Origin: Escherichia coli | GTDB lineage: Bacteria > Pseudomonadota > Gammaproteobacteria > Enterobacterales > Enterobacteriaceae | Length of the DNA: 64,000 nt | Strand: one strand, 5' to 3' | Assembly (NCBI RefSeq): GCF_030013595.1 | Contig: NZ_CP122768.1 | Part shown: positions 1 to 64,000 of the stretch, piece by piece | How the letters are laid out: each line of letters begins with the position of its first letter | Numbering within the stretch: position 1 is the stretch's first letter | The notes under the pieces: model-generated | Databases searched by the model: none | The model's input: the letters and a program-made list of their open reading frames with translations, nothing else | Told to the model about the DNA's origin: nothing | Position numbers and translations under genes: made by a program

Positions 1-161
1 TGGTTATCCAGAGGAACGCCACAATGAACCAGATGCAGCACAAGACAAACATGCGCGCACTCATGAGATAACCCGTAGTTTAATTTCGCTATAGCACATA
101 CGAAATCCCACTAATTCCCTGTCATTGCGCCCTATCGTCAGACAGACGATAGGGCATCGGG

Positions 162-1664
162 TTATTCCACCACCCACTGCGGATTTTTTGCCACTCTGCT
201 GCAATAGTTCTGGTAAATCGCCATCGCTAACAGCGAGAAGAAGACAGGGCCGCCAATCATCCACAATGTGCTGTCCCAGTCTCCGGCTTCAACCACAGGT
301 TGAATGATGGTGAAGACGTTCGCAAATGTCACAACCAGTACGACAACCACCGTCGCAATCATTGCCGACATACGCGTTTTGAAAATCACAAACGGTCTGT
401 CGAGATCCTGACGTGCTTTAAAGAATGGGAAAGCCAGCGCGAGGAACAAGTAAGGAAGCGTCATAGACACGTTCGCCATCAGAGTCAGTTTGTTAAAGAA
501 CGCCGATGCGGTGCCACCGCCAAACGAAACCAGCAGGATGAAGACAGTAACCAGCCCGCACTGCATCCACATGGCGATAGACGGCATACCCATCGTATTC
601 AGGCGCGTCATCGGTTCCGGCCACAATGCTTTCGGCGTTCCCTGGATGATGGCTTTCAGCGGTGAATAGCAAAGCGTAAAGAACGCACCGGTATAAGCGA
701 GGAACATCGAAAGCCCGGTAATACGCGCAAACCATACGCCCAGCGACAATGACGCTTCTGGTGACAAATGCAGTGCGTTACCCAGCGTCACCCCGAGGCT
801 CTTCATCAGCACATAGGTAATATTGCCGAGGTTAACGGAACCATTACTTAATACCTGCTGCCAGTTTGTGCTGACGCCCCATAAAAATATTGCCAGCGAA
901 TAACCGATTGAAATAACAATAGCGGCAAAAACAATACCTTTGGCAAAGTTCTTTTCTGGATTTTCCGTTTTATCGACCAGACCACCAACCGCTTCAATTC
1001 CGCCATAGGCAAAAATAGCAAATACCACAAACGATAGCATTGCCAGACCGGACTGATAACCCGGGTTCGGTGATGCAAGGAAATTAATATCCTGCGCGAA
1101 ATGCCCACCATTTAATAACAAAATAGTAATGCTTACTAACAGCAATACTAAATTCAGACACATTACTGCAATACCGCCCACCGCAGTAATGCGGGCAATT
1201 TTATTAATCCCTTTTGAAGCAACGACGGTGACCAGAATCATCCATGCCACTGCCAGCAGACCAACCACCTGCGTAGGCTCCAGTCCGGCAATATGCCAGT
1301 GCTGGGTCATGTCGCTACCATAGAGGAATGTTGAGAACGGTACCCAAACTTTCGCGGAGGTACTCACCATCCAGATGATATAAGAGGAAAACCACATAAA
1401 CGTACCAATGAAGGCAAAACGTGGTCCGACACTATTATTCATCCAGGAATAGATACCGCCTTCTTCTTTGCGATAAGCAGCTCCCATTTCAGCCATCATT
1501 AAGGCGAATGGAATAAAGAATAACAATGCAGAAAATATATAAAAGGGAATCGCACTATAACCCATTAAGTAATAAGCCGATGGGCTATTGGCAAATCCAA
1601 ATACGGAAGTAAAGATCATCAATATGAGTCCTATCAGACTCATCTTTTTTATCGTGTGAGGCAT
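162..1664 (-). CDS. yjeM: APC-superfamily amino acid/polyamine transporter YjeM
   Basis: Long hydrophobic multi-TM ORF; conserved position next to epmA; start set at MPHTIKK (500 codons) although the ORF extends to 1706. Confidence 0.8.
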   Translation of the reverse strand: MPHTIKKMSLIGLILMIFTSVFGFANSPSAYYLMGYSAIPFYIFSALLFFIPFALMMAEMGAAYRKEEGGIYSWMNNSVGPRFAFIGTFMWFSSYIIWMVSTSAKVWVPFSTFLYGSDMTQHWHIAGLEPTQVVGLLAVAWMILVTVVASKGINKIARITAVGGIAVMCLNLVLLLVSITILLLNGGHFAQDINFLASPNPGYQSGLAMLSFVVFAIFAYGGIEAVGGLVDKTENPEKNFAKGIVFAAIVISIGYSLAIFLWGVSTNWQQVLSNGSVNLGNITYVLMKSLGVTLGNALHLSPEASLSLGVWFARITGLSMFLAYTGAFFTLCYSPLKAIIQGTPKALWPEPMTRLNTMGMPSIAMWMQCGLVTVFILLVSFGGGTASAFFNKLTLMANVSMTLPYLFLALAFPFFKARQDLDRPFVIFKTRMSAMIATVVVVLVVTFANVFTIIQPVVEAGDWDSTLWMIGGPVFFSLLAMAIYQNYCSRVAKNPQWVVE

Positions 1665-1882
1665 GAAACCATCCTTCATTTCAGCGCGTGTATAAAACGC
1701 GCCCACTGAACTGCACTGCCCAACATTGAGCGGGCAGCGTAAAAACCAATACAGAATTGATACCTGGATGATATCAAATATCCAGTCTTAAATTGTGGCC
1801 TTTAGCGGAAAAATGAAAACATATGCTACAGAATGGCGCTTATCACGCCATTCTTCGCGGTTAATTCAGTAATTTTTCAGAA

Positions 1883-2860
1883 TTATGCCCGGTCAACGCT
1901 AAAGGCGATGACTTCAGCCAGTGTCTCCGCGCCCAGCGCCAACATCACCAGACGATCAACACCTAATGCCACGCCGGAACAGTCAGGCATACCGACTTTC
2001 AAGGCTTCAATCAGATTCTGGTCAATGGGGTGCTGCGGCAAACCGCGCGCCGCGCGCTTACGGTTATCTTGTTCAAAGCGTTGTTGCTGCTCACGGGCAT
2101 CCGTCAATTCATGGAAACCATTCGCCAGCTCAATACCTTTATAATAAACCTCAAAGCGTTCAGCGACCCGATGATCTTCGGTACTGATTTGCGCCAGTGA
2201 TGCCTGGCTGGCTGGAAAGTGGTACACAAAGGTCGGTTTTTCTTTGCCAATATTTGGCTCTACGCCAAAGGTAAACAGCAATTGTAGAAGCGTGTCGCGG
2301 TCTTCTTCAGTATCGGCAACGTTGCTCAAATCCAGTTTCGCTGCCACTTCCCGCAGTTGCGTTTTGTCGGCAGAGAGTGGGTCAATTTCCAGATAACGCA
2401 AGAAAGCTTGTTGATAAGAAAGGCTTTCTGCTGCCGGGCAGTCCAGCACTTGTTGTAAGAGATCGTCCACCTCGTTCATCAACCGGTACATATCATAGTG
2501 CGGTCGATACCACTCAAGCATAGTGAACTCAGGGTTGTGATAACGCCCCATCTCTTCATTACGGAAGCTGCGGCACAGCTGGAATACCGGCCCACAACCG
2601 GCAACCAGCAGGCGTTTCATATGGTATTCCGGGCTGGTCATTAACCAGAGATTCATCCCCTGCGAATGCCCAGGGCCAACGAAACGTGTCTCAAACGGGA
2701 CCAAATGAATATCGGTTACCGTCGCCTGGCTCATACAAGGCGTCTCCACCTCCAGCACTCCACGATCGGCAAAGAAACGACGGATCTCCGCCATAATCGC
2801 CGCGCGTTTTAATAAGTTAGGAATGGATGCGCTCGGCTGCCAGGATGCCGTTTCGCTCAT
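1883..2860 (-). CDS. epmA: EF-P beta-lysine ligase EpmA (PoxA/YjeA, class II LysRS paralogue)
   Basis: Translation recognised as EpmA; start set at MSETASW (325 aa), ORF track over-extends to 2905. Confidence 0.9.
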
Positions 2861-3184
2861 AGTTAAATCTCCAGTTTTTGACAAGGGCACGAAGTCTACT
2901 CGCAACGCGACGGCGAGACAAATTTTACGCAGGAATCAAACAAGGGTGGGCAGTGACTAAAAAAAGCACGATCTGATGGTTTAGTAATTAAATTAATCAT
3001 CTTCAGTGATAATTTAGCCCTCTTGCGCACTAAAAAAATCGATCTCGTCAAATTTCAGACTTATCCATCAGACTATACTGTTGTACCTATAAAGGAGCAG
3101 TGGAATAGCGTTCGCAGACCGTAACTTTCAGGCACTTACCCTGAAGTACGGGGCTGTGGGATAAAAACAATCTGGAGGAATGTC

Positions 3185-4985
3185 GTGCAAACCTTTCAAG
3201 CCGATCTTGCCATTGTAGGCGCCGGTGGCGCGGGATTACGTGCTGCAATTGCTGCCGCGCAGGCAAATCCAAATGCAAAAATCGCACTAATCTCAAAAGT
3301 ATACCCGATGCGTAGCCATACCGTTGCTGCAGAAGGGGGCTCCGCCGCTGTCGCGCAGGATCATGACAGCTTCGAATATCACTTTCACGATACAGTAGCG
3401 GGTGGCGACTGGTTGTGTGAGCAGGATGTCGTGGATTATTTCGTCCACCACTGCCCAACCGAAATGACCCAACTGGAACTGTGGGGATGCCCATGGAGCC
3501 GTCGCCCGGATGGTAGCGTCAACGTACGTCGCTTCGGCGGCATGAAAATCGAGCGTACCTGGTTCGCCGCCGATAAGACCGGCTTCCATATGCTGCACAC
3601 GCTGTTCCAGACCTCTCTGCAATTCCCGCAGATCCAGCGTTTTGACGAACATTTCGTGCTGGATATTCTGGTTGATGATGGTCATATTCGCGGCCTGGTA
3701 GCAATGAACATGATGGAAGGCACGCTGGTGCAGATCCGTGCTAACGCGGTCGTTATGGCTACCGGCGGTGCAGGTCGCGTTTATCGTTACAACACCAACG
3801 GCGGCATCGTTACCGGTGACGGTATGGGTATGGCGCTAAGCCACGGCGTTCCTCTGCGTGACATGGAATTCGTTCAGTATCACCCAACCGGTCTGCCCGG
3901 TTCCGGTATCCTGATGACAGAAGGCTGCCGCGGTGAAGGTGGTATTCTGGTCAACAAAAATGGCTACCGTTATCTGCAAGATTACGGCATGGGCCCGGAA
4001 ACTCCGCTGGGCGAGCCGAAAAACAAATATATGGAACTGGGGCCACGCGACAAAGTTTCTCAGGCCTTCTGGCACGAATGGCGTAAAGGCAACACCATCT
4101 CCACGCCGCGTGGCGATGTGGTTTATCTCGACCTGCGTCACCTCGGCGAGAAAAAACTGCATGAACGTCTGCCGTTCATCTGCGAACTGGCGAAAGCGTA
4201 CGTTGGCGTCGATCCGGTTAAAGAACCGATTCCGGTACGTCCGACCGCACACTACACCATGGGCGGTATCGAAACCGATCAGAACTGTGAAACCCGCATT
4301 AAAGGTCTGTTCGCCGTGGGTGAATGTTCCTCTGTTGGTCTGCACGGTGCAAACCGTCTGGGCTCCAACTCCCTGGCGGAACTGGTGGTCTTCGGTCGTC
4401 TGGCCGGTGAGCAAGCGACAGAGCGTGCAGCAACTGCTGGTAATGGCAACGAAGCGGCAATTGAAGCGCAGGCAGCTGGCGTTGAACAACGTCTGAAAGA
4501 TCTGGTTAACCAGGATGGCGGCGAAAACTGGGCGAAGATCCGCGACGAAATGGGCCTGGCTATGGAAGAAGGTTGCGGTATCTACCGTACGCCGGAACTG
4601 ATGCAGAAAACCATCGACAAGCTGGCTGAGCTGCAGGAACGCTTCAAGCGCGTGCGCATCACTGACACTTCCAGCGTGTTCAACACCGACCTGCTCTACA
4701 CCATTGAACTGGGCCACGGTCTGAACGTTGCTGAATGTATGGCGCACTCCGCAATGGCACGTAAAGAGTCCCGCGGCGCACACCAGCGTCTGGACGAAGG
4801 TTGCACCGAGCGTGACGACGTCAACTTCCTCAAACACACCCTCGCCTTCCGCGATGCTGATGGCACGACTCGCCTGGAGTACAGCGACGTGAAGATTACT
4901 ACGCTGCCGCCAGCTAAACGTGTTTACGGTGGCGAAGCGGATGCAGCCGATAAGGCGGAAGCAGCCAATAAGAAGGAGAAGGCGA

Positions 4986-4993
<8 letters not shown>
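3185..4993 (+). CDS. frdA: fumarate reductase flavoprotein subunit FrdA
   Basis: 602-aa ORF with N-terminal FAD-binding GAGGAG motif; full-length match to FrdA from memory; followed by frdBCD. Confidence 0.97.
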
Positions 4994-6126
<1,133 letters not shown>

Positions 6127-6136
6127 GGAGCCTGAG

Positions 6137-7692
<1,556 letters not shown>

Positions 7693-7780
7693 AATTTCAT
7701 CGGGTCCGAATTTTTGGACCTTTTCTCCGCTTTTCCTTGCTGTCATCTACAATTAGAAAAAAACCAGTAAGGAAACATTT

Positions 7781-8314
7781 ATGCGCCTGCTCCCTCTCGT
7801 TGCCGCAGCGACAGCTGCATTTCTGGTCGTTGCCTGCAGTTCTCCTACGCCGCCCCGTGGCGTGACCGTAGTGAATAATTTCGATGCTAAACGCTATCTC
7901 GGTACCTGGTATGAGATTGCCCGTTTTGATCACCGCTTTGAACGTGGACTGGAAAAAGTCACCGCAACATACAGCCTGAGGGATGATGGCGGCCTGAATG
8001 TCATTAATAAAGGCTATAACCCTGACAGAGAAATGTGGCAGCAGAGTGAAGGGAAAGCGTACTTTACCGGCGCACCAACTCGCGCTGCGCTGAAAGTGTC
8101 ATTCTTTGGTCCTTTCTATGGCGGTTATAACGTTATTGCACTCGATCGGGAATACCGCCATGCGCTGGTTTGCGGCCCGGACCGCGACTACCTGTGGATA
8201 CTCTCCCGCACGCCAACCATTTCTGACGAAGTGAAACAGGAGATGCTGGCAGTCGCGACCCGGGAAGGGTTTGATGTCAGTAAGTTTATTTGGGTACAAC
8301 AGCCCGGTAGTTAG
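7781..8314 (+). CDS. blc: outer-membrane lipocalin Blc
   Basis: 177 aa, lipoprotein signal with LVVACSS lipobox; conserved neighbour of ampC. Confidence 0.9.
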
Positions 8315-8628
8315 TGAGTGCTGAGTTTCAGACCAATAATCCCCAATACGATTAACGCCAGACTCGCCAGGCGCATCGGGTTAGCGGACTCGCCGAGCAG
8401 CACAATGCCGGTGATGGCCGCGCCGACTGCGCCAATACCCGTCCACACGGCATAAGCCGTCCCTACTGGTAACGATTTCATCGCCCAGGCAAGTAGCGCC
8501 ATACTGACAATCATCGCCGTCACGGTAATAACACTTGGCGTCAAACGACTAAAGCCGTGGGTATATTTCAGGCCAACGGCCCATACCACTTCCAGCAGAC
8601 CAGCAATAACTAAGATAATCCAGGACAT
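8311..8628 (-). CDS. sugE: SMR-family guanidinium/quaternary ammonium exporter SugE (Gdx)
   Basis: Four-TM small protein; start set at [10 protein letters not shown] (105 aa), ORF track over-extends. Confidence 0.88.
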
Positions 8629-8802
8629 ATCAGGCTCCGGAGAATTGGGGCCGTCCCCGGTGAAAAGAGGCGTTTGCAGGTCGTCCTGCAAAGCTGATGG
8701 TTGAACGGATATTTTGCCAGGTGGCAGGGGAATTTCAACTATTACCTTTGTGACTATCGCAAAAAAACAAACGGCACGACATAACTGTCGTACCGTTATT
8801 GC

Positions 8803-8949
8803 TTACTGCTGCGCTTTCGTTGCTGCGCCAGAAATCGCGTTACCGCCATCAGAAATGTCTTCACCAACGCCACGCGTGGTGTTGCAGGCAGTTAATACTG
8901 TTGAAAGCACCAGAACAGAAAAGATCGCTGCAATTGTCTTCTTCACCAT
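8803..8949 (-). CDS. ecnB: entericidin B lipoprotein
   Basis: 48-aa lipoprotein [48 protein letters not shown] read by hand from minus strand; not in ORF track because of its length. Confidence 0.85.
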
Positions 8950-9059
8950 AACGTCTTCCTTTTAGGTAATGTTATTTATGTTTGCCTATAGCAAATTAAT
9001 AATAGACAACATCACCAAAAATGATGGAAATCTGATGATTTTTCGGAAGAGAAGAAAAA

Positions 9060-9185
9060 TTAGCTGGCAGCGCGGGAGATGGAATTACCGAGATGTTTAA
9101 TGTCTTCACCAAAACCGCGAGCGGTGTTACAGCCCGTGAGCAGCGCACTGGCAAGCAAAACAAGAACGATAAGGCGTTTCATCAT
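9060..9185 (-). CDS. ecnA: entericidin A lipoprotein
   Basis: 41-aa lipoprotein MMKRLIVLVLLASALLTGCNTARGFGEDIKHLGNSISRAAS read by hand from minus strand. Confidence 0.85.
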   Translation of the reverse strand: MMKRLIVLVLLASALLTGCNTARGFGEDIKHLGNSISRAAS

Positions 9186-9236
9186 CTCTGACCTGAATAA
9201 GTGATGGTGCAGCCTGCAGGCCGCACCACAACCGCA

Positions 9237-9803
9237 TTACTTCACGCGAGAGACGTATTCACCAGAGCGGGTATCCACTTTGATGACTTCGCCGATTTGT
9301 ACAAACAGCGGAACTTTAACCACAGCGCCAGTAGACAGGGTAGCCGGTTTGCCGCCAGTACCTGCGGTATCACCTTTCAGGCCCGGATCGGTATCCACGA
9401 TTTCCAGTTCAACGAAGTTCGGCGGAGTAACGGAGATCGGCTGACCATTCCACAGAGTTACGATACACTCTGCCTGATCCAGCAGCCATTTCGCGTTGTC
9501 GCCAATTGCTTTTGCATCAGCAGACAGCTGCTCGAAAGTTTCGTTGTTCATGAAGTGCCAGAACTCACCGTCGTTGTACAGGTAAGTCAGGTTCATATCG
9601 ACAACATCAGCGCCTTCAGCGGAATCAGTAGATTTGAAGGTTTTTTCTACACGAGTACCGGTCAGCAGACGACGCAGTTTAACGCGAGCAAATGCCTGGC
9701 CTTTACCCGGTTTTACGAATTCACTCGCTTCAACCGCGTAAGGTTCGCCGTCTAACATGATTTTAAGACCAGCACGAAAATCGTTGCTATAGTACGTTGC
9801 CAT
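9237..9803 (-). CDS. efp: translation elongation factor P
   Basis: 188 aa, full-length match to EF-P including the modified-lysine loop region (PGKGQAF). Confidence 0.97.
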
Positions 9804-9844
9804 AAGGCCCTCTGAAATTTGTTAATTGGTAGCTAAGCCACAAA

Positions 9845-10873
9845 ATGGCGCATATTGTAACCCTAAATACCCCATCCAGAGAAGATTGGTTAACGCAACT
9901 TGCCGATGTTGTGACCGATCCTGATGAACTTCTGCGTCTTTTGAATATAGACGCGGACGAAAAACTGTTGGCCGGACGCAGCGCCAAAAAGCTTTTTGCC
10001 CTGCGTGTGCCCCGCTCATTTATCGATCGCATGGAGAAAGGCAATCCGGACGATCCTCTTTTGCGTCAGGTACTTACCTCGCAAGATGAGTTTGTCGTCG
10101 CGCCCGGATTCTCCACCGACCCACTGGAAGAACAGCACAGCGTAGTGCCTGGTTTGTTGCATAAATACCACAACCGGGCGCTTTTGCTGGTCAAAGGCGG
10201 CTGCGCGGTAAATTGCCGCTATTGCTTCCGTCGCCACTTCCCCTATGCCGAAAATCAGGGCAACAAGCGTAACTGGCAAACTGCACTTGAGTATGTTGCT
10301 GCGCATCCGGAACTGGACGAGATGATTTTCTCCGGCGGCGATCCGCTGATGGCGAAAGATCACGAGCTGGACTGGTTGCTCACACAACTGGAAGCCATCC
10401 CGCATATCAAACGTCTGCGGATTCACAGCCGTCTGCCGATTGTGATCCCGGCACGCATCACAGATGCGCTGGTTGAACGCTTTTCACATTCTACGCTGCA
10501 AATCTTGCTGGTGAATCACATCAACCATGCCAATGAGATAGATGAAACATTCCGTCAGGCGATGGCTAAGTTGCGCCGGGTCGGCGTTACTTTGCTCAAC
10601 CAGAGCGTTCTGTTACGTGGCGTGAACGATAACGCGCAAACGCTGGCAAACCTGAGTAATGCGTTGTTCGATGCCGGCGTGATGCCGTATTACCTGCATG
10701 TGCTCGATAAAGTACAGGGCGCGGCGCATTTTATGGTGAGTGATGACGAAGCACGGCAGATTATGCGTGAGTTGCTGACACTGGTGTCGGGATATCTGGT
10801 GCCTAAACTGGCGCGAGAAATTGGCGGCGAACCCAGCAAAACGCCGCTGGATCTCCAGCTACGCCAGCAGTAA
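9845..10873 (+). CDS. epmB: lysine 2,3-aminomutase-like radical SAM enzyme EpmB (YjeK)
   Basis: 342 aa with CAVNCRYCFRR radical-SAM cysteine motif; divergent from efp. Confidence 0.93.
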   Translation: MAHIVTLNTPSREDWLTQLADVVTDPDELLRLLNIDADEKLLAGRSAKKLFALRVPRSFIDRMEKGNPDDPLLRQVLTSQDEFVVAPGFSTDPLEEQHSVVPGLLHKYHNRALLLVKGGCAVNCRYCFRRHFPYAENQGNKRNWQTALEYVAAHPELDEMIFSGGDPLMAKDHELDWLLTQLEAIPHIKRLRIHSRLPIVIPARITDALVERFSHSTLQILLVNHINHANEIDETFRQAMAKLRRVGVTLLNQSVLLRGVNDNAQTLANLSNALFDAGVMPYYLHVLDKVQGAAHFMVSDDEARQIMRELLTLVSGYLVPKLAREIGGEPSKTPLDLQLRQQ

Positions 10874-11107
10874 CTGATTAAACAGGGAAGTTTAATCTTT
10901 GCACGTTGCATAACCTTTAATTATTCATATACATTGCTGTTATTACTTTTTATATAACCAACACCAATAATTAACCTTTCTTTTCTGTTTATATAGAGTG
11001 AGCACGGCTATTTATGTTATTTTAACAACTATTACTACCAAGCCCATTTATCTGGCTTATAAATTAAAATTAATTATTTAATTGAGAAATGGTTAGGGAG
11101 AACCTAC

Positions 11108-11977
11108 ATGGCCATAAGCATCAAGGGTGTTAATACCGGTGTTATTCGCAAGAGCAATAATTTCATTGCACTGGCGCTGAAAATTAAAGAGCCTCGCAAT
11201 AAAGAATCGTTGTTCTTTCTGTCTGTCATGGAACTGCGCGACCTTCTGATTGCGCTGGAAAGCCGTCTGCATCAAAAGCATAAACTGGATGCTGCTGCAC
11301 GCCTTCAGTATGAGCAAGCTCGCGATAAAGTCATTAAGAAAATGGCAGAAAACATCCCAGAAATTCTGGTTGATGAGCTTAAAAATGCCGATATTAATCG
11401 TCGGGTTAACACGCTGGAACTTACCGATAATCAAGGCGAAAATCTTACCTTCGTATTAACGCTACATGACGGTAGCAAATATGAGTTAGTCGTCAATGAG
11501 TTGCAGATTGAAATGCTGGCGCGAGCAATCATTCATGCAATTAATAATGCGGAAATGCGTGAACTGGCATTACGTATTACCTCACTGTTAGATTTCCTGC
11601 CGTTATATGACGTTGACTGCCAGGAAAATGGCAATCTGGAATATGACACCTATTCCCAACCGGAATGGAAACATAACTTGTTCGACCATTATCTGGCGGT
11701 GCTTTACCGCTTTAAAGATGAAAGTGGCAAAGAACAATTTAGCGGCGCAGTGGTGAAAACGCGTGAAGCAACGCCGGGTAAAGAAATAGAGGCGATCACT
11801 CGCCGAATGCTTGATTTCAGCCCACGACTGAAAAAACTCGCGGGTGTACCATGTCAGGTCTATGTTCGCACCGTAGCGGCAAATAACGCCCAACCGCTAA
11901 CCCAGGATCAATGCTTACGCGCGCTGCATCACTTACGTGTTCAATCCACCAGCAAAACTGCACCACAGGCGAAATAA
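11108..11977 (+). CDS. yjeJ: uncharacterised protein YjeJ
   Basis: 289-aa ORF in conserved position, preceded by an AT-rich leader. Confidence 0.75.
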   Translation: MAISIKGVNTGVIRKSNNFIALALKIKEPRNKESLFFLSVMELRDLLIALESRLHQKHKLDAAARLQYEQARDKVIKKMAENIPEILVDELKNADINRRVNTLELTDNQGENLTFVLTLHDGSKYELVVNELQIEMLARAIIHAINNAEMRELALRITSLLDFLPLYDVDCQENGNLEYDTYSQPEWKHNLFDHYLAVLYRFKDESGKEQFSGAVVKTREATPGKEIEAITRRMLDFSPRLKKLAGVPCQVYVRTVAANNAQPLTQDQCLRALHHLRVQSTSKTAPQAK

Positions 11978-12026
11978 TCCCATCTGTTTTACTACGAGGC
12001 TGGAAGTATCCAGCCTCTGGATCCCA

Positions 12027-12380
12027 TCAGTTCGGGCACTTATATACCTGGCCGATAATCTGGCTATCCGTCGGGACAAAACTGGACAACATCCCCTGCG
12101 ACGGGCTGCTGATGCCATAAATCACGTTACCGCCCATTGCAGCCGCCTGGTTGCGCAGATCGTTTGCTGCGCCGCGCATAGAACCGCCCTCTTCACCGTG
12201 TTGCCCGGAAAGCCAGTTGCTTTGCTTACCTGTCGCAGTACCAATCAGCTGGCACTCTGCGCCTGGCTGCTCGTCCACAATGCGTACACTCTGACCGGCA
12301 GCACTCAATTCGTTGCTGGAGCTACAACCCGCCATCAGTAGCGCGGCACCGACAATCCCTGCTAAGTATTTTACGTGCAT
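12027..12380 (-). CDS. yjeI: DUF-type lipoprotein YjeI
   Basis: Start set at MHVKYLAGIVGAALLMAGCSS (lipobox), 117 aa. Confidence 0.8.
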   Translation of the reverse strand: MHVKYLAGIVGAALLMAGCSSSNELSAAGQSVRIVDEQPGAECQLIGTATGKQSNWLSGQHGEEGGSMRGAANDLRNQAAAMGGNVIYGISSPSQGMLSSFVPTDSQIIGQVYKCPN

Positions 12381-12457
12381 GTTATTCCCCATAATCAATG
12401 AGCTGGACGCCACTCGCGTCGTCCGTGTCTGAATCTTATACTAGAAAGATGACCAAA

Positions 12458-12500
12458 AGAAAAACCCCCAGACATTTCTGCCCGGGGGTTTGTTTATTTC
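12458..12500. terminator. bidirectional rho-independent terminator downstream of groL
   Basis: Inverted repeat aaaccccc...gggggttt flanked by T/A runs on both strands. Confidence 0.6.
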
Positions 12501-12517
12501 TGCGAGGTGCAGGGCAA

Positions 12518-14176
<1,659 letters not shown>

Positions 14177-14207
14177 TTAAATTCGTATGTTCAGTGTCGT
14201 GCGCGGA

Positions 14208-14552
<345 letters not shown>

Positions 14553-14580
14553 TTACGTGGTTTCCCGGCTGGTGACCAGA

Positions 14581-14615
14581 GAAATGGGGATGAGGCTTCG
14601 CCCCTTCAAGGGGGA
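14581..14615 (-). promoter_or_regulatory. sigma-32 heat-shock promoter of groSL
   Basis: Minus-strand CCCCCTTGAA (-35) and CCCCATTTC (-10) elements upstream of groS, matching the sigma-32 consensus. Confidence 0.7.
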
Positions 14616-14775
14616 AAAAGAAAAAAATTCTGATCAGCACAAAATCGGGTGAAAACCCTGATTCACCTCACATTTCATCGCAATTTCTTCATCACCGTCA
14701 TAAGCGAATCTGATTGTGCTACCATCGAAAATCTACGCAGTTGCCCATAATTTGGGCGCAATCGGACATCAACCC

Positions 14776-16032
14776 ATGAGTGGACTCAAACAAGAACTGG
14801 GACTGGCCCAGGGCATTGGCCTGCTATCGACGTCATTATTAGGCACTGGCGTGTTTGCCGTTCCTGCGTTAGCTGCGCTGGTAGCGGGCAATAACAGCCT
14901 GTGGGCGTGGCCCGTTTTGATTATCTTAGTGTTCCCGATTGCGATTGTGTTTGCGATTCTGGGTCGCCACTATCCCAGCGCAGGCGGCGTCGCGCACTTC
15001 GTCGGTATGGCGTTTGGTTCGCGGCTTGAGCGAGTCACCGGCTGGCTGTTTTTATCAGTCATTCCCGTGGGTTTGCCTGCCGCACTACAAATTGCAGCCG
15101 GATTCGGCCAGGCAATGTTTGGCTGGCATAGCTGGCAACTGTTGTTGGCAGAACTCGGTACGCTGGCGCTGGTGTGGTATATCGGTACTCGCGGTGCTAG
15201 TTCCAGTGCTAATCTACAAACAGTTATTGCCGGACTTATCGTCGCGCTGATTGTCGCTATCTGGTGGGCGGGCGATATCAAACCTGCGAATATCCCCTTC
15301 CCTGCACCTGGTAATATCGAACTTACCGGGTTATTTGCTGCGTTATCAGTGATGTTCTGGTGCTTTGTCGGTCTGGAGGCATTTGCCCATCTTGCCTCGG
15401 AATTTAAAAATCCAGAGCGTGATTTTCCTCGTGCTTTGATGATTGGTCTGCTGCTGGCAGGATTAGTCTACTGGGGCTGTACGGTAGTCGTCTTACACTT
15501 CGACGCCTATGGTGAACAAATGGCCGCGGCAGCATCGCTTCCAAAAATTGTAGTGCAGTTGTTCGGTGTAGGAGCGTTATGGATTGCCTGCGTGATTGGC
15601 TATCTGGCCTGCTTTGCCAGTCTCAACATTTATATACAGAGCTTCGCCCGCCTGGTCTGGTCGCAGGCGCAACATAATCCTGACCACTACCTGGCACGCC
15701 TCTCTTCTCGCCATATCCCGAATAATGCCCTCAATGCGGTGCTCGGCTGCTGCGTGGTGAGCACGCTGGTGATTCATGCTTTAGAGATCAATCTGGACGC
15801 TCTTATTATTTATGCCAATGGCATCTTTATTATGATTTATCTGTTATGCATGCTGGCAGGTTGTAAATTATTGCAAGGACGTTATCGACTACTGGCGGTG
15901 GTTGGCGGGCTGTTATGCGTTCTGTTACTGGCAATGATCGGCTGGAAAAGTCTCTATGCGCTGATCATGCTGGCGGGGTTATGGCTGTTTCTGCCAAAAC
16001 GAAAAACGCCGGAAAATGGCATAACCACATAA
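14776..16032 (+). CDS. yjeH: APC-family amino acid exporter YjeH
   Basis: Start at MSGLKQELGLAQGIG (418 aa); multi-TM. Confidence 0.85.
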   Translation: MSGLKQELGLAQGIGLLSTSLLGTGVFAVPALAALVAGNNSLWAWPVLIILVFPIAIVFAILGRHYPSAGGVAHFVGMAFGSRLERVTGWLFLSVIPVGLPAALQIAAGFGQAMFGWHSWQLLLAELGTLALVWYIGTRGASSSANLQTVIAGLIVALIVAIWWAGDIKPANIPFPAPGNIELTGLFAALSVMFWCFVGLEAFAHLASEFKNPERDFPRALMIGLLLAGLVYWGCTVVVLHFDAYGEQMAAAASLPKIVVQLFGVGALWIACVIGYLACFASLNIYIQSFARLVWSQAQHNPDHYLARLSSRHIPNNALNAVLGCCVVSTLVIHALEINLDALIIYANGIFIMIYLLCMLAGCKLLQGRYRLLAVVGGLLCVLLLAMIGWKSLYALIMLAGLWLFLPKRKTPENGITT

Positions 16033-16047
16033 TCCGGCGTTTCGACA

Positions 16048-16524
16048 TTAATCCTGGCGATCGTCTTTATGATCAAGGCGGTCGCGGTCATCATCCTTTC
16101 GCTGGTACTCACCATCAAAAGTATTACCGCCACCGGTCCCGGCGCTAAAACCGCCGCCTGGCATGCGAGAAAAGCGCAAATGCGGCATCAACTTCACTGT
16201 CAGATGCTTTTGCACCGGCGGCAATAAAAGCAGAAGACCGAGGAAGTCGGTGAAAAAGCCCGGTAATAAAAGCAGCAAACCGGCAATGATCAGCGAAACA
16301 CTTTTAATCATCTCCGCCGCTGGGTTTTCACCCGCCGCCATTTTTTGCTGCATCAGCACGAAATTCTTAAAGCCCTGGTTGCGTACCAGTGACATACCGA
16401 TAACTGACGTGAATATAACCAGCACGAGGGTCAGCAATACCCCCAATACATGGGCAACCTGAATAAAGATTGAAATCTCAATATAGACATAAAGGAAAAT
16501 GGCAATAAAAGGTAACCAGCGCAA
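16048..16524 (-). CDS. fxsA: inner-membrane protein FxsA
   Basis: 158 aa, hydrophobic N-terminus and acidic/basic C-tail; conserved neighbour of aspA. Confidence 0.85.
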   Translation of the reverse strand: MRWLPFIAIFLYVYIEISIFIQVAHVLGVLLTLVLVIFTSVIGMSLVRNQGFKNFVLMQQKMAAGENPAAEMIKSVSLIIAGLLLLLPGFFTDFLGLLLLLPPVQKHLTVKLMPHLRFSRMPGGGFSAGTGGGNTFDGEYQRKDDDRDRLDHKDDRQD

Positions 16525-16860
16525 GGGTTTCTCCTGTAATAGCAGCCGGTTAACCCCGGCTACCTGAATGGGTTGCGAATCGCGTTTAGCTTATATTGTG
16601 GTCATTAGCAAAATTTCAAGATGTTTGCGCAACTATTTTTGGTAGTAATCCCAAAGCGGTGATCTATTTCACAAATTAATAATTAAGGGGTAAAAACCGA
16701 CACTTAAAGTGATCCAGATTACGGTAGAAATCCTCAAGCAGCATATGATCTCGGGTATTCGGTCGATGCAGGGGATAATCGTCGGTCGAAAAACATTCGA
16801 AACCACATATATTCTGTGTGTTTAAAGCAAATCATTGGCAGCTTGAAAAAGAAGGTTCAC

Positions 16861-18297
16861 ATGTCAAACAACATTCGTATCGAAGAAGATCTGTTGGGTA
16901 CCAGGGAAGTTCCAGCTGATGCCTACTATGGTGTTCACACTCTGAGAGCGATTGAAAACTTCTATATCAGCAACAACAAAATCAGTGATATTCCTGAATT
17001 TGTTCGCGGTATGGTAATGGTTAAAAAAGCCGCAGCTATGGCAAACAAAGAGCTGCAAACCATTCCTAAAAGTGTAGCGAATGCCATCATTGCCGCATGT
17101 GATGAAGTCCTGAACAACGGAAAATGCATGGATCAGTTCCCGGTAGACGTCTACCAGGGCGGCGCAGGTACTTCCGTAAACATGAACACCAACGAAGTGC
17201 TGGCCAATATCGGTCTGGAACTGATGGGTCACCAGAAAGGTGAATATCAGTACCTGAACCCGAACGACCATGTTAACAAATGTCAGTCCACTAACGACGC
17301 CTACCCGACCGGTTTCCGTATCGCAGTTTACTCTTCCCTGATTAAGCTGGTAGATGCGATTAACCAACTGCGTGAAGGCTTTGAACGTAAAGCTGTCGAA
17401 TTCCAGGACATCCTGAAAATGGGTCGTACCCAGCTGCAGGACGCAGTACCGATGACCCTCGGTCAGGAATTCCGCGCTTTCAGCATCCTGCTGAAAGAAG
17501 AAGTGAAAAATATCCAACGTACCGCTGAACTGCTGCTGGAAGTTAACCTTGGCGCAACAGCAATCGGTACTGGTCTGAACACGCCGAAAGAGTACTCTCC
17601 GCTGGCAGTGAAAAAACTGGCTGAAGTCACTGGCTTCCCATGCGTACCGGCTGAAGACCTGATCGAAGCGACCTCTGACTGCGGCGCTTATGTTATGGTT
17701 CACGGCGCGTTGAAACGCCTGGCTGTGAAGATGTCCAAAATCTGTAACGACCTGCGCTTGCTCTCTTCTGGTCCACGTGCCGGCCTGAACGAGATCAACC
17801 TGCCGGAACTGCAGGCGGGCTCTTCCATCATGCCAGCTAAAGTAAACCCGGTTGTTCCGGAAGTGGTTAACCAGGTATGCTTCAAAGTCATCGGTAACGA
17901 CACCACTGTTACCATGGCAGCAGAAGCAGGTCAGCTGCAGTTGAACGTTATGGAGCCGGTCATTGGCCAGGCTATGTTCGAATCCGTTCACATTCTGACC
18001 AACGCTTGCTACAACCTGCTGGAAAAATGCATTAACGGCATCACTGCTAACAAAGAAGTGTGCGAAGGTTACGTTTACAACTCTATCGGTATCGTTACTT
18101 ACCTGAACCCGTTCATCGGTCACCACAACGGTGACATCGTGGGTAAAATCTGTGCCGAAACCGGTAAGAGTGTACGTGAAGTCGTTCTGGAACGCGGTCT
18201 GTTGACTGAAGCGGAACTTGACGATATTTTCTCCGTACAGAATCTGATGCACCCGGCTTACAAAGCAAAACGCTATACTGATGAAAGCGAACAGTAA
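16861..18297 (+). CDS. aspA: aspartate ammonia-lyase
   Basis: Start at [17 protein letters not shown] (478 aa); fumarase/aspartase family signature [10 protein letters not shown] present. Confidence 0.96.
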
Positions 18298-18321
18298 TCG
18301 TACAGGGTAGTACAAATAGAG

Positions 18322-18350
18322 AAGGCACGTCAGATGACGTGCCTTTTTTC
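18322..18350 (+). terminator. rho-independent terminator after aspA
   Basis: aaggcacgtca-gat-gacgtgcctt hairpin followed by T-run. Confidence 0.75.
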
Positions 18351-18414
18351 TTGTGAGCAGTAACTTAAAAATAACAATCTAATATCAACTTGTTAAAAAA
18401 CAAGGAAGGCTAAT

Positions 18415-19716
18415 ATGCTAGTTGTAGAACTCATCATAGTTTTGCTGGCGATCTTCTTGGGCGCCAGATTGGGGGGAATAGGTATTGGTTTTGCAGGCGG
18501 ATTGGGGGTGCTGGTTCTTGCCGCTATTGGCGTTAAACCCGGTAACATCCCGTTCGATGTCATTTCCATTATCATGGCGGTTATCGCCGCTATTTCTGCC
18601 ATGCAGGTTGCTGGCGGTCTGGACTATCTGGTTCATCAGACAGAAAAGCTGCTGCGCCGTAACCCGAAATACATCACGATCCTCGCACCGATCGTGACCT
18701 ATTTCCTGACAATCTTTGCTGGTACTGGCAACATCTCTCTGGCGACACTGCCAGTTATCGCTGAAGTTGCGAAGGAACAAGGCGTTAAACCTTGCCGTCC
18801 GCTGTCTACTGCAGTGGTATCCGCGCAGATTGCGATCACCGCATCGCCAATCTCAGCGGCAGTGGTTTACATGTCTTCCGTAATGGAAGGTCATGGCATC
18901 AGCTACCTCCATCTGCTCTCCGTGGTCATCCCGTCCACCCTGCTGGCGGTTCTGGTGATGTCCTTCCTGGTCACTATGCTGTTCAACTCCAAACTCTCTG
19001 ACGATCCGATTTATCGCAAGCGTCTGGAAGAGGGCCTGGTTGAACTGCGCGGTGAAAAGCAGATTGAAATCAAATCCGGTGCAAAAACGTCCGTCTGGCT
19101 GTTCCTGCTGGGCGTAGTTGGCGTGGTTATCTATGCAATCATCAACAGCCCAAGCATGGGTCTGGTTGAAAAACCGCTGATGAACACCACCAACGCAATC
19201 CTGATCATTATGCTCAGCGTTGCAACTCTGACCACCGTTATCTGTAAAGTCGATACCGACAACATCCTCAACTCCAGCACCTTCAAAGCAGGTATGAGCG
19301 CCTGTATTTGTATCCTGGGTGTTGCGTGGCTGGGCGATACTTTCGTTTCCAACAACATCGACTGGATCAAAGATACCGCTGGTGAAGTGATTCAGGGTCA
19401 TCCGTGGCTGCTGGCCGTCATCTTCTTCTTTGCTTCTGCTCTGCTGTACTCTCAGGCTGCAACCGCAAAAGCACTGATGCCGATGGCTCTGGCACTGAAC
19501 GTTTCTCCGCTGACCGCTGTTGCTTCTTTCGCTGCGGTGTCAGGTCTGTTCATTCTGCCGACCTACCCGACGCTGGTTGCTGCGGTACAGATGGATGACA
19601 CGGGTACTACCCGTATCGGTAAATTCGTCTTCAACCATCCGTTCTTCATCCCGGGTACTCTGGGTGTTGCCCTGGCCGTTTGCTTCGGCTTCGTGCTGGG
19701 TAGCTTCATGCTGTAA
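18415..19716 (+). CDS. dcuA: anaerobic C4-dicarboxylate transporter DcuA
   Basis: 433 aa multi-TM protein, conserved downstream of aspA. Confidence 0.95.
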   Translation: MLVVELIIVLLAIFLGARLGGIGIGFAGGLGVLVLAAIGVKPGNIPFDVISIIMAVIAAISAMQVAGGLDYLVHQTEKLLRRNPKYITILAPIVTYFLTIFAGTGNISLATLPVIAEVAKEQGVKPCRPLSTAVVSAQIAITASPISAAVVYMSSVMEGHGISYLHLLSVVIPSTLLAVLVMSFLVTMLFNSKLSDDPIYRKRLEEGLVELRGEKQIEIKSGAKTSVWLFLLGVVGVVIYAIINSPSMGLVEKPLMNTTNAILIIMLSVATLTTVICKVDTDNILNSSTFKAGMSACICILGVAWLGDTFVSNNIDWIKDTAGEVIQGHPWLLAVIFFFASALLYSQAATAKALMPMALALNVSPLTAVASFAAVSGLFILPTYPTLVAAVQMDDTGTTRIGKFVFNHPFFIPGTLGVALAVCFGFVLGSFML

Positions 19717-19724
19717 TGATCAAT

Positions 19725-19751
19725 CGCGGGGCGTTCACGCCCCGCTTTCTT
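19725..19751 (+). terminator. rho-independent terminator after dcuA
   Basis: gcggggcg-ttca-cgccccgc hairpin followed by tttcttt. Confidence 0.75.
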
Positions 19752-19831
19752 TCCCGCCGACTAACATCCTTCCCCCGTCCGTTGTATAGTGACCTCTCTC
19801 TTGCGGTTCCATCTGTTCTTGCGAGGTGTTT

Positions 19832-20170
19832 ATGCTTGATGAAAAAAGTTCGAATACCGCGTCTGTCGTGGTGCTATGTACCGCACCGGATGAAGCGACA
19901 GCCCAGGATTTAGCCGCCAAAGTGCTGGCGGAAAAACTGGCGGCCTGCGCGACCTTGATCCCCGGCGCAACCTCTCTTTATTACTGGGAAGGTAAGCTGG
20001 AGCAAGAATACGAAGTGCAGATGATTTTAAAAACTACCGTATCTCTCCAGCAGGCACTGCTGGAATGCCTGAAGTCTCATCATCCATATCAAACCCCGGA
20101 ACTTCTGGTTTTACCTGTTACACACGGAGACACAGATTACCTCTCATGGCTCAACGCATCTTTACGCTGA
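19832..20170 (+). CDS. cutA: divalent-cation tolerance protein CutA
   Basis: Start at [14 protein letters not shown] (112 aa); overlaps dsbD start. Confidence 0.9.
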
Positions 20171-21843
20171 TCCTGCTACTTTGCAGCACTTCCGTTTTTG
20201 CCGGATTATTCGACGCGCCGGGACGTTCACAATTTGTCCCGGCGGATCAAGCCTTTGCTTTTGATTTTCAGCAAAACCAACATGACCTTAATCTGACCTG
20301 GCAGATCAAAGACGGTTACTACCTCTACCGTAAACAGATCCGCATTACGCCGGAACACGCGAAAATTGCCGACGTGCAGCTGCCGCAAGGCGTCTGGCAT
20401 GAAGATGAGTTTTACGGCAAAAGCGAGATTTACCGCGATCGGCTGACGCTTCCCGTAACCATCAACCAGGCGAGTGCGGGAGCGACGTTAACTGTCACCT
20501 ACCAGGGCTGTGCTGATGCCGGTTTCTGTTATCCGCCAGAAACCAAAACCGTTCCGTTAAGCGAAGTGGTCGCCAACAACGCAGCGTCACAGCCTGTGTC
20601 TGTTCCGCAGCAAGAGCAGCCCACCGCGCAATTGCCCTTTTCCGCGCTCTGGGCGTTGTTGATCGGTATTGGTATCGCCTTTACGCCATGCGTGTTGCCA
20701 ATGTACCCACTGATTTCTGGCATCGTGCTGGGCGGTAAACAGCGGCTTTCCACTGCCAGGGCATTGTTGCTGACCTTTATTTATGTGCAGGGGATGGCGC
20801 TGACTTACACGGCACTGGGTCTGGTGGTTGCCGCCGCAGGGTTACAGTTCCAGGCGGCGCTACAGCACCCATACGTGCTCATTGGCCTCGCTATCGTCTT
20901 TACCTTGCTGGCGATGTCAATGTTTGGCTTGTTTACTCTGCAACTCCCCTCTTCGCTGCAAACACGTCTCACGCTGATGAGCAATCGCCAACAGGGCGGC
21001 TCACCTGGCGGTGTGTTTGTTATGGGAGCGATTGCCGGACTGATCTGTTCACCATGCACCACCGCACCGCTTAGCGCGATTCTGCTGTATATCGCCCAAA
21101 GCGGGAACATGTTGCTGGGGGGCGGCACGCTTTATCTCTATGCGTTGGGCATGGGCCTGCCGCTGATGCTAATAACCGTCTTTGGTAACCGCCTGCTGCC
21201 GAAAAGCGGCCCGTGGATGGAACAAGTCAAAACCGCGTTTGGTTTTGTGATCCTCGCACTGCCGGTCTTCCTGCTGGAGCGAGTGATTGGTGATATATGG
21301 GGATTACGCTTGTGGTCGGCGCTTGGTGTCGCATTCTTTGGCTGGGCCTTTATCACCAGCCTACAGGCCAAACGCGGCTGGATGCGCGTGGTGCAAATAA
21401 TCCTGCTGGCAGCGGCATTGGTTAGCGTGCGCCCACTTCAGGATTGGGCATTTGGTGCGACGCATACCGCGCAAACTCAGACGCATCTCAACTTTACACA
21501 AATCAAAACGGTAGATGAGTTAAATCAGGCGCTCGTTGAAGCCAAAGGCAAACCAGTGATGTTAGATCTCTATGCCGACTGGTGCGTCGCCTGTAAAGAG
21601 TTTGAGAAATACACCTTCAGCGACCCGCAGGTGCAAAAAGCGTTAGCAGACACGGTCTTACTTCAGGCTAACGTCACTGCCAACGACGCCCAAGATGTGG
21701 CGCTGTTAAAGCATCTTAATGTCCTTGGCCTACCGACAATTCTCTTTTTTGACGGACAAGGCCAGGAGCATCCACAAGCACGCGTCACGGGCTTTATGGA
21801 TGCTGAAACCTTTAGCGCACATTTGCGCGATCGCCAACCGTGA
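20146..21843 (+). CDS. dsbD: thiol:disulfide interchange protein DsbD (DipZ)
   Basis: Start at [19 protein letters not shown] (565 aa); central TM domain and C-terminal thioredoxin-like domain with WCVAC motif. Confidence 0.95.
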
Positions 21844-21879
21844 ACGACACTTGCAGTGGGAAAGACGGAGGAAAATAGC

Positions 21880-22455
21880 GTGCAACGTGAAGATGTACTG
21901 GGAGAAGCCCTGAAATTATTAGAATTACAAGGGATTGCCAACACCACGCTGGAGATGGTTGCTGAACGTGTGGATTATCCACTGGACGAGCTACGCCGCT
22001 TCTGGCCAGACAAAGAGGCAATCCTCTACGATGCGCTGCGTTATCTTAGCCAACAGATAGATGTCTGGCGTCGTCAGCTGATGCTGGACGAAACGCAAAC
22101 CGCCGAACAAAAGTTGCTGGCACGTTATCAGGCGTTATCGGAGTGCGTTAAAAACAACCGCTATCCGGGCTGTCTGTTTATCGCTGCCTGTACGTTTTAT
22201 CCCGATCCTGGCCACCCTATTCATCAACTGGCCGATCAGCAAAAAAGCGCGGCCTACGATTTCACCCACGAACTGTTAACCACACTGGAAGTTGACGATC
22301 CGGCGATGGTAGCAAAGCAGATGGAACTGGTGCTGGAAGGCTGTTTAAGCCGAATGCTGGTGAATCGTAGCCAGGCGGATGTCGACACCGCACATCGGCT
22401 GGCGGAAGATATCCTGCGCTTCGCCCGCTGCCGCCAGGGTGGTGCTTTGACCTGA
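21880..22455 (+). CDS. yjdC: TetR-family transcriptional regulator YjdC
   Basis: GTG start chosen for the 191-aa product; N-terminal HTH region; last backbone gene before tRNA-Phe. Confidence 0.75.
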
Positions 22456-22561
22456 CAGAAACACAGAAAAGAAGCGATTTGCCGCAATCTTAAGCAGTTG
22501 AATCGCTTTTACTGAAATTAGGTTGACGAGATGTGCAGATTACGGTTTAATGCGCCCCGTT

Positions 22562-22637
22562 GCCCGGATAGCTCAGTCGGTAGAGCAGGGGATTGAAAAT
22601 CCCCGTGTCCTTGGTTCGATTCCGAGTCCGGGCACCA
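22562..22637 (+). tRNA. pheU: tRNA-Phe (anticodon GAA)
   Basis: 76-nt sequence GCCCGGATAGCTCAGTCGGTAGAGCAGGGGATTGAAAATCCCC...GGGCACCA with GAA anticodon loop and encoded CCA; whether this is the pheU or the identical pheV copy is inferred from the flanking yjdC/cadC context. Confidence 0.97.
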
Positions 22638-22650
22638 AATTCATATCAAC

Positions 22651-22678
22651 GGACCTCCACGGAGGTCCGTTTTTCGTT
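22651..22678 (+). terminator. putative terminator downstream of tRNA-Phe
   Basis: ggacctccacggaggtcc hairpin followed by gtttttcg. Confidence 0.5.
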
Positions 22679-22834
22679 TCAGAACACCATGATTTAAGTG
22701 TTCTTCCTCCAAATCAATTCTACCGAACTCAACCAAATTCTCCCCACATCAACCTCATTGTGTGGGTATAATTGCGGGTATACCCCAGTTCGACAGAATT
22801 TGTACCCTCTTTAACGCATTCAGAAGGCTGAACT

Positions 22835-24097
22835 ATGGCACTGACTGACGCAAAAATCCGGGCTGCAAAGCCCACTGACAAGGCTTATAAACTCACTGAC
22901 GGGGCCGGCATGTTCCTGCTGGTTCATCCTAATGGTTCCCGTTACTGGCGTCTCCGTTATCGTATTCTGGGTAAGGAGAAGACTCTGGCACTTGGTGTGT
23001 ATCCGGAAGTTTCTCTCTCCGAAGCTCGTACAAAACGGGATGAGGCCCGAAAACTGATTTCAGAGGGGATTGACCCTTGCGAACAGAAAAGAGTTAAAAA
23101 AGTTGTCCCTGATTTACAGCTCTCTTTTGAACATATTGCACGACGCTGGCATGCCAGTAATAAACAATGGGCACAATCACACAGCGATAAAGTACTCAAA
23201 AGCCTCGAGACACACGTTTTCCCCTTTATCGGCAACCGGGATATCACAACACTCAATACCCCGGACCTGCTTATCCCTGTTCGTGCTGCAGAAGCAAAAC
23301 AAATTTATGAAATCGCCAGTCGTCTGCAGCAAAGAATATCTGCTGTAATGCGTTATGCCGTACAGTCTGGCATCATCAGATATAACCCGGCTCTGGATAT
23401 GGCTGGTGCATTGACCACGGTAAAACGCCAGCATCGCCCTGCTCTGGATCTTTCACGCCTGCCTGAACTTCTGTCGCGTATTGACGGTTATAAAGGCCAG
23501 CCTGTCACCCGACTGGCAGTTATGCTGAATTTACTGGTTTTTATTCGTTCCAGTGAACTCAGATATGCCCGCTGGTCTGAAATTGATATTGACAATGCCA
23601 TGTGGACTATTCCAGCCGAACGCGAACCTCTGCCAGGCGTAAAATTTTCATACCGGGGCTCCAAGATGCGAACACCACATCTTGTGCCACTCAGCCAACA
23701 GGCTGTAGCCATACTGGCAGAACTTCAGACATGGGCAGGTGAAAATGGTCTGATCTTTACGGGAGCACATGACCCACGTAAACCAATCAGTGAAAACACC
23801 GTAAATAAAGCCCTGAGGGTTATGGGGTATGACACAACCCAGGATGTCTGTGGTCATGGATTCCGGGCGATGGCATGTAGTGCATTAATAGAATCAGGTT
23901 TGTGGTCCCGCGATGCTGTGGAACGCCAGATGAGCCATCAGGAGCGTAATGGTGTACGTGCTGCGTATATCCATAAAGCCGAACATCTGGAAGAACGTCG
24001 ACTTATGCTACAGTGGTGGGCAGATTTTCTGGATGCGAACAGAGAACAATGTATCAGCCCGTTTGAATATGCAAAGATTAACAATCCATTAAAATAG
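22835..24097 (+). CDS. P4-type tyrosine integrase (island integrase)
   Basis: 420 aa; N-terminal MALTDAKIRAAKPTDKAYKLTDGAGMFLLVHPNGSRYWRLRYR arm-binding domain and C-terminal HGFRAMACSAL catalytic region typical of CP4/P4 integrases; sits directly 3' of a tRNA gene. Confidence 0.9.
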   Translation: MALTDAKIRAAKPTDKAYKLTDGAGMFLLVHPNGSRYWRLRYRILGKEKTLALGVYPEVSLSEARTKRDEARKLISEGIDPCEQKRVKKVVPDLQLSFEHIARRWHASNKQWAQSHSDKVLKSLETHVFPFIGNRDITTLNTPDLLIPVRAAEAKQIYEIASRLQQRISAVMRYAVQSGIIRYNPALDMAGALTTVKRQHRPALDLSRLPELLSRIDGYKGQPVTRLAVMLNLLVFIRSSELRYARWSEIDIDNAMWTIPAEREPLPGVKFSYRGSKMRTPHLVPLSQQAVAILAELQTWAGENGLIFTGAHDPRKPISENTVNKALRVMGYDTTQDVCGHGFRAMACSALIESGLWSRDAVERQMSHQERNGVRAAYIHKAEHLEERRLMLQWWADFLDANREQCISPFEYAKINNPLK

Positions 24098-24282
24098 TAA
24101 TCATCCCGGGCAGCTAGCCCGGGAATTATTTTCTGAATATTTTTCTTTGTGAGTAACTGGAAAAAGGATAGCGAAGTAAATTACTTTAATGAATTATTCC
24201 AGGGGCTCATTAAAGTTCTTTCGTAATACTTTGTAGTCAAACACGTTATGGCTGGCATCAAAAACCAGGTAATGACTCCAAC

Positions 24283-24780
24283 TTATTGATAGTGTTTTAT
24301 GTTCAGATAATGCCCGATGACCTTGTCATGCAGCTCCACCGATTTTGAGAACGACAGTGACTTCCGTCCCAGCCTTGCCAGATGTTGTCTCAGATTATGT
24401 CGCTCAATGCGCTGAGTGTAACGCTTGCTGATAACGTGCAGCTTTCCCTTCAGGCGTGATTCATACAGCGGCCAGCCATCCGTCATCTATACCACGACCT
24501 CAAAGGCCGACAGCAGGCTCAGAATACGCTCCAGTGTGGCCAGAGTGCGTTCACCGAAGACGTGCGCCACAACCGTCCTCCGTATCCTGTCATACGCGTA
24601 AAACAGCCAGCGCTGACGTGATTTAGCACCGACGTAGCCCCACTGTTCGTCCATTTCAGCGCAGACAATCACATCACTGCCCGGTTGTATGCGCGAGGTT
24701 ACCGACTGCGGCCTGAGTTTTTTAAGTGACGTAAAACCGTGTTGAGGCCAACGCCCATAATGCGTGCACTGGCGCGACAT
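24283..24780 (-). pseudogene. insB: IS1 insB, disrupted
   Basis: Split into 97-aa and 67-aa ORFs by a premature stop where copy B has Trp (VVV*MTDGW), and HNLRQ instead of HNLNLRQ. Confidence 0.8.
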
Positions 24781-24974
24781 CCGACGCCATTCATGGCCAT
24801 ATCAATGATTTTCTGGTGCTTACCGGGCTGAGAGGCGGTGTAAGTGAACTGTAGTTGCCATGTTTTACGGCAATGAGAGCAGAGATAGCGCTGATGTCCG
24901 GCAGTGCTTTTGCCGTTACGCACCACGCCTTCAGTAGCGGAGCAGGAAGGACATCTGATGGAAATGGAAGCCAC
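24699..24974 (-). CDS. insA: IS1 InsA
   Basis: 91-aa zinc-finger/HTH protein [23 protein letters not shown]... Confidence 0.9.
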
Positions 24975-25194
24975 GCAAGCACCTTAAAATCACCATCATA
25001 CACTAAATCAGTAAGTTGGCAGCATTACCGAAATCCCCATCCTTTAGGGCAGTGAGAATGTCAATAATAGCAGACCACATCATGAGTCATTTTGACCGAC
25101 ACATGCAGAAGCAGAGGCTCCATCCCATTTTATACCTACCCTATAACACTTAGAAAAACAACATGTTAAAAATGTCTATTGGAAACAATTTTAT

Positions 25195-25250
25195 TTCCAA
25201 TTGTAATGATAACCATTCTCATATTAATATGGCTACGTGATAATTAACTT
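25195..25250 (+). promoter_or_regulatory. fecI promoter region with Fur box
   Basis: tgtaatgataaccattctc (25202..25220) resembles the Fur-box consensus GATAATGATAATCATTATC; immediately upstream of fecI. Confidence 0.6.
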
Positions 25251-25264
25251 TTGATGCACTCCGC

Positions 25265-25782
25265 ATGTCTGACCGCGCCACTACCACAGCTTCCTTAACG
25301 TTCGAGTCGCTTTATGGCACACATCACGGCTGGTTGAAAAGCTGGCTGACGCGCAAACTCCAGTCTGCTTTTGATGCAGATGACATTGCCCAGGACACTT
25401 TTTTGCGGGTAATGGTCAGCGAAACGCTCTCGACGATCCGCGATCCTCGCTCCTTCCTGTGCACTATCGCCAAACGCGTGATGGTGGACCTGTTTCGCCG
25501 AAACGCGCTGGAAAAAGCGTATCTGGAGATGCTGGCGCTTATGCCGGAGGGGGGAGCGCCTTCACCTGAGGAACGCGAAAGCCAACTCGAGACCCTACAA
25601 CTCCTCGACAGCATGCTGGACGGGCTAAACGGCAAAACACGTGAAGCGTTTCTGCTTTCGCAACTGGATGGTCTGACATACAGCGAGATTGCGCACAAAC
25701 TCGGTGTTTCCATCAGCTCCGTGAAAAAATACGTGGCGAAAGCCGTCGAGCACTGCCTGCTGTTCCGTCTGGAGTATGGGTT

Positions 25783-25786
<4 letters not shown>
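25265..25786 (+). CDS. fecI: ECF sigma factor FecI
   Basis: 173 aa, sigma-70 region 2 and 4 features; followed by fecR. Confidence 0.95.
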
Positions 25787-29147
<3,361 letters not shown>

Positions 29148-29191
29148 TGTGTTAACGCCCGGCTTGCCGGGCTTTTAGCTGGAATGTGATT

Positions 29192-30094
29192 ATGTTGGCA
29201 TTTATCCGTTTTCTTTTTGCAGGCCTGCTGCTGGTGATCAGCCACGCCTTTGCCGCCACGGTTCAGGACGAACACGGCACGTTTACACTCGAAAAAACGC
29301 CACAACGGATTGTGGTGCTGGAACTCTCGTTCGCCGATGCGCTGGCCGCCGTGGACGTCAGCCCGATCGGTATTGCCGACGATAACGATGCAAAACGCAT
29401 CCTGCCCGAAGTGCGTGCGCACCTGAAACCGTGGCAGTCCGTCGGAACGCGCGCGCAGCCGAGCCTGGAAGCCATTGCCGCTCTGAAACCAGACCTGATC
29501 ATTGCCGACAGCAGTCGCCATGCGGGGGTTTACATCGCCTTGCAGCAAATCGCGCCGGTACTGCTGCTTAAGTCCCGCAACGAAACCTACGCTGAAAATT
29601 TGCAATCTGCGGCTATCATCGGCGAAATGGTGGGTAAAAAGCGAGAGATGCAGGCACGTCTGGAACAACATAAAGAGAGGATGGCGCAGTGGGCCAGCCA
29701 GCTTCCCAAAGGGACACGCGTGGCCTTTGGCACATCACGCGAACAGCAATTCAACCTGCATACTCAGGAGACCTGGACCGGCAGCGTGCTGGCCTCTCTG
29801 GGGCTGAACGTTCCCGCTGCGATGGCGGGTGCGTCCATGCCGTCCATCGGCCTGGAGCAACTGCTGGCGGTCAATCCTGCCTGGCTGCTGGTTGCCCACT
29901 ATCGCGAAGAGAGCATTGTTAAACGCTGGCAACAAGATCCGCTCTGGCAGATGTTAACCGCCGCGCAGAAGCAGCAGGTTGCTTCGGTCGACAGTAACAC
30001 CTGGGCGCGGATGCGCGGTATTTTTGCTGCAGAGCGTATTGCCGCTGACACGGTAAAAATCTTCCACCATCAGCCGCTTACCGTTGTGAAATGA
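29192..30094 (+). CDS. fecB: periplasmic ferric citrate-binding protein FecB
   Basis: Start at MLAFIRFLFAGLLLVISHAFA (300 aa). Confidence 0.93.
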   Translation: MLAFIRFLFAGLLLVISHAFAATVQDEHGTFTLEKTPQRIVVLELSFADALAAVDVSPIGIADDNDAKRILPEVRAHLKPWQSVGTRAQPSLEAIAALKPDLIIADSSRHAGVYIALQQIAPVLLLKSRNETYAENLQSAAIIGEMVGKKREMQARLEQHKERMAQWASQLPKGTRVAFGTSREQQFNLHTQETWTGSVLASLGLNVPAAMAGASMPSIGLEQLLAVNPAWLLVAHYREESIVKRWQQDPLWQMLTAAQKQQVASVDSNTWARMRGIFAAERIAADTVKIFHHQPLTVVK

Positions 30095-31089
30095 CCGCGA
30101 TAAAACACCCGGTGCTGCTGTGGGGGCTTCCCGTTGCAGCACTTATTATTATTTTCTGGCTGAGTCTGTTTTGCTACTCGGCCATTCCTGTTTCCGGAGC
30201 AGATGCAACCCGCGCCCTGCTGCCTGGACACACGCCAACGCTACCAGAAGCGCTGGTGCAAAACCTTCGTTTGCCACGAAGCCTCGTCGCCGTTCTGATC
30301 GGCGCAAGCCTGGCGCTCGCGGGCACGCTGCTGCAAACCCTGACCCACAACCCAATGGCCTCTCCTTCACTGCTCGGCATTAACAGCGGCGCGGCGCTGG
30401 CTATGGCGCTTACCAGCGCGCTGAGTCCGACGCCGATTGCAGGCTATTCTCTGTCGTTCATCGCGGCATGCGGGGGCGGCGTGAGCTGGCTGCTGGTCAT
30501 GACCGCAGGAGGCGGATTTCGTCATACCCATGACAGAAACAAACTGATCCTCGCGGGTATCGCGCTGTCGGCCTTTTGTATGGGCCTTACCCGCATCACC
30601 CTGCTGCTGGCCGAAGATCATGCTTACGGCATCTTTTACTGGCTGGCAGGCGGAGTGTCCCACGCCCGCTGGCAGGATGTCTGGCAGCTCTTGCCGGTGG
30701 TGGTCACTGCAGTCCCTGTCGTGTTGCTGCTGGCGAATCAACTGAACCTGCTCAACCTCAGCGACAGCACCGCCCATACGCTGGGAGTGAACCTGACGAG
30801 GCTACGTTTGGTCATCAATATGTTAGTGCTGCTTCTGGTTGGTGCGTGCGTCAGCGTGGCAGGTCCGGTGGCATTTATCGGTCTGCTGGTGCCACATCTG
30901 GCGCGCTTCTGGGCAGGCTTCGATCAGCGCAACGTACTGCCAGTGAGCATGCTGCTGGGGGCCACGCTGATGCTGCTGGCAGATGTACTCGCACGCGCGC
31001 TGGCCTTCCCCGGAGATCTGCCCGCAGGCGCAGTGCTGGCGCTGATTGGCAGCCCTTGCTTTGTCTGGCTTGTGAGGAGGCGAGGATGA
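30091..31089 (+). CDS. fecC: ferric citrate ABC permease FecC
   Basis: 332 aa FecCD-family permease. Confidence 0.93.
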   Translation: MTAIKHPVLLWGLPVAALIIIFWLSLFCYSAIPVSGADATRALLPGHTPTLPEALVQNLRLPRSLVAVLIGASLALAGTLLQTLTHNPMASPSLLGINSGAALAMALTSALSPTPIAGYSLSFIAACGGGVSWLLVMTAGGGFRHTHDRNKLILAGIALSAFCMGLTRITLLLAEDHAYGIFYWLAGGVSHARWQDVWQLLPVVVTAVPVVLLLANQLNLLNLSDSTAHTLGVNLTRLRLVINMLVLLLVGACVSVAGPVAFIGLLVPHLARFWAGFDQRNVLPVSMLLGATLMLLADVLARALAFPGDLPAGAVLALIGSPCFVWLVRRRG

Positions 31090-32042
31090 AAATTGCGCTG
31101 GTTATTTTCATCACCCTTGCCCTGGCGGGCTGTGCGCTGTTATCACTCCATATGGGAGTGATCCCCGTGCCGTGGCGCGCGCTGCTGACCGACTGGCAGG
31201 CCGGACGCGAGCATTATTATGTATTGATGGAGTACCGACTGCCGCGCTTGCTGCTGGCACTGTTTGTCGGTGCAGCCCTCGCCGTGGCGGGTGTGCTGAT
31301 ACAGGGGATTGTGCGCAACCCTCTGGCATCACCGGATATTCTCGGCGTTAACCATGCCGCCAGCCTGGTCTCTGTGGGGGCTCTACTTCTTATGCCGTCA
31401 CTGCCCGTGATGGTGCTGCCGCTGCTGGCCTTTGCGGGCGGCATGGCGGGGTTGATATTGCTGAAGATGCTGGCAAAGACCCACCAGCCGATGAAGCTGG
31501 CGCTCACCGGCGTGGCGCTTTCTGCATGCTGGGCCAGCCTGACGGATTATCTGATGCTCTCGCGCCCGCAGGATGTGAACAACGCCCTGCTGTGGCTGAC
31601 CGGCAGCTTATGGGGCCGTGACTGGAGCTTTGTGAAGATTGCCATCCCGCTGATGATTTTATTTCTGCCGCTGAGCCTGAGTTTTTGCCACGATCTCGAC
31701 CTCCTTGCACTCGGCGATGCGCGCGCCACCACGCTCGGTGTGTCGGTGCCCCATACCCGATTCTGGGCTTTGTTACTAGCTGTCGCCATGACATCTACCG
31801 GCGTGGCCGCCTGCGGCCCGATTAGCTTTATTGGTCTCGTGGTGCCGCATATGATGCGTAGCATCACCGGTGGACGTCACCGCAGACTGCTGCCTGTTTC
31901 GGCCCTGACAGGTGCGTTGCTGTTGGTGGTTGCCGATCTGCTGGCGAGAATTATTTATCCCCCACTGGAGCTCCCGGTTGGCGTGCTGACCGCCATTATC
32001 GGTGCGCCGTGGTTTGTCTGGTTGCTTGTGAGAATGCGATAA
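31086..32042 (+). CDS. fecD: ferric citrate ABC permease FecD
   Basis: Start at MKIALVIFITLALAG overlapping fecC stop; the 488-aa ORF in the track is an upstream over-extension in this GC-rich region. Confidence 0.92.
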   Translation: MKIALVIFITLALAGCALLSLHMGVIPVPWRALLTDWQAGREHYYVLMEYRLPRLLLALFVGAALAVAGVLIQGIVRNPLASPDILGVNHAASLVSVGALLLMPSLPVMVLPLLAFAGGMAGLILLKMLAKTHQPMKLALTGVALSACWASLTDYLMLSRPQDVNNALLWLTGSLWGRDWSFVKIAIPLMILFLPLSLSFCHDLDLLALGDARATTLGVSVPHTRFWALLLAVAMTSTGVAACGPISFIGLVVPHMMRSITGGRHRRLLPVSALTGALLLVVADLLARIIYPPLELPVGVLTAIIGAPWFVWLLVRMR

Positions 32043-32810
32043 ATGACTTTACGAACTGAAAATCTGACGGTCAGTTACGGGACAGACAAGGTACTTAACG
32101 ACGTTTCACTCTCACTGCCAACGGGGAAGATCACCGCCCTGATCGGTCCTAACGGTTGCGGGAAATCGACGCTGTTAAACTGTTTTTCGCGGCTTTTAAT
32201 GCCGCAGTCTGGCACCGTATTTCTCGGCGATAATCCCATAAATATGCTCTCATCGCGCCAGTTGGCCCGCAGGCTTTCGCTGCTGCCTCAGCACCATTTA
32301 ACGCCAGAGGGGATCACAGTCCAGGAGCTGGTTTCGTATGGTCGTAATCCCTGGCTGTCACTCTGGGGGCATCTCTCCGCTGAAGACAATGCACGAGTTA
32401 ATGTCGCCATGAACCAGACCCGGATTAATCATCTTGCCGTTCGTCGGTTAACCGAGCTTTCCGGCGGTCAGCGCCAGCGCGCATTTCTGGCGATGGTCCT
32501 GGCCCAGAATACGCCCGTTGTATTACTTGATGAACCAACCACCTATCTTGATATCAATCACCAGGTGGACCTGATGCGGTTGATGGGCGAACTCCGGACT
32601 CAGGGGAAAACGGTGGTCGCTGTGCTGCACGACCTTAATCAGGCTAGCCGGTACTGCGATCAACTGGTGGTAATGGCAAACGGGCATGTTATGGCGCAAG
32701 GCACACCAGAAGAGGTGATGACCCCAGGATTGCTGAGAACAGTATTCAGCGTGGAAGCGGAAATACACCCCGAGCCGGTATCTGGCAGGCCGATGTGCCT
32801 AATGAGGTAG
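32043..32810 (+). CDS. fecE: ferric citrate ABC ATPase FecE
   Basis: 255 aa with Walker A GPNGCGKST and ABC signature LSGGQRQR. Confidence 0.95.
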   Translation: MTLRTENLTVSYGTDKVLNDVSLSLPTGKITALIGPNGCGKSTLLNCFSRLLMPQSGTVFLGDNPINMLSSRQLARRLSLLPQHHLTPEGITVQELVSYGRNPWLSLWGHLSAEDNARVNVAMNQTRINHLAVRRLTELSGGQRQRAFLAMVLAQNTPVVLLDEPTTYLDINHQVDLMRLMGELRTQGKTVVAVLHDLNQASRYCDQLVVMANGHVMAQGTPEEVMTPGLLRTVFSVEAEIHPEPVSGRPMCLMR

Positions 32811-33347
32811 ATTGCACAGGCCGTAAGAACCAAACCACGACTGAATGAAACTGGACTGGCGCCAGCAAGCCAGTTCAGACTGGGGCTGAACTTTTCCGGA
32901 CTCTGAAAGATTACCAATACTCATCGTCCATCCGCTTGCTTTAGGCTGACAGGTTCATAATCAACGCAAACCAGAGCTGTACAGGCTTGGGCGCGGCTTT
33001 CAAACCAGTCGTGATCACGGCAATCAATTTTGAACTCTGCTTAACGGACATTTCTGTATAACCCTTACGGCAACGAAAAACGCGAAGTTAAAATTTTAGA
33101 AACCCAAAAACGTGACATGACTAAGTTTAGATTTCAGGGGGGAGATCAAAAAATTTCGCTCTGTGCCAGAGCGGACATTCATGGAGCTGGTTCATTACCA
33201 ATGAGGTTGGGCTTTTGAGGATAAATCAATGATCAGACGCCAACGTAAATCAAAAGCAACCCTGGAACGGAATTGCTAATCCAGTTTCTGACCATCGATT
33301 TTTCTAAAAAGTGTGCGTTTGCTACTACTTAGGTAGGTGCAGCTTTC

Positions 33348-34662
33348 TTAATCACCGGCAGCCACGCTGGTCTGTTTACTGTCGTACTTACTGGTGTCCT
33401 GCTGGCTGCTTATCAGCAGGTCGTGGCCCACATCGGCGATAATCCTGTTGCCGTTGACCTGAGCACCGTTCAGTACCGTATCCCGACCACTGTTGATGGT
33501 GACGGTTTTACCGCTGTCTGTTGTGGTTTCAGTCCACTCAGTACCGTTACCTTTCTCGCTGCCTTTTGCCGCATTAACGCTGGCAAAGACGCTGATACCG
33601 GCACCGTTACCACCGGCACCGATACTGACACCCACGCCACCGCCAGCCCCGGTTATCAATGGTGCTGAGGTAGTCACTCCATGAATACGTGTAATCCACC
33701 AGGGTATAGCCATACGGCAGACTGACACCGGCGGCAAAATTCCTCGCATCATGTGACACCGAAAAGTCACTGCTCCGTCCCCCGCTGACAAACCAGTTGT
33801 CAGCCAGCCCCAGAGGATTATTAAAGGAAAGGACACCATTTAACTGCCCCGTACCGGTATTCTTCTGCCCGCTGTTGTCGATGCCCACGCTCCCTGTGAC
33901 TGGCCATTCCGGCAATGCCGTCAGTGTCACCACCGACCATCCCTCACGGTCACCGGGCGATATTTCAATCTGTACCGGTTCCGTACGCAGACGATTAATC
34001 TGCTCCATCCCCTGCTCAATATCCCGCAGGTTCAGAACCTTCCCCTCCATTCCCGGGAAAACCATCTTCAGGGTGCGGGCAGGAAGGTCAGCGCCTTCCG
34101 CCCGGATTTGCTGCAGCCTGCCTTCCATGACCGTTATGTGCAGTACGCCCCCTGAAAGGTCCTGCTCTGTCAGAAAGGCCCGGCTGGTGATATATCCCCG
34201 GCGTATATAGCCGTCCGTCACGGCATCCGTGACCGCAGTCAGGCCGGTGATATTCAGACACTGATTCACCCACGGTGCCACCAGTCTGTCGGTTTCTGCA
34301 GACGTCAGTCGGGTGGCCCCACTGACAACAATGCGTGACACCGTAAAGCAGGGGCCTTCAGTACCGGCAGACGTTTCCGGAGACGGCGTGATAGTCAGCG
34401 GCGCACTGCGCTCCAGCGCATCACGCTGATGCTGGTTTTCATCCAGCAACTGCTGCTGTTGCTGCTGAATTGCACTGCGGTCACCCGGAGACAGCATGGC
34501 TGCCGGAGACGAAAATGCGGGGATAAAAAAACCAGAAAAAACGGAGAGGGAGAGATAGCATATCCACGGAGAGCCACGCCGGAACATATCACAACAGGGG
34601 ACAGACAACGCACGGGATAAAAGGGACGTTTTCGTCAGAATGTTGTTCTGCCGGCGCTGCAT
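33348..34662 (-). pseudogene. two-partner-secretion locus remnant: truncated TpsB (ShlB/FhaC/CdiB-family) transporter plus out-of-frame glycine-rich hemagglutinin-like fragment
   Basis: 351-aa ORF has signal-peptide region, poly-Gln stretch and POTRA-like N-terminal half but ends prematurely; an overlapping 163-aa ORF in another frame is Gly/Thr/Asn-rich like TpsA passenger repeats. Confidence 0.6.
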
Positions 34663-35177
34663 GTTCTCCCCGTATTCTGGCCTGTGTGATGCCAGTGTAA
34701 ATTCATGTCAAAAAGTGTCAGCGAGAAAATTTACACCTGAAAAAGTCTGTCATGAAACAGTTTTATGACAAGACATCAAAAAAATGTCAAAAACGTGATC
34801 TTTCTTCAGCTTTTCAGAATATTGAGTACCAGGAAGTCAATATCAATTCTGGGACACATATGCATTTACCATTAAAACCGGGCACAACAAGCTGTTCAGT
34901 CTCAATCCATACCCCGTGTTTTATCAATATCAGAATAAGAATATCTGCGGATAAATAAAAAAGGAATGTCGAGGGAGCTTACCGCAGAGGGCTCTCCACC
35001 TCACAAACCATTTACAAAAATGATACCGGCATATCTTTGGTCCCTGTCACAACCAGACATTGACAATCCAATATAACCCCAAATATATTTCGGGTAAGAA
35101 GTCTGGGATTTATACAGATATACTGTCTGTTATTACTATTTAATTATATAATTGTATTGCATACATAAGAGGCACTA

Positions 35178-35567
35178 ATGAAACGTTATATAAAATGGTT
35201 TGCCATCACAATTTTTATCAGTATGTTGAGTGCCTGTGCCCGTACGGCCCCAGTGCAACAGATAAGCACCACTGTCAGTGTGGGTCATACTCAGGAGCAG
35301 GTTAAAAATGCCATTTTGAAAGCAGGTGCGCAGCGCAAGTGGATTATGACGCAAGTGTCCCCTGGAGTTATTAAAGCTCGCTATCAAACACGAAATCACG
35401 TTGCAGAGGTTCGTATTACATATACAGCTACCTACTATAACATCAAATATGACAGTAGCCTGAATCTGCAGGCTTCTGATGGAAAAATTCATAAAAACTA
35501 TAACCGCTGGGTGCGTAACCTAGATAAAGATATACAGGTTAACTTATCTACAGGAGCAACGTTATAG
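35178..35567 (+). CDS. apeA: small lipoprotein, first gene of the APE-type cluster
   Basis: 129 aa with lipobox ISMLSAC; sits 64 bp upstream of the methyltransferase gene; symbol assigned by gene order in the published ape nomenclature. Confidence 0.6.
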   Translation: MKRYIKWFAITIFISMLSACARTAPVQQISTTVSVGHTQEQVKNAILKAGAQRKWIMTQVSPGVIKARYQTRNHVAEVRITYTATYYNIKYDSSLNLQASDGKIHKNYNRWVRNLDKDIQVNLSTGATL

Positions 35568-35631
35568 TGATGCTGATATCGGGCTGGAATGGCCCGATAG
35601 TATTTAACTTTCTCTATAAGAATGGTTATAT

Positions 35632-36690
35632 ATGTACGAACAGGACACGCTCAGCGCACTGGATGCCATCACCGAAGCACAGCGGATTGCCTTTGCTCCT
35701 ATGCTTTTCCAGGCAGCTTTGTGCCTGCGCAATGCAGGAATATTAGATTATTTGGATCAACAGGGTAAACAGGGAGCTCCCCTTAATGCGATTACTGAGC
35801 ACACAGTCCTGAATGAATATGCCGTGGGTGTGTTACTGGATATGGGCTTAAGCGGGCGAATTATTACCTGTAAAGAGGGAATTTATTACCTGGCGAAAAT
35901 CGGTCATTACCTCCTGCATGACACTATGACTCGCGTGAATATGGATTTCACCCAGGATGTCTGTTACCAGGGGCTCTTCTTCCTTGCCGATTCACTCAAT
36001 GAAGGAAAACCTTCCGGGTTAAAAGTATTTGGCGACTGGCCGACGATATATCCGGCACTTTCGCAATTACCAGACGCCGCACGTGATAGCTGGTTTGCGT
36101 TTGATCATTACTATTCAGATGGCGCATTTAACGCCGCACTGCCTTATGTATTCGCCAACAACCCCACAACCTTGTACGATGTGGGTGGCAATACGGGTAA
36201 GTGGGCTTTGCGCTGCTGCAAATTCAATGAAAACATCGCCGTTACGTTATTAGATCTGCCACAACAAATCGTACTGGCGAAAGAAAATATCGCGAATGCA
36301 GGTTTTTCTGATCGCATAGATTTCCATGCGGTGGATATGCTAAGCGATGCCCCATTACCAGGCGAGGCTGATATCTGGTGGATGAGCCAATTTTTAGACT
36401 GTTTTTCACCCGAACAAATAATTAGCATACTCAGCAAAATTGCCAGCGTAATGAAGCCTGGCGCAAAACTTTGCATCATGGAGTTGTTCTGGGATGCACA
36501 GCGGTTTGAAGCGACATCGTTTAGCCTGAATGCATCCTCACTTTATTTTACCTGCATGGCAAACGGTAACAGCCGTTTCTATAGTGCAGAGAAATTTTAC
36601 GACTATCTGAATAAAGCAGGATTCCAGGTAGCAGAGTGTCACGATAATTTAGGCGTTGGGCATACACTTTTGATATGCCAAAAGAAATAA
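35632..36690 (+). CDS. apeB: class I SAM-dependent O-methyltransferase
   Basis: 352 aa; motif I LYDVGGNTGKWAL and overall plant-type O-MT-like length with N-terminal dimerisation region. Confidence 0.75.
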   Translation: MYEQDTLSALDAITEAQRIAFAPMLFQAALCLRNAGILDYLDQQGKQGAPLNAITEHTVLNEYAVGVLLDMGLSGRIITCKEGIYYLAKIGHYLLHDTMTRVNMDFTQDVCYQGLFFLADSLNEGKPSGLKVFGDWPTIYPALSQLPDAARDSWFAFDHYYSDGAFNAALPYVFANNPTTLYDVGGNTGKWALRCCKFNENIAVTLLDLPQQIVLAKENIANAGFSDRIDFHAVDMLSDAPLPGEADIWWMSQFLDCFSPEQIISILSKIASVMKPGAKLCIMELFWDAQRFEATSFSLNASSLYFTCMANGNSRFYSAEKFYDYLNKAGFQVAECHDNLGVGHTLLICQKK

Positions 36691-36730
36691 TCGTCACTTA
36701 ATAATTTTGGTTTACCGCGGGCGCGCGTTG

Positions 36731-37453
36731 ATGAAATTTGCATTAAATATTACCAACTGGCAGGCACTGGCGCCTGGACTTAGCGATGTGCAGCAATGGC
36801 AAGCATGGTCGCGCCAGCCGTGGGCGATTGACCCTGCCGCGCCGTTGGCAAAATTAAGTGAACTGCCAATGATGACCGCTCGTCGTCTCAGTTCAGGCAG
36901 CAAACTGGCTGTTGAATGCGGTCTGACAATGCTACGCCGCCATCAGCCAGACGCTGTTTTGTATACCAGTCGTCATGGCGAACTGGAGCGCAATTACCGC
37001 ATTGTTCATGCACTGGCAACCGAACAGGCGCTTTCTCCGACGGACTTCGCGCTTTCCGTACACAACTCTTCCGTGGGTAACCTGACCATTGTGGCCAAAC
37101 AGCCGATCGTTTCGTCATCGCTTTCGGCTGGTCGCGACAGTTTCCAGCAAGGTTTGTGTGAAGTGCTTAGCCTGCTACAAGCGGGATACCAGCGCGTGTT
37201 GATGGTCGATTTTGATGGCTTTCTACCTGAGTTTTATCACCCGCAACTGCCCGCAGAAATGCCTACCTGGCCGTACGCCGTCGCGCTGGTGATTGAAGCT
37301 GGCGATGACTGGCAATGTGAAACGCAGCCAGCCATTGCGGTAAATGAAACAACACTGCCGCAAAGCATCTTGTTTTTACAGCACTATTTACAAAATGCAG
37401 ATGCTTTTTCACTGCCTGGCGAGCGCGTGCAATGGCGCTGGAGCCGCAGATGA
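36731..37453 (+). CDS. apeC: ketosynthase-like protein lacking active-site Cys (chain-length-factor candidate)
   Basis: 241 aa KS N-terminal-like fold without the ACSSS Cys motif or HGT/GHT histidines; start set at MKFALNITNW. Confidence 0.65.
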   Translation: MKFALNITNWQALAPGLSDVQQWQAWSRQPWAIDPAAPLAKLSELPMMTARRLSSGSKLAVECGLTMLRRHQPDAVLYTSRHGELERNYRIVHALATEQALSPTDFALSVHNSSVGNLTIVAKQPIVSSSLSAGRDSFQQGLCEVLSLLQAGYQRVLMVDFDGFLPEFYHPQLPAEMPTWPYAVALVIEAGDDWQCETQPAIAVNETTLPQSILFLQHYLQNADAFSLPGERVQWRWSRR

Positions 37454-38271
37454 GTAAGCTGATGTCGCGCCTGGGATGGGCATGGCGACTGGTCATGACC
37501 GGGTTATGTTTTGTCCTGTTTGGTCTCGGCGGCCTGCTGCTTTCAGTCGTGTGGTTTAACATATTGTTAGTTTTGGTGTGGGATACTTCCCGCCGCCGTC
37601 GTTTGGCACGTCGCAGCATTGCCGCCAGTTTTCGCCTGTTTTTAACTGTCGCGAAAGGGCTTGGCGTGCTGGATTATCGTATTGATGGCGCTGAAATTTT
37701 ACGTCAGGAACGCGGTTGCCTCGTCGTAGCCAATCATCCCACGCTGATCGATTACGTGCTGCTGGCATCAGTCATGCCAGAAACTGACTGCCTGGTGAAA
37801 AGCGCGCTGTTAAAAAATCCTTTTCTTGGCGGCGTCGTGCGAGCGGCAGATTATTTAATCAACAGCGAAGCAGAAACCCTGTTACCCCGCTGCCAACAGC
37901 GACTGGCACAGGGTGACACTATCCTGATTTTCCCCGAAGGCACACGAACGAAGCCCGGTGAAAAAATGACGTTACAGCGCGGTGCAGCGAATATTGCCGT
38001 GCGCTGCACCAGCGATTTACGCATCGTGACGATCGGCTGTAGCGAGCATCTGCTGGATAAACAAAGTAAGTGGTATGACGTCCCGCCTGCCAGGCCGTTT
38101 TTTACGGTTGAAGTCCGTGGGCGGGTAGAAATCAATAAATTTTACGATGCAACTTCACAAGAGCCGACGCTGGCTGCAAGACAGTTAAACCGGCATCTTT
38201 TGCTTCAATTACAGCAAGGTTGTTTACCTCTATCAGGAATAAATAATGCAAGCGCTTTATCTGGAAATTAA
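37450..38271 (+). CDS. apeD: PlsC-family lysophospholipid acyltransferase
   Basis: HX4D motif (ANHPTLIDY) and FPEGTR motif; N-terminal TM segment; ATGA overlap with apeC stop. Confidence 0.75.
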   Translation: MSKLMSRLGWAWRLVMTGLCFVLFGLGGLLLSVVWFNILLVLVWDTSRRRRLARRSIAASFRLFLTVAKGLGVLDYRIDGAEILRQERGCLVVANHPTLIDYVLLASVMPETDCLVKSALLKNPFLGGVVRAADYLINSEAETLLPRCQQRLAQGDTILIFPEGTRTKPGEKMTLQRGAANIAVRCTSDLRIVTIGCSEHLLDKQSKWYDVPPARPFFTVEVRGRVEINKFYDATSQEPTLAARQLNRHLLLQLQQGCLPLSGINNASALSGN

Positions 38272-38503
38272 AAACCTCATCATCAGCACCCTCAATCTGG
38301 ACGACTTGACTCCTGATGATATTGATATCAATGCGCCACTGTTTGGCGACGGTTTAGGGCTGGACTCTATCGATGCACTGGAACTGGGACTGGCAGTAAA
38401 AAATGAGTACGGCATCGTGCTCTCTGCGGAAAGCGAAGAAATGCGTCAGCACTTTTTCTCCGTCGCCACTCTGGCCTCTTTCATTGCTGCGCAACGTGCC
38501 TGA
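38246..38503 (+). CDS. apeE: acyl carrier protein
   Basis: 85 aa with phosphopantetheine attachment motif LGLDSIDALEL. Confidence 0.8.
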   Translation: MQALYLEIKNLIISTLNLDDLTPDDIDINAPLFGDGLGLDSIDALELGLAVKNEYGIVLSAESEEMRQHFFSVATLASFIAAQRA

Positions 38504-38514
38504 GGAAAACCATC

Positions 38515-38766
38515 ATGACAGACCAACAAACCATTTATCAGGAAGTCTCAGCCCTGCTGGTTAAGCTGTTTGAAATCGATCCGCAGGACATCAAACCTGA
38601 AGCGCGACTGTACGAAGATCTGGAACTGGACAGCATCGACGCCGTTGACATGATTGTGCACCTGCAAAAGAAAACCGGTAAGAAAATCAAGCCGGAAGAG
38701 TTTAAAGCAGTGCGTACAGTCCAGGATGTTGTCGAGGCTGTAGAACGCCTGCTACAAGAAGGCTAA
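38515..38766 (+). CDS. apeF: acyl carrier protein (second copy)
   Basis: 83 aa with LELDSIDAVDM motif. Confidence 0.8.
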   Translation: MTDQQTIYQEVSALLVKLFEIDPQDIKPEARLYEDLELDSIDAVDMIVHLQKKTGKKIKPEEFKAVRTVQDVVEAVERLLQEG

Positions 38767-38770
38767 TTTG

Positions 38771-39352
38771 ATGTCGGGCATTCGCTCGCTACCGATGATT
38801 AAGTTGCTGACCGGATTATTGCTGCTCGTCTGGCCTTTTTTAATCTGGCTAGGTTTGGTGCATAACAGCCTGCACTGGCTGTTGCCGCTGATGGCGCTGT
38901 TGCTTTTATTGCGCCTGCGCCAGCCCCGTCGCCAGACGGGGCCGCTCCAGGTCGTCACAAAAATCGTTGCTGTTGTGGGCATTGTATTGTGTGTCTCCAG
39001 TTTTCTGTTGAAAACGTACCAGTTACTGCTGTTTTACCCGGTAGTGGTTAACGCAGTCATGCTGGCGGTTTTTGGCGGTTCGCTGCGGTCGACAATGCCG
39101 ATAGTTGAGCGGCTGGCACGTTTGCAGGAGCCAGACCTCCCGGAAAAGGCCGTGCGATATACCCGCCGCGTAACGCAGGTCTGGTGCCTGTTTTTTATTT
39201 TCAATGGCAGTATTGCGTTATTTACCACCTTGTATGGCAACATGCCCTTGTGGACAGCCTGGAACGGTATCATTGCTTACCTTCTGATAGGTTTCCTGAC
39301 TGCAGGGGAATGGCTGATACGTCGTAAGATGATCAAACGGAAAACACCATGA
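38771..39352 (+). CDS. apeG: integral membrane protein (COG4648-like)
   Basis: Four or more hydrophobic segments; ATG at 38771 preferred over the TTG at 38768 used by the ORF track. Confidence 0.6.
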   Translation: MSGIRSLPMIKLLTGLLLLVWPFLIWLGLVHNSLHWLLPLMALLLLLRLRQPRRQTGPLQVVTKIVAVVGIVLCVSSFLLKTYQLLLFYPVVVNAVMLAVFGGSLRSTMPIVERLARLQEPDLPEKAVRYTRRVTQVWCLFFIFNGSIALFTTLYGNMPLWTAWNGIIAYLLIGFLTAGEWLIRRKMIKRKTP

Positions 39353-40707
39353 ATCAGACTCTCTCACTTTCACAGTGGTTGACAGCCTCTCGCCCTGTAA
39401 CAACTCCTGTTGCCTGGCTTGGGGAATATACCTGGACACTGGGGCATCTGCGGCATGATGTAGCGCTTTTGATCGACCATTTACGCGACCAGCCAGGCAA
39501 TCGCTGGGCACTTTGTTTTGAAAACAGCTATCTTTTTATTGTAGCGTTGTTGGCCACGCTACACTCAGGTAAAATCCCGGTAATCCCGGGCCATAATCGC
39601 GCCGCTTTGTTAAATGTACAACGCTCTTTGTTTGATTGCGTCCTGAGTGATAAAAGGCTGGGCTGGAACGGTCCACAGTTTGTTGTAAGCACATCTCACC
39701 AGATGACGACCAGCACGATAGCCTTTGATGATATTGCTTCTGACGCGTTTATTGAACTTTTCACATCGGGTTCAACCGGACAACCAAAACAAATTGCAAA
39801 ACCTGTTATCAGCCTTGATCAAGAAGCAAACATGCTGGCAACTCACTTTGCAGACCGACTACTGGGCTGTCGTTTTGTAGCATCCGTGATGCCTCAGCAC
39901 CTGTATGGGCTAACTTTCCGTATTTTTTTACCCATGGCACTTGGCCTGCCATTGCATGCCGCAATGCTCTGGTATTCTGAGCAACTTGCCGCATTAAGCC
40001 ATACCTACCGCTATGCCTTTGTCAGCAGCCCGGCGTTCCTTAAGCGACTCGACCTTCATCTGACGCCTCCCCCAGTGGAAATGATTCTCTCTGCCGGCGG
40101 TATGCTACCATGGCAGGATGTAGAGAAAACTTCCACCTGGCTGAATATATGGCCCGATGAAATCTATGGTAGTACCGAAACAGGTATTCTCGCATGGCGT
40201 TACCGTCAACAGGATAATATCCCCTGGTTTACTTTTTCTGATGTTCATCTTTCACAGGAAAGTGAGGGGGTTCGTGTCTTTTCGCCACTAATCCCTGCTG
40301 AAGGATTGGTGCTTGACGATATGTTGCAATTCAATGAAAACGGTCAGTTCCACCTGATCGGACGACGTGGTCGAGTGGTAAAAATAGAGGAGAAGCGGAT
40401 ATCACTGGTTGAAATCGAACAACGACTTCTGGCACTTGACGGTATTATGGATGTCGCTGCAATACCATTAATACGCAATGGCCGCCAGGCTATCGGTGTC
40501 GTGGTTGTACCAAATAAAGAGGCCCGTCAAATATGGCAATGCTCCGGAGGGAAAACTCTGGAGTTGTCCTGGCGCAAAGCACTATTACCATGGCTTGAAC
40601 CTGTTGCAGTACCTCGTTACTGGCGCATTATTGATGAAATACCAGTAAACAGTATGAACAAGCGTGTCTATGCGCAATTACAGGAGTTATTTCATGATAC
40701 GCCATGA
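39349..40707 (+). CDS. apeH: adenylate-forming acyl/aryl-ACP (or CoA) ligase
   Basis: 452 aa with AMP-binding core motifs TSGSTGQPK and YGSTETG; ATGA overlap with apeG. Confidence 0.8.
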   Translation: MNQTLSLSQWLTASRPVTTPVAWLGEYTWTLGHLRHDVALLIDHLRDQPGNRWALCFENSYLFIVALLATLHSGKIPVIPGHNRAALLNVQRSLFDCVLSDKRLGWNGPQFVVSTSHQMTTSTIAFDDIASDAFIELFTSGSTGQPKQIAKPVISLDQEANMLATHFADRLLGCRFVASVMPQHLYGLTFRIFLPMALGLPLHAAMLWYSEQLAALSHTYRYAFVSSPAFLKRLDLHLTPPPVEMILSAGGMLPWQDVEKTSTWLNIWPDEIYGSTETGILAWRYRQQDNIPWFTFSDVHLSQESEGVRVFSPLIPAEGLVLDDMLQFNENGQFHLIGRRGRVVKIEEKRISLVEIEQRLLALDGIMDVAAIPLIRNGRQAIGVVVVPNKEARQIWQCSGGKTLELSWRKALLPWLEPVAVPRYWRIIDEIPVNSMNKRVYAQLQELFHDTP

Positions 40708-41047
40708 AATTGAGCGCCATCTGGTTCAACCGCAGGAGATGGAAATCGTTCTATACCTTGACCCGATGCTCTACTGGTTTAATGGTCATTTTGCCGTACA
40801 GCCTCTGTTACCAGGCGTGGCCCAGTTGGACTGGGTAATGCATTATGCTACCACGCTGCTTGCTCCGGGCTGGCGTTTTCGTAGTATCCAGAATGTTAAA
40901 TTTCTGGCGCCACTTATACCTGAGACGACTGTTACCCTGCAATTAACATGGCAGGAAACAAGTCAGGTACTCACTTTCTGCTATCAGCGTCACGACGGTG
41001 ACGCCCGCCACACCGCCAGTAGCGGGAAGATCCGTCTATGTCGGTAA
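40694..41047 (+). CDS. apeI: hotdog-fold 3-hydroxyacyl-ACP dehydratase
   Basis: About 117 aa FabA/FabZ-like size; start set at MIRHEIER overlapping apeH end. Confidence 0.6.
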   Translation: MIRHEIERHLVQPQEMEIVLYLDPMLYWFNGHFAVQPLLPGVAQLDWVMHYATTLLAPGWRFRSIQNVKFLAPLIPETTVTLQLTWQETSQVLTFCYQRHDGDARHTASSGKIRLCR

Positions 41048-42714
41048 ACTTTTCTCCCTGCGTGTTGATCCCCTGCTACAACCACGGCGCGATGATGCCG
41101 GGCGTGCTGGCGCGTCTTAAGCCATTTAATCTGCCCTGTATTGTGGTGGATGACGGCAGCGATGCCGCCACGCAACAGCAACTGGATAATCTGGTTAGCG
41201 AACAGCCTGGCGTGACCTTAATTCGCCTGGCAGAAAACGCAGGTAAAGGCGCAGCGGTGATGCGTGGCTTGCAGGCAGCGGCAGACGCAGGGTTCAGCCA
41301 TGCGGTGCAGGTGGATGCTGACGGTCAACATGCGATTGAAGATATCCCCAAACTGCTGGCACTCGCTGAACAACACCCTGTGGCGCTGATCTCCGGTCAG
41401 CCAATTTACGATGACTCCATTCCCCGCTCACGGCTGTACGGGCGCTGGGTCACCCACGTCTGGGTATGGATCGAAACGCTCTCCCTGCAACTGAAAGACA
41501 GCATGTGCGGTTTTCGCGTTTATCCGGTTGCGCCGACGCTGCAACTGGCAAAACGCGCCACCATCGGCAAGCGGATGGATTTCGACACCGAAGTGATGGT
41601 GCGCCTCTACTGGCAGGGAAATACCAGCTATTTCGTGCCGACCCGCGTCACCTATCCACTGGACGGGCTTTCGCATTTTGATGCCCTGAAAGATAACGTC
41701 CGCATCTCGCTCATGCACACGCGTCTGTTTTTCGGCATGTTGCCGCGTATTCCTTCACTGCTGATGTGCCACTCTTCCAGCCACTGGGCGCGGCAGAGTG
41801 AAGTTAAAGGGTTATGGGGAATGCGCCTGATGCTGCTGGTCTGGCGTCTGCTGGGAAGAACGGCGTTTACCGCGCTGCTTTACCCGGTGGTTGGCGTCTA
41901 CTGGCTCACCGCTGCTCGTGCGCGTAAAGCGTCGCAAGACTGGCTCGCCCGTGTGCGCCAACAACAACCACAGGCAGCAAAAATCAACAGCTATCAGCAC
42001 TTTCTACGTTTCGGCAACGCCATGCTCGACAAAATCGCCAGCTGGCGCGGCGAGCTGCAACTCGGGCGTGATGTGCTGTTTGCGCCAGGCGCAGAAGCGG
42101 CGCTTGACGTCCGCGATCCGCGCGGCAAATTGCTGCTGGCCTCACATCTTGGCGATGTGGAAGTGTGCCGGGCGCTGGCAAAAATTGAGGGCTACAAAAC
42201 CATTAACGCGCTGGTGTTTAGCGAAAACGCCCAACGCTTTAAACAGATAATGCAGGAGATGGCTCCCCAGGCAGGCATTAACCTGATGCCGGTAACAGAT
42301 ATCGGCCCGGAAACCGCCATCCTGCTGAAAGAGAAGCTGGATAACGGCGAATGGGTGGCGATTGTCGGTGACCGCATCGCCGTCACCCCGCAACGCGGCG
42401 GCGACTGGCGCGTCTGCTGGAGTCCGTTTATGGGCCAGCCTGCGCCCTTCCCACAGGGGCCGTTTATTCTCGCCTCTATTTTGCGCTGCCCGGTGAATCT
42501 GATTTTCGCCCTACGCCAGCACGGCAAGCTGCATATTCACTGCGAAACCTTTGCCGACCCGCTGCTGTTGCCGCGTGGCGAACGCCAACAGGCGCTGCAA
42601 AACGCTATCGACCACTACGCCGCGCGTCTGGAACATTACGCGCTCCAGTCGCCCCTCGACTGGTTTAATTTTTTCGATTTCTGGCAACTGCCGGAAATTC
42701 AGGACAAGGAGTAA
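41038..42714 (+). CDS. apeJ: bifunctional GT2 glycosyltransferase / LpxL-like lipid A-type acyltransferase fusion
   Basis: N-terminal family-2 GT features (CVLIPCYNHG, VVDDGSD, VDADGQH) followed by a C-terminal half resembling HtrB/MsbB late acyltransferases. Confidence 0.7.
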   Translation: MSVNFSPCVLIPCYNHGAMMPGVLARLKPFNLPCIVVDDGSDAATQQQLDNLVSEQPGVTLIRLAENAGKGAAVMRGLQAAADAGFSHAVQVDADGQHAIEDIPKLLALAEQHPVALISGQPIYDDSIPRSRLYGRWVTHVWVWIETLSLQLKDSMCGFRVYPVAPTLQLAKRATIGKRMDFDTEVMVRLYWQGNTSYFVPTRVTYPLDGLSHFDALKDNVRISLMHTRLFFGMLPRIPSLLMCHSSSHWARQSEVKGLWGMRLMLLVWRLLGRTAFTALLYPVVGVYWLTAARARKASQDWLARVRQQQPQAAKINSYQHFLRFGNAMLDKIASWRGELQLGRDVLFAPGAEAALDVRDPRGKLLLASHLGDVEVCRALAKIEGYKTINALVFSENAQRFKQIMQEMAPQAGINLMPVTDIGPETAILLKEKLDNGEWVAIVGDRIAVTPQRGGDWRVCWSPFMGQPAPFPQGPFILASILRCPVNLIFALRQHGKLHIHCETFADPLLLPRGERQQALQNAIDHYAARLEHYALQSPLDWFNFFDFWQLPEIQDKE

Positions 42715-42717
42715 AGG

Positions 42718-43140
42718 GTGCTTAACGATCCCCGATTTACCGCTGAAGTCGAGCTGACCATTCCCTTTCACGACGTCGATATGATGGGCGTGGCCTGGCA
42801 CGGTAACTATTTTCGCTACTTTGAAGTGGCCCGCGAGGCGCTGCTCAACCAGTTCAATTACGGCTATCGGCAGATGAAAGAGTCCGGTTATTTGTGGCCA
42901 GTGGTCGATGCGCGGGTGAAATATCGCCACGCCCTCACCTTTGAGCAACGCATCCGCGTGCGTGCGCATATCGAAGAGTTCGAAAACCGTCTGCGGATTG
43001 GCTATCAGATTTTCGATGCCGAAACGGGCAAACGCGCCACCACCGGATACACCATTCAGGTCGCAGTCGACGAGCAAAGCCGCGAACTGTGCTTTGTCAG
43101 CCCCGATATTCTGTTTGAACGCATGGGAGTCAAACCATGA
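42718..43140 (+). CDS. apeK: 4HBT/YbgC-type hotdog thioesterase
   Basis: 140 aa, GTG start; conserved N-terminal HDVD...GVAWHGNYFRYFE region typical of 4-hydroxybenzoyl-CoA thioesterase family. Confidence 0.75.
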   Translation: MLNDPRFTAEVELTIPFHDVDMMGVAWHGNYFRYFEVAREALLNQFNYGYRQMKESGYLWPVVDARVKYRHALTFEQRIRVRAHIEEFENRLRIGYQIFDAETGKRATTGYTIQVAVDEQSRELCFVSPDILFERMGVKP

Positions 43141-43742
43141 AATTTTTACCGCTGCTGGCGCTGCTGATTAGCCCGTTTGTGAGCGCCCTGACCCGGGACG
43201 ATCTTCAGCAACGCTTTACCGAACAACCGGTGATCCGCGCCCATTTCGATCAAACCCGGACGATTAAAGATCTGCCGCAGCCGCTGCGATCTCAGGGTCA
43301 GATGTTGATCGCCCGCGACCAGGGGTTATTGTGGGATCAAACCTCACCGTTCCCCATGCAACTATTACTGGACGATAAACGCATGGTGCAGGTGATCAAC
43401 GGTCAGCCGCCGCAAATCATCACGGCAGAAAACAACCCACAGATGTTCCAGTTTAACCACCTGCTGCGCGCGCTGTTCCAGGCCGATCGCAAAGTGCTGG
43501 AACAAAACTTCCGCGTCGAATTTGCCGACAAAGGCGAAGGCCGCTGGACGCTGCGCCTGACGCCGACCACCACGCCGCTGGACAAAATTTTCAACACCAT
43601 CGATCTCGCCGGGCAAACCTATCTGGAGAGCATTCAGCTTAATGATAAACAGGGCGATCGCACCGATATCGCTCTTACCCAACATCAACTGACACCAGCG
43701 CAACTGACCGATGACGAACGCCAACGCTTTGCCACCCAGTAA
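43137..43742 (+). CDS. apeL: LolA-like outer-membrane lipoprotein carrier protein
   Basis: 201 aa with signal peptide MKFLPLLALLISPFVSA; size and composition of LolA/LolB fold. Confidence 0.65.
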   Translation: MKFLPLLALLISPFVSALTRDDLQQRFTEQPVIRAHFDQTRTIKDLPQPLRSQGQMLIARDQGLLWDQTSPFPMQLLLDDKRMVQVINGQPPQIITAENNPQMFQFNHLLRALFQADRKVLEQNFRVEFADKGEGRWTLRLTPTTTPLDKIFNTIDLAGQTYLESIQLNDKQGDRTDIALTQHQLTPAQLTDDERQRFATQ

Positions 43743-46029
43743 ACGCCCCGCGCTGTTATGGGGGCTAGTCTGCCTGGTCATGGCGGCGGCGTTGCTGATC
43801 CTGCTGCCACAATCACGACTGAACAGTAGCGTGCTGGCTATGTTACCCAAACAGGCGATGGGCGATATTCCTCCGGCGCTGAATGACGGCTTTATGCAGC
43901 GTCTGGACCGCCAACTGGTGTGGCTGGTCAGCCCCGGTAAAGAGGCTAATCCCAGGGTGGCTCAGGAGTGGCTGACGCTGCTGCAAAAATCCGCTGCGCT
44001 CGGCGACATTAAAGGGCCAATGGATGCCGCCAGCCAGCAGGCGTGGGGAGCGTTTTTCTGGCAGCACCGCAACGGCCTGATTGACCCCGACACCCGCGCC
44101 CGCCTGCAAAATGGCGGCGAAGCGCAGGCGAAGTGGATCCTCTCCCAGCTTTATTCTGCGTTCTCCGGGGTAAGCGGCAAGGAGCTGCAAAACGATCCGC
44201 TGATGTTAATGCGCGGCTCGCAGCTGGCGATGGCGAAAAATGGCCAGCGTTTACGACTAATGGACGGCTGGCTGGTGACGCAGGATCCCCAGGGCAATTA
44301 CTGGTATCTGCTGCACGGCGAACTGGCGGGATCGTCGTTTGATATGCAGCAAACCCACCAGCTCATCACGACCCTGAATACGCTGGAAAAGGCTCTGAAA
44401 ACGCGTTACCCGCAGGCGCAGTTGCTCTCACGCGGCACGGTGTTTTACAGCGATTACGCCAGCCAACAGGCGAAGCAGGATATCTCCACCCTGGGCGTGG
44501 CAACGCTGCTGGGGGTGATATTGCTGATTGTGGCGGTGTTCCGCTCTTTGCGCCCGTTGCTGCTTTGCGTGATTTCCATCGGCATCGGCGCGCTGGCGGG
44601 AACGGCCGCCACATTGTTGATTTTCGGTGAATTACACCTGATGACGCTGGTGATGAGCATGAGCGTTATCGGCATTTCCGCTGACTACACGCTCTATTAT
44701 CTCACCGAGCGGATGGTGCACGGCAACGACGTTTCGCCGTGGCAAAGCCTGGCGAAAGTACGCAATGCCCTGCTGCTGGCGCTGCTCACAACCGTGGCGG
44801 CATATCTGATTATGATGCTCGCCCCCTTCCCCGGCATTCGCCAGATGGCGATTTTTGCCGCCGTCGGGTTGAGCGCCTCTTGTCTGACCGTCCTGTTCTG
44901 GCATCCGTGGCTGTGCCGTGGTCTGCCGGTGCGCCCGGTTCCGGCGATGGCGCTGATGCTACGCTGGCTGGCAGCGTGGCGGCGCAATAAAAAACTGTCG
45001 CGGGGTCTGCCCGTTGCGCTGGCGCTGTTTTCGCTGGCGGGGATGTCAATGCTGCGCGTCGATGACGATATCTCGCAGTTACAGGCGCTGCCGCAGCACA
45101 TTCTGGCGCAGGAGAAAGCCATTACCGCCCTGACCGGACAAAGCGTCGATCAAAAATGGTTTGTAGTTTACGGCGACTCCCCACAGCAAACATTGCGGCG
45201 ACTGGAGAAATATACCGCCTCACTTGAGTATGCGAAAAAAGAGGGGCTTATCAGCAACTACCGCACTATTCCGCTGAACTCCCTGGCGCGGCAGGAGGAA
45301 GACTTAGACCTGCTGAAAACGGCTGCCCCGACGGTAACAAAAGCACTGCAAAATGCAGGGCTGACGGCGGTGAAACCAGATCTCAACGCCATGCCGGTGA
45401 AGGTCGATGAATGGCTGGCAAGCCCCGCCAGTGAAGGCTGGCGTCTGCTGTGGCTGACGCTGGAAAACGGCGAAAGCGGTGTACTGGTGCCGGTTGAAGG
45501 GGTTAAAAGTAGCGCATTGTTGCAGGAAATCGCCAGCTATTACCCTTGCGGCATTGCCTGGGTTGATCGCAAAAGCTCCTTTGATGAATTGTTCGCACTT
45601 TACCGCTACGTCTTAACCGGCTTGTTGCTGGTGGCGCTGGCAGTGATTGCCTGCGGCGCAGTGGCCCGTCTCGGCTGGCGCAAAGGGCTTATCAGCCTGG
45701 TGCCTTCGGTGCTTTCGCTGGGCTGTGGTCTGGCGGTGCTGGCGATGAGCGGGCAGGCGGTGAATCTCTTTTCGCTGCTGGCGCTGGTGCTGGTGCTTGG
45801 CATCGGTATCAACTACACGCTGTTTTTCAGTAATCCGCGCGGTACACCGTTAACTTCGCTACTGGCGATCGCGCTGGCAATGCTCACCACCTTGCTGACG
45901 CTGGGAATGCTGGTATTCAGCGCCACCCAGGCCATCAGCAGTTTTGGCATTGTGCTGGTGAGCGGTATTTTCACCGCCTTCCTGCTTTCGCCGCTGGCTA
46001 TGCCCGATAAAAAGAGAACAAAAAAATGA
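43711..46029 (+). CDS. apeM: MMPL/RND-superfamily membrane exporter
   Basis: 772 aa with two hydrophobic TM bundles separated by soluble domains; start uncertain (ATG at 43711 or TTG at 43729). Confidence 0.75.
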   Translation: MTNANALPPSKRPALLWGLVCLVMAAALLILLPQSRLNSSVLAMLPKQAMGDIPPALNDGFMQRLDRQLVWLVSPGKEANPRVAQEWLTLLQKSAALGDIKGPMDAASQQAWGAFFWQHRNGLIDPDTRARLQNGGEAQAKWILSQLYSAFSGVSGKELQNDPLMLMRGSQLAMAKNGQRLRLMDGWLVTQDPQGNYWYLLHGELAGSSFDMQQTHQLITTLNTLEKALKTRYPQAQLLSRGTVFYSDYASQQAKQDISTLGVATLLGVILLIVAVFRSLRPLLLCVISIGIGALAGTAATLLIFGELHLMTLVMSMSVIGISADYTLYYLTERMVHGNDVSPWQSLAKVRNALLLALLTTVAAYLIMMLAPFPGIRQMAIFAAVGLSASCLTVLFWHPWLCRGLPVRPVPAMALMLRWLAAWRRNKKLSRGLPVALALFSLAGMSMLRVDDDISQLQALPQHILAQEKAITALTGQSVDQKWFVVYGDSPQQTLRRLEKYTASLEYAKKEGLISNYRTIPLNSLARQEEDLDLLKTAAPTVTKALQNAGLTAVKPDLNAMPVKVDEWLASPASEGWRLLWLTLENGESGVLVPVEGVKSSALLQEIASYYPCGIAWVDRKSSFDELFALYRYVLTGLLLVALAVIACGAVARLGWRKGLISLVPSVLSLGCGLAVLAMSGQAVNLFSLLALVLVLGIGINYTLFFSNPRGTPLTSLLAIALAMLTTLLTLGMLVFSATQAISSFGIVLVSGIFTAFLLSPLAMPDKKRTKK

Positions 46030-46610
46030 TCAAATCCACATTCTGGCGAGCGTTCGCCCTGACCGCTACGCTTATCCTCACCGGCTGTAGCCACTCGCAA
46101 CCAGAACAGGAAGGCCGCCCGCAGGCGTGGCTGCAACCTGGCACGCGCATCACGCTGCCGGCACCAGGGATTTCACCCGCAGTCAATTCGCAGCAACTGT
46201 TGACCGGCAGCTTCAACGGCAAAACCCAGTCGCTGTTAGTGATGCTTAACGCCGACGATCAGAAAATCACCCTTGCCGGGCTGTCGTCGGTCGGCATTCG
46301 CCTGTTTCTGGTGACCTACGATGCGCAAGGGCTACGCGCCGAGCAATCCATCGTCGTCCCACAGTTACCGCCCGCAAGTCAGGTACTGGCTGACGTGATG
46401 CTCAGCCACTGGCCGATTAGCGCCTGGGAGGCGCAACTTCCCGCAGGATGGACACTTCGCGACAACGGTGACAAACGCGAGCTGCGTAACGCCAGCGGCA
46501 AACTGGTCACGGAAATCACCTATCTGAATCGCCAGGGAAAACGCGTGCCAATCAGAATTGAGCAGCATGTCTTTAAATACCACATCACCATTCAATACTT
46601 AGGTGAATGA
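46026..46610 (+). CDS. apeN: DUF3261-type lipoprotein
   Basis: 194 aa, lipobox LTGCSHS; ATGA overlap with apeM. Confidence 0.6.
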   Translation: MIKSTFWRAFALTATLILTGCSHSQPEQEGRPQAWLQPGTRITLPAPGISPAVNSQQLLTGSFNGKTQSLLVMLNADDQKITLAGLSSVGIRLFLVTYDAQGLRAEQSIVVPQLPPASQVLADVMLSHWPISAWEAQLPAGWTLRDNGDKRELRNASGKLVTEITYLNRQGKRVPIRIEQHVFKYHITIQYLGE

Positions 46611-46611
46611 T

Positions 46612-47781
46612 ATGATTTATATTTCCGCCGTCGGCATGATCAACGCCCTGGGAAATAACCTTGACGAAATCGCAGCCAACCTGGCTCGCGGTGTCGCCCC
46701 CGGCATGCGCCCACGCGCAGGCTGGTTGCAGGGGCATCCGCAGGCGGTCCTGGCTGGCGTGGATGGCGAGCTTCCGCTTATCCCGGAAAAATTCGCTGCG
46801 CATCGCTCGCGCAACAATCAGATCCTGCTGGCGGCGCTGGCGCAGCTCCAGCCGCAGGTTGATGACGCTATCGCGAAATATGGCTGCGAGCGCATCGCGA
46901 TTGTGCTTGGCACCAGCACCTCCGGCCTGCATGAAGGCGACACGCACGTTAACCTGCACACCCACGGGCAGCCGAGCACCACGTGGCACTATGCACAACA
47001 AGAACTCGGCGATCCGTCGCGTTTTCTCAGCCACTGGCTGGCGCTCGACGGCCCGGCTTATACCCTTTCAACCGCCTGCTCCTCCAGTGCCAGAGCAATG
47101 ATCAGCGGGCGCAGGCTTATCGAAGCGGGGCTGGTCGATGCCGCCATTGTGGGTGGCGCAGACACCCTGAGCCGAATGCCGATTAACGGTTTTCACAGCC
47201 TCGAATCGCTCTCGCCAACCTTATGTCAGCCGTTTAGTCGTGACCGCGCAGGTATCACCATTGGTGAAGGGGCGGGGCTAATGCTGCTGACCCGGGAACC
47301 GCAGCCCATCGCGTTGCTGGGCGTTGGTGAATCGAGCGACGCTTACCATATTTCAGCCCCGCATCCGCAGGGCGAAGGAGCGATCCGCGCTATTAATCAG
47401 GCGCTGACCGATGCGCAGCTTACGCCGGATGACGTCGGCTATATCAACCTGCACGGCACCGCCACACAGCTCAACGACCAGATTGAATCAATGGTGGTTA
47501 ACGCCCTGTTTGGCGAACGCGTACCGTGCAGCTCCACCAAACATTTGACCGGACACACGCTCGGCGCGGCTGGCATTACCGAGGCGGCAATTAGTATGTT
47601 GATTTTACAGCGTGATTTACCGCTGCCCGCTCAGGACTTCAGCCTGTCGCCGCGCGATCCCACGCTGCCACCGTGTGGCATTATCGAAAAACCGCAGCCG
47701 CTGGCACGTCCGGTGATCCTGTCCAATTCCTTCGCCTTTGGCGGCAATAACGCCAGCATTCTGCTCGGGAGGGTTTCGTGA
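46612..47781 (+). CDS. apeO: beta-ketoacyl-ACP synthase (KS)
   Basis: Active-site motif STACSSSARAM plus LHGTATQ and GHTLGAAG histidines; start set at MIYISAVG (ORF track starts at GTG 46603). Confidence 0.85.
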   Translation: MIYISAVGMINALGNNLDEIAANLARGVAPGMRPRAGWLQGHPQAVLAGVDGELPLIPEKFAAHRSRNNQILLAALAQLQPQVDDAIAKYGCERIAIVLGTSTSGLHEGDTHVNLHTHGQPSTTWHYAQQELGDPSRFLSHWLALDGPAYTLSTACSSSARAMISGRRLIEAGLVDAAIVGGADTLSRMPINGFHSLESLSPTLCQPFSRDRAGITIGEGAGLMLLTREPQPIALLGVGESSDAYHISAPHPQGEGAIRAINQALTDAQLTPDDVGYINLHGTATQLNDQIESMVVNALFGERVPCSSTKHLTGHTLGAAGITEAAISMLILQRDLPLPAQDFSLSPRDPTLPPCGIIEKPQPLARPVILSNSFAFGGNNASILLGRVS

Positions 47782-48242
47782 GCCACTATTTATCCCCCGG
47801 CGCTTATCTGCCCCACGACGCGCCCATGTTACTGCTGGAAGACGTGGTGAGCGTCAGCGATGACAGCGCGGTGTGCCGCGTGACGGTTTCGCCCAGTGGC
47901 GTACTGGCACCGTTTCTCGACCCGGACGGCAATCTCCCTGGCTGGTTTGCCCTTGAACTGATGGCGCAAACCGTCGGCGTCTGGTCTGGCTGGCATCGCC
48001 ACCAGCAGGGCAAAAACAGTATTGAGTTAGGGATGATACTGGGCGCGCGTGAATTGCTTTGCACCACTGGCATTCTGCCCGCAGGCCAGACGCTGACCAT
48101 TACCGTCAAACTGCTGATGCAGGACGATCGCTTCGGCAGCTTTGAGTGCAGCATCAACGACGGCGAGGCGACGGGCCGCATTAACACCTTCCAGCCGACC
48201 GCGGAAGAACTTACCACCCTGTTTCAACAAGGAGCGTCCTGA
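47778..48242 (+). CDS. apeP: hotdog-fold 3-hydroxyacyl-ACP dehydratase
   Basis: 154 aa FabA-like; GTGA overlap with apeO stop. Confidence 0.65.
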   Translation: MSHYLSPGAYLPHDAPMLLLEDVVSVSDDSAVCRVTVSPSGVLAPFLDPDGNLPGWFALELMAQTVGVWSGWHRHQQGKNSIELGMILGARELLCTTGILPAGQTLTITVKLLMQDDRFGSFECSINDGEATGRINTFQPTAEELTTLFQQGAS

Positions 48243-48973
48243 TGAGTCGTTCAGTTCTGGTTACTGGTGCCAGCAAAGGCATTGGTCGCGCCATCGCCTG
48301 CAAGCTTGCGGCAGACGGCTTTAACATTGGCGTTCACTATCACCGTGACGCCACAGGCGCTCAGGAAACGCTGAATGCCATTGTCGCCAACGGGGGTAAC
48401 GGGCGTTTGCTCAGTTTCGACGTCGCAAACCGCGAACAGTGTCGGGAAGTGCTGGAGCATGAGATCGCGCAACACGGTGCCTGGTACGGCGTGGTCAGTA
48501 ACGCCGGGATCGCCCGCGATGCCGCTTTTCCGGCTTTAAGCGATGACGACTGGGATGCGGTGATCCACACCAACCTCGACAGTTTCTACAACGTCATTCA
48601 GCCGTGCATTATGCCAATGATCGGCGCGCGCCAGGGTGGGCGCATCATCACGCTGTCCTCGGTTTCCGGCGTAATGGGCAATCGCGGCCAGGTGAATTAC
48701 AGCGCAGCCAAAGCCGGAATTATCGGCGCAACAAAAGCACTGGCTATCGAACTCGCAAAGCGCAAAATCACCGTCAATTGCATCGCGCCAGGGCTTATTG
48801 ATACCGGGATGATCGAAATGGAAGAAAGCGCTCTGAAAGAGGCAATGTCGATGATCCCCATGAAACGTATGGGCCAGGCGGAAGAAGTTGCCGGGCTTGC
48901 CAGTTATTTAATGTCTGATATTGCGGGTTACGTCACCCGCCAGGTTATTTCCATCAACGGAGGGATGTTATGA
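48242..48973 (+). CDS. apeQ: SDR-family 3-oxoacyl-ACP reductase (FabG-like)
   Basis: Rossmann motif VTGASKGIGRAIA and catalytic YSAAK. Confidence 0.85.
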   Translation: MSRSVLVTGASKGIGRAIACKLAADGFNIGVHYHRDATGAQETLNAIVANGGNGRLLSFDVANREQCREVLEHEIAQHGAWYGVVSNAGIARDAAFPALSDDDWDAVIHTNLDSFYNVIQPCIMPMIGARQGGRIITLSSVSGVMGNRGQVNYSAAKAGIIGATKALAIELAKRKITVNCIAPGLIDTGMIEMEESALKEAMSMIPMKRMGQAEEVAGLASYLMSDIAGYVTRQVISINGGML

Positions 48974-50199
48974 CACGTCGCGTAGTGATTACAGGAATGG
49001 GCGGCGTGACTGCCTTTGGTGAAAACTGGCAGGACGTTTCTGCACGCTTACTGGCGTATGAAAATGCGGTGCGCAAAATGCCGGAGTGGCAGGTCTACGA
49101 TGGGCTGCACACCCTGCTTGGCGCGCCTGTTGATGATTTCACGCTACCGGAGCACTACACCCGCAAGCGTATCCGTGCGATGGGCCGCGTGTCGCAAATG
49201 TCGACCCGTGCCAGCGAGCTGGCGTTAGAGCAGGCAGGGTTGATTGGCGATCCGATATTAACCAGCGGCGAAACGGGCATTGCGTACGGTTCATCGACCG
49301 GCAGTACCGGTCCGGTGAGCGAATTTGCCACCATGCTGACTGAAAAGCACACGAACAACATCACTGGCACCACCTATGTGCAGATGATGCCGCACACCAC
49401 CGCTGTTAATACTGGCCTCTTTTTCGGCCTGCGCGGGCGGGTGATCCCAACCTCCAGCGCCTGTACCTCCGGCAGCCAGGCGATCGGTTATGCGTGGGAA
49501 GCCATTCGCCACGGTTATCAAACGGTGATGGTTGCCGGTGGTGCCGAAGAGTTATGCCCTTCAGAAGCAGCAGTGTTTGATACCCTTTTTGCCACCAGCC
49601 AGCACAATGATGCGCCGAAAACCACACCTTCACCGTTCGATGAAAACCGCGACGGACTGGTGATTGGTGAAGGCGCAGGTACGCTCATTCTCGAAGAACT
49701 GGAGCATGCCAAAGCGCGCGGCGCGACCATTTACGGTGAAATCGTCGGCTTTGCGACGAACTGCGACGCGGCACATATTACCCAGCCGCAGCGCGAAACC
49801 ATGCAGTATTGTATGGAGCAATCGCTGAAAATCGCAGGGTTAAGCGCACAAGATATCGGCTATATTTCAGCGCATGGTACGGCGACCGATCGCGGTGATA
49901 TGGCAGAAAGTCTGGCGACAGCAACCATTTACGGTGATAATGTGCCGCTCTCCTCGCTGAAAAGTTATTTTGGTCATACGCTTGGTGCCTGTGGCGCGCT
50001 CGAAGCCTGGATGAGTCTGCAAATGATGCGCGAAGGTTGGTTTGCGCCTACGCTAAACCTGAATAAACCAGACCCGAATTGTGGCGCGCTGGATTACATC
50101 ATGCATGAAGCCCGCAGGGTTGATTGTGAGTTTTTGCAGAGTAACAACTTTGCCTTTGGCGGCATTAATACATCCATCATTATTAAGCGCTGGCCCTGA
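48970..50199 (+). CDS. apeR: beta-ketoacyl-ACP synthase (FabB/FabF-like)
   Basis: 409 aa with TSSACTSGSQAIG active-site Cys, AHGTATD and GHTLGACG histidines; ATGA overlap with apeQ. Confidence 0.85.
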   Translation: MTRRVVITGMGGVTAFGENWQDVSARLLAYENAVRKMPEWQVYDGLHTLLGAPVDDFTLPEHYTRKRIRAMGRVSQMSTRASELALEQAGLIGDPILTSGETGIAYGSSTGSTGPVSEFATMLTEKHTNNITGTTYVQMMPHTTAVNTGLFFGLRGRVIPTSSACTSGSQAIGYAWEAIRHGYQTVMVAGGAEELCPSEAAVFDTLFATSQHNDAPKTTPSPFDENRDGLVIGEGAGTLILEELEHAKARGATIYGEIVGFATNCDAAHITQPQRETMQYCMEQSLKIAGLSAQDIGYISAHGTATDRGDMAESLATATIYGDNVPLSSLKSYFGHTLGACGALEAWMSLQMMREGWFAPTLNLNKPDPNCGALDYIMHEARRVDCEFLQSNNFAFGGINTSIIIKRWP

Positions 50200-51038
50200 G
50201 TTATACAACCACATGGACATCCCATGTGGTGATTCTTCAAAAAATCTGAATCAATGAATATGAACCTCAAATTCTCTTACGCATACTGAAGAGCATTCCG
50301 TATAACGATTCAGCAGACAAAACTTTATCAGTCCACACGAATCAACGGATGCACAGATGACACGCCCGGTTATCACCGGGCAATGGTTGCCATAACGGGT
50401 AACATAAGGGACTGAACAGTTGTCTTTAGCGCAACGAACTGATCTAACGTACCTGAACGGACAACCTGAAAACAGTCTTTCACCCTGCATTGTCCGCCAG
50501 TGCTTATTACCAACCACGTCTGTTGCAGTAAAGTAATCAGTTGCGAACATTATTTATCAATCGTGACGCTGGCTCGCGCATGGCAGAAAAGGTCCTGACT
50601 GAGCAACAACAGGCATCGTACTGTTGCTGCTCCATGTTGTTTATATGAACGCATCCCGTTTGCAAGGCTTCCGTGTTTTTGACGTTGACGGTAGATTGCT
50701 GCTCTATATCCTTATTGCAGCCGGTGCTGCGGGCCTCAATGAGATTCGCTGACTCTCGCCTTATTCACGCAACGAGCTTTAAGCTCAGAAAAACATCCAA
50801 GTTTGGTGAGTCACAGTCTTACCTGTCGTTGTCATCAATATAGGAATGGATAATCTGGAGAGCGATACTGCAGGCTGATATTGCGGTTTTGCGACAAGTT
50901 TTTAGCATCCGCTTCTACGCCAAATACCTGAAGTAGGAATGGATGCGTTAGCAGCATACATCCGGAACTGCGCGGGGAATAGCCGGAAACGGCTATCCCT
51001 ACCACAATAGCTAACTTTGTAATAGCGCTCTTTTAGGC

Positions 51039-52070
51039 TCATGTACTCTGACGTAATTCTATCTGGTAGTTGAATTGCACGATACGCGACTCTTCTGATT
51101 CATCATGATTATTATTCAATAGTCCAATCAGTAACTTACCTGTCTCTATCCCCATTTTTTTGTAGTCAATACGGATGGATGTCAAAGTTGGGTGTGTTTG
51201 ATCGCAATTGTCTGAACCGTCAAGACAAGCTACAGCGATATTTCCAGGGATTTTTAACAAACGCCGCTGGCACTCAAACATTATACCCAGCGCAATCTCT
51301 TCGTGGCTGCAAATCACAGCATCCAGCTCTGGTTGTCGCAGTAATATCTCGTTTAATGCGTAACGCCCCAATTGCAGACTTGCGGCATCCGGCATGGTGA
51401 TAACAAGATCAGTGTTCTGGTAATGGCTCAGCATTGCTTTATGCCAGCCGTTCAGTTGCTGACGTTGCAGGCGGTTGTCCATATGCGCACCGATAAATCC
51501 GATATTCTTATAACCCTGCTCCAGCAGATGTTCGGTCAGTTTATGTGATGCTTCAAAAAATGCTGTTTCGATGGTAATTTGAGCCGGACTGAAAGGGGAA
51601 CCGATAACGTTAATGGTAGGTATATTTGTTTTCTCGAGTATCTGGTGAGTTTTATCAGCCAACTGAGAACCAAAAATAACTAACGCCGCCGGGTTGCCTT
51701 GAAGAAGCGTCATCAGAATTTCAGCTTCTTTGAGCTGATTATACTCATGACACCCAAGCAGTAGCTGGAATTCATTTTTATTAAGCACCTGCTGTAATGA
51801 CTGCATAAAGCGGGAGCTGGCTTTATCTGTCAGGGAAGGAACCAGTACGGCGACTGTATGACTGTGACCAGATGCAAGGGCGCCAGCAGTTCTGTTGGGA
51901 ATATAACCCAACTCTTCTACGGCCTGTTCTATCTTTTCCCTCAGCTTGTCAGAAACCTGTTCCGGTGTTCTCAGCGCGCGGGAAACGGTCATAGTTCCGA
52001 CACCTGCAAAGTTAGCGACCTCCTGCAGCGTCACCCGTCCGGTACCACGGCGCTTACGTGTTTTTTCCAT
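51039..52070 (-). CDS. LacI-family transcriptional regulator
   Basis: N-terminal HTH VTLQEVANFAGVGTMTVSRAL and periplasmic-binding-protein-like effector domain; divergent from the PTS genes. Confidence 0.85.
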   Translation of the reverse strand: MEKTRKRRGTGRVTLQEVANFAGVGTMTVSRALRTPEQVSDKLREKIEQAVEELGYIPNRTAGALASGHSHTVAVLVPSLTDKASSRFMQSLQQVLNKNEFQLLLGCHEYNQLKEAEILMTLLQGNPAALVIFGSQLADKTHQILEKTNIPTINVIGSPFSPAQITIETAFFEASHKLTEHLLEQGYKNIGFIGAHMDNRLQRQQLNGWHKAMLSHYQNTDLVITMPDAASLQLGRYALNEILLRQPELDAVICSHEEIALGIMFECQRRLLKIPGNIAVACLDGSDNCDQTHPTLTSIRIDYKKMGIETGKLLIGLLNNNHDESEESRIVQFNYQIELRQST

Positions 52071-52340
52071 TTCGACTCCATGGATAATTACAACCAGCTG
52101 TTTTCATTACTTTTATTTCACCATTACTCTTTCCAGTTTTTGCCCACGGTAGCAAATATCCTGTTGCATTGTATATGCAGGAACCGAATATAGCCAAAGC
52201 ATGGCGGCAGAGAAATGATAGCGCTATCACAAAGATTGGTAGCGTTATCAGATAGCGCTATCAAATGCGACAATCATCACATTAATTAATGCGTAAAATA
52301 TCTACTCTCCTGTTAATTATCATCGGGAGTTATCAGTAGC

Positions 52341-52784
52341 ATGTTAAAAAATCTATTAAATACAGAGGTCGTTCAGGTCGTGGAACAGGTCAAAGACTGG
52401 CGGGAAGCCGTGGCGATTTCATGCCGACCGTTGATTGAAAACGGCTCTATCGAACCGCGTTATGTTGATGCGATCTATCACTCGCACGACACTATCGGTC
52501 CGTACTATGTGGTTGGCCCTGGTATTGCGATGCCTCATGCGCGCCCGGAAGAGGGGGCTAACAAGCTGTCATTAGCACTGACCCTGATCCCTTCAGGTGT
52601 GAATTTTGATGCCGATGAAAACGATCCAGTGAAATTACTGATTGTGCTGGCTGCAACCGACAGTACCAGCCACATTGAAGCGATTTCTCAACTCGCCAAG
52701 TTATTCGATAACGAAAAAGACATACAGGCCATTTTGACGGCCAAAACGACGCAGGACATTTTGTCTGTTATTGCGCGCTATTAA
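52341..52784 (+). CDS. PTS EIIA component (PTS_EIIA_2 type)
   Basis: 147 aa, phosphorylatable His in GIAMPHARP. Confidence 0.8.
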   Translation: MLKNLLNTEVVQVVEQVKDWREAVAISCRPLIENGSIEPRYVDAIYHSHDTIGPYYVVGPGIAMPHARPEEGANKLSLALTLIPSGVNFDADENDPVKLLIVLAATDSTSHIEAISQLAKLFDNEKDIQAILTAKTTQDILSVIARY

Positions 52785-52799
52785 TCCAGAGGAACATTT

Positions 52800-53087
52800 A
52801 TGAAAATTACAGTGGTTTGCGGTAACGGCTTAGGCACCAGCCTGATGATGGAAATGAGCATTAAAAGCATTTTGAAGGATTTGTCCGTCAGCGCTGATGT
52901 TGATCACGTCGACCTGGGCTCCGCGAAAGGGACGCCGAGTGATATCTATGTCGGCACCAAAGACATTGCCGAGCAGTTAGCCGCGCAGTCTGTCGCAGGC
53001 AAAATCGTCGCACTGGAAAATATGATTGATAAGAAAGCCATGAGAGAACGTTTGTCCGTGGTATTAACCGAATTAGGCGCACTGTAA
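52800..53087 (+). CDS. PTS EIIB component (ascorbate/SgaB-like)
   Basis: 95 aa, active-site Cys in VVCGNGLGTS. Confidence 0.8.
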   Translation: MKITVVCGNGLGTSLMMEMSIKSILKDLSVSADVDHVDLGSAKGTPSDIYVGTKDIAEQLAAQSVAGKIVALENMIDKKAMRERLSVVLTELGAL

Positions 53088-53099
53088 GCTGGGGGCGAT

Positions 53100-54356
53100 A
53101 TGGATTTCTTTCGTTTTTTGATGAGCGATGTACTTTCCGAACCCGCAGTGCTGGTCGGTTTAATCGCCCTGATTGGCCTGATTGCACAGAAAAAACCGGT
53201 AACCGAATGCATTAAAGGTACCGTCAAGACCATTATGGGGTTTGTGATTTTAGGCGCAGGGGCGGGTTTAGTTGTGTCGTCACTGGGTGACTTCGCAAAC
53301 ATTTTCCAGCATGCCTTTGGTATTCAGGGTGTAGTGCCGAACAATGAAGCCATTGTTTCCGTAGCGCAGAAAAGCTTCGGGAAAGAAATGGCGATGATTA
53401 TGTTCTTTGCGATGGTTATCAACATTATGATTGCCCGTTTCACACCGTGGAAATTTATCTTCCTGACCGGTCATCACACGTTGTTTATGTCGATGATGGT
53501 AGCGGTAATTCTGGCAACAGCAGGCATGACCGGCATTACGCTTATAGCCGTTGGCTCTTTGGTTGTTGGCGTGGCAATGGTCTTTTTCCCGGCTATTGCG
53601 CATCCGTACATGAAGAAAGTGACCGGTTCTGATGACGTTGCCATCGGCCACTTCTCAACATTATCTTATGTATTGGCCGGTTTCATCGGCAGCAAGTTTG
53701 GTAATAAAGAGCACTCGACTGAAGACATGAATGTGCCGAAAAGTCTGCTGTTCTTGCGCGACACGCCGGTTGCTATCTCTTTTACCATGAGCATAATTTT
53801 CCTGGTGACGTGCCTGTTTGCGGGTGCAGATGCGGTGAAAGAGCTTAGCGGTGGTAAAAACTGGTTCATGTTCTCTATCATGCAATCCATTACCTTCGCA
53901 GCTGGCGTGTACATCATTCTGCAGGGTGTGCGCATGGTGATTGCGGAGATTGTCCCGGCATTCAAAGGTATTTCAGACAAGCTGGTTCCGAATGCCAGAC
54001 CTGCTCTCGATTGCCCGGTCGTCTTCCCTTACGCACCTAACGCTGTACTGGTTGGTTTCCTGAGTAGCTTTGCTGCAGGTTTAATCGGTATGTTCACGTT
54101 GTATCTGCTGAACATGATCGTGATTATTCCTGGTGTGGTGCCGCACTTCTTCGTAGGTGCAGCTGCAGGGGTATTCGGTAATGCAACGGGTGGACGTCGT
54201 GGTGCGATTTTGGGTGCCTTCGCTCAGGGCTTGCTTATTACCTTCCTGCCAGTATTCTTATTGCCGGTGCTGGGTGATATTGGTTTTGCTAACACCACCT
54301 TCAGTGATGCTGACTTTGGCGCACTGGGTATTTTGTTAGGGATTATCGTTCGCTAA
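53100..54356 (+). CDS. PTS EIIC permease (ascorbate/UlaA-SgaT family)
   Basis: 418 aa polytopic membrane protein directly after EIIB. Confidence 0.8.
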   Translation: MDFFRFLMSDVLSEPAVLVGLIALIGLIAQKKPVTECIKGTVKTIMGFVILGAGAGLVVSSLGDFANIFQHAFGIQGVVPNNEAIVSVAQKSFGKEMAMIMFFAMVINIMIARFTPWKFIFLTGHHTLFMSMMVAVILATAGMTGITLIAVGSLVVGVAMVFFPAIAHPYMKKVTGSDDVAIGHFSTLSYVLAGFIGSKFGNKEHSTEDMNVPKSLLFLRDTPVAISFTMSIIFLVTCLFAGADAVKELSGGKNWFMFSIMQSITFAAGVYIILQGVRMVIAEIVPAFKGISDKLVPNARPALDCPVVFPYAPNAVLVGFLSSFAAGLIGMFTLYLLNMIVIIPGVVPHFFVGAAAGVFGNATGGRRGAILGAFAQGLLITFLPVFLLPVLGDIGFANTTFSDADFGALGILLGIIVR

Positions 54357-54571
54357 TATTTTGATGACATTAATATCCTCCAGGATTTCAGGAACGTGGA
54401 GGATATTAATTCCTCTTATTTTCTCCATTTTTCTTTCTTCCAGTCAGGACTGCATCCGATTAATCGTAAGCGCTCCGAGAAGTACGTAGCGTAAGGATTA
54501 TTTTACAGCTGAGAAGTTTCAGTGCAGCAGTTCATGCACACGGTTCGACGGCTAGTCATTGATCTTCATAA

Positions 54572-54856
54572 TTACCTCGCGTAAAAAACGGGGTAAGGCC
54601 GCTCATCCAGCGTCATCTCCACAGGTAATAATTCAACGCCAATGCCAGAAGAGTTCGTTACCGGAAGACGCCGTGATATACGCCCTTTGATCAGCGAGAG
54701 CCTGAGCCATTTGAACAGAAGATTATCATTGATATCATGCTCCCGGGCAATACGGGCAACAGAACCCCTTGGTTGTAAAGCCAGTTTAACCATTTGAAGT
54801 TTAAACTCATTTGAAAATGACCTGCGGGGTTCAACTGATAATGTTTTTTGTTCCAT
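54572..54856 (-). mobile_element. IS3-family transposase OrfA-like fragment
   Basis: 94-aa ORF with HTH transposase-8 pattern (FSNEFKLQMVKLALQPRGSVARIAREHDINDNLLFKWLR) but no adjacent OrfB or inverted repeats identified. Confidence 0.5.
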
Positions 54857-55277
54857 AACAGGTGTCCACTAGTTGAAAAGGTGGGTACCTATGTTACCAA
54901 TACTGGCTTAATGGCTACATACAGCAGTCGGTTTACGCATACACTTTTATAGTGCACTCCGGCCTCATGAATATAACGGTGGATTACCGCCGAACGAATC
55001 GGAAAATAGATACTGGAAAAAAACTGAAATTGTGACCAGTTTTTGTTGACCACTACAAATAAATAAAAGAGTTGCAGTGCTTGCTCGGTAAGAAAACAAT
55101 GGAGGTTAAGCTCCTCAAAGAAGCTGTGGAGTACACCACTCTACAGTAGTTGCGCAAATTTGGAGTGGACGATAATGTGATCGTCTATAAGGGCAACGCT
55201 ATCATAGTCTTGTCCTGGCGGGTAAAAAAACGCGCTTACCTTAACGATAAGCGCGCCGCTGTTCAGGCCTTGAGTGG

Positions 55278-56291
55278 TTATTCAATTCCTGTGGTGACTG
55301 TAAAAGTGCGCGTTTGCTGCGGTGCAACCTGAATCAGCGTGCCATTACGTTGCGCGGCAAGATACCCCTCAGGCCGACAGGTTGCAGGTAATGCAAAGGC
55401 GGCTACCTGTTGCTCTCCGTTATAAAGGATCCAGCGTGTCACATAATTTAGTTCAGCACTGTAGAAACGAGTAACAAACGTAGTGCCATCGGGAGAGATC
55501 ATGCGAAACTCTGGCTGATCTGTATAAGCGTCCAGTTTGTCTGCAAAGAAGACAATTTCTGGATCATAAAATTCCGGTTGACTCAGCGTCGACAGAGAGG
55601 CTTCTCCCTGCATAATCCGTTGATTAAACGCCAGCCACTGAGCGGTGGGATTAACATGCGAAGGCACTGATTCACGCAATCTTAATATTTCGTCCGGGAT
55701 ATTCTGGCTGAATGTAGCATTTGGTATATATGCATAATTCATGTGGCACATATATTGTAGTGGCATATCTACAGAAGCCAGATTGGTTACGGCCATCTTA
55801 ATATCGAACAGTGTAGAGGATTTGTGAAGGACCACTGTTGGCTGAGCCAGATAATGATGACCGAAACCCATTACATACTCGTAACGCCCGTTAAGGCGTA
55901 ACATATCTCCGTCTAATTCCAGCCATGCTTCATCCATCGCGGCACAGGCCATTTCACCGTGTAGCAGATGAGTATCTTCCACAGATGGGCAGCCATTAGC
56001 CAGCAAACCTGAATGAAAAGCAAAACAGCCATAGGTCTCTATCACCTCTGTCGCCGGTTTAGGCTGGCGAAACATATTGCACATGGTGAGGCCGTGTCCA
56101 TCAAATTGCGCATCCCAAATCATCTGCCCCATCCAGGGAAGAATAATCAAATGTCCACGACTGTTTGCAATTTTAAGCCCCTCGACACCGCTGTCATATC
56201 GAAAAGACGTGACAGTAAAATCACTATTTTCCAGCAAGATACGAGGTTTCTCGCCAAAAAGCGCCCGCCACAAATTAATACGCGTACTCAT
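55278..56291 (-). CDS. deoX: DeoX-like protein of unknown function (third gene of deoKPX-type module)
   Basis: 337-aa ORF downstream of the permease gene; assignment by operon context and recollection of the deoQKPX organisation; fold not verified. Confidence 0.45.
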   Translation of the reverse strand: MSTRINLWRALFGEKPRILLENSDFTVTSFRYDSGVEGLKIANSRGHLIILPWMGQMIWDAQFDGHGLTMCNMFRQPKPATEVIETYGCFAFHSGLLANGCPSVEDTHLLHGEMACAAMDEAWLELDGDMLRLNGRYEYVMGFGHHYLAQPTVVLHKSSTLFDIKMAVTNLASVDMPLQYMCHMNYAYIPNATFSQNIPDEILRLRESVPSHVNPTAQWLAFNQRIMQGEASLSTLSQPEFYDPEIVFFADKLDAYTDQPEFRMISPDGTTFVTRFYSAELNYVTRWILYNGEQQVAAFALPATCRPEGYLAAQRNGTLIQVAPQQTRTFTVTTGIE

Positions 56292-56302
56292 AACGATTCT
56301 CC

Positions 56303-57619
56303 TCAGGACGCTGTGACTTCAGCCAGTGCGGTACGTACTTTGCTTTCACGCCAGAAGTAGACTCCGACATAGACAAAGCAGAGCATAGAAACCAGGAATG
56401 AAAGCTGTAGTGAGTGGAACATATCTGCAATATATCCCTGAATTGCCGGAACCACCGCGGCACCGACAATAGCCATAACAATGACTGCTCCTGCCATTTC
56501 TGTATGTTCGTTATCAACTGTATCCAGTGTTCCTGCATAGATCGTCGCCCAGCAAGGGCCAAACAAAACACTTACCAGGACGGCGACATAGACCGCGCTG
56601 AAACTTGGAGCCAGTGCAACATATGCCAGGAACAGCGCCCCTATAACGGAATAGAGAATCAATACTTTTTCCGGATTAAAACGCGTCATAAGGATATTGG
56701 CTATAAACTTGCCAATAAAGAAGCAGGCAAAGCTATAGACCATGAAGTTTGAAGCATCACGTTCGTTGATATCGCCCAACTCCAGCGCCAGACGGATGGT
56801 AAATGACCATACTGCGACCTGCATACCCACATAAAGGAACTGCGCCACAATACCGCGACGAAAGCGCGGATTTCTAGCCAGATAGCGCAGCGTATCCATT
56901 GCTGACGGGCGTTTATGGTGACTTGTCTGTGCCACTTTACAGGTTGGGAAGCGGGTTAAAAGGAACAACACCATGACCACAACCAGAATCATAATCATAT
57001 ACTTATACGGTTCAAGGGTGTTCTCTAACATCAGCACCTTAAAGTTGTGAATTTGCTCGGCGTTCATTCCTGACATCTGCTTTTCAAGGCTTTCCCCCTC
57101 GGAGAAAACCAGATATTTGCCCAATAAAATACCAGACGCAGCACCAATCGGATAAAAGGTCTGGCTGATATTGAGCCGCAATGTGGCATAGGCTTTTGGA
57201 CCGATCATTGAACTGTATGTGTTCGCTGCAGTTTCAAGGAAACTCAGGCCAATCGCAATCGCAAAAATAGCTGCAAGGAACATAGTGTAGGTTGCCATAT
57301 GCGAGGCAGGGAAAAAAAGTGTACAACCACCAATATACAGCGTCAGGCCAATTAAAATTGCCACCTTATAACTGGTCTTTTTAATCACAAGGGATGCTGG
57401 TATTGCAATTAAAAAATAACCTCCATAAAATGCGCTCTGCACCAATGCTGAAGCAAAGTTACTTAGCGAAAATACACTTTTGAATTGAGTGATTAATATG
57501 TCATTTAATGCAGCTGCGCATCCCCATAGCGGGAATAAACACGATAACAAAATAAACTGGAACAAGGGAGTCTTATTCAGATACCCATCAGGCATCTGAA
57601 TGATGTTTTTATCGTTCAT
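56303..57619 (-). CDS. deoP: MFS sugar permease (FucP-like), putative deoxyribose permease
   Basis: 438 aa, 12-TM MFS profile; between kinase and deoX-like genes. Confidence 0.6.
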   Translation of the reverse strand: MNDKNIIQMPDGYLNKTPLFQFILLSCLFPLWGCAAALNDILITQFKSVFSLSNFASALVQSAFYGGYFLIAIPASLVIKKTSYKVAILIGLTLYIGGCTLFFPASHMATYTMFLAAIFAIAIGLSFLETAANTYSSMIGPKAYATLRLNISQTFYPIGAASGILLGKYLVFSEGESLEKQMSGMNAEQIHNFKVLMLENTLEPYKYMIMILVVVMVLFLLTRFPTCKVAQTSHHKRPSAMDTLRYLARNPRFRRGIVAQFLYVGMQVAVWSFTIRLALELGDINERDASNFMVYSFACFFIGKFIANILMTRFNPEKVLILYSVIGALFLAYVALAPSFSAVYVAVLVSVLFGPCWATIYAGTLDTVDNEHTEMAGAVIVMAIVGAAVVPAIQGYIADMFHSLQLSFLVSMLCFVYVGVYFWRESKVRTALAEVTAS

Positions 57620-57646
57620 AGTGCTACCTTTAACTGTGCAGGATGA

Positions 57647-58540
57647 TTATTCGTTTAAGGTTAAAAATTCATTAAATTGTTCAATACTCGGATAAGATGA
57701 TTGCGTACCTTTCCCTGTGACGCTGAAAGCGGCAAAGAGAGCGGCTTTTTTCAAAGCGGCTTCAACATCACCGCTTTGAACATAATAATGGGAAAAGCAA
57801 CCAATAAATGCGTCACCAGCGCCACTAGTATCAACAGCATTTACTTTGAATGCAGGAACATGGACTTCCTGATCGCGGGTCATCCATAATGCGCCTTTTT
57901 CGCTCATGGTAACAATAATATTGTTCAGCCCTTTATCAACTAACGAACGTGCGGCCAAACGAATATGATCATAAGTATCAACCGACATACCGGTTAATAT
58001 TTCCAGTTCTGTTTCATTCGGGATAAAGAAATCACATTTGCAGGCATAAGACATATCTAACTCACGCAATGCCGGAGCCGGATTTAATAACACTTCAATA
58101 CCATTTTTCTTACCAAACTCAATCGCGTGGTAAACTGTTTCCAGTTGAACTTCCAGTTGTAAAACGATCAATTTGCATTTTTTCAGATCTTCTGCAGCTC
58201 GATCGATATCTTCCGGGGAAAGAAATTTATTCGCTCCCTTAATTATTAATATACTATTGCTCGAGTTGGCATTAACAAAGATCGGTGCAACACCACTGCT
58301 GGTACAGGGGACTTTCTCAACATAAGTGGTATTAATTCCCCATGATTCGAGATTACGAATAGTATTATCCGCAAAAATATCATCACCTACTTTAGTCAGC
58401 ATCAGGACTTTTGAATTCAATTTAGCCGCCGCCACCGCTTGATTAGCACCTTTCCCACCACATCCGATTTTGAAGGCAGGTGCTTCCAGAGTTTCTCCTT
58501 CTTTAGGCATCTGATTAGTGTAAGTAATGAGATCCACCAT
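57647..58540 (-). CDS. deoK: ribokinase-family sugar kinase, putative deoxyribokinase; 5' end cut by IS1
   Basis: Ribokinase motifs GGKGANQAVAAA and DTSGAGDAF; upstream in-frame codons ...VIGSN run straight into the IS1 terminal repeat, so the native start codon and promoter are missing. Confidence 0.65.
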   Translation of the reverse strand: MVDLITYTNQMPKEGETLEAPAFKIGCGGKGANQAVAAAKLNSKVLMLTKVGDDIFADNTIRNLESWGINTTYVEKVPCTSSGVAPIFVNANSSNSILIIKGANKFLSPEDIDRAAEDLKKCKLIVLQLEVQLETVYHAIEFGKKNGIEVLLNPAPALRELDMSYACKCDFFIPNETELEILTGMSVDTYDHIRLAARSLVDKGLNNIIVTMSEKGALWMTRDQEVHVPAFKVNAVDTSGAGDAFIGCFSHYYVQSGDVEAALKKAALFAAFSVTGKGTQSSYPSIEQFNEFLTLNE

Positions 58541-58572
58541 ATTGGAACCAATAACTGGGTAATGACTCCAAC

Positions 58573-59076
58573 TTACTGATAGTGTTTTATGTTCAGATAA
58601 TGCCCGATGACCTTGTCATGCAGCTCCACCGATTTTGAGAACGACAGTGACTTCCGTCCCAGCCTTGCCAGATGTTGTCTCAGATTCAGGTTATGCCGCT
58701 CAATGCGCTGAGTATAACGCTTGCTGATAACGTGCAGCTTTCCCTTCAGGCGTGATTCATACAGCGGCCAGCCATCCGTCATCCATACCACGACCTCAAA
58801 GGCCGACAGCAGGCTCAGAAGACGCTCCAGTGTGGCCAGAGTGCGTTCACCGAAGACGTGCGCCACAACCGTCCTCCGCATCCTGTCATACGCGTAAAAC
58901 AGCCAGCGCTGACGTGATTTAGCACCGACGTAGCCCCACTGTTCGTCCATTTCAGCGCAGACAATCACATCACTGCCCGGTTGTATGCGCGAGGTTACCG
59001 ACTGCGGCCTGAGTTTTTTAAGTGGCGGAAAATCGTGTTGAGGCCAACGCCAATAATGCGTGCACTGGCGCGACAT
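58573..59076 (-). CDS. insB: IS1 InsB (expressed as InsAB' by frameshifting)
   Basis: 167-aa ORF overlapping insA in the -1 frame. Confidence 0.85.
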
Positions 59077-59270
59077 CCGACGCCATTCATGGCCATATCA
59101 ATGATTTTCTGGTGCGTACCGGGCTGAGAGGCGGCGTAAGTGAACTGTAGTTGCCATGTTTTACGGCAGTGAGAGCAGAGATAGCGCTGATGTCCGGCGG
59201 TGCTTTTGCCGTTACGCACCACCCCGTCAGTAGCTGAACAGGAGGGACAGCTGATAGAAACAGAAGCCAC
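58995..59270 (-). CDS. insA: IS1 InsA
   Basis: 91-aa [23 protein letters not shown]... Confidence 0.9.
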
Positions 59271-59325
59271 TGGAGCACCTCAAAAACACCATCATACACT
59301 AAATCAGTAAGTTGGCAGCATCACC

Positions 59326-60027
59326 GACAATGCAGATGGTTCAACCATGCTGGATAAACGTTATGTCATCACTAACGGTAATCAGCTGGCGATTCAAAAT
59401 GATTTACTGGAGAGTTTATCAAAAGCGTTAAACCAACCGTGGCCACAACGAATGCAGGAGATGCTCCAGCAAATTTTGCCTCATCGTGGTGCGTTATTAA
59501 CTAATTTTTATCAGGCACATGATTATTTACTGCATGGCGATGATAAATCATTGAACCGTGCCAGTGAATTATTAGGTGAGATTGTTCAATCATCCCCAGA
59601 ATTTACCTACGCGAGAGCAGAAAAAGCATTAGTTGATATCGTGCGCCATTCTCAACATCCTTTAGATGAAAAACAATTAGCAGCACTGAACACAGACATA
59701 GATAACATTGTTACACTACCGGAATTGAATAACCTGTCCATTATATATCAAATAAAAGCGGTCAGTGCTCTGGTAAAAGGTAAAACAGATGAGTCTTACC
59801 AGGCGATAAATACTGGCATTGATCTTGAAATGTCCTGGCTAAATTATGTGTTGCTTGGCAAGGTTTATGAAATGAAGGGGATGAACCGGGAAGCAGCTGA
59901 TGCATATCTCACCGCCTTTAATTTACGCCCAGGGGCAAACACCCTTTACTGGATTGAAAATGGTATATTCCAGACTTCTGTTCCTTATGTTGTACCTTAT
60001 CTCGACAAATTTCTCGCTTCAGAATAA
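59326..60027 (+). pseudogene. cadC: cadC 3' fragment (C-terminal periplasmic sensor domain only), truncated by IS1
   Basis: Reading frame continues from the IS1 boundary and ends ...NTLYWIENGIFQTSVPYVVPYLDKFLASE, the CadC C-terminus; the N-terminal DNA-binding and TM regions are absent. Confidence 0.85.
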
Positions 60028-60392
60028 GTAACTCCCGGGTTGATTTATGCTCGGCAAGATTTGTTGTTGAGTTTTTGTATGTTTCTGTTGGTATAATATG
60101 TTGCGGCAATTTATTTGCCGCATAATTTTTATTACATAAATTTAACCAGAAAATGTCCCACAATCCATTGTAAATATTGAATGTTTATCTTTTCATGATA
60201 TCAACTTGCGATCCTGATGTGTTAATAAAAAACCTCAAGTTCTCACTTACAGAAACTTTTGTGTTATTTCACCTAATCTTTAGGATTAATCCTTTTTTCG
60301 TGAGTATTCTTAGCGCCAGTTTGGTCTGGTCAGGAAATAGTTATACATCATGACCCGGACTCCAAATTCAAAAATGAAATTAGGAGAAGAGC
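60028..60392 (+). promoter_or_regulatory. cadBA promoter region (Pcad, CadC-dependent)
   Basis: AT-rich 365-bp intergenic region between cadC remnant and cadB; individual binding sites not mapped. Confidence 0.5.
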
Positions 60393-61727
60393 ATGAGTTC
60401 TGCCAAGAAGATCGGGCTATTTGCCTGTACCGGTGTTGTTGCCGGTAATATGATGGGGAGCGGTATTGCATTATTACCTGCGAACCTAGCAAGTATCGGT
60501 GGTATTGCTATCTGGGGTTGGATTATCTCTATTATTGGTGCAATGTCGCTGGCGTATGTATATGCCCGACTGGCAACAAAAAACCCGCAACAAGGTGGCC
60601 CAATTGCTTATGCCGGAGAAATTTCCCCTGCATTTGGTTTTCAGACAGGTGTTCTTTATTACCATGCTAACTGGATTGGTAACCTGGCGATTGGTATTAC
60701 CGCTGTATCTTATCTTTCCACCTTCTTCCCAGTATTAAATGATCCTGTTCCGGCGGGTATCGCCTGTATTGCTATCGTCTGGGTATTTACCTTTGTAAAT
60801 ATGCTCGGCGGTACCTGGGTAAGCCGTTTAACCACTATTGGTCTGGTGCTGGTTCTTATTCCTGTGGTAATGACAGCTATTGTTGGCTGGCATTGGTTTG
60901 ATGCTGCGACTTATGCTGCTAACTGGAATACTGCGGATACCACCGATGGTCATGCGATCATTAAAAGTATTCTGCTCTGCCTGTGGGCCTTCGTGGGTGT
61001 TGAATCCGCAGCTGTAAGTACTGGTATGGTTAAAAACCCGAAACGTACCGTTCCGCTGGCAACCATGCTGGGTACTGGTTTAGCAGGTATTGTTTATATC
61101 GCTGCGACTCAGGTGCTTTCCGGTATGTATCCGTCTTCTGTAATGGCAGCTTCCGGTGCTCCGTTTGCAATCAGTGCTTCAACTATCCTCGGTAACTGGG
61201 CTGCGCCGCTGGTTTCTGCATTCACCGCCTTTGCGTGCCTGACCTCTCTGGGCTCCTGGATGATGTTGGTAGGCCAGGCAGGTGTACGTGCCGCTAACGA
61301 CGGTAACTTCCCGAAAGTTTATGGTGAAGTCGACAGCAACGGTATTCCGAAAAAAGGTCTGCTGCTGGCTGCAGTGAAAATGACTGCCCTGATGATCCTC
61401 ATCACTCTGATGAACTCTGCCGGTGGTAAAGCATCTGACCTGTTCGGTGAACTGACCGGTATCGCAGTACTGCTGACTATGCTGCCGTACTTCTACTCTT
61501 GCGTTGACCTGATTCGTTTTGAAGGCGTTAACATCCGCAACTTTGTCAGCCTGATCTGCTCTGTACTGGGTTGCGTGTTCTGCTTCATCGCGCTGATGGG
61601 CGCAAGCTCCTTCGAGCTGGCAGGTACCTTCATCGTCAGCCTGATTATCCTGATGTTCTACGCTCGCAAAATGCACGAGCGCCAGAGCCACTCAATGGAT
61701 AACCACACAGCGTCTAACGCACATTAA
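60393..61727 (+). CDS. cadB: lysine/cadaverine antiporter CadB
   Basis: 444 aa APC-family transporter upstream of cadA. Confidence 0.95.
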   Translation: MSSAKKIGLFACTGVVAGNMMGSGIALLPANLASIGGIAIWGWIISIIGAMSLAYVYARLATKNPQQGGPIAYAGEISPAFGFQTGVLYYHANWIGNLAIGITAVSYLSTFFPVLNDPVPAGIACIAIVWVFTFVNMLGGTWVSRLTTIGLVLVLIPVVMTAIVGWHWFDAATYAANWNTADTTDGHAIIKSILLCLWAFVGVESAAVSTGMVKNPKRTVPLATMLGTGLAGIVYIAATQVLSGMYPSSVMAASGAPFAISASTILGNWAAPLVSAFTAFACLTSLGSWMMLVGQAGVRAANDGNFPKVYGEVDSNGIPKKGLLLAAVKMTALMILITLMNSAGGKASDLFGELTGIAVLLTMLPYFYSCVDLIRFEGVNIRNFVSLICSVLGCVFCFIALMGASSFELAGTFIVSLIILMFYARKMHERQSHSMDNHTASNAH

Positions 61728-61742
61728 TTAAAAGTATTTTCC

Positions 61743-61790
61743 GAGGCTCCTCCTTTCATTTTGTCCCATGTGTTGGGAGGGGCCTTTTTT
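61743..61790 (+). terminator. putative attenuating terminator between cadB and cadA
   Basis: Imperfect GC-rich inverted repeat ggctcctcc...gggaggggcc followed by tttttt. Confidence 0.45.
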
Positions 61791-61806
61791 ACCTGGAGAT
61801 ATGACT

Positions 61807-63954
61807 ATGAACGTTATTGCAATATTGAATCACATGGGGGTTTATTTTAAAGAAGAACCCATCCGTGAACTTCATCGCGCGCTTGAACGTCTGAACTTCC
61901 AGATTGTTTACCCGAACGACCGTGACGACTTATTAAAACTGATCGAAAACAATGCGCGTCTGTGCGGCGTTATTTTTGACTGGGATAAATATAATCTCGA
62001 GCTGTGCGAAGAAATTAGCAAAATGAACGAGAACCTGCCGTTGTACGCGTTCGCTAATACGTATTCCACTCTCGATGTAAGCCTGAATGACCTGCGTTTA
62101 CAGATTAGCTTCTTTGAATATGCGCTGGGTGCTGCTGAAGATATTGCTAACAAGATCAAGCAGACCACTGACGAATATATCAACACTATTCTGCCTCCGC
62201 TGACCAAAGCACTGTTTAAATATGTTCGTGAAGGTAAATATACTTTCTGTACTCCTGGTCACATGGGCGGTACTGCATTCCAGAAAAGCCCGGTAGGTAG
62301 CCTGTTCTATGATTTCTTTGGTCCGAACACCATGAAATCTGATATTTCCATTTCAGTATCTGAACTGGGTTCTCTGCTGGATCACAGTGGTCCACACAAA
62401 GAAGCAGAACAGTATATCGCTCGCGTCTTTAACGCAGACCGCAGCTACATGGTGACCAACGGTACTTCCACTGCGAACAAAATTGTTGGTATGTACTCTG
62501 CTCCAGCAGGCAGCACCATTCTGATTGACCGTAACTGCCACAAATCGCTGACCCACCTGATGATGATGAGCGATGTTACGCCAATCTATTTCCGCCCGAC
62601 CCGTAACGCTTACGGTATTCTTGGTGGTATCCCACAGAGTGAATTCCAGCACGCTACCATTGCTAAGCGCGTGAAAGAAACACCAAACGCAACCTGGCCG
62701 GTACATGCTGTAATTACTAACTCTACCTATGATGGTCTGCTGTACAACACCGACTTCATCAAGAAAACACTGGATGTGAAATCCATCCACTTTGACTCCG
62801 CGTGGGTGCCTTACACCAACTTCTCACCGATTTACGAAGGTAAATGCGGTATGAGCGGTGGCCGTGTAGAAGGGAAAGTGATTTACGAAACCCAGTCTAC
62901 TCACAAACTGCTGGCGGCGTTCTCTCAGGCTTCCATGATCCACGTTAAAGGTGACGTAAACGAAGAAACCTTTAACGAAGCCTACATGATGCACACCACC
63001 ACTTCTCCGCACTACGGTATCGTGGCGTCCACTGAAACCGCTGCGGCGATGATGAAAGGCAATGCAGGTAAGCGTCTGATCAACGGTTCCATTGAACGTG
63101 CGATCAAATTCCGTAAAGAGATCAAACGTCTGAGAACGGAATCTGATGGCTGGTTCTTTGATGTATGGCAGCCGGATCATATCGATACGACTGAATGCTG
63201 GCCGCTGCGTTCTGACAGCACCTGGCACGGCTTCAAAAACATCGATAACGAGCACATGTATCTTGACCCGATCAAAGTCACCCTGCTGACTCCGGGGATG
63301 GAAAAAGACGGCACCATGAGCGACTTTGGTATTCCGGCCAGCATCGTGGCGAAATACCTCGACGAACATGGCATCGTTGTTGAGAAAACCGGTCCGTATA
63401 ACCTGCTGTTCCTGTTCAGCATCGGTATCGATAAGACCAAAGCACTGAGCCTGCTGCGTGCTCTGACAGACTTCAAACGTGCGTTCGATCTGAACCTGCG
63501 TGTGAAAAACATGCTGCCGTCTCTGTATCGTGAAGATCCTGAATTCTATGAAAACATGCGTATTCAGGAACTGGCTCAGAATATCCACAAACTGATTGTT
63601 CACCACAATCTGCCGGATCTGATGTATCGCGCATTTGAAGTTCTGCCGACCATGGTAATGACTCCGTATGCTGCGTTCCAGAAAGAGCTGCACGGTATGA
63701 CCGAAGAAGTTTACCTCGACGAAATGGTAGGTCGTATTAACGCCAATATGATCCTTCCGTATCCGCCGGGAGTTCCTCTGGTAATGCCGGGTGAAATGAT
63801 CACCGAAGAAAGCCGTCCGGTTCTGGAGTTCCTGCAGATGCTGTGTGAAATCGGCGCTCACTATCCGGGCTTTGAAACCGATATTCACGGTGCATACCGT
63901 CAGGCTGATGGCCGCTATACCGTTAAGGTATTGAAAGAAGAAAGCAAAAAATAA
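61807..63954 (+). CDS. cadA: inducible lysine decarboxylase CadA
   Basis: Start at MNVIAILNHMGVYFKEEP (715 aa); PLP-binding region with STHKLL present. Confidence 0.97.
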   Translation: MNVIAILNHMGVYFKEEPIRELHRALERLNFQIVYPNDRDDLLKLIENNARLCGVIFDWDKYNLELCEEISKMNENLPLYAFANTYSTLDVSLNDLRLQISFFEYALGAAEDIANKIKQTTDEYINTILPPLTKALFKYVREGKYTFCTPGHMGGTAFQKSPVGSLFYDFFGPNTMKSDISISVSELGSLLDHSGPHKEAEQYIARVFNADRSYMVTNGTSTANKIVGMYSAPAGSTILIDRNCHKSLTHLMMMSDVTPIYFRPTRNAYGILGGIPQSEFQHATIAKRVKETPNATWPVHAVITNSTYDGLLYNTDFIKKTLDVKSIHFDSAWVPYTNFSPIYEGKCGMSGGRVEGKVIYETQSTHKLLAAFSQASMIHVKGDVNEETFNEAYMMHTTTSPHYGIVASTETAAAMMKGNAGKRLINGSIERAIKFRKEIKRLRTESDGWFFDVWQPDHIDTTECWPLRSDSTWHGFKNIDNEHMYLDPIKVTLLTPGMEKDGTMSDFGIPASIVAKYLDEHGIVVEKTGPYNLLFLFSIGIDKTKALSLLRALTDFKRAFDLNLRVKNMLPSLYREDPEFYENMRIQELAQNIHKLIVHHNLPDLMYRAFEVLPTMVMTPYAAFQKELHGMTEEVYLDEMVGRINANMILPYPPGVPLVMPGEMITEESRPVLEFLQMLCEIGAHYPGFETDIHGAYRQADGRYTVKVLKEESKK

Positions 63955-63965
63955 TTAGCTCGTAC

Positions 63966-63996
63966 AAGGGAAGTGGCTTGCCACTTCCCTTTTTTG
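63966..63996 (+). terminator. rho-independent terminator after cadA
   Basis: aagggaagtggc-ttg-ccacttccctt hairpin followed by ttttttg. Confidence 0.8.
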
Positions 63997-64000
63997 CTCA

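Follow-up and report, generated by a model that had tools for sequence, protein, structure and literature searches.

IS1F of Escherichia coli K-12 is reported to be a divergent insertion sequence that is nearly inactive or essentially non-transposing (PMC12428005). Genomic islands with a fec core and a P4-type integrase at tRNA-Phe, in which yee and flu modules vary, have been described as 'intP4.2 GI-pheV' (PLoS Genet 2024, PMC11537424). Insertion sequence (IS) copies without target-site duplications (TSDs) have been put down to adjacent deletion or to IS-IS recombination (PMC11708052), and cad silencing is known from enteroinvasive E. coli (EIEC) and Shigella, with cadC as the preferred target (PMC5723341). 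The locus analyzed here lies in a 64,000-nt stretch of E. coli DNA (the window), and all its parts are of known kinds, namely IS1F-fec, a fec-core tRNA-Phe island, an IS-associated deletion and cadC inactivation. It contains two IS1 copies, designated A and B, which had originally been predicted to form a composite-transposon-like or deletion-prone structure around the DNA between them. We conclude that it is very probably by chance that two unrelated IS1 elements enclose the proximal half of a pheU island, copy A as an IS1F fossil and copy B as the mark of a deletion.

The window and its two IS1 copies

The window represents E. coli chromosome in the order yjeM-epmA-frd-ampC-...-groSL-aspA-dcuA-cutA-dsbD-yjdC, followed by pheU (Table 1). 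In K-12 and in the relatives examined, cadC adjoins pheU directly. The "cargo" between the IS1 copies is therefore the proximal part of a genomic island integrated at pheU. The ORFs of the lipid/polyketide cluster in this island are collinear with, and 99.9% identical to, annotated genes of Z1323PEC0008, and the label "aryl polyene" is presumed on the basis of what is established for this cluster in E. coli. At the distal end, deoK contains the PfkB domain (Pfam) and lacks its promoter and its first 10 nt (ATG + 7 nt). Beyond copy B, the residual cadC has lost its promoter, DNA-binding domain and membrane segment, and Pfam detects only the end of CadC_C1 in it. The cadB-cadA region that follows is 99.98% identical to that of the island-free relative HCP5S3_I2.

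Table 1. Features of the pheU-cad region, in coordinates of the window
Feature	Position	Strand	Evidence and remarks
pheU, tRNA-Phe (GAA), island integration site	22562..22637	+	ARAGORN; dsbD-yjdC/dicD-tRNA-Phe order as in annotated references
attL-type repeat	22615..22770	+	Last 23 nt of pheU + 133 bp
P4-type tyrosine integrase, 420 aa	22835..24097	+	Intact; Pfam Arm-DNA-bind_3, Phage_int_M, Phage_integrase; length as in references
Phosphoethanolamine-transferase/sulfatase-like (ept-like) gene, 3' remnant	24194..24267	-	~75 nt, cut by IS1 A; partial gene in Z1323PEC0008 and NCTC9066
IS1 copy A, IS1F type	24268..25029	-	762 bp; both terminal repeats intact
insA of copy A	24699..24974	-	Intact
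IS1F-fec module, 9.1 kb	24268..33366	+	IS1F, frameshifted ykiE, fecIR, fecABCDE, 556 bp beyond
fecI, fecR, fecA, fecB, fecC, fecD, fecE (ferric citrate uptake)	25265..32810	+	Full-length ORFs; lengths match annotated references
Two-partner-secretion remnant: hemagglutinin fragment and truncated ShlB/FhaC-type transporter	33348..34662	-	Pfam POTRA_2, POTRA_3, ShlB 1-99 of 311; partial genes in reference
Aryl-polyene-type lipid/polyketide cluster (presumed label)	35632..50199	+	Ketosynthases, ACPs, acyltransferase, LolA-like protein, MMPL exporter, FabG2
LacI-family regulator (-) and ascorbate-type PTS IIA/IIB/IIC (+)	51039..54356		ORFs, reference annotation
Deoxyribose operon	55278..58557	-	Aldose epimerase 55278..56291, permease 56303..57619, deoK kinase 57647..58557
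IS1 copy B	58558..59325	-	768 bp; both terminal repeats intact
insB of copy B	58573..59076	-	Intact; A6C frameshift site present
insA of copy B	58995..59270	-	Intact
cadC, 3' 702 nt	59326..60027	+	Codons 280-512, periplasmic sensor part only
cadB	60393..61727	+	Structurally intact
cadA	about 61807..63954	+	Structurally intact

Two IS1 copies, A and B, and no others were found within the window, and both fit the IS1 family. Their ends (GGTAATGACTCC... and ...GGCAGCAT(T/C)ACC) equal those of K-12 IS1A and IS1F, with copy A running from GGTAATGACTCC at 24268 to ...GCAGCATTACC at 25029 and copy B from GGTAATGACTCC at 58558 to ...GCAGCATCACC at 59325. Both carry the Pfam domains Zn_ribbon_InsA, HTH_Tnp_IS1 and DDE_Tnp_IS1, have insB' in the -1 frame and contain the slippery site AAAAAAC at position 306. 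The two copies lie in the same orientation, with insA and insB of both on the minus strand; the alignment agrees in this with the original prediction, and the inverted arrangement, named there as the contrary outcome, was not observed. The DNA between them measures 33,528 bp (25030..58557), in line with the claim that about 33.5 kb are bracketed by direct repeats. Pairwise alignment of A and B gave 29-30 substitutions and one 6-bp gap (~ 96% identity), with a longest identical run of 145 bp.

The defects of copy A lie in insB. A tryptophan codon has become a stop (TGG to TAG on the coding strand, seen as CTA at 24487-24489 on the plus strand), and the frame reads ...FEVVV*MTDGWP, a stretch that is uninterrupted in copy B (12 residues). 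The stop splits the DDE_Tnp_IS1 domain of copy A at profile position 61/63 of 131, whereas the domain of copy B is whole. A further 6 bp are missing near 24390-24400, where copy A encodes RHNLRQ and copy B RHNLNLRQ; they correspond to one unit of a TCAGAT-TCAGAT tandem. Re-reading, together with the alignment for copy A, reproduced exactly the coordinates and lengths first reported for the two copies, as well as the Trp-to-stop change and the 6-bp insB deletion of copy A.

Copy A is flanked by CAAAAACCA on the left and GAAATCCCC on the right, copy B by CAATAACTG and GACAATGCA. Within 20-bp flanks, no word of at least 5 bases was common to left and right in any of the four combinations, which bears out the claimed lack of direct repeats both around each element and across the elements. 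As a positive control for TSD detection, IS1 insertions in cadC of EC556 and EH2252 displayed perfect 9-bp duplications (CACTACCGG and GGTTCAACC). The missing TSDs at A and B reflect rearrangement after insertion, not non-membership of the IS1 family. That neither copy is a simple insertion, as had been claimed, was likewise upheld: both lie at rearrangement junctions, which for B are resolved to the nucleotide (deoK nt 11 / cadC nt 838).

Copy A and the IS1F-fec module

Between copy A and K-12 IS1F there are 5 substitutions and a 6-bp gap; the substitutions number 70 against K-12 IS1A and ~ 30 against copy B. The junction on its fecI side (GCAGCATTACC followed by GAAATCCCC; also GCAGCATTACC followed by GAAATCCCCATCC) was base-identical in all contexts compared, namely the K-12 leuX element, the pheV island of NCTC9066, the pheU island of Z1323PEC0008, two IncF plasmids and the window. 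The outer flank of IS1F differs among these contexts, and no duplication surrounds the IS1F copy in K-12, NCTC9066, Z1323PEC0008, the two IncF plasmids or the window. The whole module is 99.5% identical, with the same end points, in K-12 KpLE2 and in E. coli F plasmids, and when it served as query, 964 plasmid records reached a coverage of at least 80%. Copy A is the orthologue of K-12 IS1F and the boundary element of the 9.1-kb IS1F-fec module.

Behind the same integrase in ETEC6334, the ept-like gene is present at full length (1,604 nt). In the window, a 75-nt remnant of this 1.6-kb gene stands outside copy A, and the rest of the gene is not found on the far side of the copy. The outer end of A is therefore a deletion or recombination joint, with the conserved IS1F-fecI junction at the inner end, and the claim that A had been involved in an adjacent deletion or recombination holds. 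The int-IS1-fec arrangement occurs in 81 complete genomes, at pheU or pheV, and the event at the outer joint is ancient and common to all of them. A model that explained the position of A through a K-12-like intB-yjgX arrangement was dropped in favor of the ETEC6334 comparison; K-12 intB is only ~ 70% identical, and yjgX has no DNA match.

The insB lesions form a decay series. The codon is TGG in IS1F of F plasmids (768/767 bp), TAG in K-12 and NCTC9066 (768 bp), and TAG in Z1323PEC0008 and the window (762 bp), indicating that the insB stop is old and the 6-bp deletion younger. In K-12, insB7 is annotated as a pseudogene. Copy A lost its transposase by the Trp-to-stop change shared with K-12, and afterwards one TCAGAT unit in this island sublineage. 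We infer that its fixed inner joint and variable outer joint were probably left by one of three processes: IS-mediated replicon fusion, adjacent deletion or IS-IS recombination. Since copies whose outer flanks differ have the stop in common, one or more of the flank changes took place without the copy's own transposase, or the stop was spread by gene conversion. The shared stop would fit recombination or a transposase acting in trans better than a self-catalyzed deletion.

Copy B and the joint between deoK and cadC

Copy B is a mosaic isoform, IS1F-like over its first 576 nt (IRR + insB) and IS1A-like over the remaining 192 nt (insA 5' end + IRL). Copies of 768 bp with 100% identity to B are present in many records, and among the matches listed all are from pig E. 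coli. Exact copies sit on chromosomes and plasmids, including a TSD-flanked insertion in cadC of EC556. An origin of B as a local hybrid of an IS1F-like and an IS1A-like copy was rejected, because the identical 768 bp are widespread in pig strains. This wide distribution, together with the TSD-flanked occurrence elsewhere, indicates that the mosaic is older than this locus.

Up to position 58557, the window follows the Z1323PEC0008 island collinearly (99.97% identity), and collinearity returns at 59326, within cadC. On the left, the reference has ...CCAATAACTG followed by CAATGTCCAT... at the breakpoint, and the window has IS1 in place of the right part (deoK nt 11). On the right, the breakpoint sequence of the reference is ...AAAATTGGTA followed by GACAATGCAG, which corresponds to cadC nt 838, codon 280 (position 5556 of locus L019). 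Elsewhere, the DNA between these two breakpoints amounts to 31,273 bp in Z1323PEC0008 and to ~ 21.2 kb in porcine P13-6. The interval missing at B holds deoQ, yfjI/alpA genes, Ag43, a yee/cbtA module, a DUF4942 gene, attR, an integrase fragment and the cadC promoter; the regulator deoQ lies beyond the deoK breakpoint in the references.

The attR was recognized as a 156-bp, 89%-identical att repeat picked up by sensitive BLAST. It is a direct copy of the attL-type repeat and lies just before cadC in Z1323PEC0008 (locus L003, 1980-2134), EC556 and EH2252, inside the interval deleted at B. No second copy of the attL-type repeat was found in the window, and a search for exact 16-30-nt repeats of the 3' end of pheU was negative for both the window and the reference. 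The original prediction mentioned neither the pheU island context nor the truncation of deoK and cadC by B, the loss of attR or the identity of A as the known IS1F.

The two closest backbone relatives, both UK pig isolates, are 100% identical to the window over positions 1-22500 and 99.98% identical over 59326-64000, with an empty pheU site and an intact cadC. Both outer flanks of the region are thus native chromosome, and the deletion at B happened in place. Copy B thus marks an IS1-associated deletion in situ, which took away the distal island together with attR and the half of CadC that binds DNA.

Neither the IS1-cadC(838) joint nor the deoK-IS1 joint was found in complete E. coli genomes (0/5,426). 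Both junctions of B (GGAGTCATTACC followed by CAGTTATTGG, and GCAGCATCACC followed by GACAATGCAG) recur in independent draft assemblies, and the carriers of the joint include GCA_008326365.1, GCA_036246605.1 and GCA_049544575.1 as well as runs SRR30668404 and SRR30668523. The cadC-side joint was present in ~ 28 or more draft assemblies or samples; for the deoK joint, draft evidence is informative only when the contig has an IS1 fragment 33 bp upstream. A 297-aa DeoK ORF was discarded as a lineage marker, being unspecific and called in many genomes with intact deoK, and one draft hit (L017) was a Nextera adapter artefact.

The drafts also bear on the quality of the assembly. Repeats of 768 bp are classic collapse points, and an IS1 at deoK and another in cadC might have been collapsed into one, with 21-31 kb still between them in reality. 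However, both junctions occur in independent drafts from different projects, and one draft assembly has a contig of 33,983 bp, a length matching the IS1A-to-IS1B span. A collapse would also need reciprocal junctions; none were seen, though the same samples were not searchable for these. We consider such an assembly artefact very unlikely.

According to the composite-transposon reading, copy A, the 33.5-kb cargo and copy B would make up a Tn9-like but larger element, inserted or mobile as a unit. The copies are direct repeats with intact outer ends (IRR of A, IRL of B), and composite transposition would in principle be allowed by this geometry. Copy B, with insA, insB and the A6C site intact, could serve as a source of transposase. 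However, no duplication surrounds the unit (CAAAAACCA to the left of A, GACAATGCA to the right of B). On the left, the unit borders on the integrase and the ept remnant, which belong to the island itself and are found likewise in the 81 genomes, which lack B; on the right follows cadC at its native site, with 99.98% identity to a relative that has no island. None of the 5,426 complete E. coli genomes contains this unit or the junction at B, and the two copies represent separate isoforms that differ greatly in age. The composite-transposon-like interpretation is thus not sustained: it is almost certainly wrong, and to frame A and B as a paired structure is misleading. Homologous recombination between A and B could plausibly delete the cargo, given their 96% identity and the 145-bp identical run. 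No product of such a deletion was found among the 5,426 complete genomes, and draft contigs, which break at IS1, are uninformative on it.

We regard the two copies as unrelated, and the history of B may be reconstructed as follows. In the ancestral state, a complete island would have occupied pheU, ending with attR just upstream of cadC. Copy B would have inserted at one of its present junctions, either at the deoK start or at cadC codon 280. An intramolecular IS1 event would then have removed everything up to the other junction, most simply as a transposase-made adjacent deletion or, alternatively, by recombination with a second IS1. What is missing, as the comparison with related genomes shows, is 21-31 kb of distal island, attR, the integrase fragment and, from cadC, the promoter and 837 nt. 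IS1 adjacent deletion proceeds through intramolecular replicative transposition. We infer this order of events, and prefer adjacent deletion for B because it involves fewer of them.

In a sub-variant of this explanation, the joints of B would stem from RecA-dependent recombination of two IS1 copies of the same isoform and orientation, one at the deoK start and one in cadC, either within one chromosome or between an incoming partial island and a resident cadC::IS1. In favor of it, IS-IS recombination is known to leave IS copies without duplications (PMC11708052), pig strains carry several copies of the B isoform, and cadC is a recurrent IS1 target, with independent insertions in two other strains. 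These strains, EC556 and EH2252, were considered as carriers of the same cadC insertion, which was rejected: theirs are independent simple insertions elsewhere in cadC, with 9-bp duplications, and they lie 312 nt from the gene end and 13 bp downstream of the site in the window. The recombination route, however, needs two insertions plus a recombination, as against one insertion plus one event. Neither single insertion was found in the 5,426 complete genomes, nor was any precursor with IS1 at only one of the B junctions, on which draft contigs are uninformative as well. In addition, B is 100% identical to copies elsewhere and carries no two-parent signature. We therefore rate recombination between two IS1 copies as possible but rather unlikely, and retain insertion followed by adjacent deletion as the preferred history of B.

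Consequences and comparison with known systems

Functional CadC is lost, as in cad-silenced E. coli, and only codons 280-512 remain. With the cadC promoter and the DNA-binding domain gone, cadBA is predicted to be non-inducible and the strain to be lysine-decarboxylase-negative. The deoxyribose operon is without its regulator, promoter and kinase start codon, and regulated deoxyribose use is predicted to be lost, with deoxyribose use impaired. The island keeps its integrase; since only attL is left and attR lay in the deleted interval, it is seen as a truncated derivative that is predicted to be unable to excise.

It is improbable, in our estimation, that the deletion at B was adaptive and defines the lineage of a clone circulating in association with pigs, and that the 35-kb fec-APE block can be mobilized or switched via B. 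If this were true, cadaverine production would be silenced as in the pathoadaptive cadC losses of EIEC, and the fec/aryl-polyene half would be locked into the chromosome. The transposase of B would then be able to use the outer termini of both copies, or to favor recombination between the two.

The deoK-IS1-cadC joint, with ~ 28 or more drafts and 0/5,426 complete genomes, could be used as a clonal marker. More generally, related genomes should be compared before two IS copies in the same orientation on either side of attractive cargo are taken for a transposon. Here, the absence of TSDs goes back to two well-known kinds of history: at A the IS1F-fec boundary, which is ancient, and at B a deletion associated with IS1, which is recent. 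Three independent IS1 events in cadC across strains agree with the literature on cadC as a frequent inactivation target. This recurrent targeting of cadC by IS1, and a predicted lysine-decarboxylase-negative, island-locked genotype in an apparently pig-associated lineage, are modest points of note.

Among known systems, Tn9 is similar to the locus in having two direct IS1 copies with intact outer ends around cargo. Unlike Tn9, the structure in the window has no TSD and no second location, its two copies differ in isoform and age, one of them is transposase-dead, and its flanks are native.

Copy A shares with K-12 IS1F (insA7 and the insB7 pseudogene, in KpLE2 at leuX) the ykiE-fecI junction, the TGG-to-TAG stop, the end of the 9.1-kb module and the lack of a TSD. 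The K-12 element has 768 bp, in contrast to the 762 bp of copy A, from which one TCAGAT unit is gone. The outer flank is yjhU at K-12 IS1F and the ept-like remnant behind a pheU/pheV-type integrase at copy A. Likewise, the module resides in the leuX element in K-12 but in a tRNA-Phe island in the window.

As in intP4.2 GI-pheV, the window has a tRNA-Phe gene, a P4-type integrase and a fec cluster beside the integrase, and full-length relatives of its island carry flu (Ag43) and yee (CP4-44-like) modules. The island is thus assignable by tRNA-Phe, P4-integrase and fec, while the distal attR is absent from it. In contrast to intP4.2 GI-pheV, it is located at pheU, its flu/yee modules and attR are gone, and it is fused to cadC through copy B.

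The joint at B resembles classical IS1 adjacent or IS-IS deletions (PMC11708052) in its single IS at a large deletion joint, the lack of a TSD and the new side(s); unlike in that class, the mechanism at B is a probable one, deduced from the product. As in the cad silencing of EIEC and Shigella, an IS disrupts cadC, and cadBA is intact and collinear with K-12. The lesion in the window differs in being a deletion that also took half an island, not a simple insertion. No enteroinvasive sign was seen in the window, and its relatives, like the IS1 isoform, suggest an E. coli associated with pigs.

Divergence of the island and its backbone

Divergence from the cat isolate Z1323PEC0008, which carries a full-length pheU island, was compared across window 12010..47040 as differences per 2 kb. 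The island differed at 0-2 positions per 2 kb, whereas the adjoining backbone differed at 11-31; a local patch within the island, at 34000-35999, carried 13 differences. The much greater similarity of the island than of its neighbouring backbone is consistent with the island having spread horizontally among lineages. The backbone at window 1..22500 was 100% identical to that of two UK pig isolates (NZ_CM149870.1 and NZ_CM149862.1), from both of which the pheU island was wholly absent. This alignment fell into two pieces, with ~1.34 kb of additional DNA in the isolates, presumably an IS.

IS1 B and the cadC locus

Comparison with the IS1A and IS1F copies of K-12 identifies IS1 B (58558..59325) as a mosaic isoform. 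Its nt 1-576 are IS1F-like (12 mismatches to IS1F, 49 to IS1A), and nt 577-768 are IS1A-like (2 mismatches to IS1A, 19 to IS1F). A copy at ≥99% identity was found in only 150 of 9,595 IS1-bearing records. Among the matches listed, all 40 copies with 100% identity came from pig E. coli, and such copies were located on both chromosomes and plasmids. Three independent IS1 insertions in cadC were identified in different strains: the window's own (59326, cadC nt 838) and those of EC556 and EH2252 (at L002 4398-5165 and L004 6001-6768). The EH2252 insertion is just 13 bp away from the joint in the window. The pattern suggests either that IS1 favours this region as a target or that loss of cadC has been selected repeatedly.

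Minor island features and the edges of the IS1F-fec module

Further features of the island are listed below.

Positions and characteristics of additional features in the window
Feature	Position	Description
Hairpin	22638..22690	Perfect, GC-rich, then T run (AACGGACCTCCACGGAGGTCCGTTTTT); directly 3' of pheU; presumably the tRNA terminator
ykiE	~25100..25170	Small ORF flanked by IS1 A and fecI; has an annotation in K-12 and NCTC9066
Two-partner-secretion remnant	33607..34662 (ShlB-type ORF)	Hemagglutinin fragment and truncated ShlB-type ORF
Transposase fragment	54572..54856	94 aa, HTH_Tnp_1 type; between PTS genes and deoxyribose operon

The hairpin falls inside the att repeat. The transposase fragment is an IS3-family orfA remnant and was kept in every full-length island examined. 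In ykiE, the window and Z1323PEC0008 share a 1-bp deletion, and the gene is annotated as frameshifted in the latter. At its distal end (window 33366/33367) the IS1F-fec module breaks off cleanly, with no IS present. Beyond this end the window continues into the two-partner-secretion remnant, unlike K-12 and F plasmids, in which the module is followed by yjhV/IS911/IS30.

Follow-up and report, generated by a model that had tools for sequence, protein, structure and literature searches.

Organization of the locus

Two overlapping ORFs in different frames were found on the minus strand at 33348-34662 of the window (the whole 64-kb stretch of Escherichia coli DNA analysed here). These ORFs extend over 33607-34662 (351 aa) and 33348-33839 (163 aa). 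In this region, a cdiB gene is kept for its first 343 codons only, and a 98-codon piece of the CdiA stalk follows in another frame. The GC content of the remnant is about 57%, compared with 36-46% on either side. The features of the region and the evidence for them are:

32811..33354, unannotated 3' flank of the fec module, not derived from cdi (99.4% identity to K-12 downstream of fecE)
33355..33366, junction 2 (cdiA/fec flank), a 12-bp microhomology CCGGCAGCCACG (three-way alignment of the window, K-12 and BH100)
33355..33645, minus strand, cdiA fragment, 98 codons of FHA-2 (Fil_haemagg_2) without N- and C-termini (Pfam PF13332, DNA identity, RefSeq)
33597..33625, 15-bp tandem duplication in the Gly-rich cdiA fragment, ACCGGCACCGTTAC / ACCGGCACCGATAC (repeat search; 15-bp length difference)
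33607..33633, minus strand, out-of-frame tail of the truncated cdiB ORF, 8 codons (GCQYRCRW) and then a stop (ORF translation, frame arithmetic)
33634..33645, junction 1 (cdiB/cdiA), a 12-bp microhomology ACGCCACCGCCA (three-way base-by-base alignment)
33634..34662, minus strand, cdiB 5' remnant, codons 1-343 of 590 (Pfam, 6WIM alignment, tblastn, RefSeq pseudogene)
34663..35177, minus strand, retained upstream intergenic region of cdiB (AT-rich, GC 36-41%, collinear with intact loci)

The initial annotation had placed the locus between fec and an APE-type cluster, which proved correct: fecE ends at 32810, and an aryl-polyene-like cluster (methyltransferase, KS/CLF, ACPs, ApeI/ApeP dehydratases, LolA and MMPL) starts at 35178/35632. 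The surrounding island (22514 onward) shares 99.8% identity with ETEC H10407, and only the island matches that strain. Several complete genomes, ETEC H10407 among them, match the segment 32800-35200 with 100% identity. Positions 1-22513 are the pheU neighbourhood (frd-ampC-efp-groESL-aspA-dcuA-cutA-dsbD-dicD), which is collinear with the O141:H4 strain P13-6 and shows 99.1% identity in the core flank. The sole tRNA in the window is a tRNA-Phe at 22562-22637. A structured RNA near the scar was also considered; the Rfam scan of 32700-35300 gave only chance-level matches and no family, and this candidate was rejected.

The E. coli cdi loci sit on islands at pheV, leuX, selC and aspV, with displaced orphan fragments (Ruhe et al. 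2016, PMC4927057). The present island resembles these in its P4-type integrase, the tRNA-Phe, the mosaic cargo, and the location of cdi beside an aryl-polyene-like cluster; whereas it lies at pheU (dicD side), and its cdi locus is a 1.3-kb scar.

The truncated cdiB gene

The 351-aa ORF had been assigned the N-terminal features of a ShlB/FhaC/CdiB transporter, and the domain searches bore this out. Pfam matched POTRA_2 at residues 106-181 (E=1e-25) and POTRA_3 at residues 184-236 (E=3.4e-19). The crystal structure of CdiB from E. coli EC93 (PDB 6WIM) aligned with E=3e-191, the query residues 55-344 corresponding to 3-292 of 538 in the chain, and the identity was about 98% over CdiB-Ec residues 3-291. 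In tblastn, residues 1-343 of the 590-aa BH100 CdiB mapped to 34662-33634 with 97% identity (97.1% aa), and residues 1-343 of the OkiPb01713 CdiB were 99.7% identical to the stub at the amino acid level. The homology to TPS proteins is therefore very strong by Pfam, tblastn and the 6WIM alignment, and the concern that BLASTX might find none can be set aside.

The remnant covers the signal peptide, the H1 helix, both POTRA domains, and roughly strands 1-5 of the 16 barrel strands. The signal peptide was called by eye, solely from the hydrophobic N-terminus. The residue numbering was checked with an offset of 52, which reproduces R10, Q14, S34, A35, R161, E164, E168 and Q214 of Guerin 2020; the numbering of that study is therefore transferable to the remnant. 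Like the EC93 CdiB (6WIM; Guerin et al. 2020, PMC7644211), the remnant has the H1 plug helix and the linker (aligned to 6WIM from chain residue 3), POTRA1, POTRA2, and the β-1 DxxG motif (D210-N-S-G213). Unlike the EC93 CdiB, it lacks β-6 to β-16, loop 5, loop 6 and the β-13 motif, and it ends with the 8-residue frameshift tail. The last native residue is R291 (CdiB-Ec mature numbering), which precedes the β-6 residue R309. The landmarks of EC93 CdiB include β-6 R309, β-7 K314, β-8 R340, L6 R421 and β-12 E455 (PMC7644211); β-6, β-7, β-8, loop 5, loop 6, β-12 and the β-13 motif all fall past the breakpoint. The loop 6 (V/I)RG(F/Y) and β-13 (F/G)xDxG lid-lock also lies there, and its sequence is absent.

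The suggestion that the transporter stops well short of its normal length was also correct, since only codons 1-343 of 590 remain and the ShlB barrel model was matched only at positions 1-99 of 311 (E=7e-24). A complete 16-stranded barrel was not found. Since tblastn revealed no DNA for CdiB residues 344-590 in any frame of the window, no frameshift correction, which had been named as a possible refutation, can restore a full-length transporter. With about 5 of 16 barrel strands, the stub product cannot form a TpsB pore or fold as an Omp85 barrel. The tail arises where the cdiB frame runs on into cdiA sequence, and it stops at 33607. In H10407, the identical cdiB sequence is the RefSeq pseudogene ETEC_RS17210 (ShlB/FhaC/HecB family, 'missing C-terminus').

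The upstream region 34663..35177 is 100% identical to that of 2013C-4974 and 96.7-99.8% identical to other intact loci, and it presumably contains the cdiB promoter. The σ70-like matches in it (34846-34818, 34721-34694 and 34701-34674) are weak only and are not informative. In some carriers of the scar, IS3-family and ISEc43 insertions are located just upstream of the cdiB stub.

The cdiA fragment

The cdiA fragment is read in a different frame from the cdiB remnant. The 163-aa ORF had been thought to resemble TpsA passenger repeats, and this holds for residues 66-158, which match PF13332 (Fil_haemagg_2) with E=3.7e-26 at profile positions 77-169 of 170; whereas the first ~65 residues are spurious, being cdiB sequence read out of frame. 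BH100 CdiA residues 2458-2555 of 3111 mapped to 33647-33354 with 98% identity in tblastn, and the DNA identity to the BH100 cdiA is 99.3%. The identity to the main CdiA of OkiPb01713 is only 67% at the amino acid level; the fragment is collinear with the orphan fragment of OkiPb01713 instead. These tblastn matches map both the CdiB and the CdiA pieces, and they agree with the earlier view of a deletion-fused remnant of a toxin-delivery locus, here a TPS locus of the CDI type. The surviving passenger piece is CdiA FHA-2 (PF13332), and the original system was therefore CDI (cdiB and cdiA) rather than a ShlA-type haemolysin.

The E. coli CdiA class has the architecture FHA-1/RBD/YP/FHA-2/PT-VENN/CT, for example BH100 WP_158638469.1 with an Ntox25 toxin. 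The present fragment shares with BH100 CdiA 98 residues in the last Fil_haemagg_2 stretch of FHA-2. In contrast to BH100 CdiA, only about 3% of the protein is left, and it has no TPS domain, receptor-binding domain, PT-VENN, toxin, start codon or cdiI. The TPS secretion domain (PF05860) occupies residues 36-288 in the intact relatives, and both intact CdiAs matched only the 98-residue FHA-2 piece. The junction with the fec flank cuts the fragment at the equivalent of residue 2555, about 335 residues upstream of PT-VENN. The cdiA frame then enters the fec-flank DNA and stops at 33348-33350 (...SVAAGD*). The CdiA receptor-binding region is absent from the whole 64-kb window. The search for orphan cdiA-CT/cdiI modules that had been recommended left none within the window: the PT-VENN, CT and CdiI sequences of BH100 or OkiPb01713 gave no tblastn match, and no [VAL]ENN-type motif was found in the six frames. 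In RefSeq, the cdiA piece is the pseudogene ETEC_RS17205 (hemagglutinin repeat-containing, 'missing N-terminus and C-terminus').

The locus once was an E. coli CDI system typical of its class, with two-partner secretion by CdiB/CdiA/CdiI, and it is no longer a functional member of the class, because the defining CdiB and CdiA features that were looked for are missing. All that secretion, target recognition, toxicity or immunity would require has been lost, namely the barrel and loop 6, the TPS domain and receptor-binding region of CdiA, its PT-VENN/CT, and cdiI; we therefore infer that the scar is inert and retains no residual function.

Related loci and distribution

An intact locus at the same position was found in BH100, where it adjoins the same aryl-polyene-like cluster. 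It encodes a CdiB of 590 aa, a CdiA of 3111 aa (TPS, Fil_haemagg_2, PT-VENN and Ntox25 domains) and a putative CdiI of 151 aa, together with orphan modules. The TPS, FHA-2, PT-VENN and toxin domains are present in the intact relatives; whereas the window lacks TPS, PT-VENN and toxin domains.

A 401-bp query across both junctions was searched in 5,426 complete E. coli genomes. Both junctions were found in 26 of the 5,426, junction 2 alone in two (2013C-4974 and OkiPb01713), and junction 1 alone in none. The identical scar of the 26 genomes is carried by islands at both pheU and pheV. The carriers include ETEC H10407-like strains, O141:H4, O103:H2 and O121, and RefSeq PGAP annotates both pieces as pseudogenes in every inspected carrier.

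The gene order in OkiPb01713 and 2013C-4974 is pheV, integrase, IS1 remnant, fecIRABCDE, junction 2, cdiA fragment, cdiI (putative), cdiA, cdiB and the APE cluster. The locus of OkiPb01713 is intact (cdiB 590 aa, cdiA 3259 aa, putative cdiI 78 aa), and in 2013C-4974 both cdiB and cdiA are frameshifted. The two pre-deletion genomes match the window with 99.4-99.7% identity on either side of the scar (OkiPb01713: 99.4% left, 99.6% right). The fec-adjacent fragment in these genomes corresponds to about residues 2289-2555 of the BH100 cdiA (95-98% DNA identity); whereas it shares only 66-74% DNA identity and 67% protein identity with the resident main cdiA. The piece is therefore an orphan-type fragment of another cdiA allele, displaced downstream of cdiI. 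OkiPb01713 and 2013C-4974 are cousins of the window and not its ancestors: in both, ISEc8 (with an 8-bp target duplication) splits the orphan fragment, and the sequence duplicated at 33597..33625 is single-copy.

Orphan cdiA-CT/cdiI modules downstream of cdiBAI were reportedly described by Poole and co-workers in 2011. The fragment in OkiPb01713 and 2013C-4974 is like the orphan modules (Ruhe et al. 2016, PMC4927057) in that it has the same orientation as a complete cdiBAI, lies just downstream of its cdiI, and belongs to another allele; in the window, where the upstream cdiBAI is deleted, the orphan status of the piece is likely from the shared junction 2 and the flank identity. It is unlike them in that only FHA-2 is kept and the VENN/toxin/immunity part is replaced by the fec module. 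The presumed orphan of the window would also have lost its 5' part.

Anatomy of the two junctions

On the minus strand, the 12-mer of junction 1 reads TGGCGGTGGCGT (TGG CGG TGG CGT). It encodes WRWR at codons 340-343 of cdiB, and it supplies Gly codons in the cdiA frame. The window has one copy of this 12-mer. OkiPb01713 and 2013C-4974 have exactly two in direct orientation, of which the first lies within the orphan fragment and the other within cdiB, with a spacing of 13,868 bp in OkiPb01713 and 13,727 bp in 2013C-4974.

The parents of junction 2 are a K-12-type flank and an intact cdiA. The same 12 bp CCGGCAGCCACG occur in the fec-module 3' flank and in cdiA, where they belong to the codons for S-V-A-A-G. 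The K-12-type flank, which occurs in about 2,709 genomes, is collinear with the window as far as 33366. In K-12, the 12-mer abuts the stop codon of yjhV, which encodes only the C-terminal 85 aa of a protein with an NAD(P)-binding domain and is 79% identical to Pantoea genes. The K-12 sequence beyond the junction showed no match in cdi loci. Since this continuation belongs to an unrelated gene, being the 3' end of one for an NAD(P)-binding-domain protein, the K-12 flank represents the unrearranged parent and the window is the recombinant. Another reading, in which the K-12 12-mer is left over from a cdiA and yjhV is an orphan cdiI, was ruled out by the identity of yjhV as an NAD(P)-binding-domain fragment.

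An IS-mediated origin of the junctions was rejected as well: the IS3-family copies that some carriers have are located upstream of where cdiB starts, and the end of IS911/ISEc52 in K-12 sits 330 bp beyond junction 2.

The probability that a random junction would have an ambiguity of at least 12 bp is about 6e-7. The mere sharing of a 12-mer between the parents is unremarkable, for 35% of the fec-flank shuffles share at least one with the cdi locus, and there are 3 or 4 real shared 12-mer sites per parental pair. Because both junctions sit on 12-bp identities, which would hardly be expected of random breakpoints, the data indicate that both were made by short-homology-directed illegitimate recombination. 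Efficient RecA-dependent exchange in E. coli requires more than 12 bp. As judged from the scar alone, the molecular route was probably independent of RecA, by slippage or annealing at the 12-bp repeats.

Proposed history of the locus

The locus at 33348-34662 is very probably an inert scar of a cdiBAI operon on a tRNA-Phe genomic island, left by two successive illegitimate recombinations at 12-bp short homologies. The ancestral order, as the relatives show, was the APE cluster, cdiB, cdiA, cdiI, and an orphan fragment of a BH100-like cdiA allele starting near residue 2289. In the first event (junction 2), recombination at CCGGCAGCCACG probably joined the 3' flank of fecIRABCDE to the orphan fragment, which cut the orphan at the equivalent of residue 2555 and removed the old-island DNA beyond it. 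In the second event (junction 1), a deletion probably occurred between the direct copies of ACGCCACCGCCA in cdiB (codons 340-343) and in the orphan fragment. It would have taken out codons 344-590 of cdiB, all of the main cdiA, cdiI, and the orphan fragment's 5' part. The deletion would amount to 13.9 kb when measured against OkiPb01713; without ISEc8, in case it had not yet been inserted, the figure falls to about 11.4 kb (the spacing minus the 2,442 bp of ISEc8 including its duplication). The outcome would be a cdiB stub with about 5 of the 16 strands, which runs out of frame into 98 CdiA FHA-2 codons and stops after 8 codons.

Since both junctions occur in 26 genomes, junction 2 only in two, and junction 1 only in none, the best reconstruction is that junction 2 preceded junction 1. 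The surviving passenger piece most likely came from the orphan fragment and not from the cdiA that was partnered with the cdiB stub, because OkiPb01713 shares the fec junction and carries the first 12-mer twice in direct orientation.

A simpler history without an orphan was also weighed. The fec junction might first have cut a single BH100-like cdiBAI short at CdiA residue 2555, and an internal deletion of 8.1 kb, from cdiB codon 343 to codon 2458 of the main cdiA, would then have produced the scar. Both the history and this deletion span seem unlikely. The fragment is indeed 99.3% identical to the main cdiA of BH100, which also carries both 12-mers in register, 8,141 bp apart. However, junction 2 is shared by common descent with OkiPb01713 and 2013C-4974, where it lies on an orphan downstream of a complete divergent cdiA and cdiI. 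The stub and its upstream region are also closer to these two genomes (99.2-100% DNA, 99.7% aa) than to BH100 (96.7-97.3% DNA, 97.1% aa). The orphan origin is therefore preferred on this evidence.

It is highly improbable that the stub is functional as a periplasmic H1-POTRA1-POTRA2 decoy, chaperone or regulator, or that the region has been kept because the divergent APE cluster has regulatory DNA there. In 26 carriers of several serotypes, the start codon, the signal peptide, the upstream region and the 343 native codons have stayed intact, with 99-100% conservation, and the later IS insertions lie ahead of the ORF and not within it. However, the whole island is near-identical (~1 mismatch per 1-2 kb), which points to recent common descent and not to selection. 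The window also contains neither a cognate TpsA substrate nor a cdiA TPS domain, and a five-strand fragment cannot fold as an Omp85 barrel. The sister loci in 8178 and 2013C-4974 have independent cdiB/cdiA frameshifts, which suggest that the cdi locus decays readily.

A related conjecture, likewise very doubtful, is that the truncated cdiB is expressed as a periplasmic or misassembled product and has been co-opted, or that the scar marks a decayed island that moved between pheU and pheV after the loss of CDI. Modulation of envelope stress or of Bam/TPS traffic are examples of what an expressed stub might do. If the movement after CDI loss were true, it would speak against the view that islands of this kind are stabilised by CDI 'surveillance'.

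That an intact transporter is hidden by a frameshift in the sequencing or by misassembly over the haemagglutinin repeats can practically be dismissed: Gly-rich repeats and the 15-bp tandem duplication do adjoin the junction, but the 401-bp junction-spanning sequence is identical in 26 independently assembled complete genomes, and the missing part of cdiB is absent from every frame of the window.

Significance of the scar

Both pieces are already pseudogenes in RefSeq, and decayed or mosaic cdi loci with orphans on tRNA islands are described in the literature; a locus of this kind is thus already known. New here are the base-level structure of both microhomology junctions, the sequenced pre-deletion relatives, and the likely orphan origin of the passenger piece. 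The value of the locus is modest: it is a clean and resolved example of the erasure of a 10-kb toxin-delivery system, in which all the parents of the junctions are found in sequenced relatives. The carriers of the scar no longer have cdiI and are predicted to be sensitive to the CDI toxin made by relatives whose system is still in place. The scar could also be used as a lineage marker across serotypes and at two tRNA-Phe sites.

Sites of the island and possible transfer of its cargo

The integrase-IS1-fec-cdi scar-APE island includes the fec module, the cdi scar (a truncated cdiB fused out of frame to a cdiA fragment) and an aryl-polyene-like (APE) cluster, and was found at both tRNA-Phe sites. 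The pheU site is occupied in the window, P13-6, O121 WL1277 and O103:H2 CEC12044; the pheV site carries the same island in H10407, TW10828, WS0115A and 90-9280. The tRNA end of the island in the window includes:

22562-22637, tRNA-Phe
22835-24097, integrase

The mismatches between the window and H10407 are concentrated in the first ~1 kb past the tRNA-Phe (region 22514-23500), and the integrase alleles of the two also differ. Together with the two sites of insertion, these differences suggest that recombination moved the cargo from one resident Phe-tRNA island to another at a time when the cdi locus was already decayed.

A second IS1-like stretch (58543-59331) is ~95% identical to the IS1 pseudogene adjoining fecI (~24284-24975); the fec-cdi-APE-PTS segment is therefore flanked on both sides by IS1-related sequences. 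Downstream of the APE cluster, PTS IIA/IIC genes are broken by IS150 and IS100 in H10407, and both elements are absent from the window at ~52536-53568.

Variation within and around the cdi locus

Decay of the cdi locus also occurred independently in other strains. The cdiB of strain 8178 is frameshifted, and its cdiA is truncated and frameshifted; both genes are frameshifted in 2013C-4974 and both intact in its near-twin OkiPb01713. Inside the Gly-rich cdiA fragment of the scar is a short repeat:

33597-33625, 15-bp tandem duplication (ACCGGCACCGTTAC / ACCGGCACCGATAC)

Only one copy of this unit is present in 2013C-4974 and OkiPb01713, and the duplication is a small slippage polymorphism.

The region upstream of cdiB (~34750 in the window) is the site of later IS insertions in some scar carriers. 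An IS3-family element lies upstream of the cdiB start in ETEC1731, DEC9B and 7_33_46A, and ISEc43 plus an IS3-family element in O103:H2 strains. Between this region and the first APE-like gene, a methyltransferase, all loci inspected contain a further ORF, for which a Pfam search returned zero matches:

35178-35567 (+), ORF of 129 aa whose N-terminus is lipoprotein-like (…ISMLSAC…)

On the fec side lies a stretch without annotation:

32811-33366, 556 bp downstream of fecE

This stretch is kept in ~2,709 E. coli genomes. It is directly followed in K-12 (positions 4557-4814 of locus L003) by yjhV, which encodes the C-terminal 85 aa of a NAD(P)-binding-domain protein and shares 79% identity with Pantoea agglomerans plasmid genes.

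Follow-up and report, generated by a model that had tools for sequence, protein, structure and literature searches.

The 515 bp of DNA upstream of apeA constitute a composite intergenic control region flanked by a decayed cdiB gene and the aryl-polyene (APE) operon, which point away from each other. In the account that we favor, with a probability of about 0.6, the operon would be transcribed from its own promoter within this region, starting at about position 35096, and would be subject to host-wide control of the H-NS type. As a divergent promoter region, this DNA is ordinary and conforms to the pattern of its family. The core point, the absence of a dedicated regulator in the APE family, has already been published (Claesen lab). 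What our analysis adds is a predicted promoter and start, a conserved core of roughly 100 bp that contains a palindrome, the dismissal of a 68-aa open reading frame (ORF) and the assignment of the left end of the region to cdiB. APE clusters are among the most widespread Gram-negative biosynthetic gene clusters, and what turns them on is acknowledged to be an open question.

The intergenic region separates a cdiB fragment from the ape operon

Coordinates refer to the window, the whole 64-kb stretch of DNA that was analysed. The region and its two neighbors are:

34663..35177, no strand assigned: divergent intergenic region, 37.1% GC; the CFT073 counterpart is also 515 bp long and carries 2 substitutions
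33607..34662, minus strand: cdiB 5' fragment, a pseudogene (ShlB/FhaC/HecB TpsB transporter, contact-dependent inhibition locus), from Pfam
35178..50199, plus strand: apeA-apeR, 18-gene aryl-polyene biosynthesis and export operon, from Pfam and gene order

The cdiB-type ORF starts at 34662 on the minus strand and apeA at 35178, leaving exactly 515 bp between them. This stretch is non-coding and has a GC content of 37.1% compared to 51.2% for the window; no other divergent gap in the annotated part of the window is as long. The AT content amounts to 62.9% in the 515 bp, 55.5% in apeA-apeB and 48.8% in the window. The initial annotation was accurate in describing a 515-bp AT-rich non-coding stretch before apeA, but the term leader does not suit it: the predicted transcript of apeA includes no more than about 82 nt of it, and the cdiB-proximal ~75–140 bp belong to cdiB. 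Since the upstream gene is divergent, the region is bidirectional.

Positions 34300-35700 are 100% identical to the enterotoxigenic (ETEC) strain H10407 and to several other strains, and window 22514-52540 is collinear with H10407 at 99.84%. The counterpart in H10407 is an island at the tRNA-Phe (pheV) gene beside yqgA, with an integrase present. The gene order there is tRNA-Phe, integrase, IS1, fecIRABCDE and the cdiA/cdiB pseudogenes (minus strand), followed by 18 plus-strand genes that run from a small lipoprotein to a beta-ketoacyl-ACP synthase; window 34663-36700 corresponds to about 3,425,261-3,427,300 of NC_017633. Collinearity is confined to 22514-52540, with 1-22513 and 52541-64000 outside it, so the window is not H10407 itself.

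The APE_Ec cluster of CFT073 (c1186-c1204; Cimermancic 2014, Johnston 2021, Markley 2026) shares all 18 genes and their order with the window and lies next to the same divergent cdiB remnant. Its upstream region is identical to that of the window at 513/515 positions and differs only at 34945 and 35007. Because just 2/515 bases differ, expression data from CFT073 apply to this allele. In CFT073 the cluster occupies another part of the chromosome, while the island in the window matches the H10407 tRNA-Phe (pheV) island.

The ape operon contains no regulator gene

The full characteristic APE_Ec gene set is present in the window. Pfam identifies a methyltransferase, a chain-length factor, an acyltransferase, two ACPs, an AMP-ligase, an ApeI-like dehydratase, a GT2, a thioesterase, LolA, MMPL, DUF3261, a KS, an ApeP-like dehydratase, a KR and a further KS; ApeA and ApeG have no Pfam match of any kind. 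Most genes overlap, and non-coding DNA within the operon is limited to two gaps, of 64 and 40 bp. A DNA-binding Pfam domain is found in 0/18 ape products, in agreement with the earlier claim that the cluster includes no pathway-specific regulator. The lack of a cluster-situated regulator has also been described for the APE_Ec family (Markley et al.).

The nearest transcription factor, of the LacI family, is encoded on the opposite strand, 840 bp beyond apeR. Its gene in H10407 is accompanied by a PTS operon and a CRP site that has been mapped. The CRP ChIP-seq table of that strain gives peaks at 3,408,173 and 3,442,697, and none near 3,425,500. The second peak (ETEC_3186, 'ETEC-specific') maps to about 52099 in the window, in the divergent gap between the LacI-family gene (51039-52070, minus strand) and the PTS operon (ORF at 52341-52784, plus strand), which ties this regulator to sugar uptake rather than to APE. 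The downstream PTS genes of H10407 carry IS150 and IS100; the window ORFs are intact (52341-54356).

A predicted promoter is located in the most conserved part of the region

Three features on the apeA side of the region can be distinguished:

35060..35089, plus strand: predicted sigma-70 promoter of the ape operon, with -35 TTGACA (35060-35065), an 18-nt spacer and -10 TATATT (35084-35089), from a consensus scan
34992..35093, plus strand: most conserved block, containing the predicted apeA promoter and about 70 bp upstream, from the allele alignment
35096..35177, plus strand: predicted 5' UTR of about 82 nt, with the start at A35096 or A35097 and the Shine-Dalgarno sequence AAGAGG at 35167-35172

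The sequence TTGACA-18-TATATT agrees with the consensus at 11/12 positions and is the sole site with at least 11/12 on either strand of the 64-kb window. Of 2000 dinucleotide shuffles of the region, 1.1% produce a site of this quality (P=0.011). The predicted promoter lies 118-89 bp before the apeA ATG, on the apeA strand, and combines near-consensus hexamers and a spacer within 16-18 nt with the right strand and position for a sigma-70 promoter. A spacer of 18 nt is one base above the optimum. A C at -13 is typical of RpoS promoters, and the ape -10 region appears, by eye, to have none.

The conservation pattern follows the same outline. Between H10407 and the 92%-identical allele of strain 89-3156, the block 34992-35093 has 3 substitutions in 102 bp, while its flanks differ by 12.6% (ORF region) and by 21.6% including an 11-bp deletion (promoter to ATG). 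Both hexamers and the spacer show 0 differences among the diverged alleles, and positions 35048-35093 are invariant in an alignment of six (H10407, Nissle, M1, A19, 89-3156 and E9). The relevant DNA is narrowed in this way from the full 515 bp to about 100 bp (34992-35095), with the predicted promoter and one palindrome.

Transcription of apeA-apeR most likely begins at about 35096 from the predicted promoter, judging by the sequence. This promoter and start are an addition to the published work on APE_Ec; a literature search gave no usable published map of transcription start sites for strains with this allele. Downstream of the start, AAGAGG sits five bases ahead of the apeA ATG. The predicted 5' UTR is the least conserved part of the region, and the 11-bp deletion within it is found in both 89-3156 and E9. 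Its predicted fold is no stabler than that of shuffled sequences (z=+0.81), and Rfam has no relevant match at E<=1, with a single spurious match to an archaeal snoRNA.

Published data are consistent with host-wide control

In CFT073, ape mRNA levels are higher at 37 than at 23 °C, and overproduction of TosR induces the ape cluster. TosR is a PapB-family protein with a predicted affinity for AT-rich DNA and a predicted antagonism towards H-NS and Lrp. H-NS occupancy follows low GC in the ChIP-seq study of H10407. The ape cluster on plasmid pJC121 works in K-12 from its native promoter(s), with vector read-through as a further possible source of transcription. By qRT-PCR, chronic H2O2 causes a modest rise in apeD and apeO and none in apeB, and acute H2O2 has no effect on ape expression. 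Point mutations in IHF abolish APE production in Frischella perrara.

We infer that apeA-apeR would be transcribed from a strong sigma-70 promoter of its own without a cluster-specific activator, giving a leader of about 82 nt that would have no special structure. The rest of the upstream DNA would consist of the cdiB promoter region (34663 to about 34800) and about 200 bp of ill-conserved AT-rich spacer with a spurious ORF. As such a promoter would need no cluster-encoded activator, host-wide factors would set the output. H-NS-type nucleoid proteins may silence the AT-rich 5' end, comprising the intergenic region and apeA-apeB (about 2 kb, 37-45% GC), and silencing could be relieved by temperature and by H-NS antagonists such as TosR. 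Three observations point to silencing and anti-silencing of this type: the high AT content of the 5' end, the response to temperature and the effect of TosR. The sequence is AT-rich over several hundred bp of horizontally acquired DNA, the base composition associated with H-NS xenogeneic silencing.

Known H-NS-silenced loci (pap, tos and ETEC toxin genes) share an AT-rich control region and a tRNA-linked island with the ape region. The likeness extends to higher ape expression at 37 than at 23 °C and to induction by a PapB-family protein, with the role of H-NS at ape itself being a probable one. Unlike those loci, the ape region has no dedicated anti-silencer gene nearby.

Internal promoters could drive the core genes

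One promoter alone would not account for the flat apeB response to chronic H2O2 while apeD and apeO rise. It is possible, at perhaps less than half the weight that we give to the main account, that promoters inside the cluster, for example before apeB or apeC, drive the core genes, and that the intergenic region controls apeA or apeA-apeB. The authors of the plasmid work likewise wrote of 'native promoter(s)', and a promoter-like site with 9/12 matches is found at 35539-35568, just before apeB. There is also a step in base composition, from 44.5% GC in apeA-apeB (35178-36690) to 55.3% in apeC-apeR (36731-50199), which suggests a separately evolving 5' module and would fit the lack of co-induction of apeB with apeD and apeO. 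Yet the in-cluster sites all have 9/12 matches and occur at the chance rate (12 vs 10.3 +/- 3.3 expected), the gaps between genes are few and short, and the differing mRNA levels could stem from differential stability.

A palindrome overlaps the predicted start

35076..35095, no strand assigned: 20-bp palindrome ACCCCAAATATATTTCGGGT, candidate operator for a dimeric protein, overlapping the -10 and the predicted start

The palindrome has 9/10 pairs, and no other such palindrome is present in the region (P=0.018, shuffles). Its sequence makes it a candidate operator. Through this site, a repressor whose gene lies elsewhere in the genome, dedicated or semi-dedicated, might gate the promoter, for instance a redox or Fe-S sensor such as IscR. 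The position of ACCCCAAATATATTTCGGGT, exactly over the -10 and the predicted start and in the invariant block, is suggestive, the modest native expression from a promoter so close to consensus implies repression, and APE is connected with oxidative stress. We nevertheless consider such a repressor unlikely. AT-rich palindromes occur fairly often around hexamers of the TATA type, one arm base is changed in 89-3156 and E9, and acute H2O2 does not induce the genes. The IscR type-2 pattern matches at chance level (P=0.43), and consensus scans for OxyR, Fur, CRP, FNR, IHF, ArcA, Lrp, Mar/Sox/Rob, RcsAB and LexA give nothing above shuffle expectation in the region. Run with plain consensus strings, IscR type-2 included, the scans are a coarse test. 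The H-NS high-affinity motif TCGATAAATT is absent from the region with up to 2 mismatches allowed. OxyR and H-NS, whose sites the initial annotation had proposed to look for, are thus without a match above chance. Neither the CRP table nor the MarA ChIP-seq study of H10407 lists a peak at the ape upstream region. A separate candidate, the CfaD-activated promoter locus ETEC_3214, was rejected as a different locus, its primers being absent from the window.

A broader combination, in which an unlinked repressor (perhaps a redox or Fe-S sensor) acts at the palindrome and cdiB and ape share bidirectional control in biofilm growth, appears improbable. The repressor would link pigment synthesis to oxidative stress, and the back-to-back arrangement with cdiB would co-regulate contact-dependent inhibition and aryl-polyene production.

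The left end of the region belongs to cdiB

34663..34800, minus strand: cdiB-associated segment (promoter and 5' region), which recurs beside cdiB without APE

The fragment at 33607..34662 has Pfam matches to POTRA_2, POTRA_3 and a truncated ShlB domain, and PGAP labels cdiB in H10407 as 'incomplete, missing C-terminus'. Strain 89-3156 has an intact cdiB-cdiA at the same place. Overall, cdiB is truncated in the window, CFT073 and Nissle and intact in 89-3156, A19 and M1. The annotation, at 34662, probably places the start of cdiB too early, as codon 26 (about 34587) opens a signal-peptide-like stretch, MFRRGSPWICYLSLSVFSGFFIPAFS. If about 34587 is the correct start, the true non-coding gap would be about 590 bp.

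E. coli genomes that lack APE also have the first 73-138 bp of the region next to cdiB, with 92-96% identity. Examples are strain 3R, where the next annotated gene is of the dGTPase family, and strain A39, where cdiBA lies by unrelated genes. Two weak promoter-like pairs of hexamers with 9/12 matches are present on the minus strand (34721-34694 and 34701-34674). Alleles differ by 5.6% in the cdiB-associated segment, as opposed to 12.6% in the middle of the region. On these sequence comparisons, the left ~75-140 bp are best assigned to cdiB. The M1 allele of the intergenic region (1501-2015 of our locus L089) is a mosaic whose left part resembles the diverged 89-3156 allele and whose right part resembles H10407, indicating recombination inside the intergenic region.

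The 5' end of cdiB adjoins this type of APE cluster in 228 of 238-253 genomes (depending on the query), about 90%, and the exceptions are insertion sequence (IS) events. An IS1 is located at about 34849 in CE0026a and another at about 34972 in E9, and ETEC1731 has an IS3-family element at 35104/35105, between the predicted promoter and apeA. The intergenic region is therefore a repeated IS target in other strains. The IS3 element should uncouple the ape operon of ETEC1731 from the predicted promoter, and the natural breakpoints at about 34849, about 34972 and 35104/5 offer a ready-made deletion series.

The initial annotation attributed control to global regulators or to read-in from flanking DNA. 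The first of these would fit the CFT073 data, as set out above. An operon with no effective promoter of its own, relying on read-in, is very improbable because the upstream gene is divergent: IS1 does lie just upstream in the same orientation in some strains, and the IS3 element of ETEC1731 separates apeA from the predicted promoter, but cdiB points away from apeA on the opposite strand here and in about 90% of carriers, a strong and conserved predicted promoter is present, and even the APE type linked to yhhT, described below, has a hairpin and T-run after yhhT (by eye; the terminator scan did not flag it).

The 68-aa ORF is spurious

34752..34958, plus strand: 68-aa ORF, judged non-coding, its frame not being preserved among alleles

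The initial annotation considered this ORF to be of doubtful reality, and the comparison of alleles strengthens that doubt. In 89-3156, a 1-bp deletion at 34880 breaks the frame, and the annotated product there has 105 aa and is unrelated after residue 43. The eight substitutions before this frameshift fall at codon positions 1, 2, 1, 2, 2, 3, 3 and 3; with 3/8 at position 3, there is no third-position bias. In strain A19, the ATG is changed to GTG and indels of +2, +27 and -6 are present. The ORF has no Pfam match, and inspection of the sequence reveals no Shine-Dalgarno ahead of its ATG. Because sister alleles carry frameshifts and indels, we regard the ORF as spurious and not a gene.

It is very improbable that the region acts in cis as an RNA (riboswitch, attenuator or thermometer) or encodes a small regulatory protein: a long non-coding stretch, thermoregulated ape genes and the presence of an ORF would suit either role, but the leader is less conserved than the rest of the region and has an unremarkable fold and no relevant Rfam match, the temperature effect is seen at the mRNA level, and the ORF is disrupted as described.

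The architecture, but not the sequence, is conserved among enterobacterial APE clusters

We gathered 80 apeA loci from other Enterobacterales by alignment of ApeA. The architecture of the upstream DNA is conserved among enterobacterial APE clusters, while its sequence is not: phylogenetic footprinting against the 80 loci detects no upstream homology beyond the ribosome-binding site. The non-coding gap before apeA is mostly 250-700 bp, and in 75-80 of the other loci the 300 bp before apeA have a median GC content of 36%, compared to 55% in the flanking DNA. The length and AT-richness of the region, which the initial annotation pointed out, are thus typical of these clusters. A lower GC content in apeA-apeB than in apeC-apeD is observed in 54/75 loci. 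A promoter match of at least 10/12 is present in 15/83 upstream regions, indicating that the 11/12 match described here is a feature of this island lineage.

Elsewhere, the usual upstream neighbor of apeA is the AI-2E transporter gene yhhT. Other sampled neighbors, none of them regulators, encode a Wzz-type protein, a GNAT acetyltransferase, an AAA kinase and a chain-length factor; two more without a Pfam match appear by eye to be outer-membrane-like and fimbrial-subunit-like. A second APE lineage of E. coli, found in O157:H7 and many other strains, also sits between yhhT and downstream genes.

The yhhT-linked clusters (E. coli O157:H7, Citrobacter, Klebsiella, Enterobacter and others) share several features with the island type. 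They have the same gene order from the ApeA lipoprotein and ApeB methyltransferase onwards, an upstream non-coding stretch that is also long (250-700 bp) and AT-rich (30-40% GC), and, in the sampled loci, no regulator in the upstream flank. Major differences can be observed as well. Their upstream neighbor yhhT is co-directional, whereas cdiB is divergent in the island type; apeA has about 70% DNA identity to the island-type gene, and the upstream regions are unalignable. Their predicted promoters are weaker (9-10/12) and located about 200-230 bp upstream. In Citrobacter and Klebsiella clusters (our loci L007, L014-L018 and L039), TTGATA-17-TATACT is found about 230 bp before apeA, and EDL933 has TTGCCT-17-TATAGT at the aligned place (locus L005, 4750-4778). 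A promoter at about 230 bp would imply a much longer leader in the yhhT-linked than in the island lineage.

The 10-mer TTGGTCCCTG, considered as a site conserved with the O157:H7-type upstream region, was rejected as chance or a vestige (P=0.25, shuffles; absent from other genera). In the EDL933 record (L005, 4944-4958), the annotation places the beginning of apeA at ATGAAATGG (4956). Translation from an ATG that lies in frame 12 nt before this gives MRHYMKW..., which lines up with the island-type ApeA start MKRYIKW, and the annotated start of apeA in EDL933 is probably four codons short.

Follow-up and report, generated by a model that had tools for sequence, protein, structure and literature searches.

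An intact apeA-apeR aryl polyene cluster on a tRNA-Phe genomic island of Escherichia coli

Results

The window, i.e., the whole 64,000-nt stretch of E. coli DNA that was analyzed, carries between positions 35178 and 50199 of its plus strand 18 co-directional, intact open reading frames, apeA to apeR, with the same boundaries as in the initial annotation (Table 1). Start codons for all genes are those of the RefSeq annotation of strain P13-6, whose ape cluster differs from this one by 1 nt across 15 kb. The genes are as tightly packed as had been claimed: their lengths sum to 15,006 nt within a 15,022-nt span, the widest intergenic gap is 64 nt, and overlaps occur at 11 of the 17 junctions, including six 4-nt ATGA/GTGA start-stop overlaps (from apeA to apeR: +64, +40, -4, -26, +11, +4, -4, -14, -10, +3, -4, -32, -4, +1, -4, -1, and -4 nt). 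Upstream lies a candidate sigma-70 promoter, a pattern match from a consensus scan, in a segment (35040-35180) that is identical in CFT073. Downstream, a hairpin (dG -16.1 kcal/mol, z -3.4), which a simple terminator scan did not flag and which falls within the block shared with CFT073 that ends at 50269, may be a weak terminator. Tight gene coupling, the CFT073-conserved candidate promoter, and the hairpin after apeR support the reading as an operon.

Table 1. Features of the ape locus and its island, with amino acid identity to the E. coli CFT073 counterpart
Feature	Position	Strand	Description	Identity to CFT073
tRNA-Phe	22562-22637			
IS1 copy 1	24268-25029		Direct orientation relative to copy 2	
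Candidate sigma-70 promoter	35060-35089	+	TTGACA-18-TATATT; 11/12 consensus matches, ~90 nt 5' of apeA	
apeA	35178-35567	+	129-aa lipoprotein, lipobox LSAC17	99.2% (c1204)
apeB	35632-36690	+	SAM-dependent methyltransferase, C-methylates aryl ring; Pfam Methyltransf_2 and dimerization domain	99.4% (c1203)
apeC	36731-37453	+	240-aa chain-length factor (CLF), ApeO partner	99.2% (c1202)
apeD	37450-38271	+	Lysophospholipid (PlsC-type) acyltransferase; HPTLID96 (HX4D), FPEG161	99.6% (c1201)
apeE	38246-38503	+	Acyl carrier protein 1, carries 4-HBA starter and APE chain; Ser in DSI40	100% (c1200)
apeF	38515-38766	+	Acyl carrier protein 2; Ser in DSI39	100% (c1199)
apeG	38771-39352	+	COG4648 membrane protein (RefSeq "COG4648 family protein"), proposed export link	100% (c1198)
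apeH	39349-40707	+	Adenylate-forming acyl-ACP synthetase, 4-hydroxybenzoate to ApeE; TSGSTGQPK139, YGSTE273	99.6% (c1197)
apeI	40694-41047	+	Hotdog dehydratase subunit (RefSeq "ApeI family dehydratase")	100% (c1196)
apeJ	41038-42714	+	GT2 glycosyltransferase (aa 8-132) fused to C-terminal LpxL/LpxP-family acyltransferase (HLGDVE370)	99.3% (c1194)
apeK	42718-43140	+	4HBT-type thioesterase; PF13279 (1e-16), PF03061 (8e-8)	100% (c1193)
apeL	43137-43742	+	LolA-like periplasmic carrier	98.0% (c1192)
apeM	43711-46029	+	MMPL/RND-type exporter (RefSeq "MMPL family transporter"); partial HpnN and HAE3 matches	96.4% (c1191)
apeN	46026-46610	+	DUF3261 lipoprotein (LolB-like), lipobox LTGC18; PF11659 (E 5e-39)	95.4% (c1190)
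apeO	46612-47781	+	Elongating ketosynthase, ApeC heterodimer partner	98.5% (c1189)
apeP	47778-48242	+	Hotdog dehydratase subunit, ApeI partner (RefSeq "ApeP family dehydratase")	99.4% (c1188)
apeQ	48242-48973	+	3-ketoacyl-ACP reductase FabG2; TGASKGIG, YSAAK	
apeR	48970-50199	+	FabB/F-like homodimeric ketosynthase	99.5% (c1186)
Hairpin	50208-50238	+	9-bp stem, 5-nt loop, then UGAUUCUUC; starts 9 nt past apeR stop	
IS1 copy 2 (IS1-R)	58558-59325		Direct orientation relative to copy 1	

Catalytic and carrier motifs are intact in the Ape proteins, and NCBIfam and Pfam assignments cover every enzymatic step of the set. The two ketosynthases previously recognized are ApeO and ApeR, with their Cys-His-His residues in ACSS155, HGTAT281, and GHTLG314, and in ACTS164, HGTAT302, and GHTLG335, respectively, while the ketosynthase-like protein said to be devoid of a catalytic Cys is ApeC, in which the ACxS and HGT motifs (and thus catalytic Cys or His motifs) are absent. 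ApeO and ApeC match the solved Xenorhabdus ApeO:ApeC complex (6QSP chain A, E 2.6e-173; chain B, E 7.5e-92), as ApeI and ApeP match the ApeI:ApeP complex (6QSR_A, E 3.6e-40; 6QSR_B, E 1.9e-47). ApeC also matches 7F28_A, ApeR matches 4EWG and 7F27, and ApeQ matches 4IIU (E 4e-154) and 7CZC; Acinetobacter ApeR and ApeQ are among these PDB matches. Family cut-offs are exceeded by ApeE (NF006617, 89.5 bits), ApeF (NF003757, 146.6 bits), ApeO (NF006618, 556 bits), ApeQ (TIGR01831, 476 bits), and ApeR (NF006587, 778 bits), and ApeH matches adenylation families in part only. Motif, family, or PDB matches therefore uphold the earlier assignment of two acyl carrier proteins, two hotdog dehydratases, a FabG-like reductase, an adenylate-forming ligase, and a 4HBT thioesterase.

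The PlsC-like acyltransferase, GT2/LpxL-like fusion, LolA-like carrier, and MMPL exporter that had been proposed likewise find motif, family, or RefSeq-name support. ApeD has a TIGR00530 domain (E 3e-15); ApeJ matches PF00535 in its N-terminal part (E 4e-20) and the PatA family in its C-terminal part (E 0.002), and its homologues (45-50% identity) bear PF03279, either standalone or joined to PF00535; ApeL matches TIGR00547 (E 7e-17) and LolA2_flexi (E 5e-15), each under its cut-off. Both predicted lipoproteins, ApeA and ApeN, have a lipobox. No Pfam or NCBIfam family matches ApeA, and a Pfam search gave no match for ApeG. ApeB, which matches the NCBIfam FlxJ family under its curated cut-off (E 1e-141), had been called a SAM O-methyltransferase. 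This holds for the family but not for the chemistry: since the ring of the characterized product, a hexaene with a 4-hydroxy-3-methylphenyl head group, is C-methylated, the label names a Pfam family only, and apeB deletion leads to desmethyl APELs. NCBIfam-type family searches of the 18 proteins found no enoyl-reductase family and no FabD, FabH, or FabI equivalents, and neither RefSeq names nor family searches of the 18 genes revealed a regulator gene. A phosphopantetheinyl transferase gene is also absent from the cluster.

Over 15,792 bp, the locus is 98.25% identical to c1204-c1186 (apeA-apeR) of E. coli CFT073, with the same 18 genes in the same order. All 18 proteins equal their CFT073 counterparts in length and show 95.4-100% aa identity, the least conserved being ApeM and ApeN, both of which are full length; internal stops or length changes relative to this functional cluster were found in none of the 18 genes. 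The window and CFT073 also share their promoter region and, upstream, a two-partner-secretion (ShlB-like) remnant. Identity is 99-100% in the 5' half but 93-98% in the 3' half (apeL-apeR), which is locally nearer to the O157:H7 allele, indicating a recombinant mosaic. The APE_Ec cluster of CFT073 was reportedly first described by Cimermancic et al. in 2014. It was defined via heterologous expression and gene-by-gene deletion, and its gene table, with deletion phenotypes, is given by Johnston et al. 2021 (PMC8253772); the gene order initially annotated as apeA-apeR equals this table.

Genomic context differs between copies. In the window, the cluster lies on an island with the order tRNA-Phe (pheU), integrase, IS1, fec modules, ape, PTS module, deoK-type genes, and a second IS1, whereas the CFT073 copy is on the serX-side island. 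Placement between fec and deo genes, bracketed by IS1, is thus as had been described, but it is not new: the reference enterotoxigenic strain H10407 has the same island at pheV (speC-yqgA side), with integrase, IS1, fecIRABCDE, two-partner-secretion remnant, ape (99.9% identical), LacI/PTS, and deoK-type genes. H10407 has additional IS150 and IS100 insertions and keeps deoQ and the distal island, both lost in the window at the second IS1. In O157:H7, the same 18-gene order is found on the core chromosome, between yhhT and acpT (the latter directly 3' of apeR), with no island. Most O157:H7 proteins are 92-100% identical to those in the window; strong divergence of ApeA (64%), ApeG (81%), ApeH (67%), and ApeI (72%) indicates a swapped cassette. 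The cluster is present in 820 of 5,426 complete E. coli genomes (~15%).

Discussion

We are highly confident that the locus is an intact apeA-apeR copy of the E. coli APE_Ec cluster on a tRNA-Phe (pheU) genomic island; no sequence evidence against this identity was found. Established in the window are what the locus is and that it is intact, along with its catalytic motifs and genomic context. The earlier reading as an APE-type pigment cluster is well supported, because gene order and content equal those of the characterized CFT073 cluster and the DNA is 98.25% identical to it. The Xenorhabdus doucetiae cluster, reconstituted in vitro by Grammbitter et al. 2019 (as cited in PMC8253772), has the same nomenclature and enzyme set, and one of its APELs has the E. 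coli chromophore, the 4-hydroxy-3-methylphenyl hexaene. However, Xenorhabdus is another genus, and a 3,5-dimethyl head group is found among its products as well.

That the genes might instead form a second housekeeping fatty-acid synthase, or make another polyketide lipid of, for example, the flexirubin/dialkylresorcinol type, is scarcely credible. Many of the proteins do score against FabF, FabG, and FabZ models, and flexirubin and xanthomonadin clusters, which are other aryl polyene subfamilies, share the type II PKS/FAS-like logic and the LolA-like and RND export. Yet near-identity to a cluster of determined product contradicts another product, the FabD, FabH, and FabI equivalents are missing, and DarA/DarB-type genes are absent. 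In flexirubin and xanthomonadin clusters, moreover, the starter is supplied differently, tailoring is of another kind (halogenation, dialkylresorcinol ester), and the genes follow another order, and the FlxJ, FlxB, and LolA2_flexi matches are all under curated cut-offs, which places the locus outside these subfamilies. Mobility of the 33.5-kb fec-ape-PTS-deoK segment as an IS1-bounded composite transposon is very improbable. Although the bracketing copies are in direct orientation and the ape module occupies three distinct chromosomal sites in E. coli, the copies are just 94.8% identical to each other. Matching 9-bp target duplications surround neither copy nor the pair, and nothing thus points to composite transposition. 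Moreover, the island has its own tyrosine integrase beside tRNA-Phe, at pheV or pheU, as integrase-mediated insertion predicts. In P13-6 and H10407, the second IS1 is absent and the island runs on beyond deoK. IS1-R is therefore best seen as a later insertion or deletion, through which the distal island and the first three codons of deoK seem to have been lost.

A cryptic island passenger, transcriptionally silent or unproductive in its native host and contributing nothing under normal conditions, is a less remote prospect, which we nevertheless consider unlikely. In the laboratory, the Xenorhabdus cluster is silent unless a promoter is inserted, wild-type CFT073 shows only modest induction under chronic H2O2 (experiments set the wild type against a constitutive APE+ strain), and the cluster has no regulator gene of its own. 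On the other side stand the 18 intact reading frames, 1 nt away from P13-6, a purifying pattern over hundreds of genomes, which argues that ape is used, and the near-consensus candidate promoter. We infer that the APE_Ec copy is expressed in the source strain.

The pathway can be outlined from near-identical or homologous characterized enzymes. ApeH would adenylate 4-hydroxybenzoate made by UbiC and load it directly on holo-ApeE, an activity that the Xenorhabdus enzyme has been shown to have (cited in PMC8253772). The ACPs would be activated by AcpT, encoded elsewhere on the chromosome. Lacking a phosphopantetheinyl transferase gene, and relying on UbiC-derived 4-hydroxybenzoate and on AcpT from outside (PMC8253772), the cluster is not self-sufficient. 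AcpT substrates and the O157:H7 cluster are the subject of De Lay and Cronan (ref. 25 of PMC8253772). Since acpT is found in 5,425 of 5,426 complete E. coli genomes, species-wide conservation suggests that acpT and ubiC are present in the source strain. The ApeO-ApeC KS-CLF heterodimer would condense malonyl units, with ApeR assisting early short chains. Loss of pigment upon apeR deletion, which had been predicted, is contradicted by published work: the mutant retains the primary APE-lipid peak (PMC8253772), ApeO-ApeC by themselves produce the full polyene in vitro, and ApeR is a short-polyene booster without which pigment is made (PMC8358021). In each round, ApeQ would reduce the beta-keto group and the ApeI-ApeP heterodimer would dehydrate, and a conjugated hexaene would accumulate because an enoyl reductase is absent. 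ApeB would then account for C-methylation of the ring, yielding the 4-hydroxy-3-methylphenyl head group.

Release of the chromophore and its linkage to a lipid may fall to ApeK, ApeD, and ApeJ. The complete lipid is proven for Xenorhabdus only, where it is a glycerol-phosphate-GalNAc also bearing a C26:5 conjugated acyl chain (bioRxiv 10.1101/2020.12.19.423268), and the exact anchor in E. coli is inferred. Export would involve ApeG, ApeM, ApeL, ApeN, and ApeA, the last being dispensable for pigment but required for complete APE lipid assembly (PMC8253772). At ~98% identity to the experimentally characterized CFT073 copy, the locus is real and intact but ordinary: APE_Ec is an already known, well-studied yellow membrane pigment cluster of pathogenic E. 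coli, whose lipid, once in the outer membrane, would quench reactive oxygen and promote biofilm formation.

Results

The ape locus is already known: it is a member of an experimentally characterised aryl-polyene (APE) cluster and is nearly identical to the type example, that of E. coli CFT073. The two align as a single collinear block (window 34478-50269, 15,792 bp, 98.25% identity), and all 18 Ape proteins have the length of their CFT073 counterparts and are 95.4-100% identical to them, with no difference at all in ApeE, ApeF, ApeG, ApeI and ApeK. Genes c1186-c1204 of CFT073 have been tabulated as apeR-apeA, heterologously expressed and deleted singly (Johnston et al. 2021, PMC8253772), and a yellow, cell-bound aryl-hexaene pigment has been shown for this cluster (PMC8253772). 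The near-identity, the collinearity and the equal lengths support, with minor corrections, the APE-type operon proposed in the initial annotation. They support an intact apeA-apeR cluster of CFT073 type, which by analogy with CFT073 would produce pigment. By megablast, the ape region is present in 1,280 of 5,426 complete E. coli genomes; 820 of these contain 80% or more of it, in every case chromosomally. The cluster is accessory, occurring in approximately 15% of complete genomes. Two of its products already bear the RefSeq names "ApeI family dehydratase" and "ApeP family dehydratase".

The earlier description of 18 tightly packed, co-directional genes proved accurate when open reading frames (ORFs) and junctions were checked, with gene starts as annotated by RefSeq in strain P13-6, whose sequence shows a 1-nt difference across the 15,022 bp. 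The 17 junctions, from apeA to apeR, measure +64, +40, -4, -26, +11, +4, -4, -14, -10, +3, -4, -32, -4, +1, -4, -1 and -4 nt; 11 are overlaps, six of them of the 4-nt ATGA or GTGA type, and the summed gene lengths reach 15,006 nt within a span of 15,022 nt. GC content is 48.9% in apeA-apeI and 57.6% in apeJ-apeR. The putative promoter upstream of apeA (see table) is identical in CFT073. The candidate hairpin after the apeR stop, also a pattern-level feature, was spotted by visual inspection, and its predicted fold gives dG -16.1 kcal/mol (z -3.4); a simple terminator scan 3' of apeR called nothing, this hairpin included, and Rfam returned no RNA element within or adjoining the cluster. Just beyond apeR lies a pseudogene fragment, an 82-100-bp piece of which is scattered across many E. 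coli genomes as "ECs1377 family protein".

Features of the window in and around the pheU island
Feature	Coordinates	Strand	Description
Guanidine-II (mini-ykkC) riboswitch	8646-8692	-	score 50.4 bits; positioned upstream of sugE; ordinary core feature
Core genes left of the island			yjeM ... groSL ... aspA-dcuA-cutA-dsbD-yjdC, up to tRNA-Phe
tRNA-Phe	22562-22637		
Island, in order			tyrosine integrase, IS1, fecIRABCDE (ferric citrate uptake), two-partner secretion (TPS) remnants, ape, LacI regulator and PTS IIA/IIB/IIC, transposase fragment, mutarotase, fucP-like permease, rbsK-like kinase, IS1
Left IS1	24268-25029		762 bp, degenerate; matches the P13-6 copy annotated as frameshifted with an internal stop
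TPS remnants	33354-34662	-	truncated ShlB/FhaC transporter and haemagglutinin-repeat fragment, directly 5' of apeA
Candidate sigma-70 promoter	35060-35089	+	TTGACA-18-TATATT, 11/12 matches, near-consensus; about 90 nt upstream of apeA; pattern-level only
ape cluster	35178-50199	+	18 consecutive ORFs
Candidate hairpin after apeR stop		+	9-bp stem, U-containing tail
ORF just 3' of apeR	50251-50550	-	99 codons; RefSeq pseudogene fragment ("hypothetical protein, internal stop, missing N-terminus")
rbsK-like (deoK-type) kinase gene	57647-58567	-	first three codons and promoter side replaced by right IS1
Right IS1	58558-59325		complete, 768 bp
Core cadCBA			resume past right IS1

Most component assignments of the initial annotation held when examined protein by protein. 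The two ketosynthases (KS) and the KS-like protein that lacks the catalytic Cys were borne out by motifs and structure matches. ApeO matches the Xenorhabdus doucetiae ApeO:ApeC complex (6QSP_A, E 2.6e-173), scores 556 bits against a 407-bit cut-off for NCBIfam NF006618, and keeps an intact Cys-His-His triad (ACSS155, HGTAT281, GHTLG314). ApeR, a FabB/F-like second KS with intact Cys-His-His motifs, scores 778 bits against a 470-bit cut-off for NF006587 and matches structures 4EWG and 7F27 (E 1e-158 to 1e-165). ApeC (240 aa), in which a motif check found neither ACxS nor HGT, matches 6QSP_B over its full length (E 7.5e-92), and ApeO and ApeC also match Acinetobacter 7F28. This structure match identifies ApeC as the chain-length factor (CLF); its BLASTP comparison with ApeO was non-significant, as expected of so divergent a CLF. 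The tandem acyl carrier proteins ApeE (NF006617) and ApeF (NF003757) exceed the curated NCBIfam cut-offs, each with a DSI motif carrying the phosphopantetheine-attachment serine. The two hotdog dehydratases, ApeI and ApeP, match chains A and B of 6QSR, and the FabG-like reductase ApeQ is above the cut-off for TIGR01831 (FabG2), matches 4IIU and 7CZC, and contains TGASKGIG and YSAAK.

The remaining assignments fared similarly. The adenylate-forming ligase ApeH, 99.6% identical to CFT073 c1197, has the motifs TSGSTGQPK and YGSTE, the PlsC-like acyltransferase ApeD has HX4D and FPEG, and the thioesterase ApeK belongs to Pfam 4HBT; ApeD and ApeK, with ApeJ, constitute the set for attaching the product to a lipid. 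The LolA-like carrier, MMPL exporter and two lipoproteins were confirmed: ApeA and ApeN have lipoboxes, and the export set of ApeG, ApeL, ApeM and ApeN comprises LolA-like and MMPL matches, DUF3261 (ApeN) and COG4648, the last by RefSeq name. No Pfam or NCBIfam family was found for ApeA, and none that was significant for ApeG. ApeJ, which had been described as a GT2/LpxL-like fusion, is less straightforward. Pfam finds only the N-terminal GT2 domain in the full-length protein. The C-terminal 318 aa have no Pfam match of their own, give only noise in a phmmer search of the PDB, and show a single weak NCBIfam match (PatA family, E 0.002). The description nevertheless holds, because PF03279, the family of LpxL/LpxP acyltransferases, is present in homologues of this region (45-50% identity, E ~1e-82 to 1e-93), where it stands by itself or is joined to GT2. 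ApeB was named a SAM O-methyltransferase; the Pfam family name (Methyltransf_2) agrees with this, but the chemistry is C-methylation of the ring.

The tRNA-Phe island placement with fec, deo and IS1 noted initially is real, as the tRNA, module order and IS1 coordinates show. Since the core flanks are yjdC-tRNA-Phe on the left and cadCBA on the right, the insertion site is pheU. The left IS1, adjoined by a phosphoethanolamine-transferase fragment, is probably inactive, judging from the annotation of its P13-6 counterpart. At the other end, the mutarotase, permease and kinase are presumably the deoxyribose deoX/P/K module. There the right IS1 (region 58543-59331) directly abuts DNA upstream of core cadC, and the distal island (DeoR regulator and beyond), kept in P13-6 and H10407, is absent from the window. 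This IS1-cadC junction was found in no complete genome of the collection; the fecE-TPS-apeA junction occurs in 17. In CFT073, P13-6 and H10407, too, the TPS remnants accompany ape. Enterotoxigenic E. coli (ETEC) H10407 has the same integrase-IS1-fec-ape-PTS-deoK island (1563-42058 of its locus L006, against window 22562-58557), but at pheV; the two tRNA-Phe genes thus serve as insertion sites for a single island type. The CFT073 copy of the module lies, with the same TPS remnant, in a serX-side island. Nothing relevant came up when the literature was searched for an account of a pheU fec-ape island, and PMC6174562 is silent on the island. The placement, suggested initially as possibly worth documenting, can already be found in public reference genomes.

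Two ape allele types can be distinguished: an island type, in the window, CFT073 and H10407, and an acpT-linked type, in O157:H7, where acpT lies immediately 3' of apeR. Nucleotide identity to the O157:H7 cluster is 92-99% over most of the window cluster, and most proteins are 92-100% identical, but apeA and a stretch covering 3'-terminal apeG, all of apeH and part of apeI fall to 64-68% nucleotide identity (window 35178-35567 and 39289-40785 compared with the O157:H7 locus, 14749-20613). The corresponding proteins are 64% (ApeA), 81% (ApeG), 67% (ApeH) and 72% (ApeI) identical. The divergence around the adenylating enzyme ApeH looks like a replaced apeG'-apeH-apeI' cassette, with apeA replaced as well. 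Identity to CFT073 is 99.4-100% in the 5' half of the window cluster. The 3' half (43286-50267) is a mosaic: window 45286-46285, for example, shows 96-99.8% identity to the O157:H7 allele versus 92.6-96.4% to CFT073. On these sequence comparisons, the window copy is a recombinant mosaic of both allele types, with an ApeH cassette of CFT073 type.

Discussion

The roles of characterised homologues allow a pathway to be proposed for this cluster. ApeH would adenylate 4-hydroxybenzoate supplied by UbiC and load it onto ApeE with no CoA intermediate; this specificity is demonstrated only for the Xenorhabdus enzyme (cited in PMC8253772). ApeO-ApeC would elongate the chain to the full hexaene, with ApeQ reducing and ApeI-ApeP then dehydrating, and ApeB would methylate the aryl ring. 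ApeR chiefly yields short polyenes and increases throughput (PMC8358021). Pigment loss on deletion of apeR had been proposed initially as a test, but an apeR mutant keeps the pigment and the main APE lipid (PMC8253772), so this test would mislead. In Xenorhabdus, ApeD adds a C26:5 conjugated acyl chain to lysophosphatidylglycerol, and GalNAc is added by ApeJ, followed by the APE acyl group (bioRxiv 10.1101/2020.12.19.423268). ApeG, ApeM, ApeL and ApeN are proposed to carry the lipid to the outer membrane. The ape cluster contains no phosphopantetheinyl transferase; AcpT, which is absent from the window, would act in trans (PMC8253772), and acpT is present in 5,425 of the 5,426 complete E. coli genomes.

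Two other identities were considered, one for the pathway and one for the DNA that carries it. With its ketosynthases, carrier proteins, dehydratases and reductase, the operon might be a housekeeping type II fatty acid synthase (FAS) or another polyketide system. Both are ruled out by the identity with CFT073 and by the missing FabD, FabH and FabI functions: family searches of the 18 Ape proteins found no enoyl reductase, malonyl transferase or KAS III, and the chain would stay a polyene because the enoyl reductase is missing. A housekeeping FAS would comprise FabD, FabH and FabI functions and acpP and would give a saturated product, which the ape proteins do not match, and the cluster is accessory. 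As for the DNA, two IS1 copies flank the cargo in direct orientation, as they would in an IS1 composite transposon. However, the copies are only 94.8% identical, and no 8-9-bp target-site duplication surrounds the pair, the outer flanks being CAAAAACCA and GACAATGCA and the inner flanks likewise unmatched. Composite transposition is therefore unsupported, and it was rejected for the missing duplications and because sister islands have no second IS1. We retain the reading of a CFT073-type APE cluster on a tRNA-Phe island.

Only two mildly useful leads emerge, namely the mosaic allele structure and the divergence of the ApeH cassette between island-borne and acpT-linked clusters. It seems rather improbable that the two alleles make chemically different aryl-polyene lipids, through another aromatic starter or a different dehydratase coupling of the swapped ApeH; if they did, the window copy would mark recombination between two functional variants. 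The locus opens no new question, and the value of the finding for this window lies in correct annotation alone. APE pigment confers peroxide protection and promotes biofilm (PMC8253772). Because aryl-polyene lipids shield Gram-negative pathogens from oxidative stress and aid biofilm formation, the cluster is a fitness trait that deserves to be annotated correctly.

Follow-up and report, generated by a model that had tools for sequence, protein, structure and literature searches.

The gene-cluster family that makes aryl polyenes (APEs) ranks among the most widespread in bacteria, and these compounds protect pathogens against oxidative stress and aid biofilm formation (PMC8253772). In Escherichia coli CFT073, the aryl-polyene cluster spans c1204 to c1186 in the order apeA-apeR (PMC8253772), and the head group of its product is a 4-hydroxy-3-methylphenyl ring, which carries a C-methyl group ortho to a free hydroxyl (bioRxiv 10.1101/2020.12.19.423268). 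The head group in Xenorhabdus doucetiae is also 4-hydroxy-3-methylphenyl, accompanied by a 3,5-dimethyl form, and deletion of the methyltransferase gene apeB in this species yielded the desmethyl APELs 1256b and 1228, which lie 14 Da below 1270 and 1242 (bioRxiv 10.1101/2020.12.19.423268). Both the gene and its role are thus already known; apeB was named, deleted and discussed in papers from 2019-2021, and a qPCR study followed in 2026.

In flexirubin, the ring methyl derives from methionine, sits ortho to the hydroxyl and is introduced with the loss of one ring deuterium (PMC3992019). Among characterised proteins in the PDB, the best sequence match of ApeB is SibL (4QVG/4U1Q; E 1e-17), a 3-hydroxykynurenine C-methyltransferase that has the same two-domain fold as ApeB and adds its methyl group to a ring carbon that is ortho to a phenolic hydroxyl. 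Catalysis by SibL has been attributed to a "tyrosine clamp", in which Tyr134 serves as principal base for the ring carbon and its partner Tyr295 forms a hydrogen bond to the phenol hydroxyl, while the catalytic His255-Asp256 of ASMT corresponds to Val248-Ile249 in SibL (PMC4426599).

The gene described here lies in a 64,000-nucleotide stretch of E. coli chromosome (contig NZ_CP122768.1), referred to below as the window. It is the second gene of an intact, 18-gene apeA-apeR cluster located on one strand (35178-50199, +) within a tRNA-Phe island. The cluster begins with apeA (35178-35567, +), which encodes a 129-aa lipoprotein with the lipobox LSAC (ApeA/c1204 in PMC8253772), and apeB is followed by the 16 genes apeC-apeR (36731-50199, +), which were assigned using NCBIfam, Pfam and RefSeq and follow the order of c1202-c1186 in CFT073. 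The first eight genes encode a lipoprotein, a methyltransferase, a chain-length factor, a lysophospholipid acyltransferase, two ACPs, a COG4648 protein and an acyl-ACP synthetase. Genes 9-13 encode the ApeI dehydratase, a GT2 glycosyl/acyltransferase, a thioesterase, a LolA-like protein and an MMPL transporter, and genes 14-18 a DUF3261 protein, a ketosynthase, the ApeP dehydratase, a FabG2 reductase and another ketosynthase. Both dehydratases of the apeB operon, ApeI-like and ApeP-like, were recognised by Pfam. The whole apeA-R order is common to CFT073 and Xenorhabdus bovienii, the synteny of apeA being kept in Xenorhabdus, and the cluster module of the window (34478-50269) is 98.25% identical to that of CFT073 at the nucleotide level. 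The genomic surroundings differ, however: the CFT073 cluster adjoins pga/dgcT, whereas that of the window belongs to the tRNA-Phe island together with a fec operon.

Upstream of apeA, a consensus scan revealed a sigma-70-like match, TTGACA-18-TATATT (11/12; 35060-35089, +), which is a candidate for the cluster promoter. A hairpin between apeA and apeB (35578-35598) would allow a separate transcription unit for apeB, but this was rejected because its stability is just above that of shuffled sequence (z -2.0), and the terminator scan made no call there. The initial annotation of this DNA had placed the methyltransferase in the operon and proposed that it decorates the aromatic head group, and both statements agree with its identity as ApeB and with the head-group methylation reported in PMC8253772. 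The enzyme had also been described as the only obvious tailoring enzyme. This is correct for the head group, as the ape cluster contains no halogenase or hydroxylase, but not for the product as a whole, which is further elaborated by lipid attachment through the acyltransferase ApeD and the glycosyl/acyltransferase ApeJ.

In the six-frame ORF list, apeB is an ATG-to-TAA reading frame of 352 aa at 35632-36690 (+), and the reverse-strand ORFs overlapping it are short and unsupported. The same coordinates are called "methyltransferase" by RefSeq in a 99.9%-identical genome, and the apeB qPCR primers from a 2026 publication have perfect matches in the window (35725-35746 and 35816-35835). The encoded protein is identical to CFT073 ApeB (c1203) at 350 of 352 residues (99.4%), with the two substitutions, C336R and D338N, located near the C-terminus. 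Including its flanks, the gene differs from that of CFT073 at 5 of 1261 bases (99.7% nucleotide identity), 4 of which fall inside the 1059 bases of the gene. In CFT073, c1203 likewise comes second, behind the lipoprotein gene apeA, and the order of the 18 genes is identical to that of the window; it is this near-identity together with the synteny that identifies the window protein as ApeB. We therefore read the ORF as apeB, encoding the SAM-dependent aromatic C-methyltransferase of the E. coli APE cluster, with a probability of roughly 0.9.

The 4-kb region around apeB is 100% identical in several ETEC and porcine strains, and 824 of the 5426 complete E. coli genomes carry the apeB region, which is chromosomal in every case. 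Comparison with the O157:H7 allele gave 92.5% nucleotide identity and a dN/dS of 0.12, indicating purifying selection; the O157:H7 protein shows 20 amino acid differences, 14 of which lie between residues 28 and 66, and the catalytic positions are unaffected. At greater distances, the ApeB of X. bovienii (67% identical) lies in a fully syntenic cluster, and even a homologue of 36% identity belongs to an APE-like cluster that encodes dehydratases resembling ApeI and ApeP. Another, 48% identical, adjoins a tryptophan-halogenase-type enzyme, which represents a further type of head-group tailoring. The neighbours of a 38%-identical homologue (P0186), a GT28 and an SDR on a short contig, were uninformative. 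Database names vary across the family, and some entries list homologues as "putative O-methyltransferase", "UbiE" or "BchU".

Two Pfam domains were detected in ApeB. The N-terminal one is a Dimerisation2-like (winged-helix) subdomain (PF21212; residues 16-83, 35677-35880, +; E 3.2e-12, 47 bits versus a cut-off of 27), and the second is the Rossmann-fold catalytic domain Methyltransf_2 (PF00891; residues 179-332, 36166-36627, +; E 1.9e-17, 63.7 bits versus a gathering cut-off of 22.3). An AF2 model, built on an alignment of 70 sequences from homologues of 36-84% identity, reached a pLDDT of 96.1 and a pTM of 0.90. It is helical over residues 9-173, and the remainder comprises strands at 180-184, 203-208, 229-233, 248-252, 279-284, 331-340 and 344-351 separated by helices, forming a Rossmann-like fold. 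Judged by these profile matches, ApeB is a member of the Pfam Methyltransf_2 fold family with a predicted N-terminal dimerisation domain. Pfam and AF2 thus agree on the COMT-like fold that the initial annotation had termed "plant-type", and the long N-terminal region it had pointed out corresponds to the Dimerisation2-like domain.

The SAM-binding motif I, LYDVGGNTG (residues 181-189, 36172-36198, +), aligns with LDVGGG of SibL and is conserved in the family. D183 and G185 are invariant among the 70 homologues, while N187, T188 and G189 are present in 69, 67 and 66 of them, respectively. The ribose-binding acidic residue at the end of beta-2, D208, is also invariant in the 70 sequences and aligns with SibL D201, and the adenine-binding pair D235-M236 aligns with SibL D228-I229, position 235 being Asp in 42 and Asn in 27 homologues. 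With motif I, the ribose and adenine residues and the fold all present, ApeB is a class I SAM methyltransferase. The ORF and the matches to Pfam, NCBIfam and PDB 3DP7 all agree with the original call of a 352-aa class I enzyme bearing LYDVGGNTG.

Searches of the PDB by sequence returned 3DP7 as the best match (E 8e-104), and no plant enzyme appeared among the matches at E <1e-5. In NCBIfam, the FlxJ family NF053543 ranked first (E 1e-141) and the C-20 methyltransferase BchU second. The FlxJ alignment is full-length, pairing ApeB residues 2-351 with profile positions 3-352, though its score of 471.8 bits falls below the equivalog cut-off of 560 bits. Taken with the dN/dS value, the FlxJ and 3DP7 matches place the observation of apeB far beyond chance, and we regard it as confirmed. 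More than 1400 methyltransferase chains match the AF2 model in a structure search, in which 3DP7 was first (TM 0.95, rmsd 1.6 A, 46% identity), followed by SibL and DnrK. The C-methyltransferase Fur6 was only 25th in the ranking, yet it had the next-highest TM, 0.79.

ApeB has the Methyltransf_2 fold and the dimerisation domain in common with plant COMT (1KYW/1KYZ) and human ASMT (4A6D), and its E284 is an acidic residue at the position of COMT E297. The active sites differ, however, at the catalytic histidine. Fragments of alfalfa COMT (1KYW) and human ASMT (4A6D), verified against the PDB beforehand, were aligned without gaps to the ApeB-family profile, which placed Asp256 opposite COMT His269 and ASMT His255. 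The pair Asp256-Cys257 (36397-36402, +) therefore stands where COMT-type O-methyltransferases have their catalytic His-Asp. A by-eye alignment with Leu255 opposite the catalytic His was dropped, since the profile and SibL-anchored alignments both give Asp256. Across the 70 homologues, position 256 is Asp in 49, Val in 9, Ser in 5 and Cys in 4, and never His; such variation in the alignment rules out a family-wide essential role for Asp256.

A phmmer alignment with SibL (4QVG) paired Tyr140 (36049-36051, +) and Tyr305 (36544-36546, +) of ApeB with Tyr134 and Tyr295, the two clamp residues (PMC4426599), and Asp256-Cys257 with Val248-Ile249. Like ApeB, SibL is thus without the histidine of the O-methyltransferases, having V248 instead. 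Tyr305 is present in all 70 homologues and Tyr140 in 68, the other two having Phe. The putative clamp is assigned through the SibL alignment, in which the two proteins are ~20% identical, and the SibL substrate is a free amino acid. Consistent with a different substrate, the SibL residues that hold the amino-acid tail (Tyr99, Tyr288, Asp292 and His335) are not conserved in ApeB: Tyr99 falls in an alignment gap, and Y288 and D292 are replaced by S296 and S302. The absence of these kynurenine-tail-binding residues indicates that ApeB is not a SibL orthologue, but from the aligned active-site residues it appears to work like SibL.

The reported product structures, the ΔapeB phenotype and the flexirubin labelling together lead us to conclude that ApeB C-methylates the ring beside a free phenol, the structures being those of X. 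doucetiae and of CFT073, whose ApeB differs from that of the window at two residues. The enzyme had been annotated as an O-methyltransferase, which would convert the head-group phenol to a methoxy group, comparable to the 3-methoxy head of xanthomonadin-type pigments. Such an activity would fit the name of the best Pfam domain, PF00891 ("O-methyltransferase domain"), the label of some homologues in databases, and the many structural neighbours that are O-methyltransferases (DnrK, MmcR, ASMT and PigF). Relatives with methoxy heads exist as well, such as arcuflavin with its methyltransferase ArcM (PMC3949708), and one report indicates that substrate positioning can set the chemoselectivity of aromatic methyltransferases (PMC13109631). 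However, the product of CFT073, with its 99.4%-identical ApeB, has a free 4-OH and a 3-methyl group, and exactly that methyl is lost in X. doucetiae ΔapeB. For this orthologue, the 14 Da shift on methyltransferase deletion that the initial annotation had proposed as a check is already on record (bioRxiv 10.1101/2020.12.19.423268). Furthermore, the catalytic His is absent while the SibL tyrosines are kept, and both SibL, the closest characterised protein by sequence, and BchU, the second NCBIfam match, are C-methyltransferases. We therefore consider O-methylation very improbable. As ApeB lacks the catalytic His of the family, it should not be called an "O-methyltransferase" in the enzymatic sense. 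A literature search on aryl polyene C-methyltransferases returned nothing specific to ApeB.

A third acceptor for the methyl group would be the carboxyl end of the aryl polyene, with ApeB producing its methyl ester, and before 2020 the only chromophore derivatives characterised for the E. coli and Xenorhabdus strains were methyl esters. According to the literature, however, those esters arise from a larger lipid by hydrolysis or during work-up (bioRxiv 10.1101/2020.12.19.423268), and in the native lipid the carboxyl group of the APE forms an ester with GalNAc. Moreover, MS/MS and labelling placed the methyl lost in ΔapeB on the head group (bioRxiv 10.1101/2020.12.19.423268), leaving ester formation with a negligible probability and ring C-methylation as the preferred reading.

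The stage at which the ring is methylated is disputed. On the basis of in vitro experiments with the X. doucetiae enzyme, the methyl group has been proposed to be added once the APE is assembled (Grammbitter 2019, cited via PMC8253772), whereas another account places the step within chromophore synthesis, since the producing strain shows no unmethylated lipid (bioRxiv 10.1101/2020.12.19.423268). The mutants also differ. Pigment still forms in E. coli ΔapeB, consisting of immature APE acids alone, and the mature lipid is lacking (PMC8253772), whereas X. doucetiae ΔapeB makes desmethyl lipid. With moderate confidence, we infer that ApeB acts prior to transfer by ApeJ, on either an intermediate bound to ApeE or the complete APE-ACP, and not on free 4-hydroxybenzoate (4-HBA) or the finished lipid.

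Methylation could also take place earlier, on free 4-hydroxybenzoate or 4-HB-ACP, so that 3-methyl-4-hydroxybenzoyl-ACP would be the unit that is extended. A substrate pocket equivalent to that of SibL would suit a small phenolic ring, E. coli ΔapeB builds up early, immature APE acids in the same way as ΔapeA and ΔapeK (PMC8253772), and the failure to detect non-methylated APEL in an ape+ strain implies that methylation precedes lipid attachment (bioRxiv 10.1101/2020.12.19.423268). On the other hand, APE-ACP has been reconstituted in vitro with nine enzymes and without ApeB, and X. doucetiae ΔapeB still gives full-length desmethyl lipids, meaning that the synthase needs no methylated starter (bioRxiv 10.1101/2020.12.19.423268). 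Together with the post-assembly timing proposed by the authors of the in vitro work, in so far as it is relayed in PMC8253772, these results make an early step rather unlikely, and we retain an ApeE-bound substrate as the more likely.

In the mechanism we propose, the N-terminal helical domain of ApeB would provide for dimerisation and form a lid over the substrate, while the C-terminal Rossmann domain would bind SAM. The 4-hydroxyphenyl head group derives from 4-hydroxybenzoate, and the SAM methyl would be transferred to its C-3, ortho to the 4-OH. Tyr305, possibly assisted by Asp256, would form a hydrogen bond to the phenol hydroxyl and deprotonate it, rendering the ortho carbon nucleophilic toward SAM, and Tyr140 would then take up the ring proton to restore aromaticity. 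We infer this SibL-type chemistry of Tyr305 and Tyr140 from the aligned residues. The product, a 4-hydroxy-3-methylphenyl hexaene acid, would be attached to a membrane lipid by ApeJ and ApeD and exported by ApeL/M/N.

A more far-reaching and tentative reading, which we hold to be possible but on balance doubtful, is that ApeB represents a branch of the COMT fold with a mechanism of its own, in which the Y140/Y305 pair and the Asp would direct ortho C-methylation of an ACP-tethered 4-hydroxyphenyl polyene, and in E. coli the methylation would also serve as a checkpoint for the hand-over to lipid attachment. Such a checkpoint would explain why the mature lipid is missing in E. coli ΔapeB but not in Xenorhabdus. 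If ApeB does define a distinct branch, a structure of such an enzyme would already exist, unrecognised, in 3DP7. Y140, Y305 and D256 are the targets for mutagenesis, and 3DP7 could be used to address the substrate, the catalytic residues and mono- versus dimethylation.

The main value of the analysis is corrective, as the names "O-methyltransferase", "UbiE" and "BchU" and that of the Pfam domain all suggest the wrong chemistry. What is added here to the existing knowledge of apeB is the explicit correction from O- to C-methylation, the comparison of the active sites, and the recognition of 3DP7 as a representative of the class.

Of the named families, FlxJ is the nearest to ApeB, which matches its profile over the full length, and the LolA2_flexi and FlxB models match neighbours of apeB. 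A literature search found no paper on FlxJ in flexirubin biosynthesis. In flexirubin, as in the APE, the C-methyl comes from methionine and lies ortho to the ring hydroxyl (PMC3992019), but the two molecules differ: flexirubin is built on 4-coumarate derived from tyrosine and is a dialkylresorcinol ester, whereas the APE has a 4-HBA starter and is linked to a GalNAc-phospholipid. 3DP7 comes from another phylum, being a structural genomics entry for a "SAM-dependent methyltransferase" of Bacteroides vulgatus ATCC 8482 with no published function. It retains the equivalents of Y140, Y305 and D256-C257 in the motifs WPTIYEGL, SLYFT and FLDCF, respectively, and by observation it is a close structural representative of the ApeB enzyme class. 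Finally, within the APE systems themselves, X. doucetiae makes both mono- and dimethyl heads, while for E. coli the monomethyl form alone has been reported (bioRxiv 10.1101/2020.12.19.423268).

The apeB gene, which encodes the 352-aa aryl-polyene (APE) methyltransferase (35632-36690, plus strand), occurs in E. coli as two allele groups, one at least 99% identical to the copy in the window (234 records) and the other 90-95% identical (567 records), the O157:H7 allele falling into the latter. Comparison of the window ApeB with the O157:H7 protein placed 14 of the 20 amino-acid differences within residues 28-66, in the winged-helix subdomain, and this clustering points to localised divergence or recombination in that segment. 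A more distant homologue, 48% identical to ApeB, was found on a metagenome contig (k141_3743007, 1074-3409) immediately 3' of a tryptophan-halogenase-type FAD enzyme. Judged from this gene neighbourhood, the arrangement suggests a cassette in which halogenation is paired with methylation to tailor a halogenated aryl polyene. Protein clustering at 90% identity additionally grouped 240-aa sequences of the chain-length factor ApeC with ApeB, which is probably a clustering artefact arising from a fused or mis-called member.

The start of apeC itself lies at a TTG codon at 36707 in the mechanical ORF (36707-37453) versus 36731 in RefSeq. Further downstream, ApeJ (41038-42714) comprises 558 aa, with its Pfam GT2 glycosyltransferase match limited to residues 8-132. 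The C-terminal ~400 residues gave no Pfam match; a second, acyltransferase activity has been attributed to ApeJ in the literature.

Approximately 90 bp 5' of the lipoprotein gene apeA, the first of the cluster, we observed a sigma-70-like near-consensus site (TTGACA-18-TATATT, 11/12, 35060-35089), which, as a consensus match only, is a candidate cluster promoter. The 64-bp spacer between apeA and apeB contains a hairpin (35569-35604) with a GC-rich inner stem of 8 bp (35578-35598), and the 81-nt fold reached -20.2 kcal/mol (z -2.0 against shuffled sequences). The terminator scan made no terminator call at this hairpin.

The genomic island that houses the cluster is composite and lies at tRNA-Phe (22562-22637), with island sequence on both sides of the cluster (22562-34662 and 50200-58557). 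Following the tRNA gene, an integrase (22835-24097) and a remnant of IS1 precede the fecIRABCDE iron-dicitrate operon (25265-32810); next come pseudogenes of ShlB/FhaC and hemagglutinin, truncated and on the minus strand (33348-34662), then the ape genes and, finally, LacI/PTS sugar genes. Collinearity with strain P13-6 stops at ~58557, and the ~790 bases that follow (58543-59331) match an IS1-like region elsewhere in the P13-6 genome at 94.8%, therefore marking an insertion-sequence boundary. Strain CFT073 carries the same ape module together with the two-partner-secretion remnant, but in a different island, adjoining pgaABCD/dgcT. The module therefore appears to be mobile, transferring between islands.

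Follow-up and report, generated by a model that had tools for sequence, protein, structure and literature searches.

ApeC, a probable non-catalytic half-ketosynthase partner of ApeO in an Escherichia coli aryl-polyene cluster

The open reading frame at positions 36731-37453 of the window, as we call the whole 64,000-nucleotide stretch of E. coli DNA analyzed here, is very probably apeC of the E. coli aryl-polyene (APE) cluster, encoding a non-catalytic half-ketosynthase that pairs with the ketosynthase (KS) ApeO and shapes its substrate pocket. We found no evidence contradicting the identification as apeC. An earlier note had read the product as a KS-like, inactive protein that partners the apeO product in building a polyene of defined length; this is the published description of ApeC, and the orthology of the two proteins to the chains of crystal structure 6QSP agrees with it. 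Similarly, the cluster papers on Acinetobacter (PMC8358021) and E. coli (PMC8253772) name ApeC the KS-CLF partner of ApeO. The interpretation is supported with three qualifications: the protein is only half a KS, its gene lies well upstream of apeO, and the published case for length control by ApeC itself draws on cavity shape and docking, not on ApeC mutagenesis (PMC8358021, PMC8253772, PMC9006962).

The finding itself is already known, since the gene, its partner, the ortholog crystal, the in vitro reconstitution and the E. coli genetics were published between 2019 and 2025. It therefore has little discovery value, as RefSeq already names the product a chain-length factor, and it serves mainly as a sanity check that the aryl-polyene pigment cluster in the window is complete and sits on an island associated with tRNA-Phe. 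Our comparison presents ApeC as a truncated and divergent KS partner, not a textbook KSβ.

The apeC gene and its cluster

Translation of the window gives a frame of 240 amino acids on the plus strand, running from the ATG at 36731 to the stop at 37453 without interruption, while the opposite strand over the same span is stop-rich. An in-frame TTG at 36707 is an alternative start that would extend the product by eight residues; the ATG is favored because Met1 of the Xenorhabdus doucetiae ortholog (XdApeC) aligns with Met1 of E. coli ApeC. The RefSeq CDS WP_001350106.1 of strain P13-6 (13 differences from the window over 29,001 aligned positions) has an identical span and the same ATG start, and its product is named “beta-ketoacyl synthase chain length factor.” Pfam PF13723 (“Beta-ketoacyl synthase, N-terminal domain”) covers the protein end to end (model positions 1-223 of 223, E 1.3e-66) and is the sole Pfam family found in it; the PF00109 and PF02801 pair of full-length ketosynthases is absent. 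Among 1.84 billion cluster representatives (clusters at 50% identity), 2041 relatives were detected at E<=1e-3, and nearly all of the matches listed have about 240 amino acids. The Pfam match and these relatives indicate that the frame is a real, conserved gene, and the coordinates proposed in the earlier note proved right, with a product length of 240 amino acids. None of the families in NCBIfam release 20 matches ApeC, so the name assigned by PGAP must have another source of evidence.

Within the 18-gene apeA-apeR cluster, which spans 35178-50199 (Table 1), apeC comes third. The 18-gene run in the RefSeq annotation of P13-6 agrees gene for gene with apeA-apeR of strain CFT073 (c1204-c1186; Table 1 of PMC8253772), and the assignments of apeG to apeN combine the RefSeq annotation mapped onto the window with that published table. 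The CFT073 cluster has been dissected genetically (PMC8253772), and according to the published text, most core-gene mutants of the E. coli cluster are unpigmented. The 15.3-kb cluster is 98.2% identical to those of Nissle 1917 and clone D i14, and ApeC matches the Nissle 1917 protein at 238 of 240 residues. Even a metagenomic ApeC homolog with 27% identity retains the order ApeC, acyltransferase, ACP, ACP. APE clusters have been linked to biofilm formation in E. coli; in A. baumannii they have been linked to virulent strains (PMC8358021).

Table 1. Features of the window, with positions counted from its first letter.
Feature	Position	Strand	Description
tRNA-Phe	22562-22637		Start of the island on which the APE cluster sits
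Island segment	22562-35100		Tyrosine integrase, IS1 remnant, fecIRABCDE ferric-citrate operon
apeA	35178-35567	+	Small hypothetical protein or lipoprotein; letter per Table 1 of PMC8253772
apeB	35632-36690	+	FlxJ-family SAM methyltransferase
apeC	36731..37453	+	240-aa inactive half-size KS-like protein, predicted chain-length-factor partner of ApeO
apeD	37450..38271	+	Lysophospholipid acyltransferase
apeE	38246-38503	+	Acyl carrier protein serving the ketosynthases; RefSeq and NCBIfam (NF006617, NF003757 for apeE/apeF)
apeF	38515-38766	+	Second, separately encoded acyl carrier protein; RefSeq and NCBIfam (as for apeE)
apeG-apeJ	within 38771..46610	+	COG4648 protein, 4-HBA acyl-ACP synthetase ApeH, dehydratase ApeI, glycosyltransferase ApeJ
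apeK-apeN	within 38771..46610	+	Thioesterase ApeK, LolA-like ApeL, MMPL transporter ApeM, DUF3261 protein ApeN
apeO	46612..47781	+	Active ketosynthase, predicted to form a heterodimer with ApeC; NCBIfam NF006618 (556 bits, cut-off 407)
apeP	47778-48242	+	Dehydratase
apeQ	48242-48973	+	FabG2 ketoreductase; TIGR01831, 476 bits
apeR	48970..50199	+	Second, FabB/FabF-like ketosynthase; NCBIfam NF006587 (777 bits, cut-off 470)
Downstream of apeR	50200-64000		LacI-type regulator; ascorbate-type PTS IIA/IIB/IIC set; transposase fragment; aldose epimerase, fucP-like and ribokinase genes

Between the end of apeC at 37453 and the start of apeO at 46612 lie 9.2 kb and 11 genes, with apeC upstream. The stop of apeC and the start of apeD share the sequence ATGA (37450-37453), and several other ape genes overlap by 4 to approximately 30 bases, an arrangement consistent with translational coupling. 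The coupling of apeC would be with the acyltransferase gene apeD, not with its partner gene apeO.

Family, fold and loss of the catalytic triad

In a PDB sequence search, residues 1-239 of ApeC matched chain B of 6QSP, XdApeC, with E 7.5e-92 and approximately 59% identity, and ApeC also matched chain A of 7F28, the Acinetobacter baumannii ortholog AbApeC, with E 3.6e-15. The product of apeO matched the companion chains 6qsp_A (E 2.6e-173) and 7f28_B, AbApeO (E 1.5e-81). In the Foldseek library, the 6QSP entry is titled [quoted passage not shown] The structure is reportedly that of Grammbitter et al. in JACS in 2019. Since ApeC and ApeO each match one chain of 6QSP, both partners of the crystallized heterodimer have close orthologs in the window, and by analogy the E. 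coli proteins would form a physical heterodimer as well.

The AlphaFold2 model of ApeC, built on an alignment of 80 sequences, reached a pLDDT of 96.2 and a pTM of 0.92. Foldseek against the PDB placed 6qsp_B first (TM 0.95, 59% identity) and AbApeC (7f28) second, with further matches to the chain-length factors Iga12 (6kxf_B, E 1.8e-8), actinorhodin CLF (1tqy_B, E 6.7e-7, TMt 0.40) and AntE (6smp_F), and to numerous FabF entries (E from about 1e-7 to 1e-6). Against full-length KS and CLF chains, the TMq was approximately 0.65 and the TMt only 0.38-0.46, with a target coverage of approximately 40-45%, which indicates that ApeC is roughly half a ketosynthase. According to the model, it retains the first of the two thiolase halves of a KS and is without the C-terminal one; AbApeC is likewise described as a protein of a single thiolase half (PMC8358021). 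The comparison with KS-CLF structures that the earlier note had proposed as a check yields close superposition on 6QSP_B, and the classical CLFs and FabF are covered by about half.

Direct sequence comparison tells less. BLASTP of ApeC against ApeO and ApeR was not significant (E 1.1 and 3.3), and hhalign gave a probability of 0.5% between the 80-sequence ApeC profile and an alignment of ApeO and ApeR. The PDB sequence search with ApeC at E<=1 reached no classical CLF or full-length KS chain, and a PDB profile search reached a single full-length KS-like chain, 9s5h_C, with a weak E of 1.6. Because comparison with the two ketosynthases comes back empty, the likeness of ApeC to a KS is demonstrable only through Pfam and the fold. 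The KS-like N-terminal character ascribed to the protein is therefore borne out in its family and fold, but not in direct comparison with ApeO and ApeR.

The two ketosynthases of the window both have intact triads, formed by Cys156 (STACSSS), His281 (HGT) and His315 (GHT) in ApeO, and by Cys165 (SSACTSG, a context like that of FabB/FabF), His302 (HGT) and His336 (GHT) in ApeR. It had been claimed that both carry ACSSS as well as HGT/GHT; this stands for all the motifs of ApeO and for the histidine motifs of ApeR, but of the two only ApeO has the literal ACSSS. A motif scan of ApeC detected no ACSSS or CSS, no HGT and no GHT, and the region that bears the two KS histidines, within the C-terminal thiolase half, is missing. 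The cysteines of ApeC (63, 143 and 196) are not conserved in its family: among 80 diverse relatives of 28-52% identity, cysteine occurs in at most 14 sequences at any alignment column, and HGT occurs in none. These results argue that the triad is absent from the whole ApeC family, and without a nucleophilic cysteine and a His-His pair ApeC cannot condense. The absence of the cysteine and of both histidine motifs, as first noticed, holds in the scan and the alignment alike, and an intact Cys-His-His triad was sought and found neither in ApeC nor in the 80 relatives.

Conservation within the family lies elsewhere. Eight residues are invariant among the 80 relatives (R51, R52, S102, P103, F106, V110, H111 and N112), and two more are nearly so (H82 in 70 of 80, E144 in 76 of 80). 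Arg51 and Arg52 align with Arg30 and Arg31 of AbApeC, which have been proposed to dock the acidic ACP (PMC8358021). Residues 109-112 form an S-V-H-N motif, encoded at 37055-37066. We considered this motif as a replacement for ACSSS, with Asn in place of Cys, and rejected it, as it matches the earlier “SP..F....N..G..I” helix of KS and CLF proteins (in the weak 9s5h_C match). This is an interface and pocket helix of the full-length proteins, which suggests a structural role.

The lost cysteine would instead correspond to Arg135. An ungapped alignment of ApeC and ApeR, anchored on “GYQ.V,” places the equivalent position there, and the strand (127-131) and helix (134-150) predicted in the model fit this placement. 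The mapping, which derives from a local alignment and a helix start, not from structural superposition, points to a column that is variable across the family (A, E, K, V, T, R, Q and others).

Proposed role in chain elongation and its alternatives

From the crystallized orthologs, we propose that ApeC would bind active ApeO as a pseudo-two-fold heterodimer, standing in for the second KS subunit of an ordinary dimer. It would stabilize ApeO, have no active-site cavity of its own, and contribute to the wall and end of the ApeO substrate pocket, with the Arg51-Arg52 patch as part of a docking surface for the acidic carrier protein. ApeH would load a 4-hydroxybenzoyl starter onto the ACP, and ApeO-ApeC would iteratively add malonyl units to the ACP-bound starter, each round including reduction by ApeQ and then dehydration by ApeI/ApeP. 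The polyene would grow until the pocket is full, at approximately six to seven double bonds, and ApeR, as a homodimeric FabB-like KS, would contribute mainly shorter species and higher throughput.

Published work on the orthologs underlies most of this scheme. ApeO-ApeC is a heterodimer in which the ApeO pocket is lined by both subunits and ApeC has no cavity of its own, and ApeR is described as homodimeric (PMC8358021). In vitro, ApeO-ApeC alone yields the fully elongated polyene, and ApeR adds shorter species and throughput (PMC8358021). [quoted passage not shown] In this literature, the control attributed to ApeC itself is drawn from cavity geometry and docking, not from ApeC mutants, and the length-setting role is weaker than the name implies.

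XdApeC is the closest known counterpart of E. coli ApeC. The two have the same length and the same loss of the triad, the XdApeC gene likewise comes third in an apeA-R cluster, and the ApeO partner is equally conserved; the differences amount to species and sequence drift, with Ile instead of Arg at the position that probably replaces the cysteine. AbApeC belongs to the same family, forms a heterodimer with ApeO and shares the conserved Arg-Arg and SPT..SVHN motifs (PMC8358021), but it has approximately 26% identity to E. coli ApeC and is without about 20 N-terminal residues, the first helix, of the E. coli and Xenorhabdus proteins.

Classical chain-length factors have a conserved Gln where ketosynthases have the catalytic Cys, whereas in ApeC the equivalent would be Arg135, in a variable column. 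Classical KSβ proteins (1TQY_B, AntE 6SMP, Iga12 6KXF_B) resemble ApeC as inactive KS-fold proteins that pair with an active KS as heterodimers and seal its substrate pocket, and they are its nearest structural neighbors outside the ApeC family (Foldseek E 1e-8 to 1e-6). Nonetheless, they are full-length proteins of approximately 350-400 amino acids with both thiolase halves, to which ApeC contributes one half (TMt 0.40-0.46), and they have no detectable sequence similarity to it. Their genes typically lie directly downstream of the KS gene and are often translationally coupled to it (PMC9006962), unlike the distant, upstream apeC. FabF and FabB share the thiolase-type fold of their N-terminal half with ApeC (Foldseek E ~1e-7), but they are active Cys-His-His homodimers, whereas ApeC is half-size, inactive and, judging from its orthologs, heterodimeric. 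ApeC therefore lacks the full-length fold, sequence homology, Gln and KS-adjacent gene of a classical KSβ, and has the profile, orthology, ~240-aa half fold, missing triad, Arg-Arg pair and APE cluster context of the ApeC/PF13723 family. Although it would act as a chain-length factor, it is a member of a distinct family of truncated proteins divergent in sequence, and this distinction has already been published.

An alternative that we regard as unlikely is that ApeC is an obligate structural partner, required for folding, solubility and ACP docking, while length is set by ApeO pocket residues and the rigidity of the polyene. The absence of a cavity in ApeC fits this idea, as does the presence of the proposed ACP-docking Arg-Arg pair among its invariant residues. 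The cavity volumes of AbApeO-AbApeC and AbApeR are moreover nearly equal, at 120.4 and 120 cubic angstroms, and yet the two systems make products of different length (PMC8358021); we also found no ApeC mutagenesis that alters chain length in the ApeO-ApeC literature (PMC8358021, PMC8253772, PMC9006962). Against it, the pocket is lined by both subunits and ends at AbApeO His138 and AbApeC Glu142 (PMC8358021), the latter close in the alignment to the Asp162-Gly163 (D162-G163) loop of E. coli ApeC, pocket depth is stated to determine the chain length of ApeO-ApeC, and in the act KSβ, AntE and Iga12, interface residues of the partner control length (PMC9006962). We prefer the reading in which ApeC shapes the pocket, and residues of ApeC, rather than of ApeO alone, would fix the final length in E. 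coli.

We found no explanation for the S-V-H-N motif, His82 or Glu144 in the published ApeO-ApeC literature (PMC8358021, PMC8253772, PMC9006962), so a role of ApeC beyond pocket closure could exist. That the half-size family does act beyond passive closure, by residual catalysis, proofreading or substrate gating, seems to us highly improbable; if true, ApeC would be mechanistically distinct from classical chain-length factors. The Gln found in classical chain-length factors and in KSQ domains has been suggested to take part in malonyl-ACP decarboxylation. A non-condensing activity of this kind in ApeC, through His111-Asn112, His82 or Glu144, would be in keeping with the conservation of these residues, but we give it still less credence: the starter is 4-hydroxybenzoate loaded by ApeH, which makes decarboxylative priming unnecessary, the probable cysteine position varies across the family, the crystal structures report no ApeC cavity, and the conserved motif aligns, if weakly, with a structural helix. 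As for the idea that the frame is a functionless, decaying ketosynthase fragment, its half length and the loss of all catalytic residues would suit such a fragment, but it is effectively refuted by the conservation data. The relatives form about 2000 clusters at 50% identity with a length of ~240 amino acids among the matches listed and with eight residues held invariant; the model is confidently folded, orthologs crystallize as stoichiometric partners of ApeO, and gene order is conserved.

Distribution and genomic island

Of 5426 complete E. coli genomes, only 824 (approximately 15%) carry the apeC segment by megablast, with matches in three identity bands, and PGAP gives the product the chain-length-factor name there as well. 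In the window, truncated pseudogenes of a ShlB/hemagglutinin two-partner-secretion system lie immediately upstream of apeA. Nissle 1917 has the same secretion remnant before apeA and a different downstream flank, and on this basis the APE cluster and the remnant seem to travel together, as one module, among mosaic islands. In the region downstream of apeR, the window diverges from P13-6 from approximately 58558 onward.
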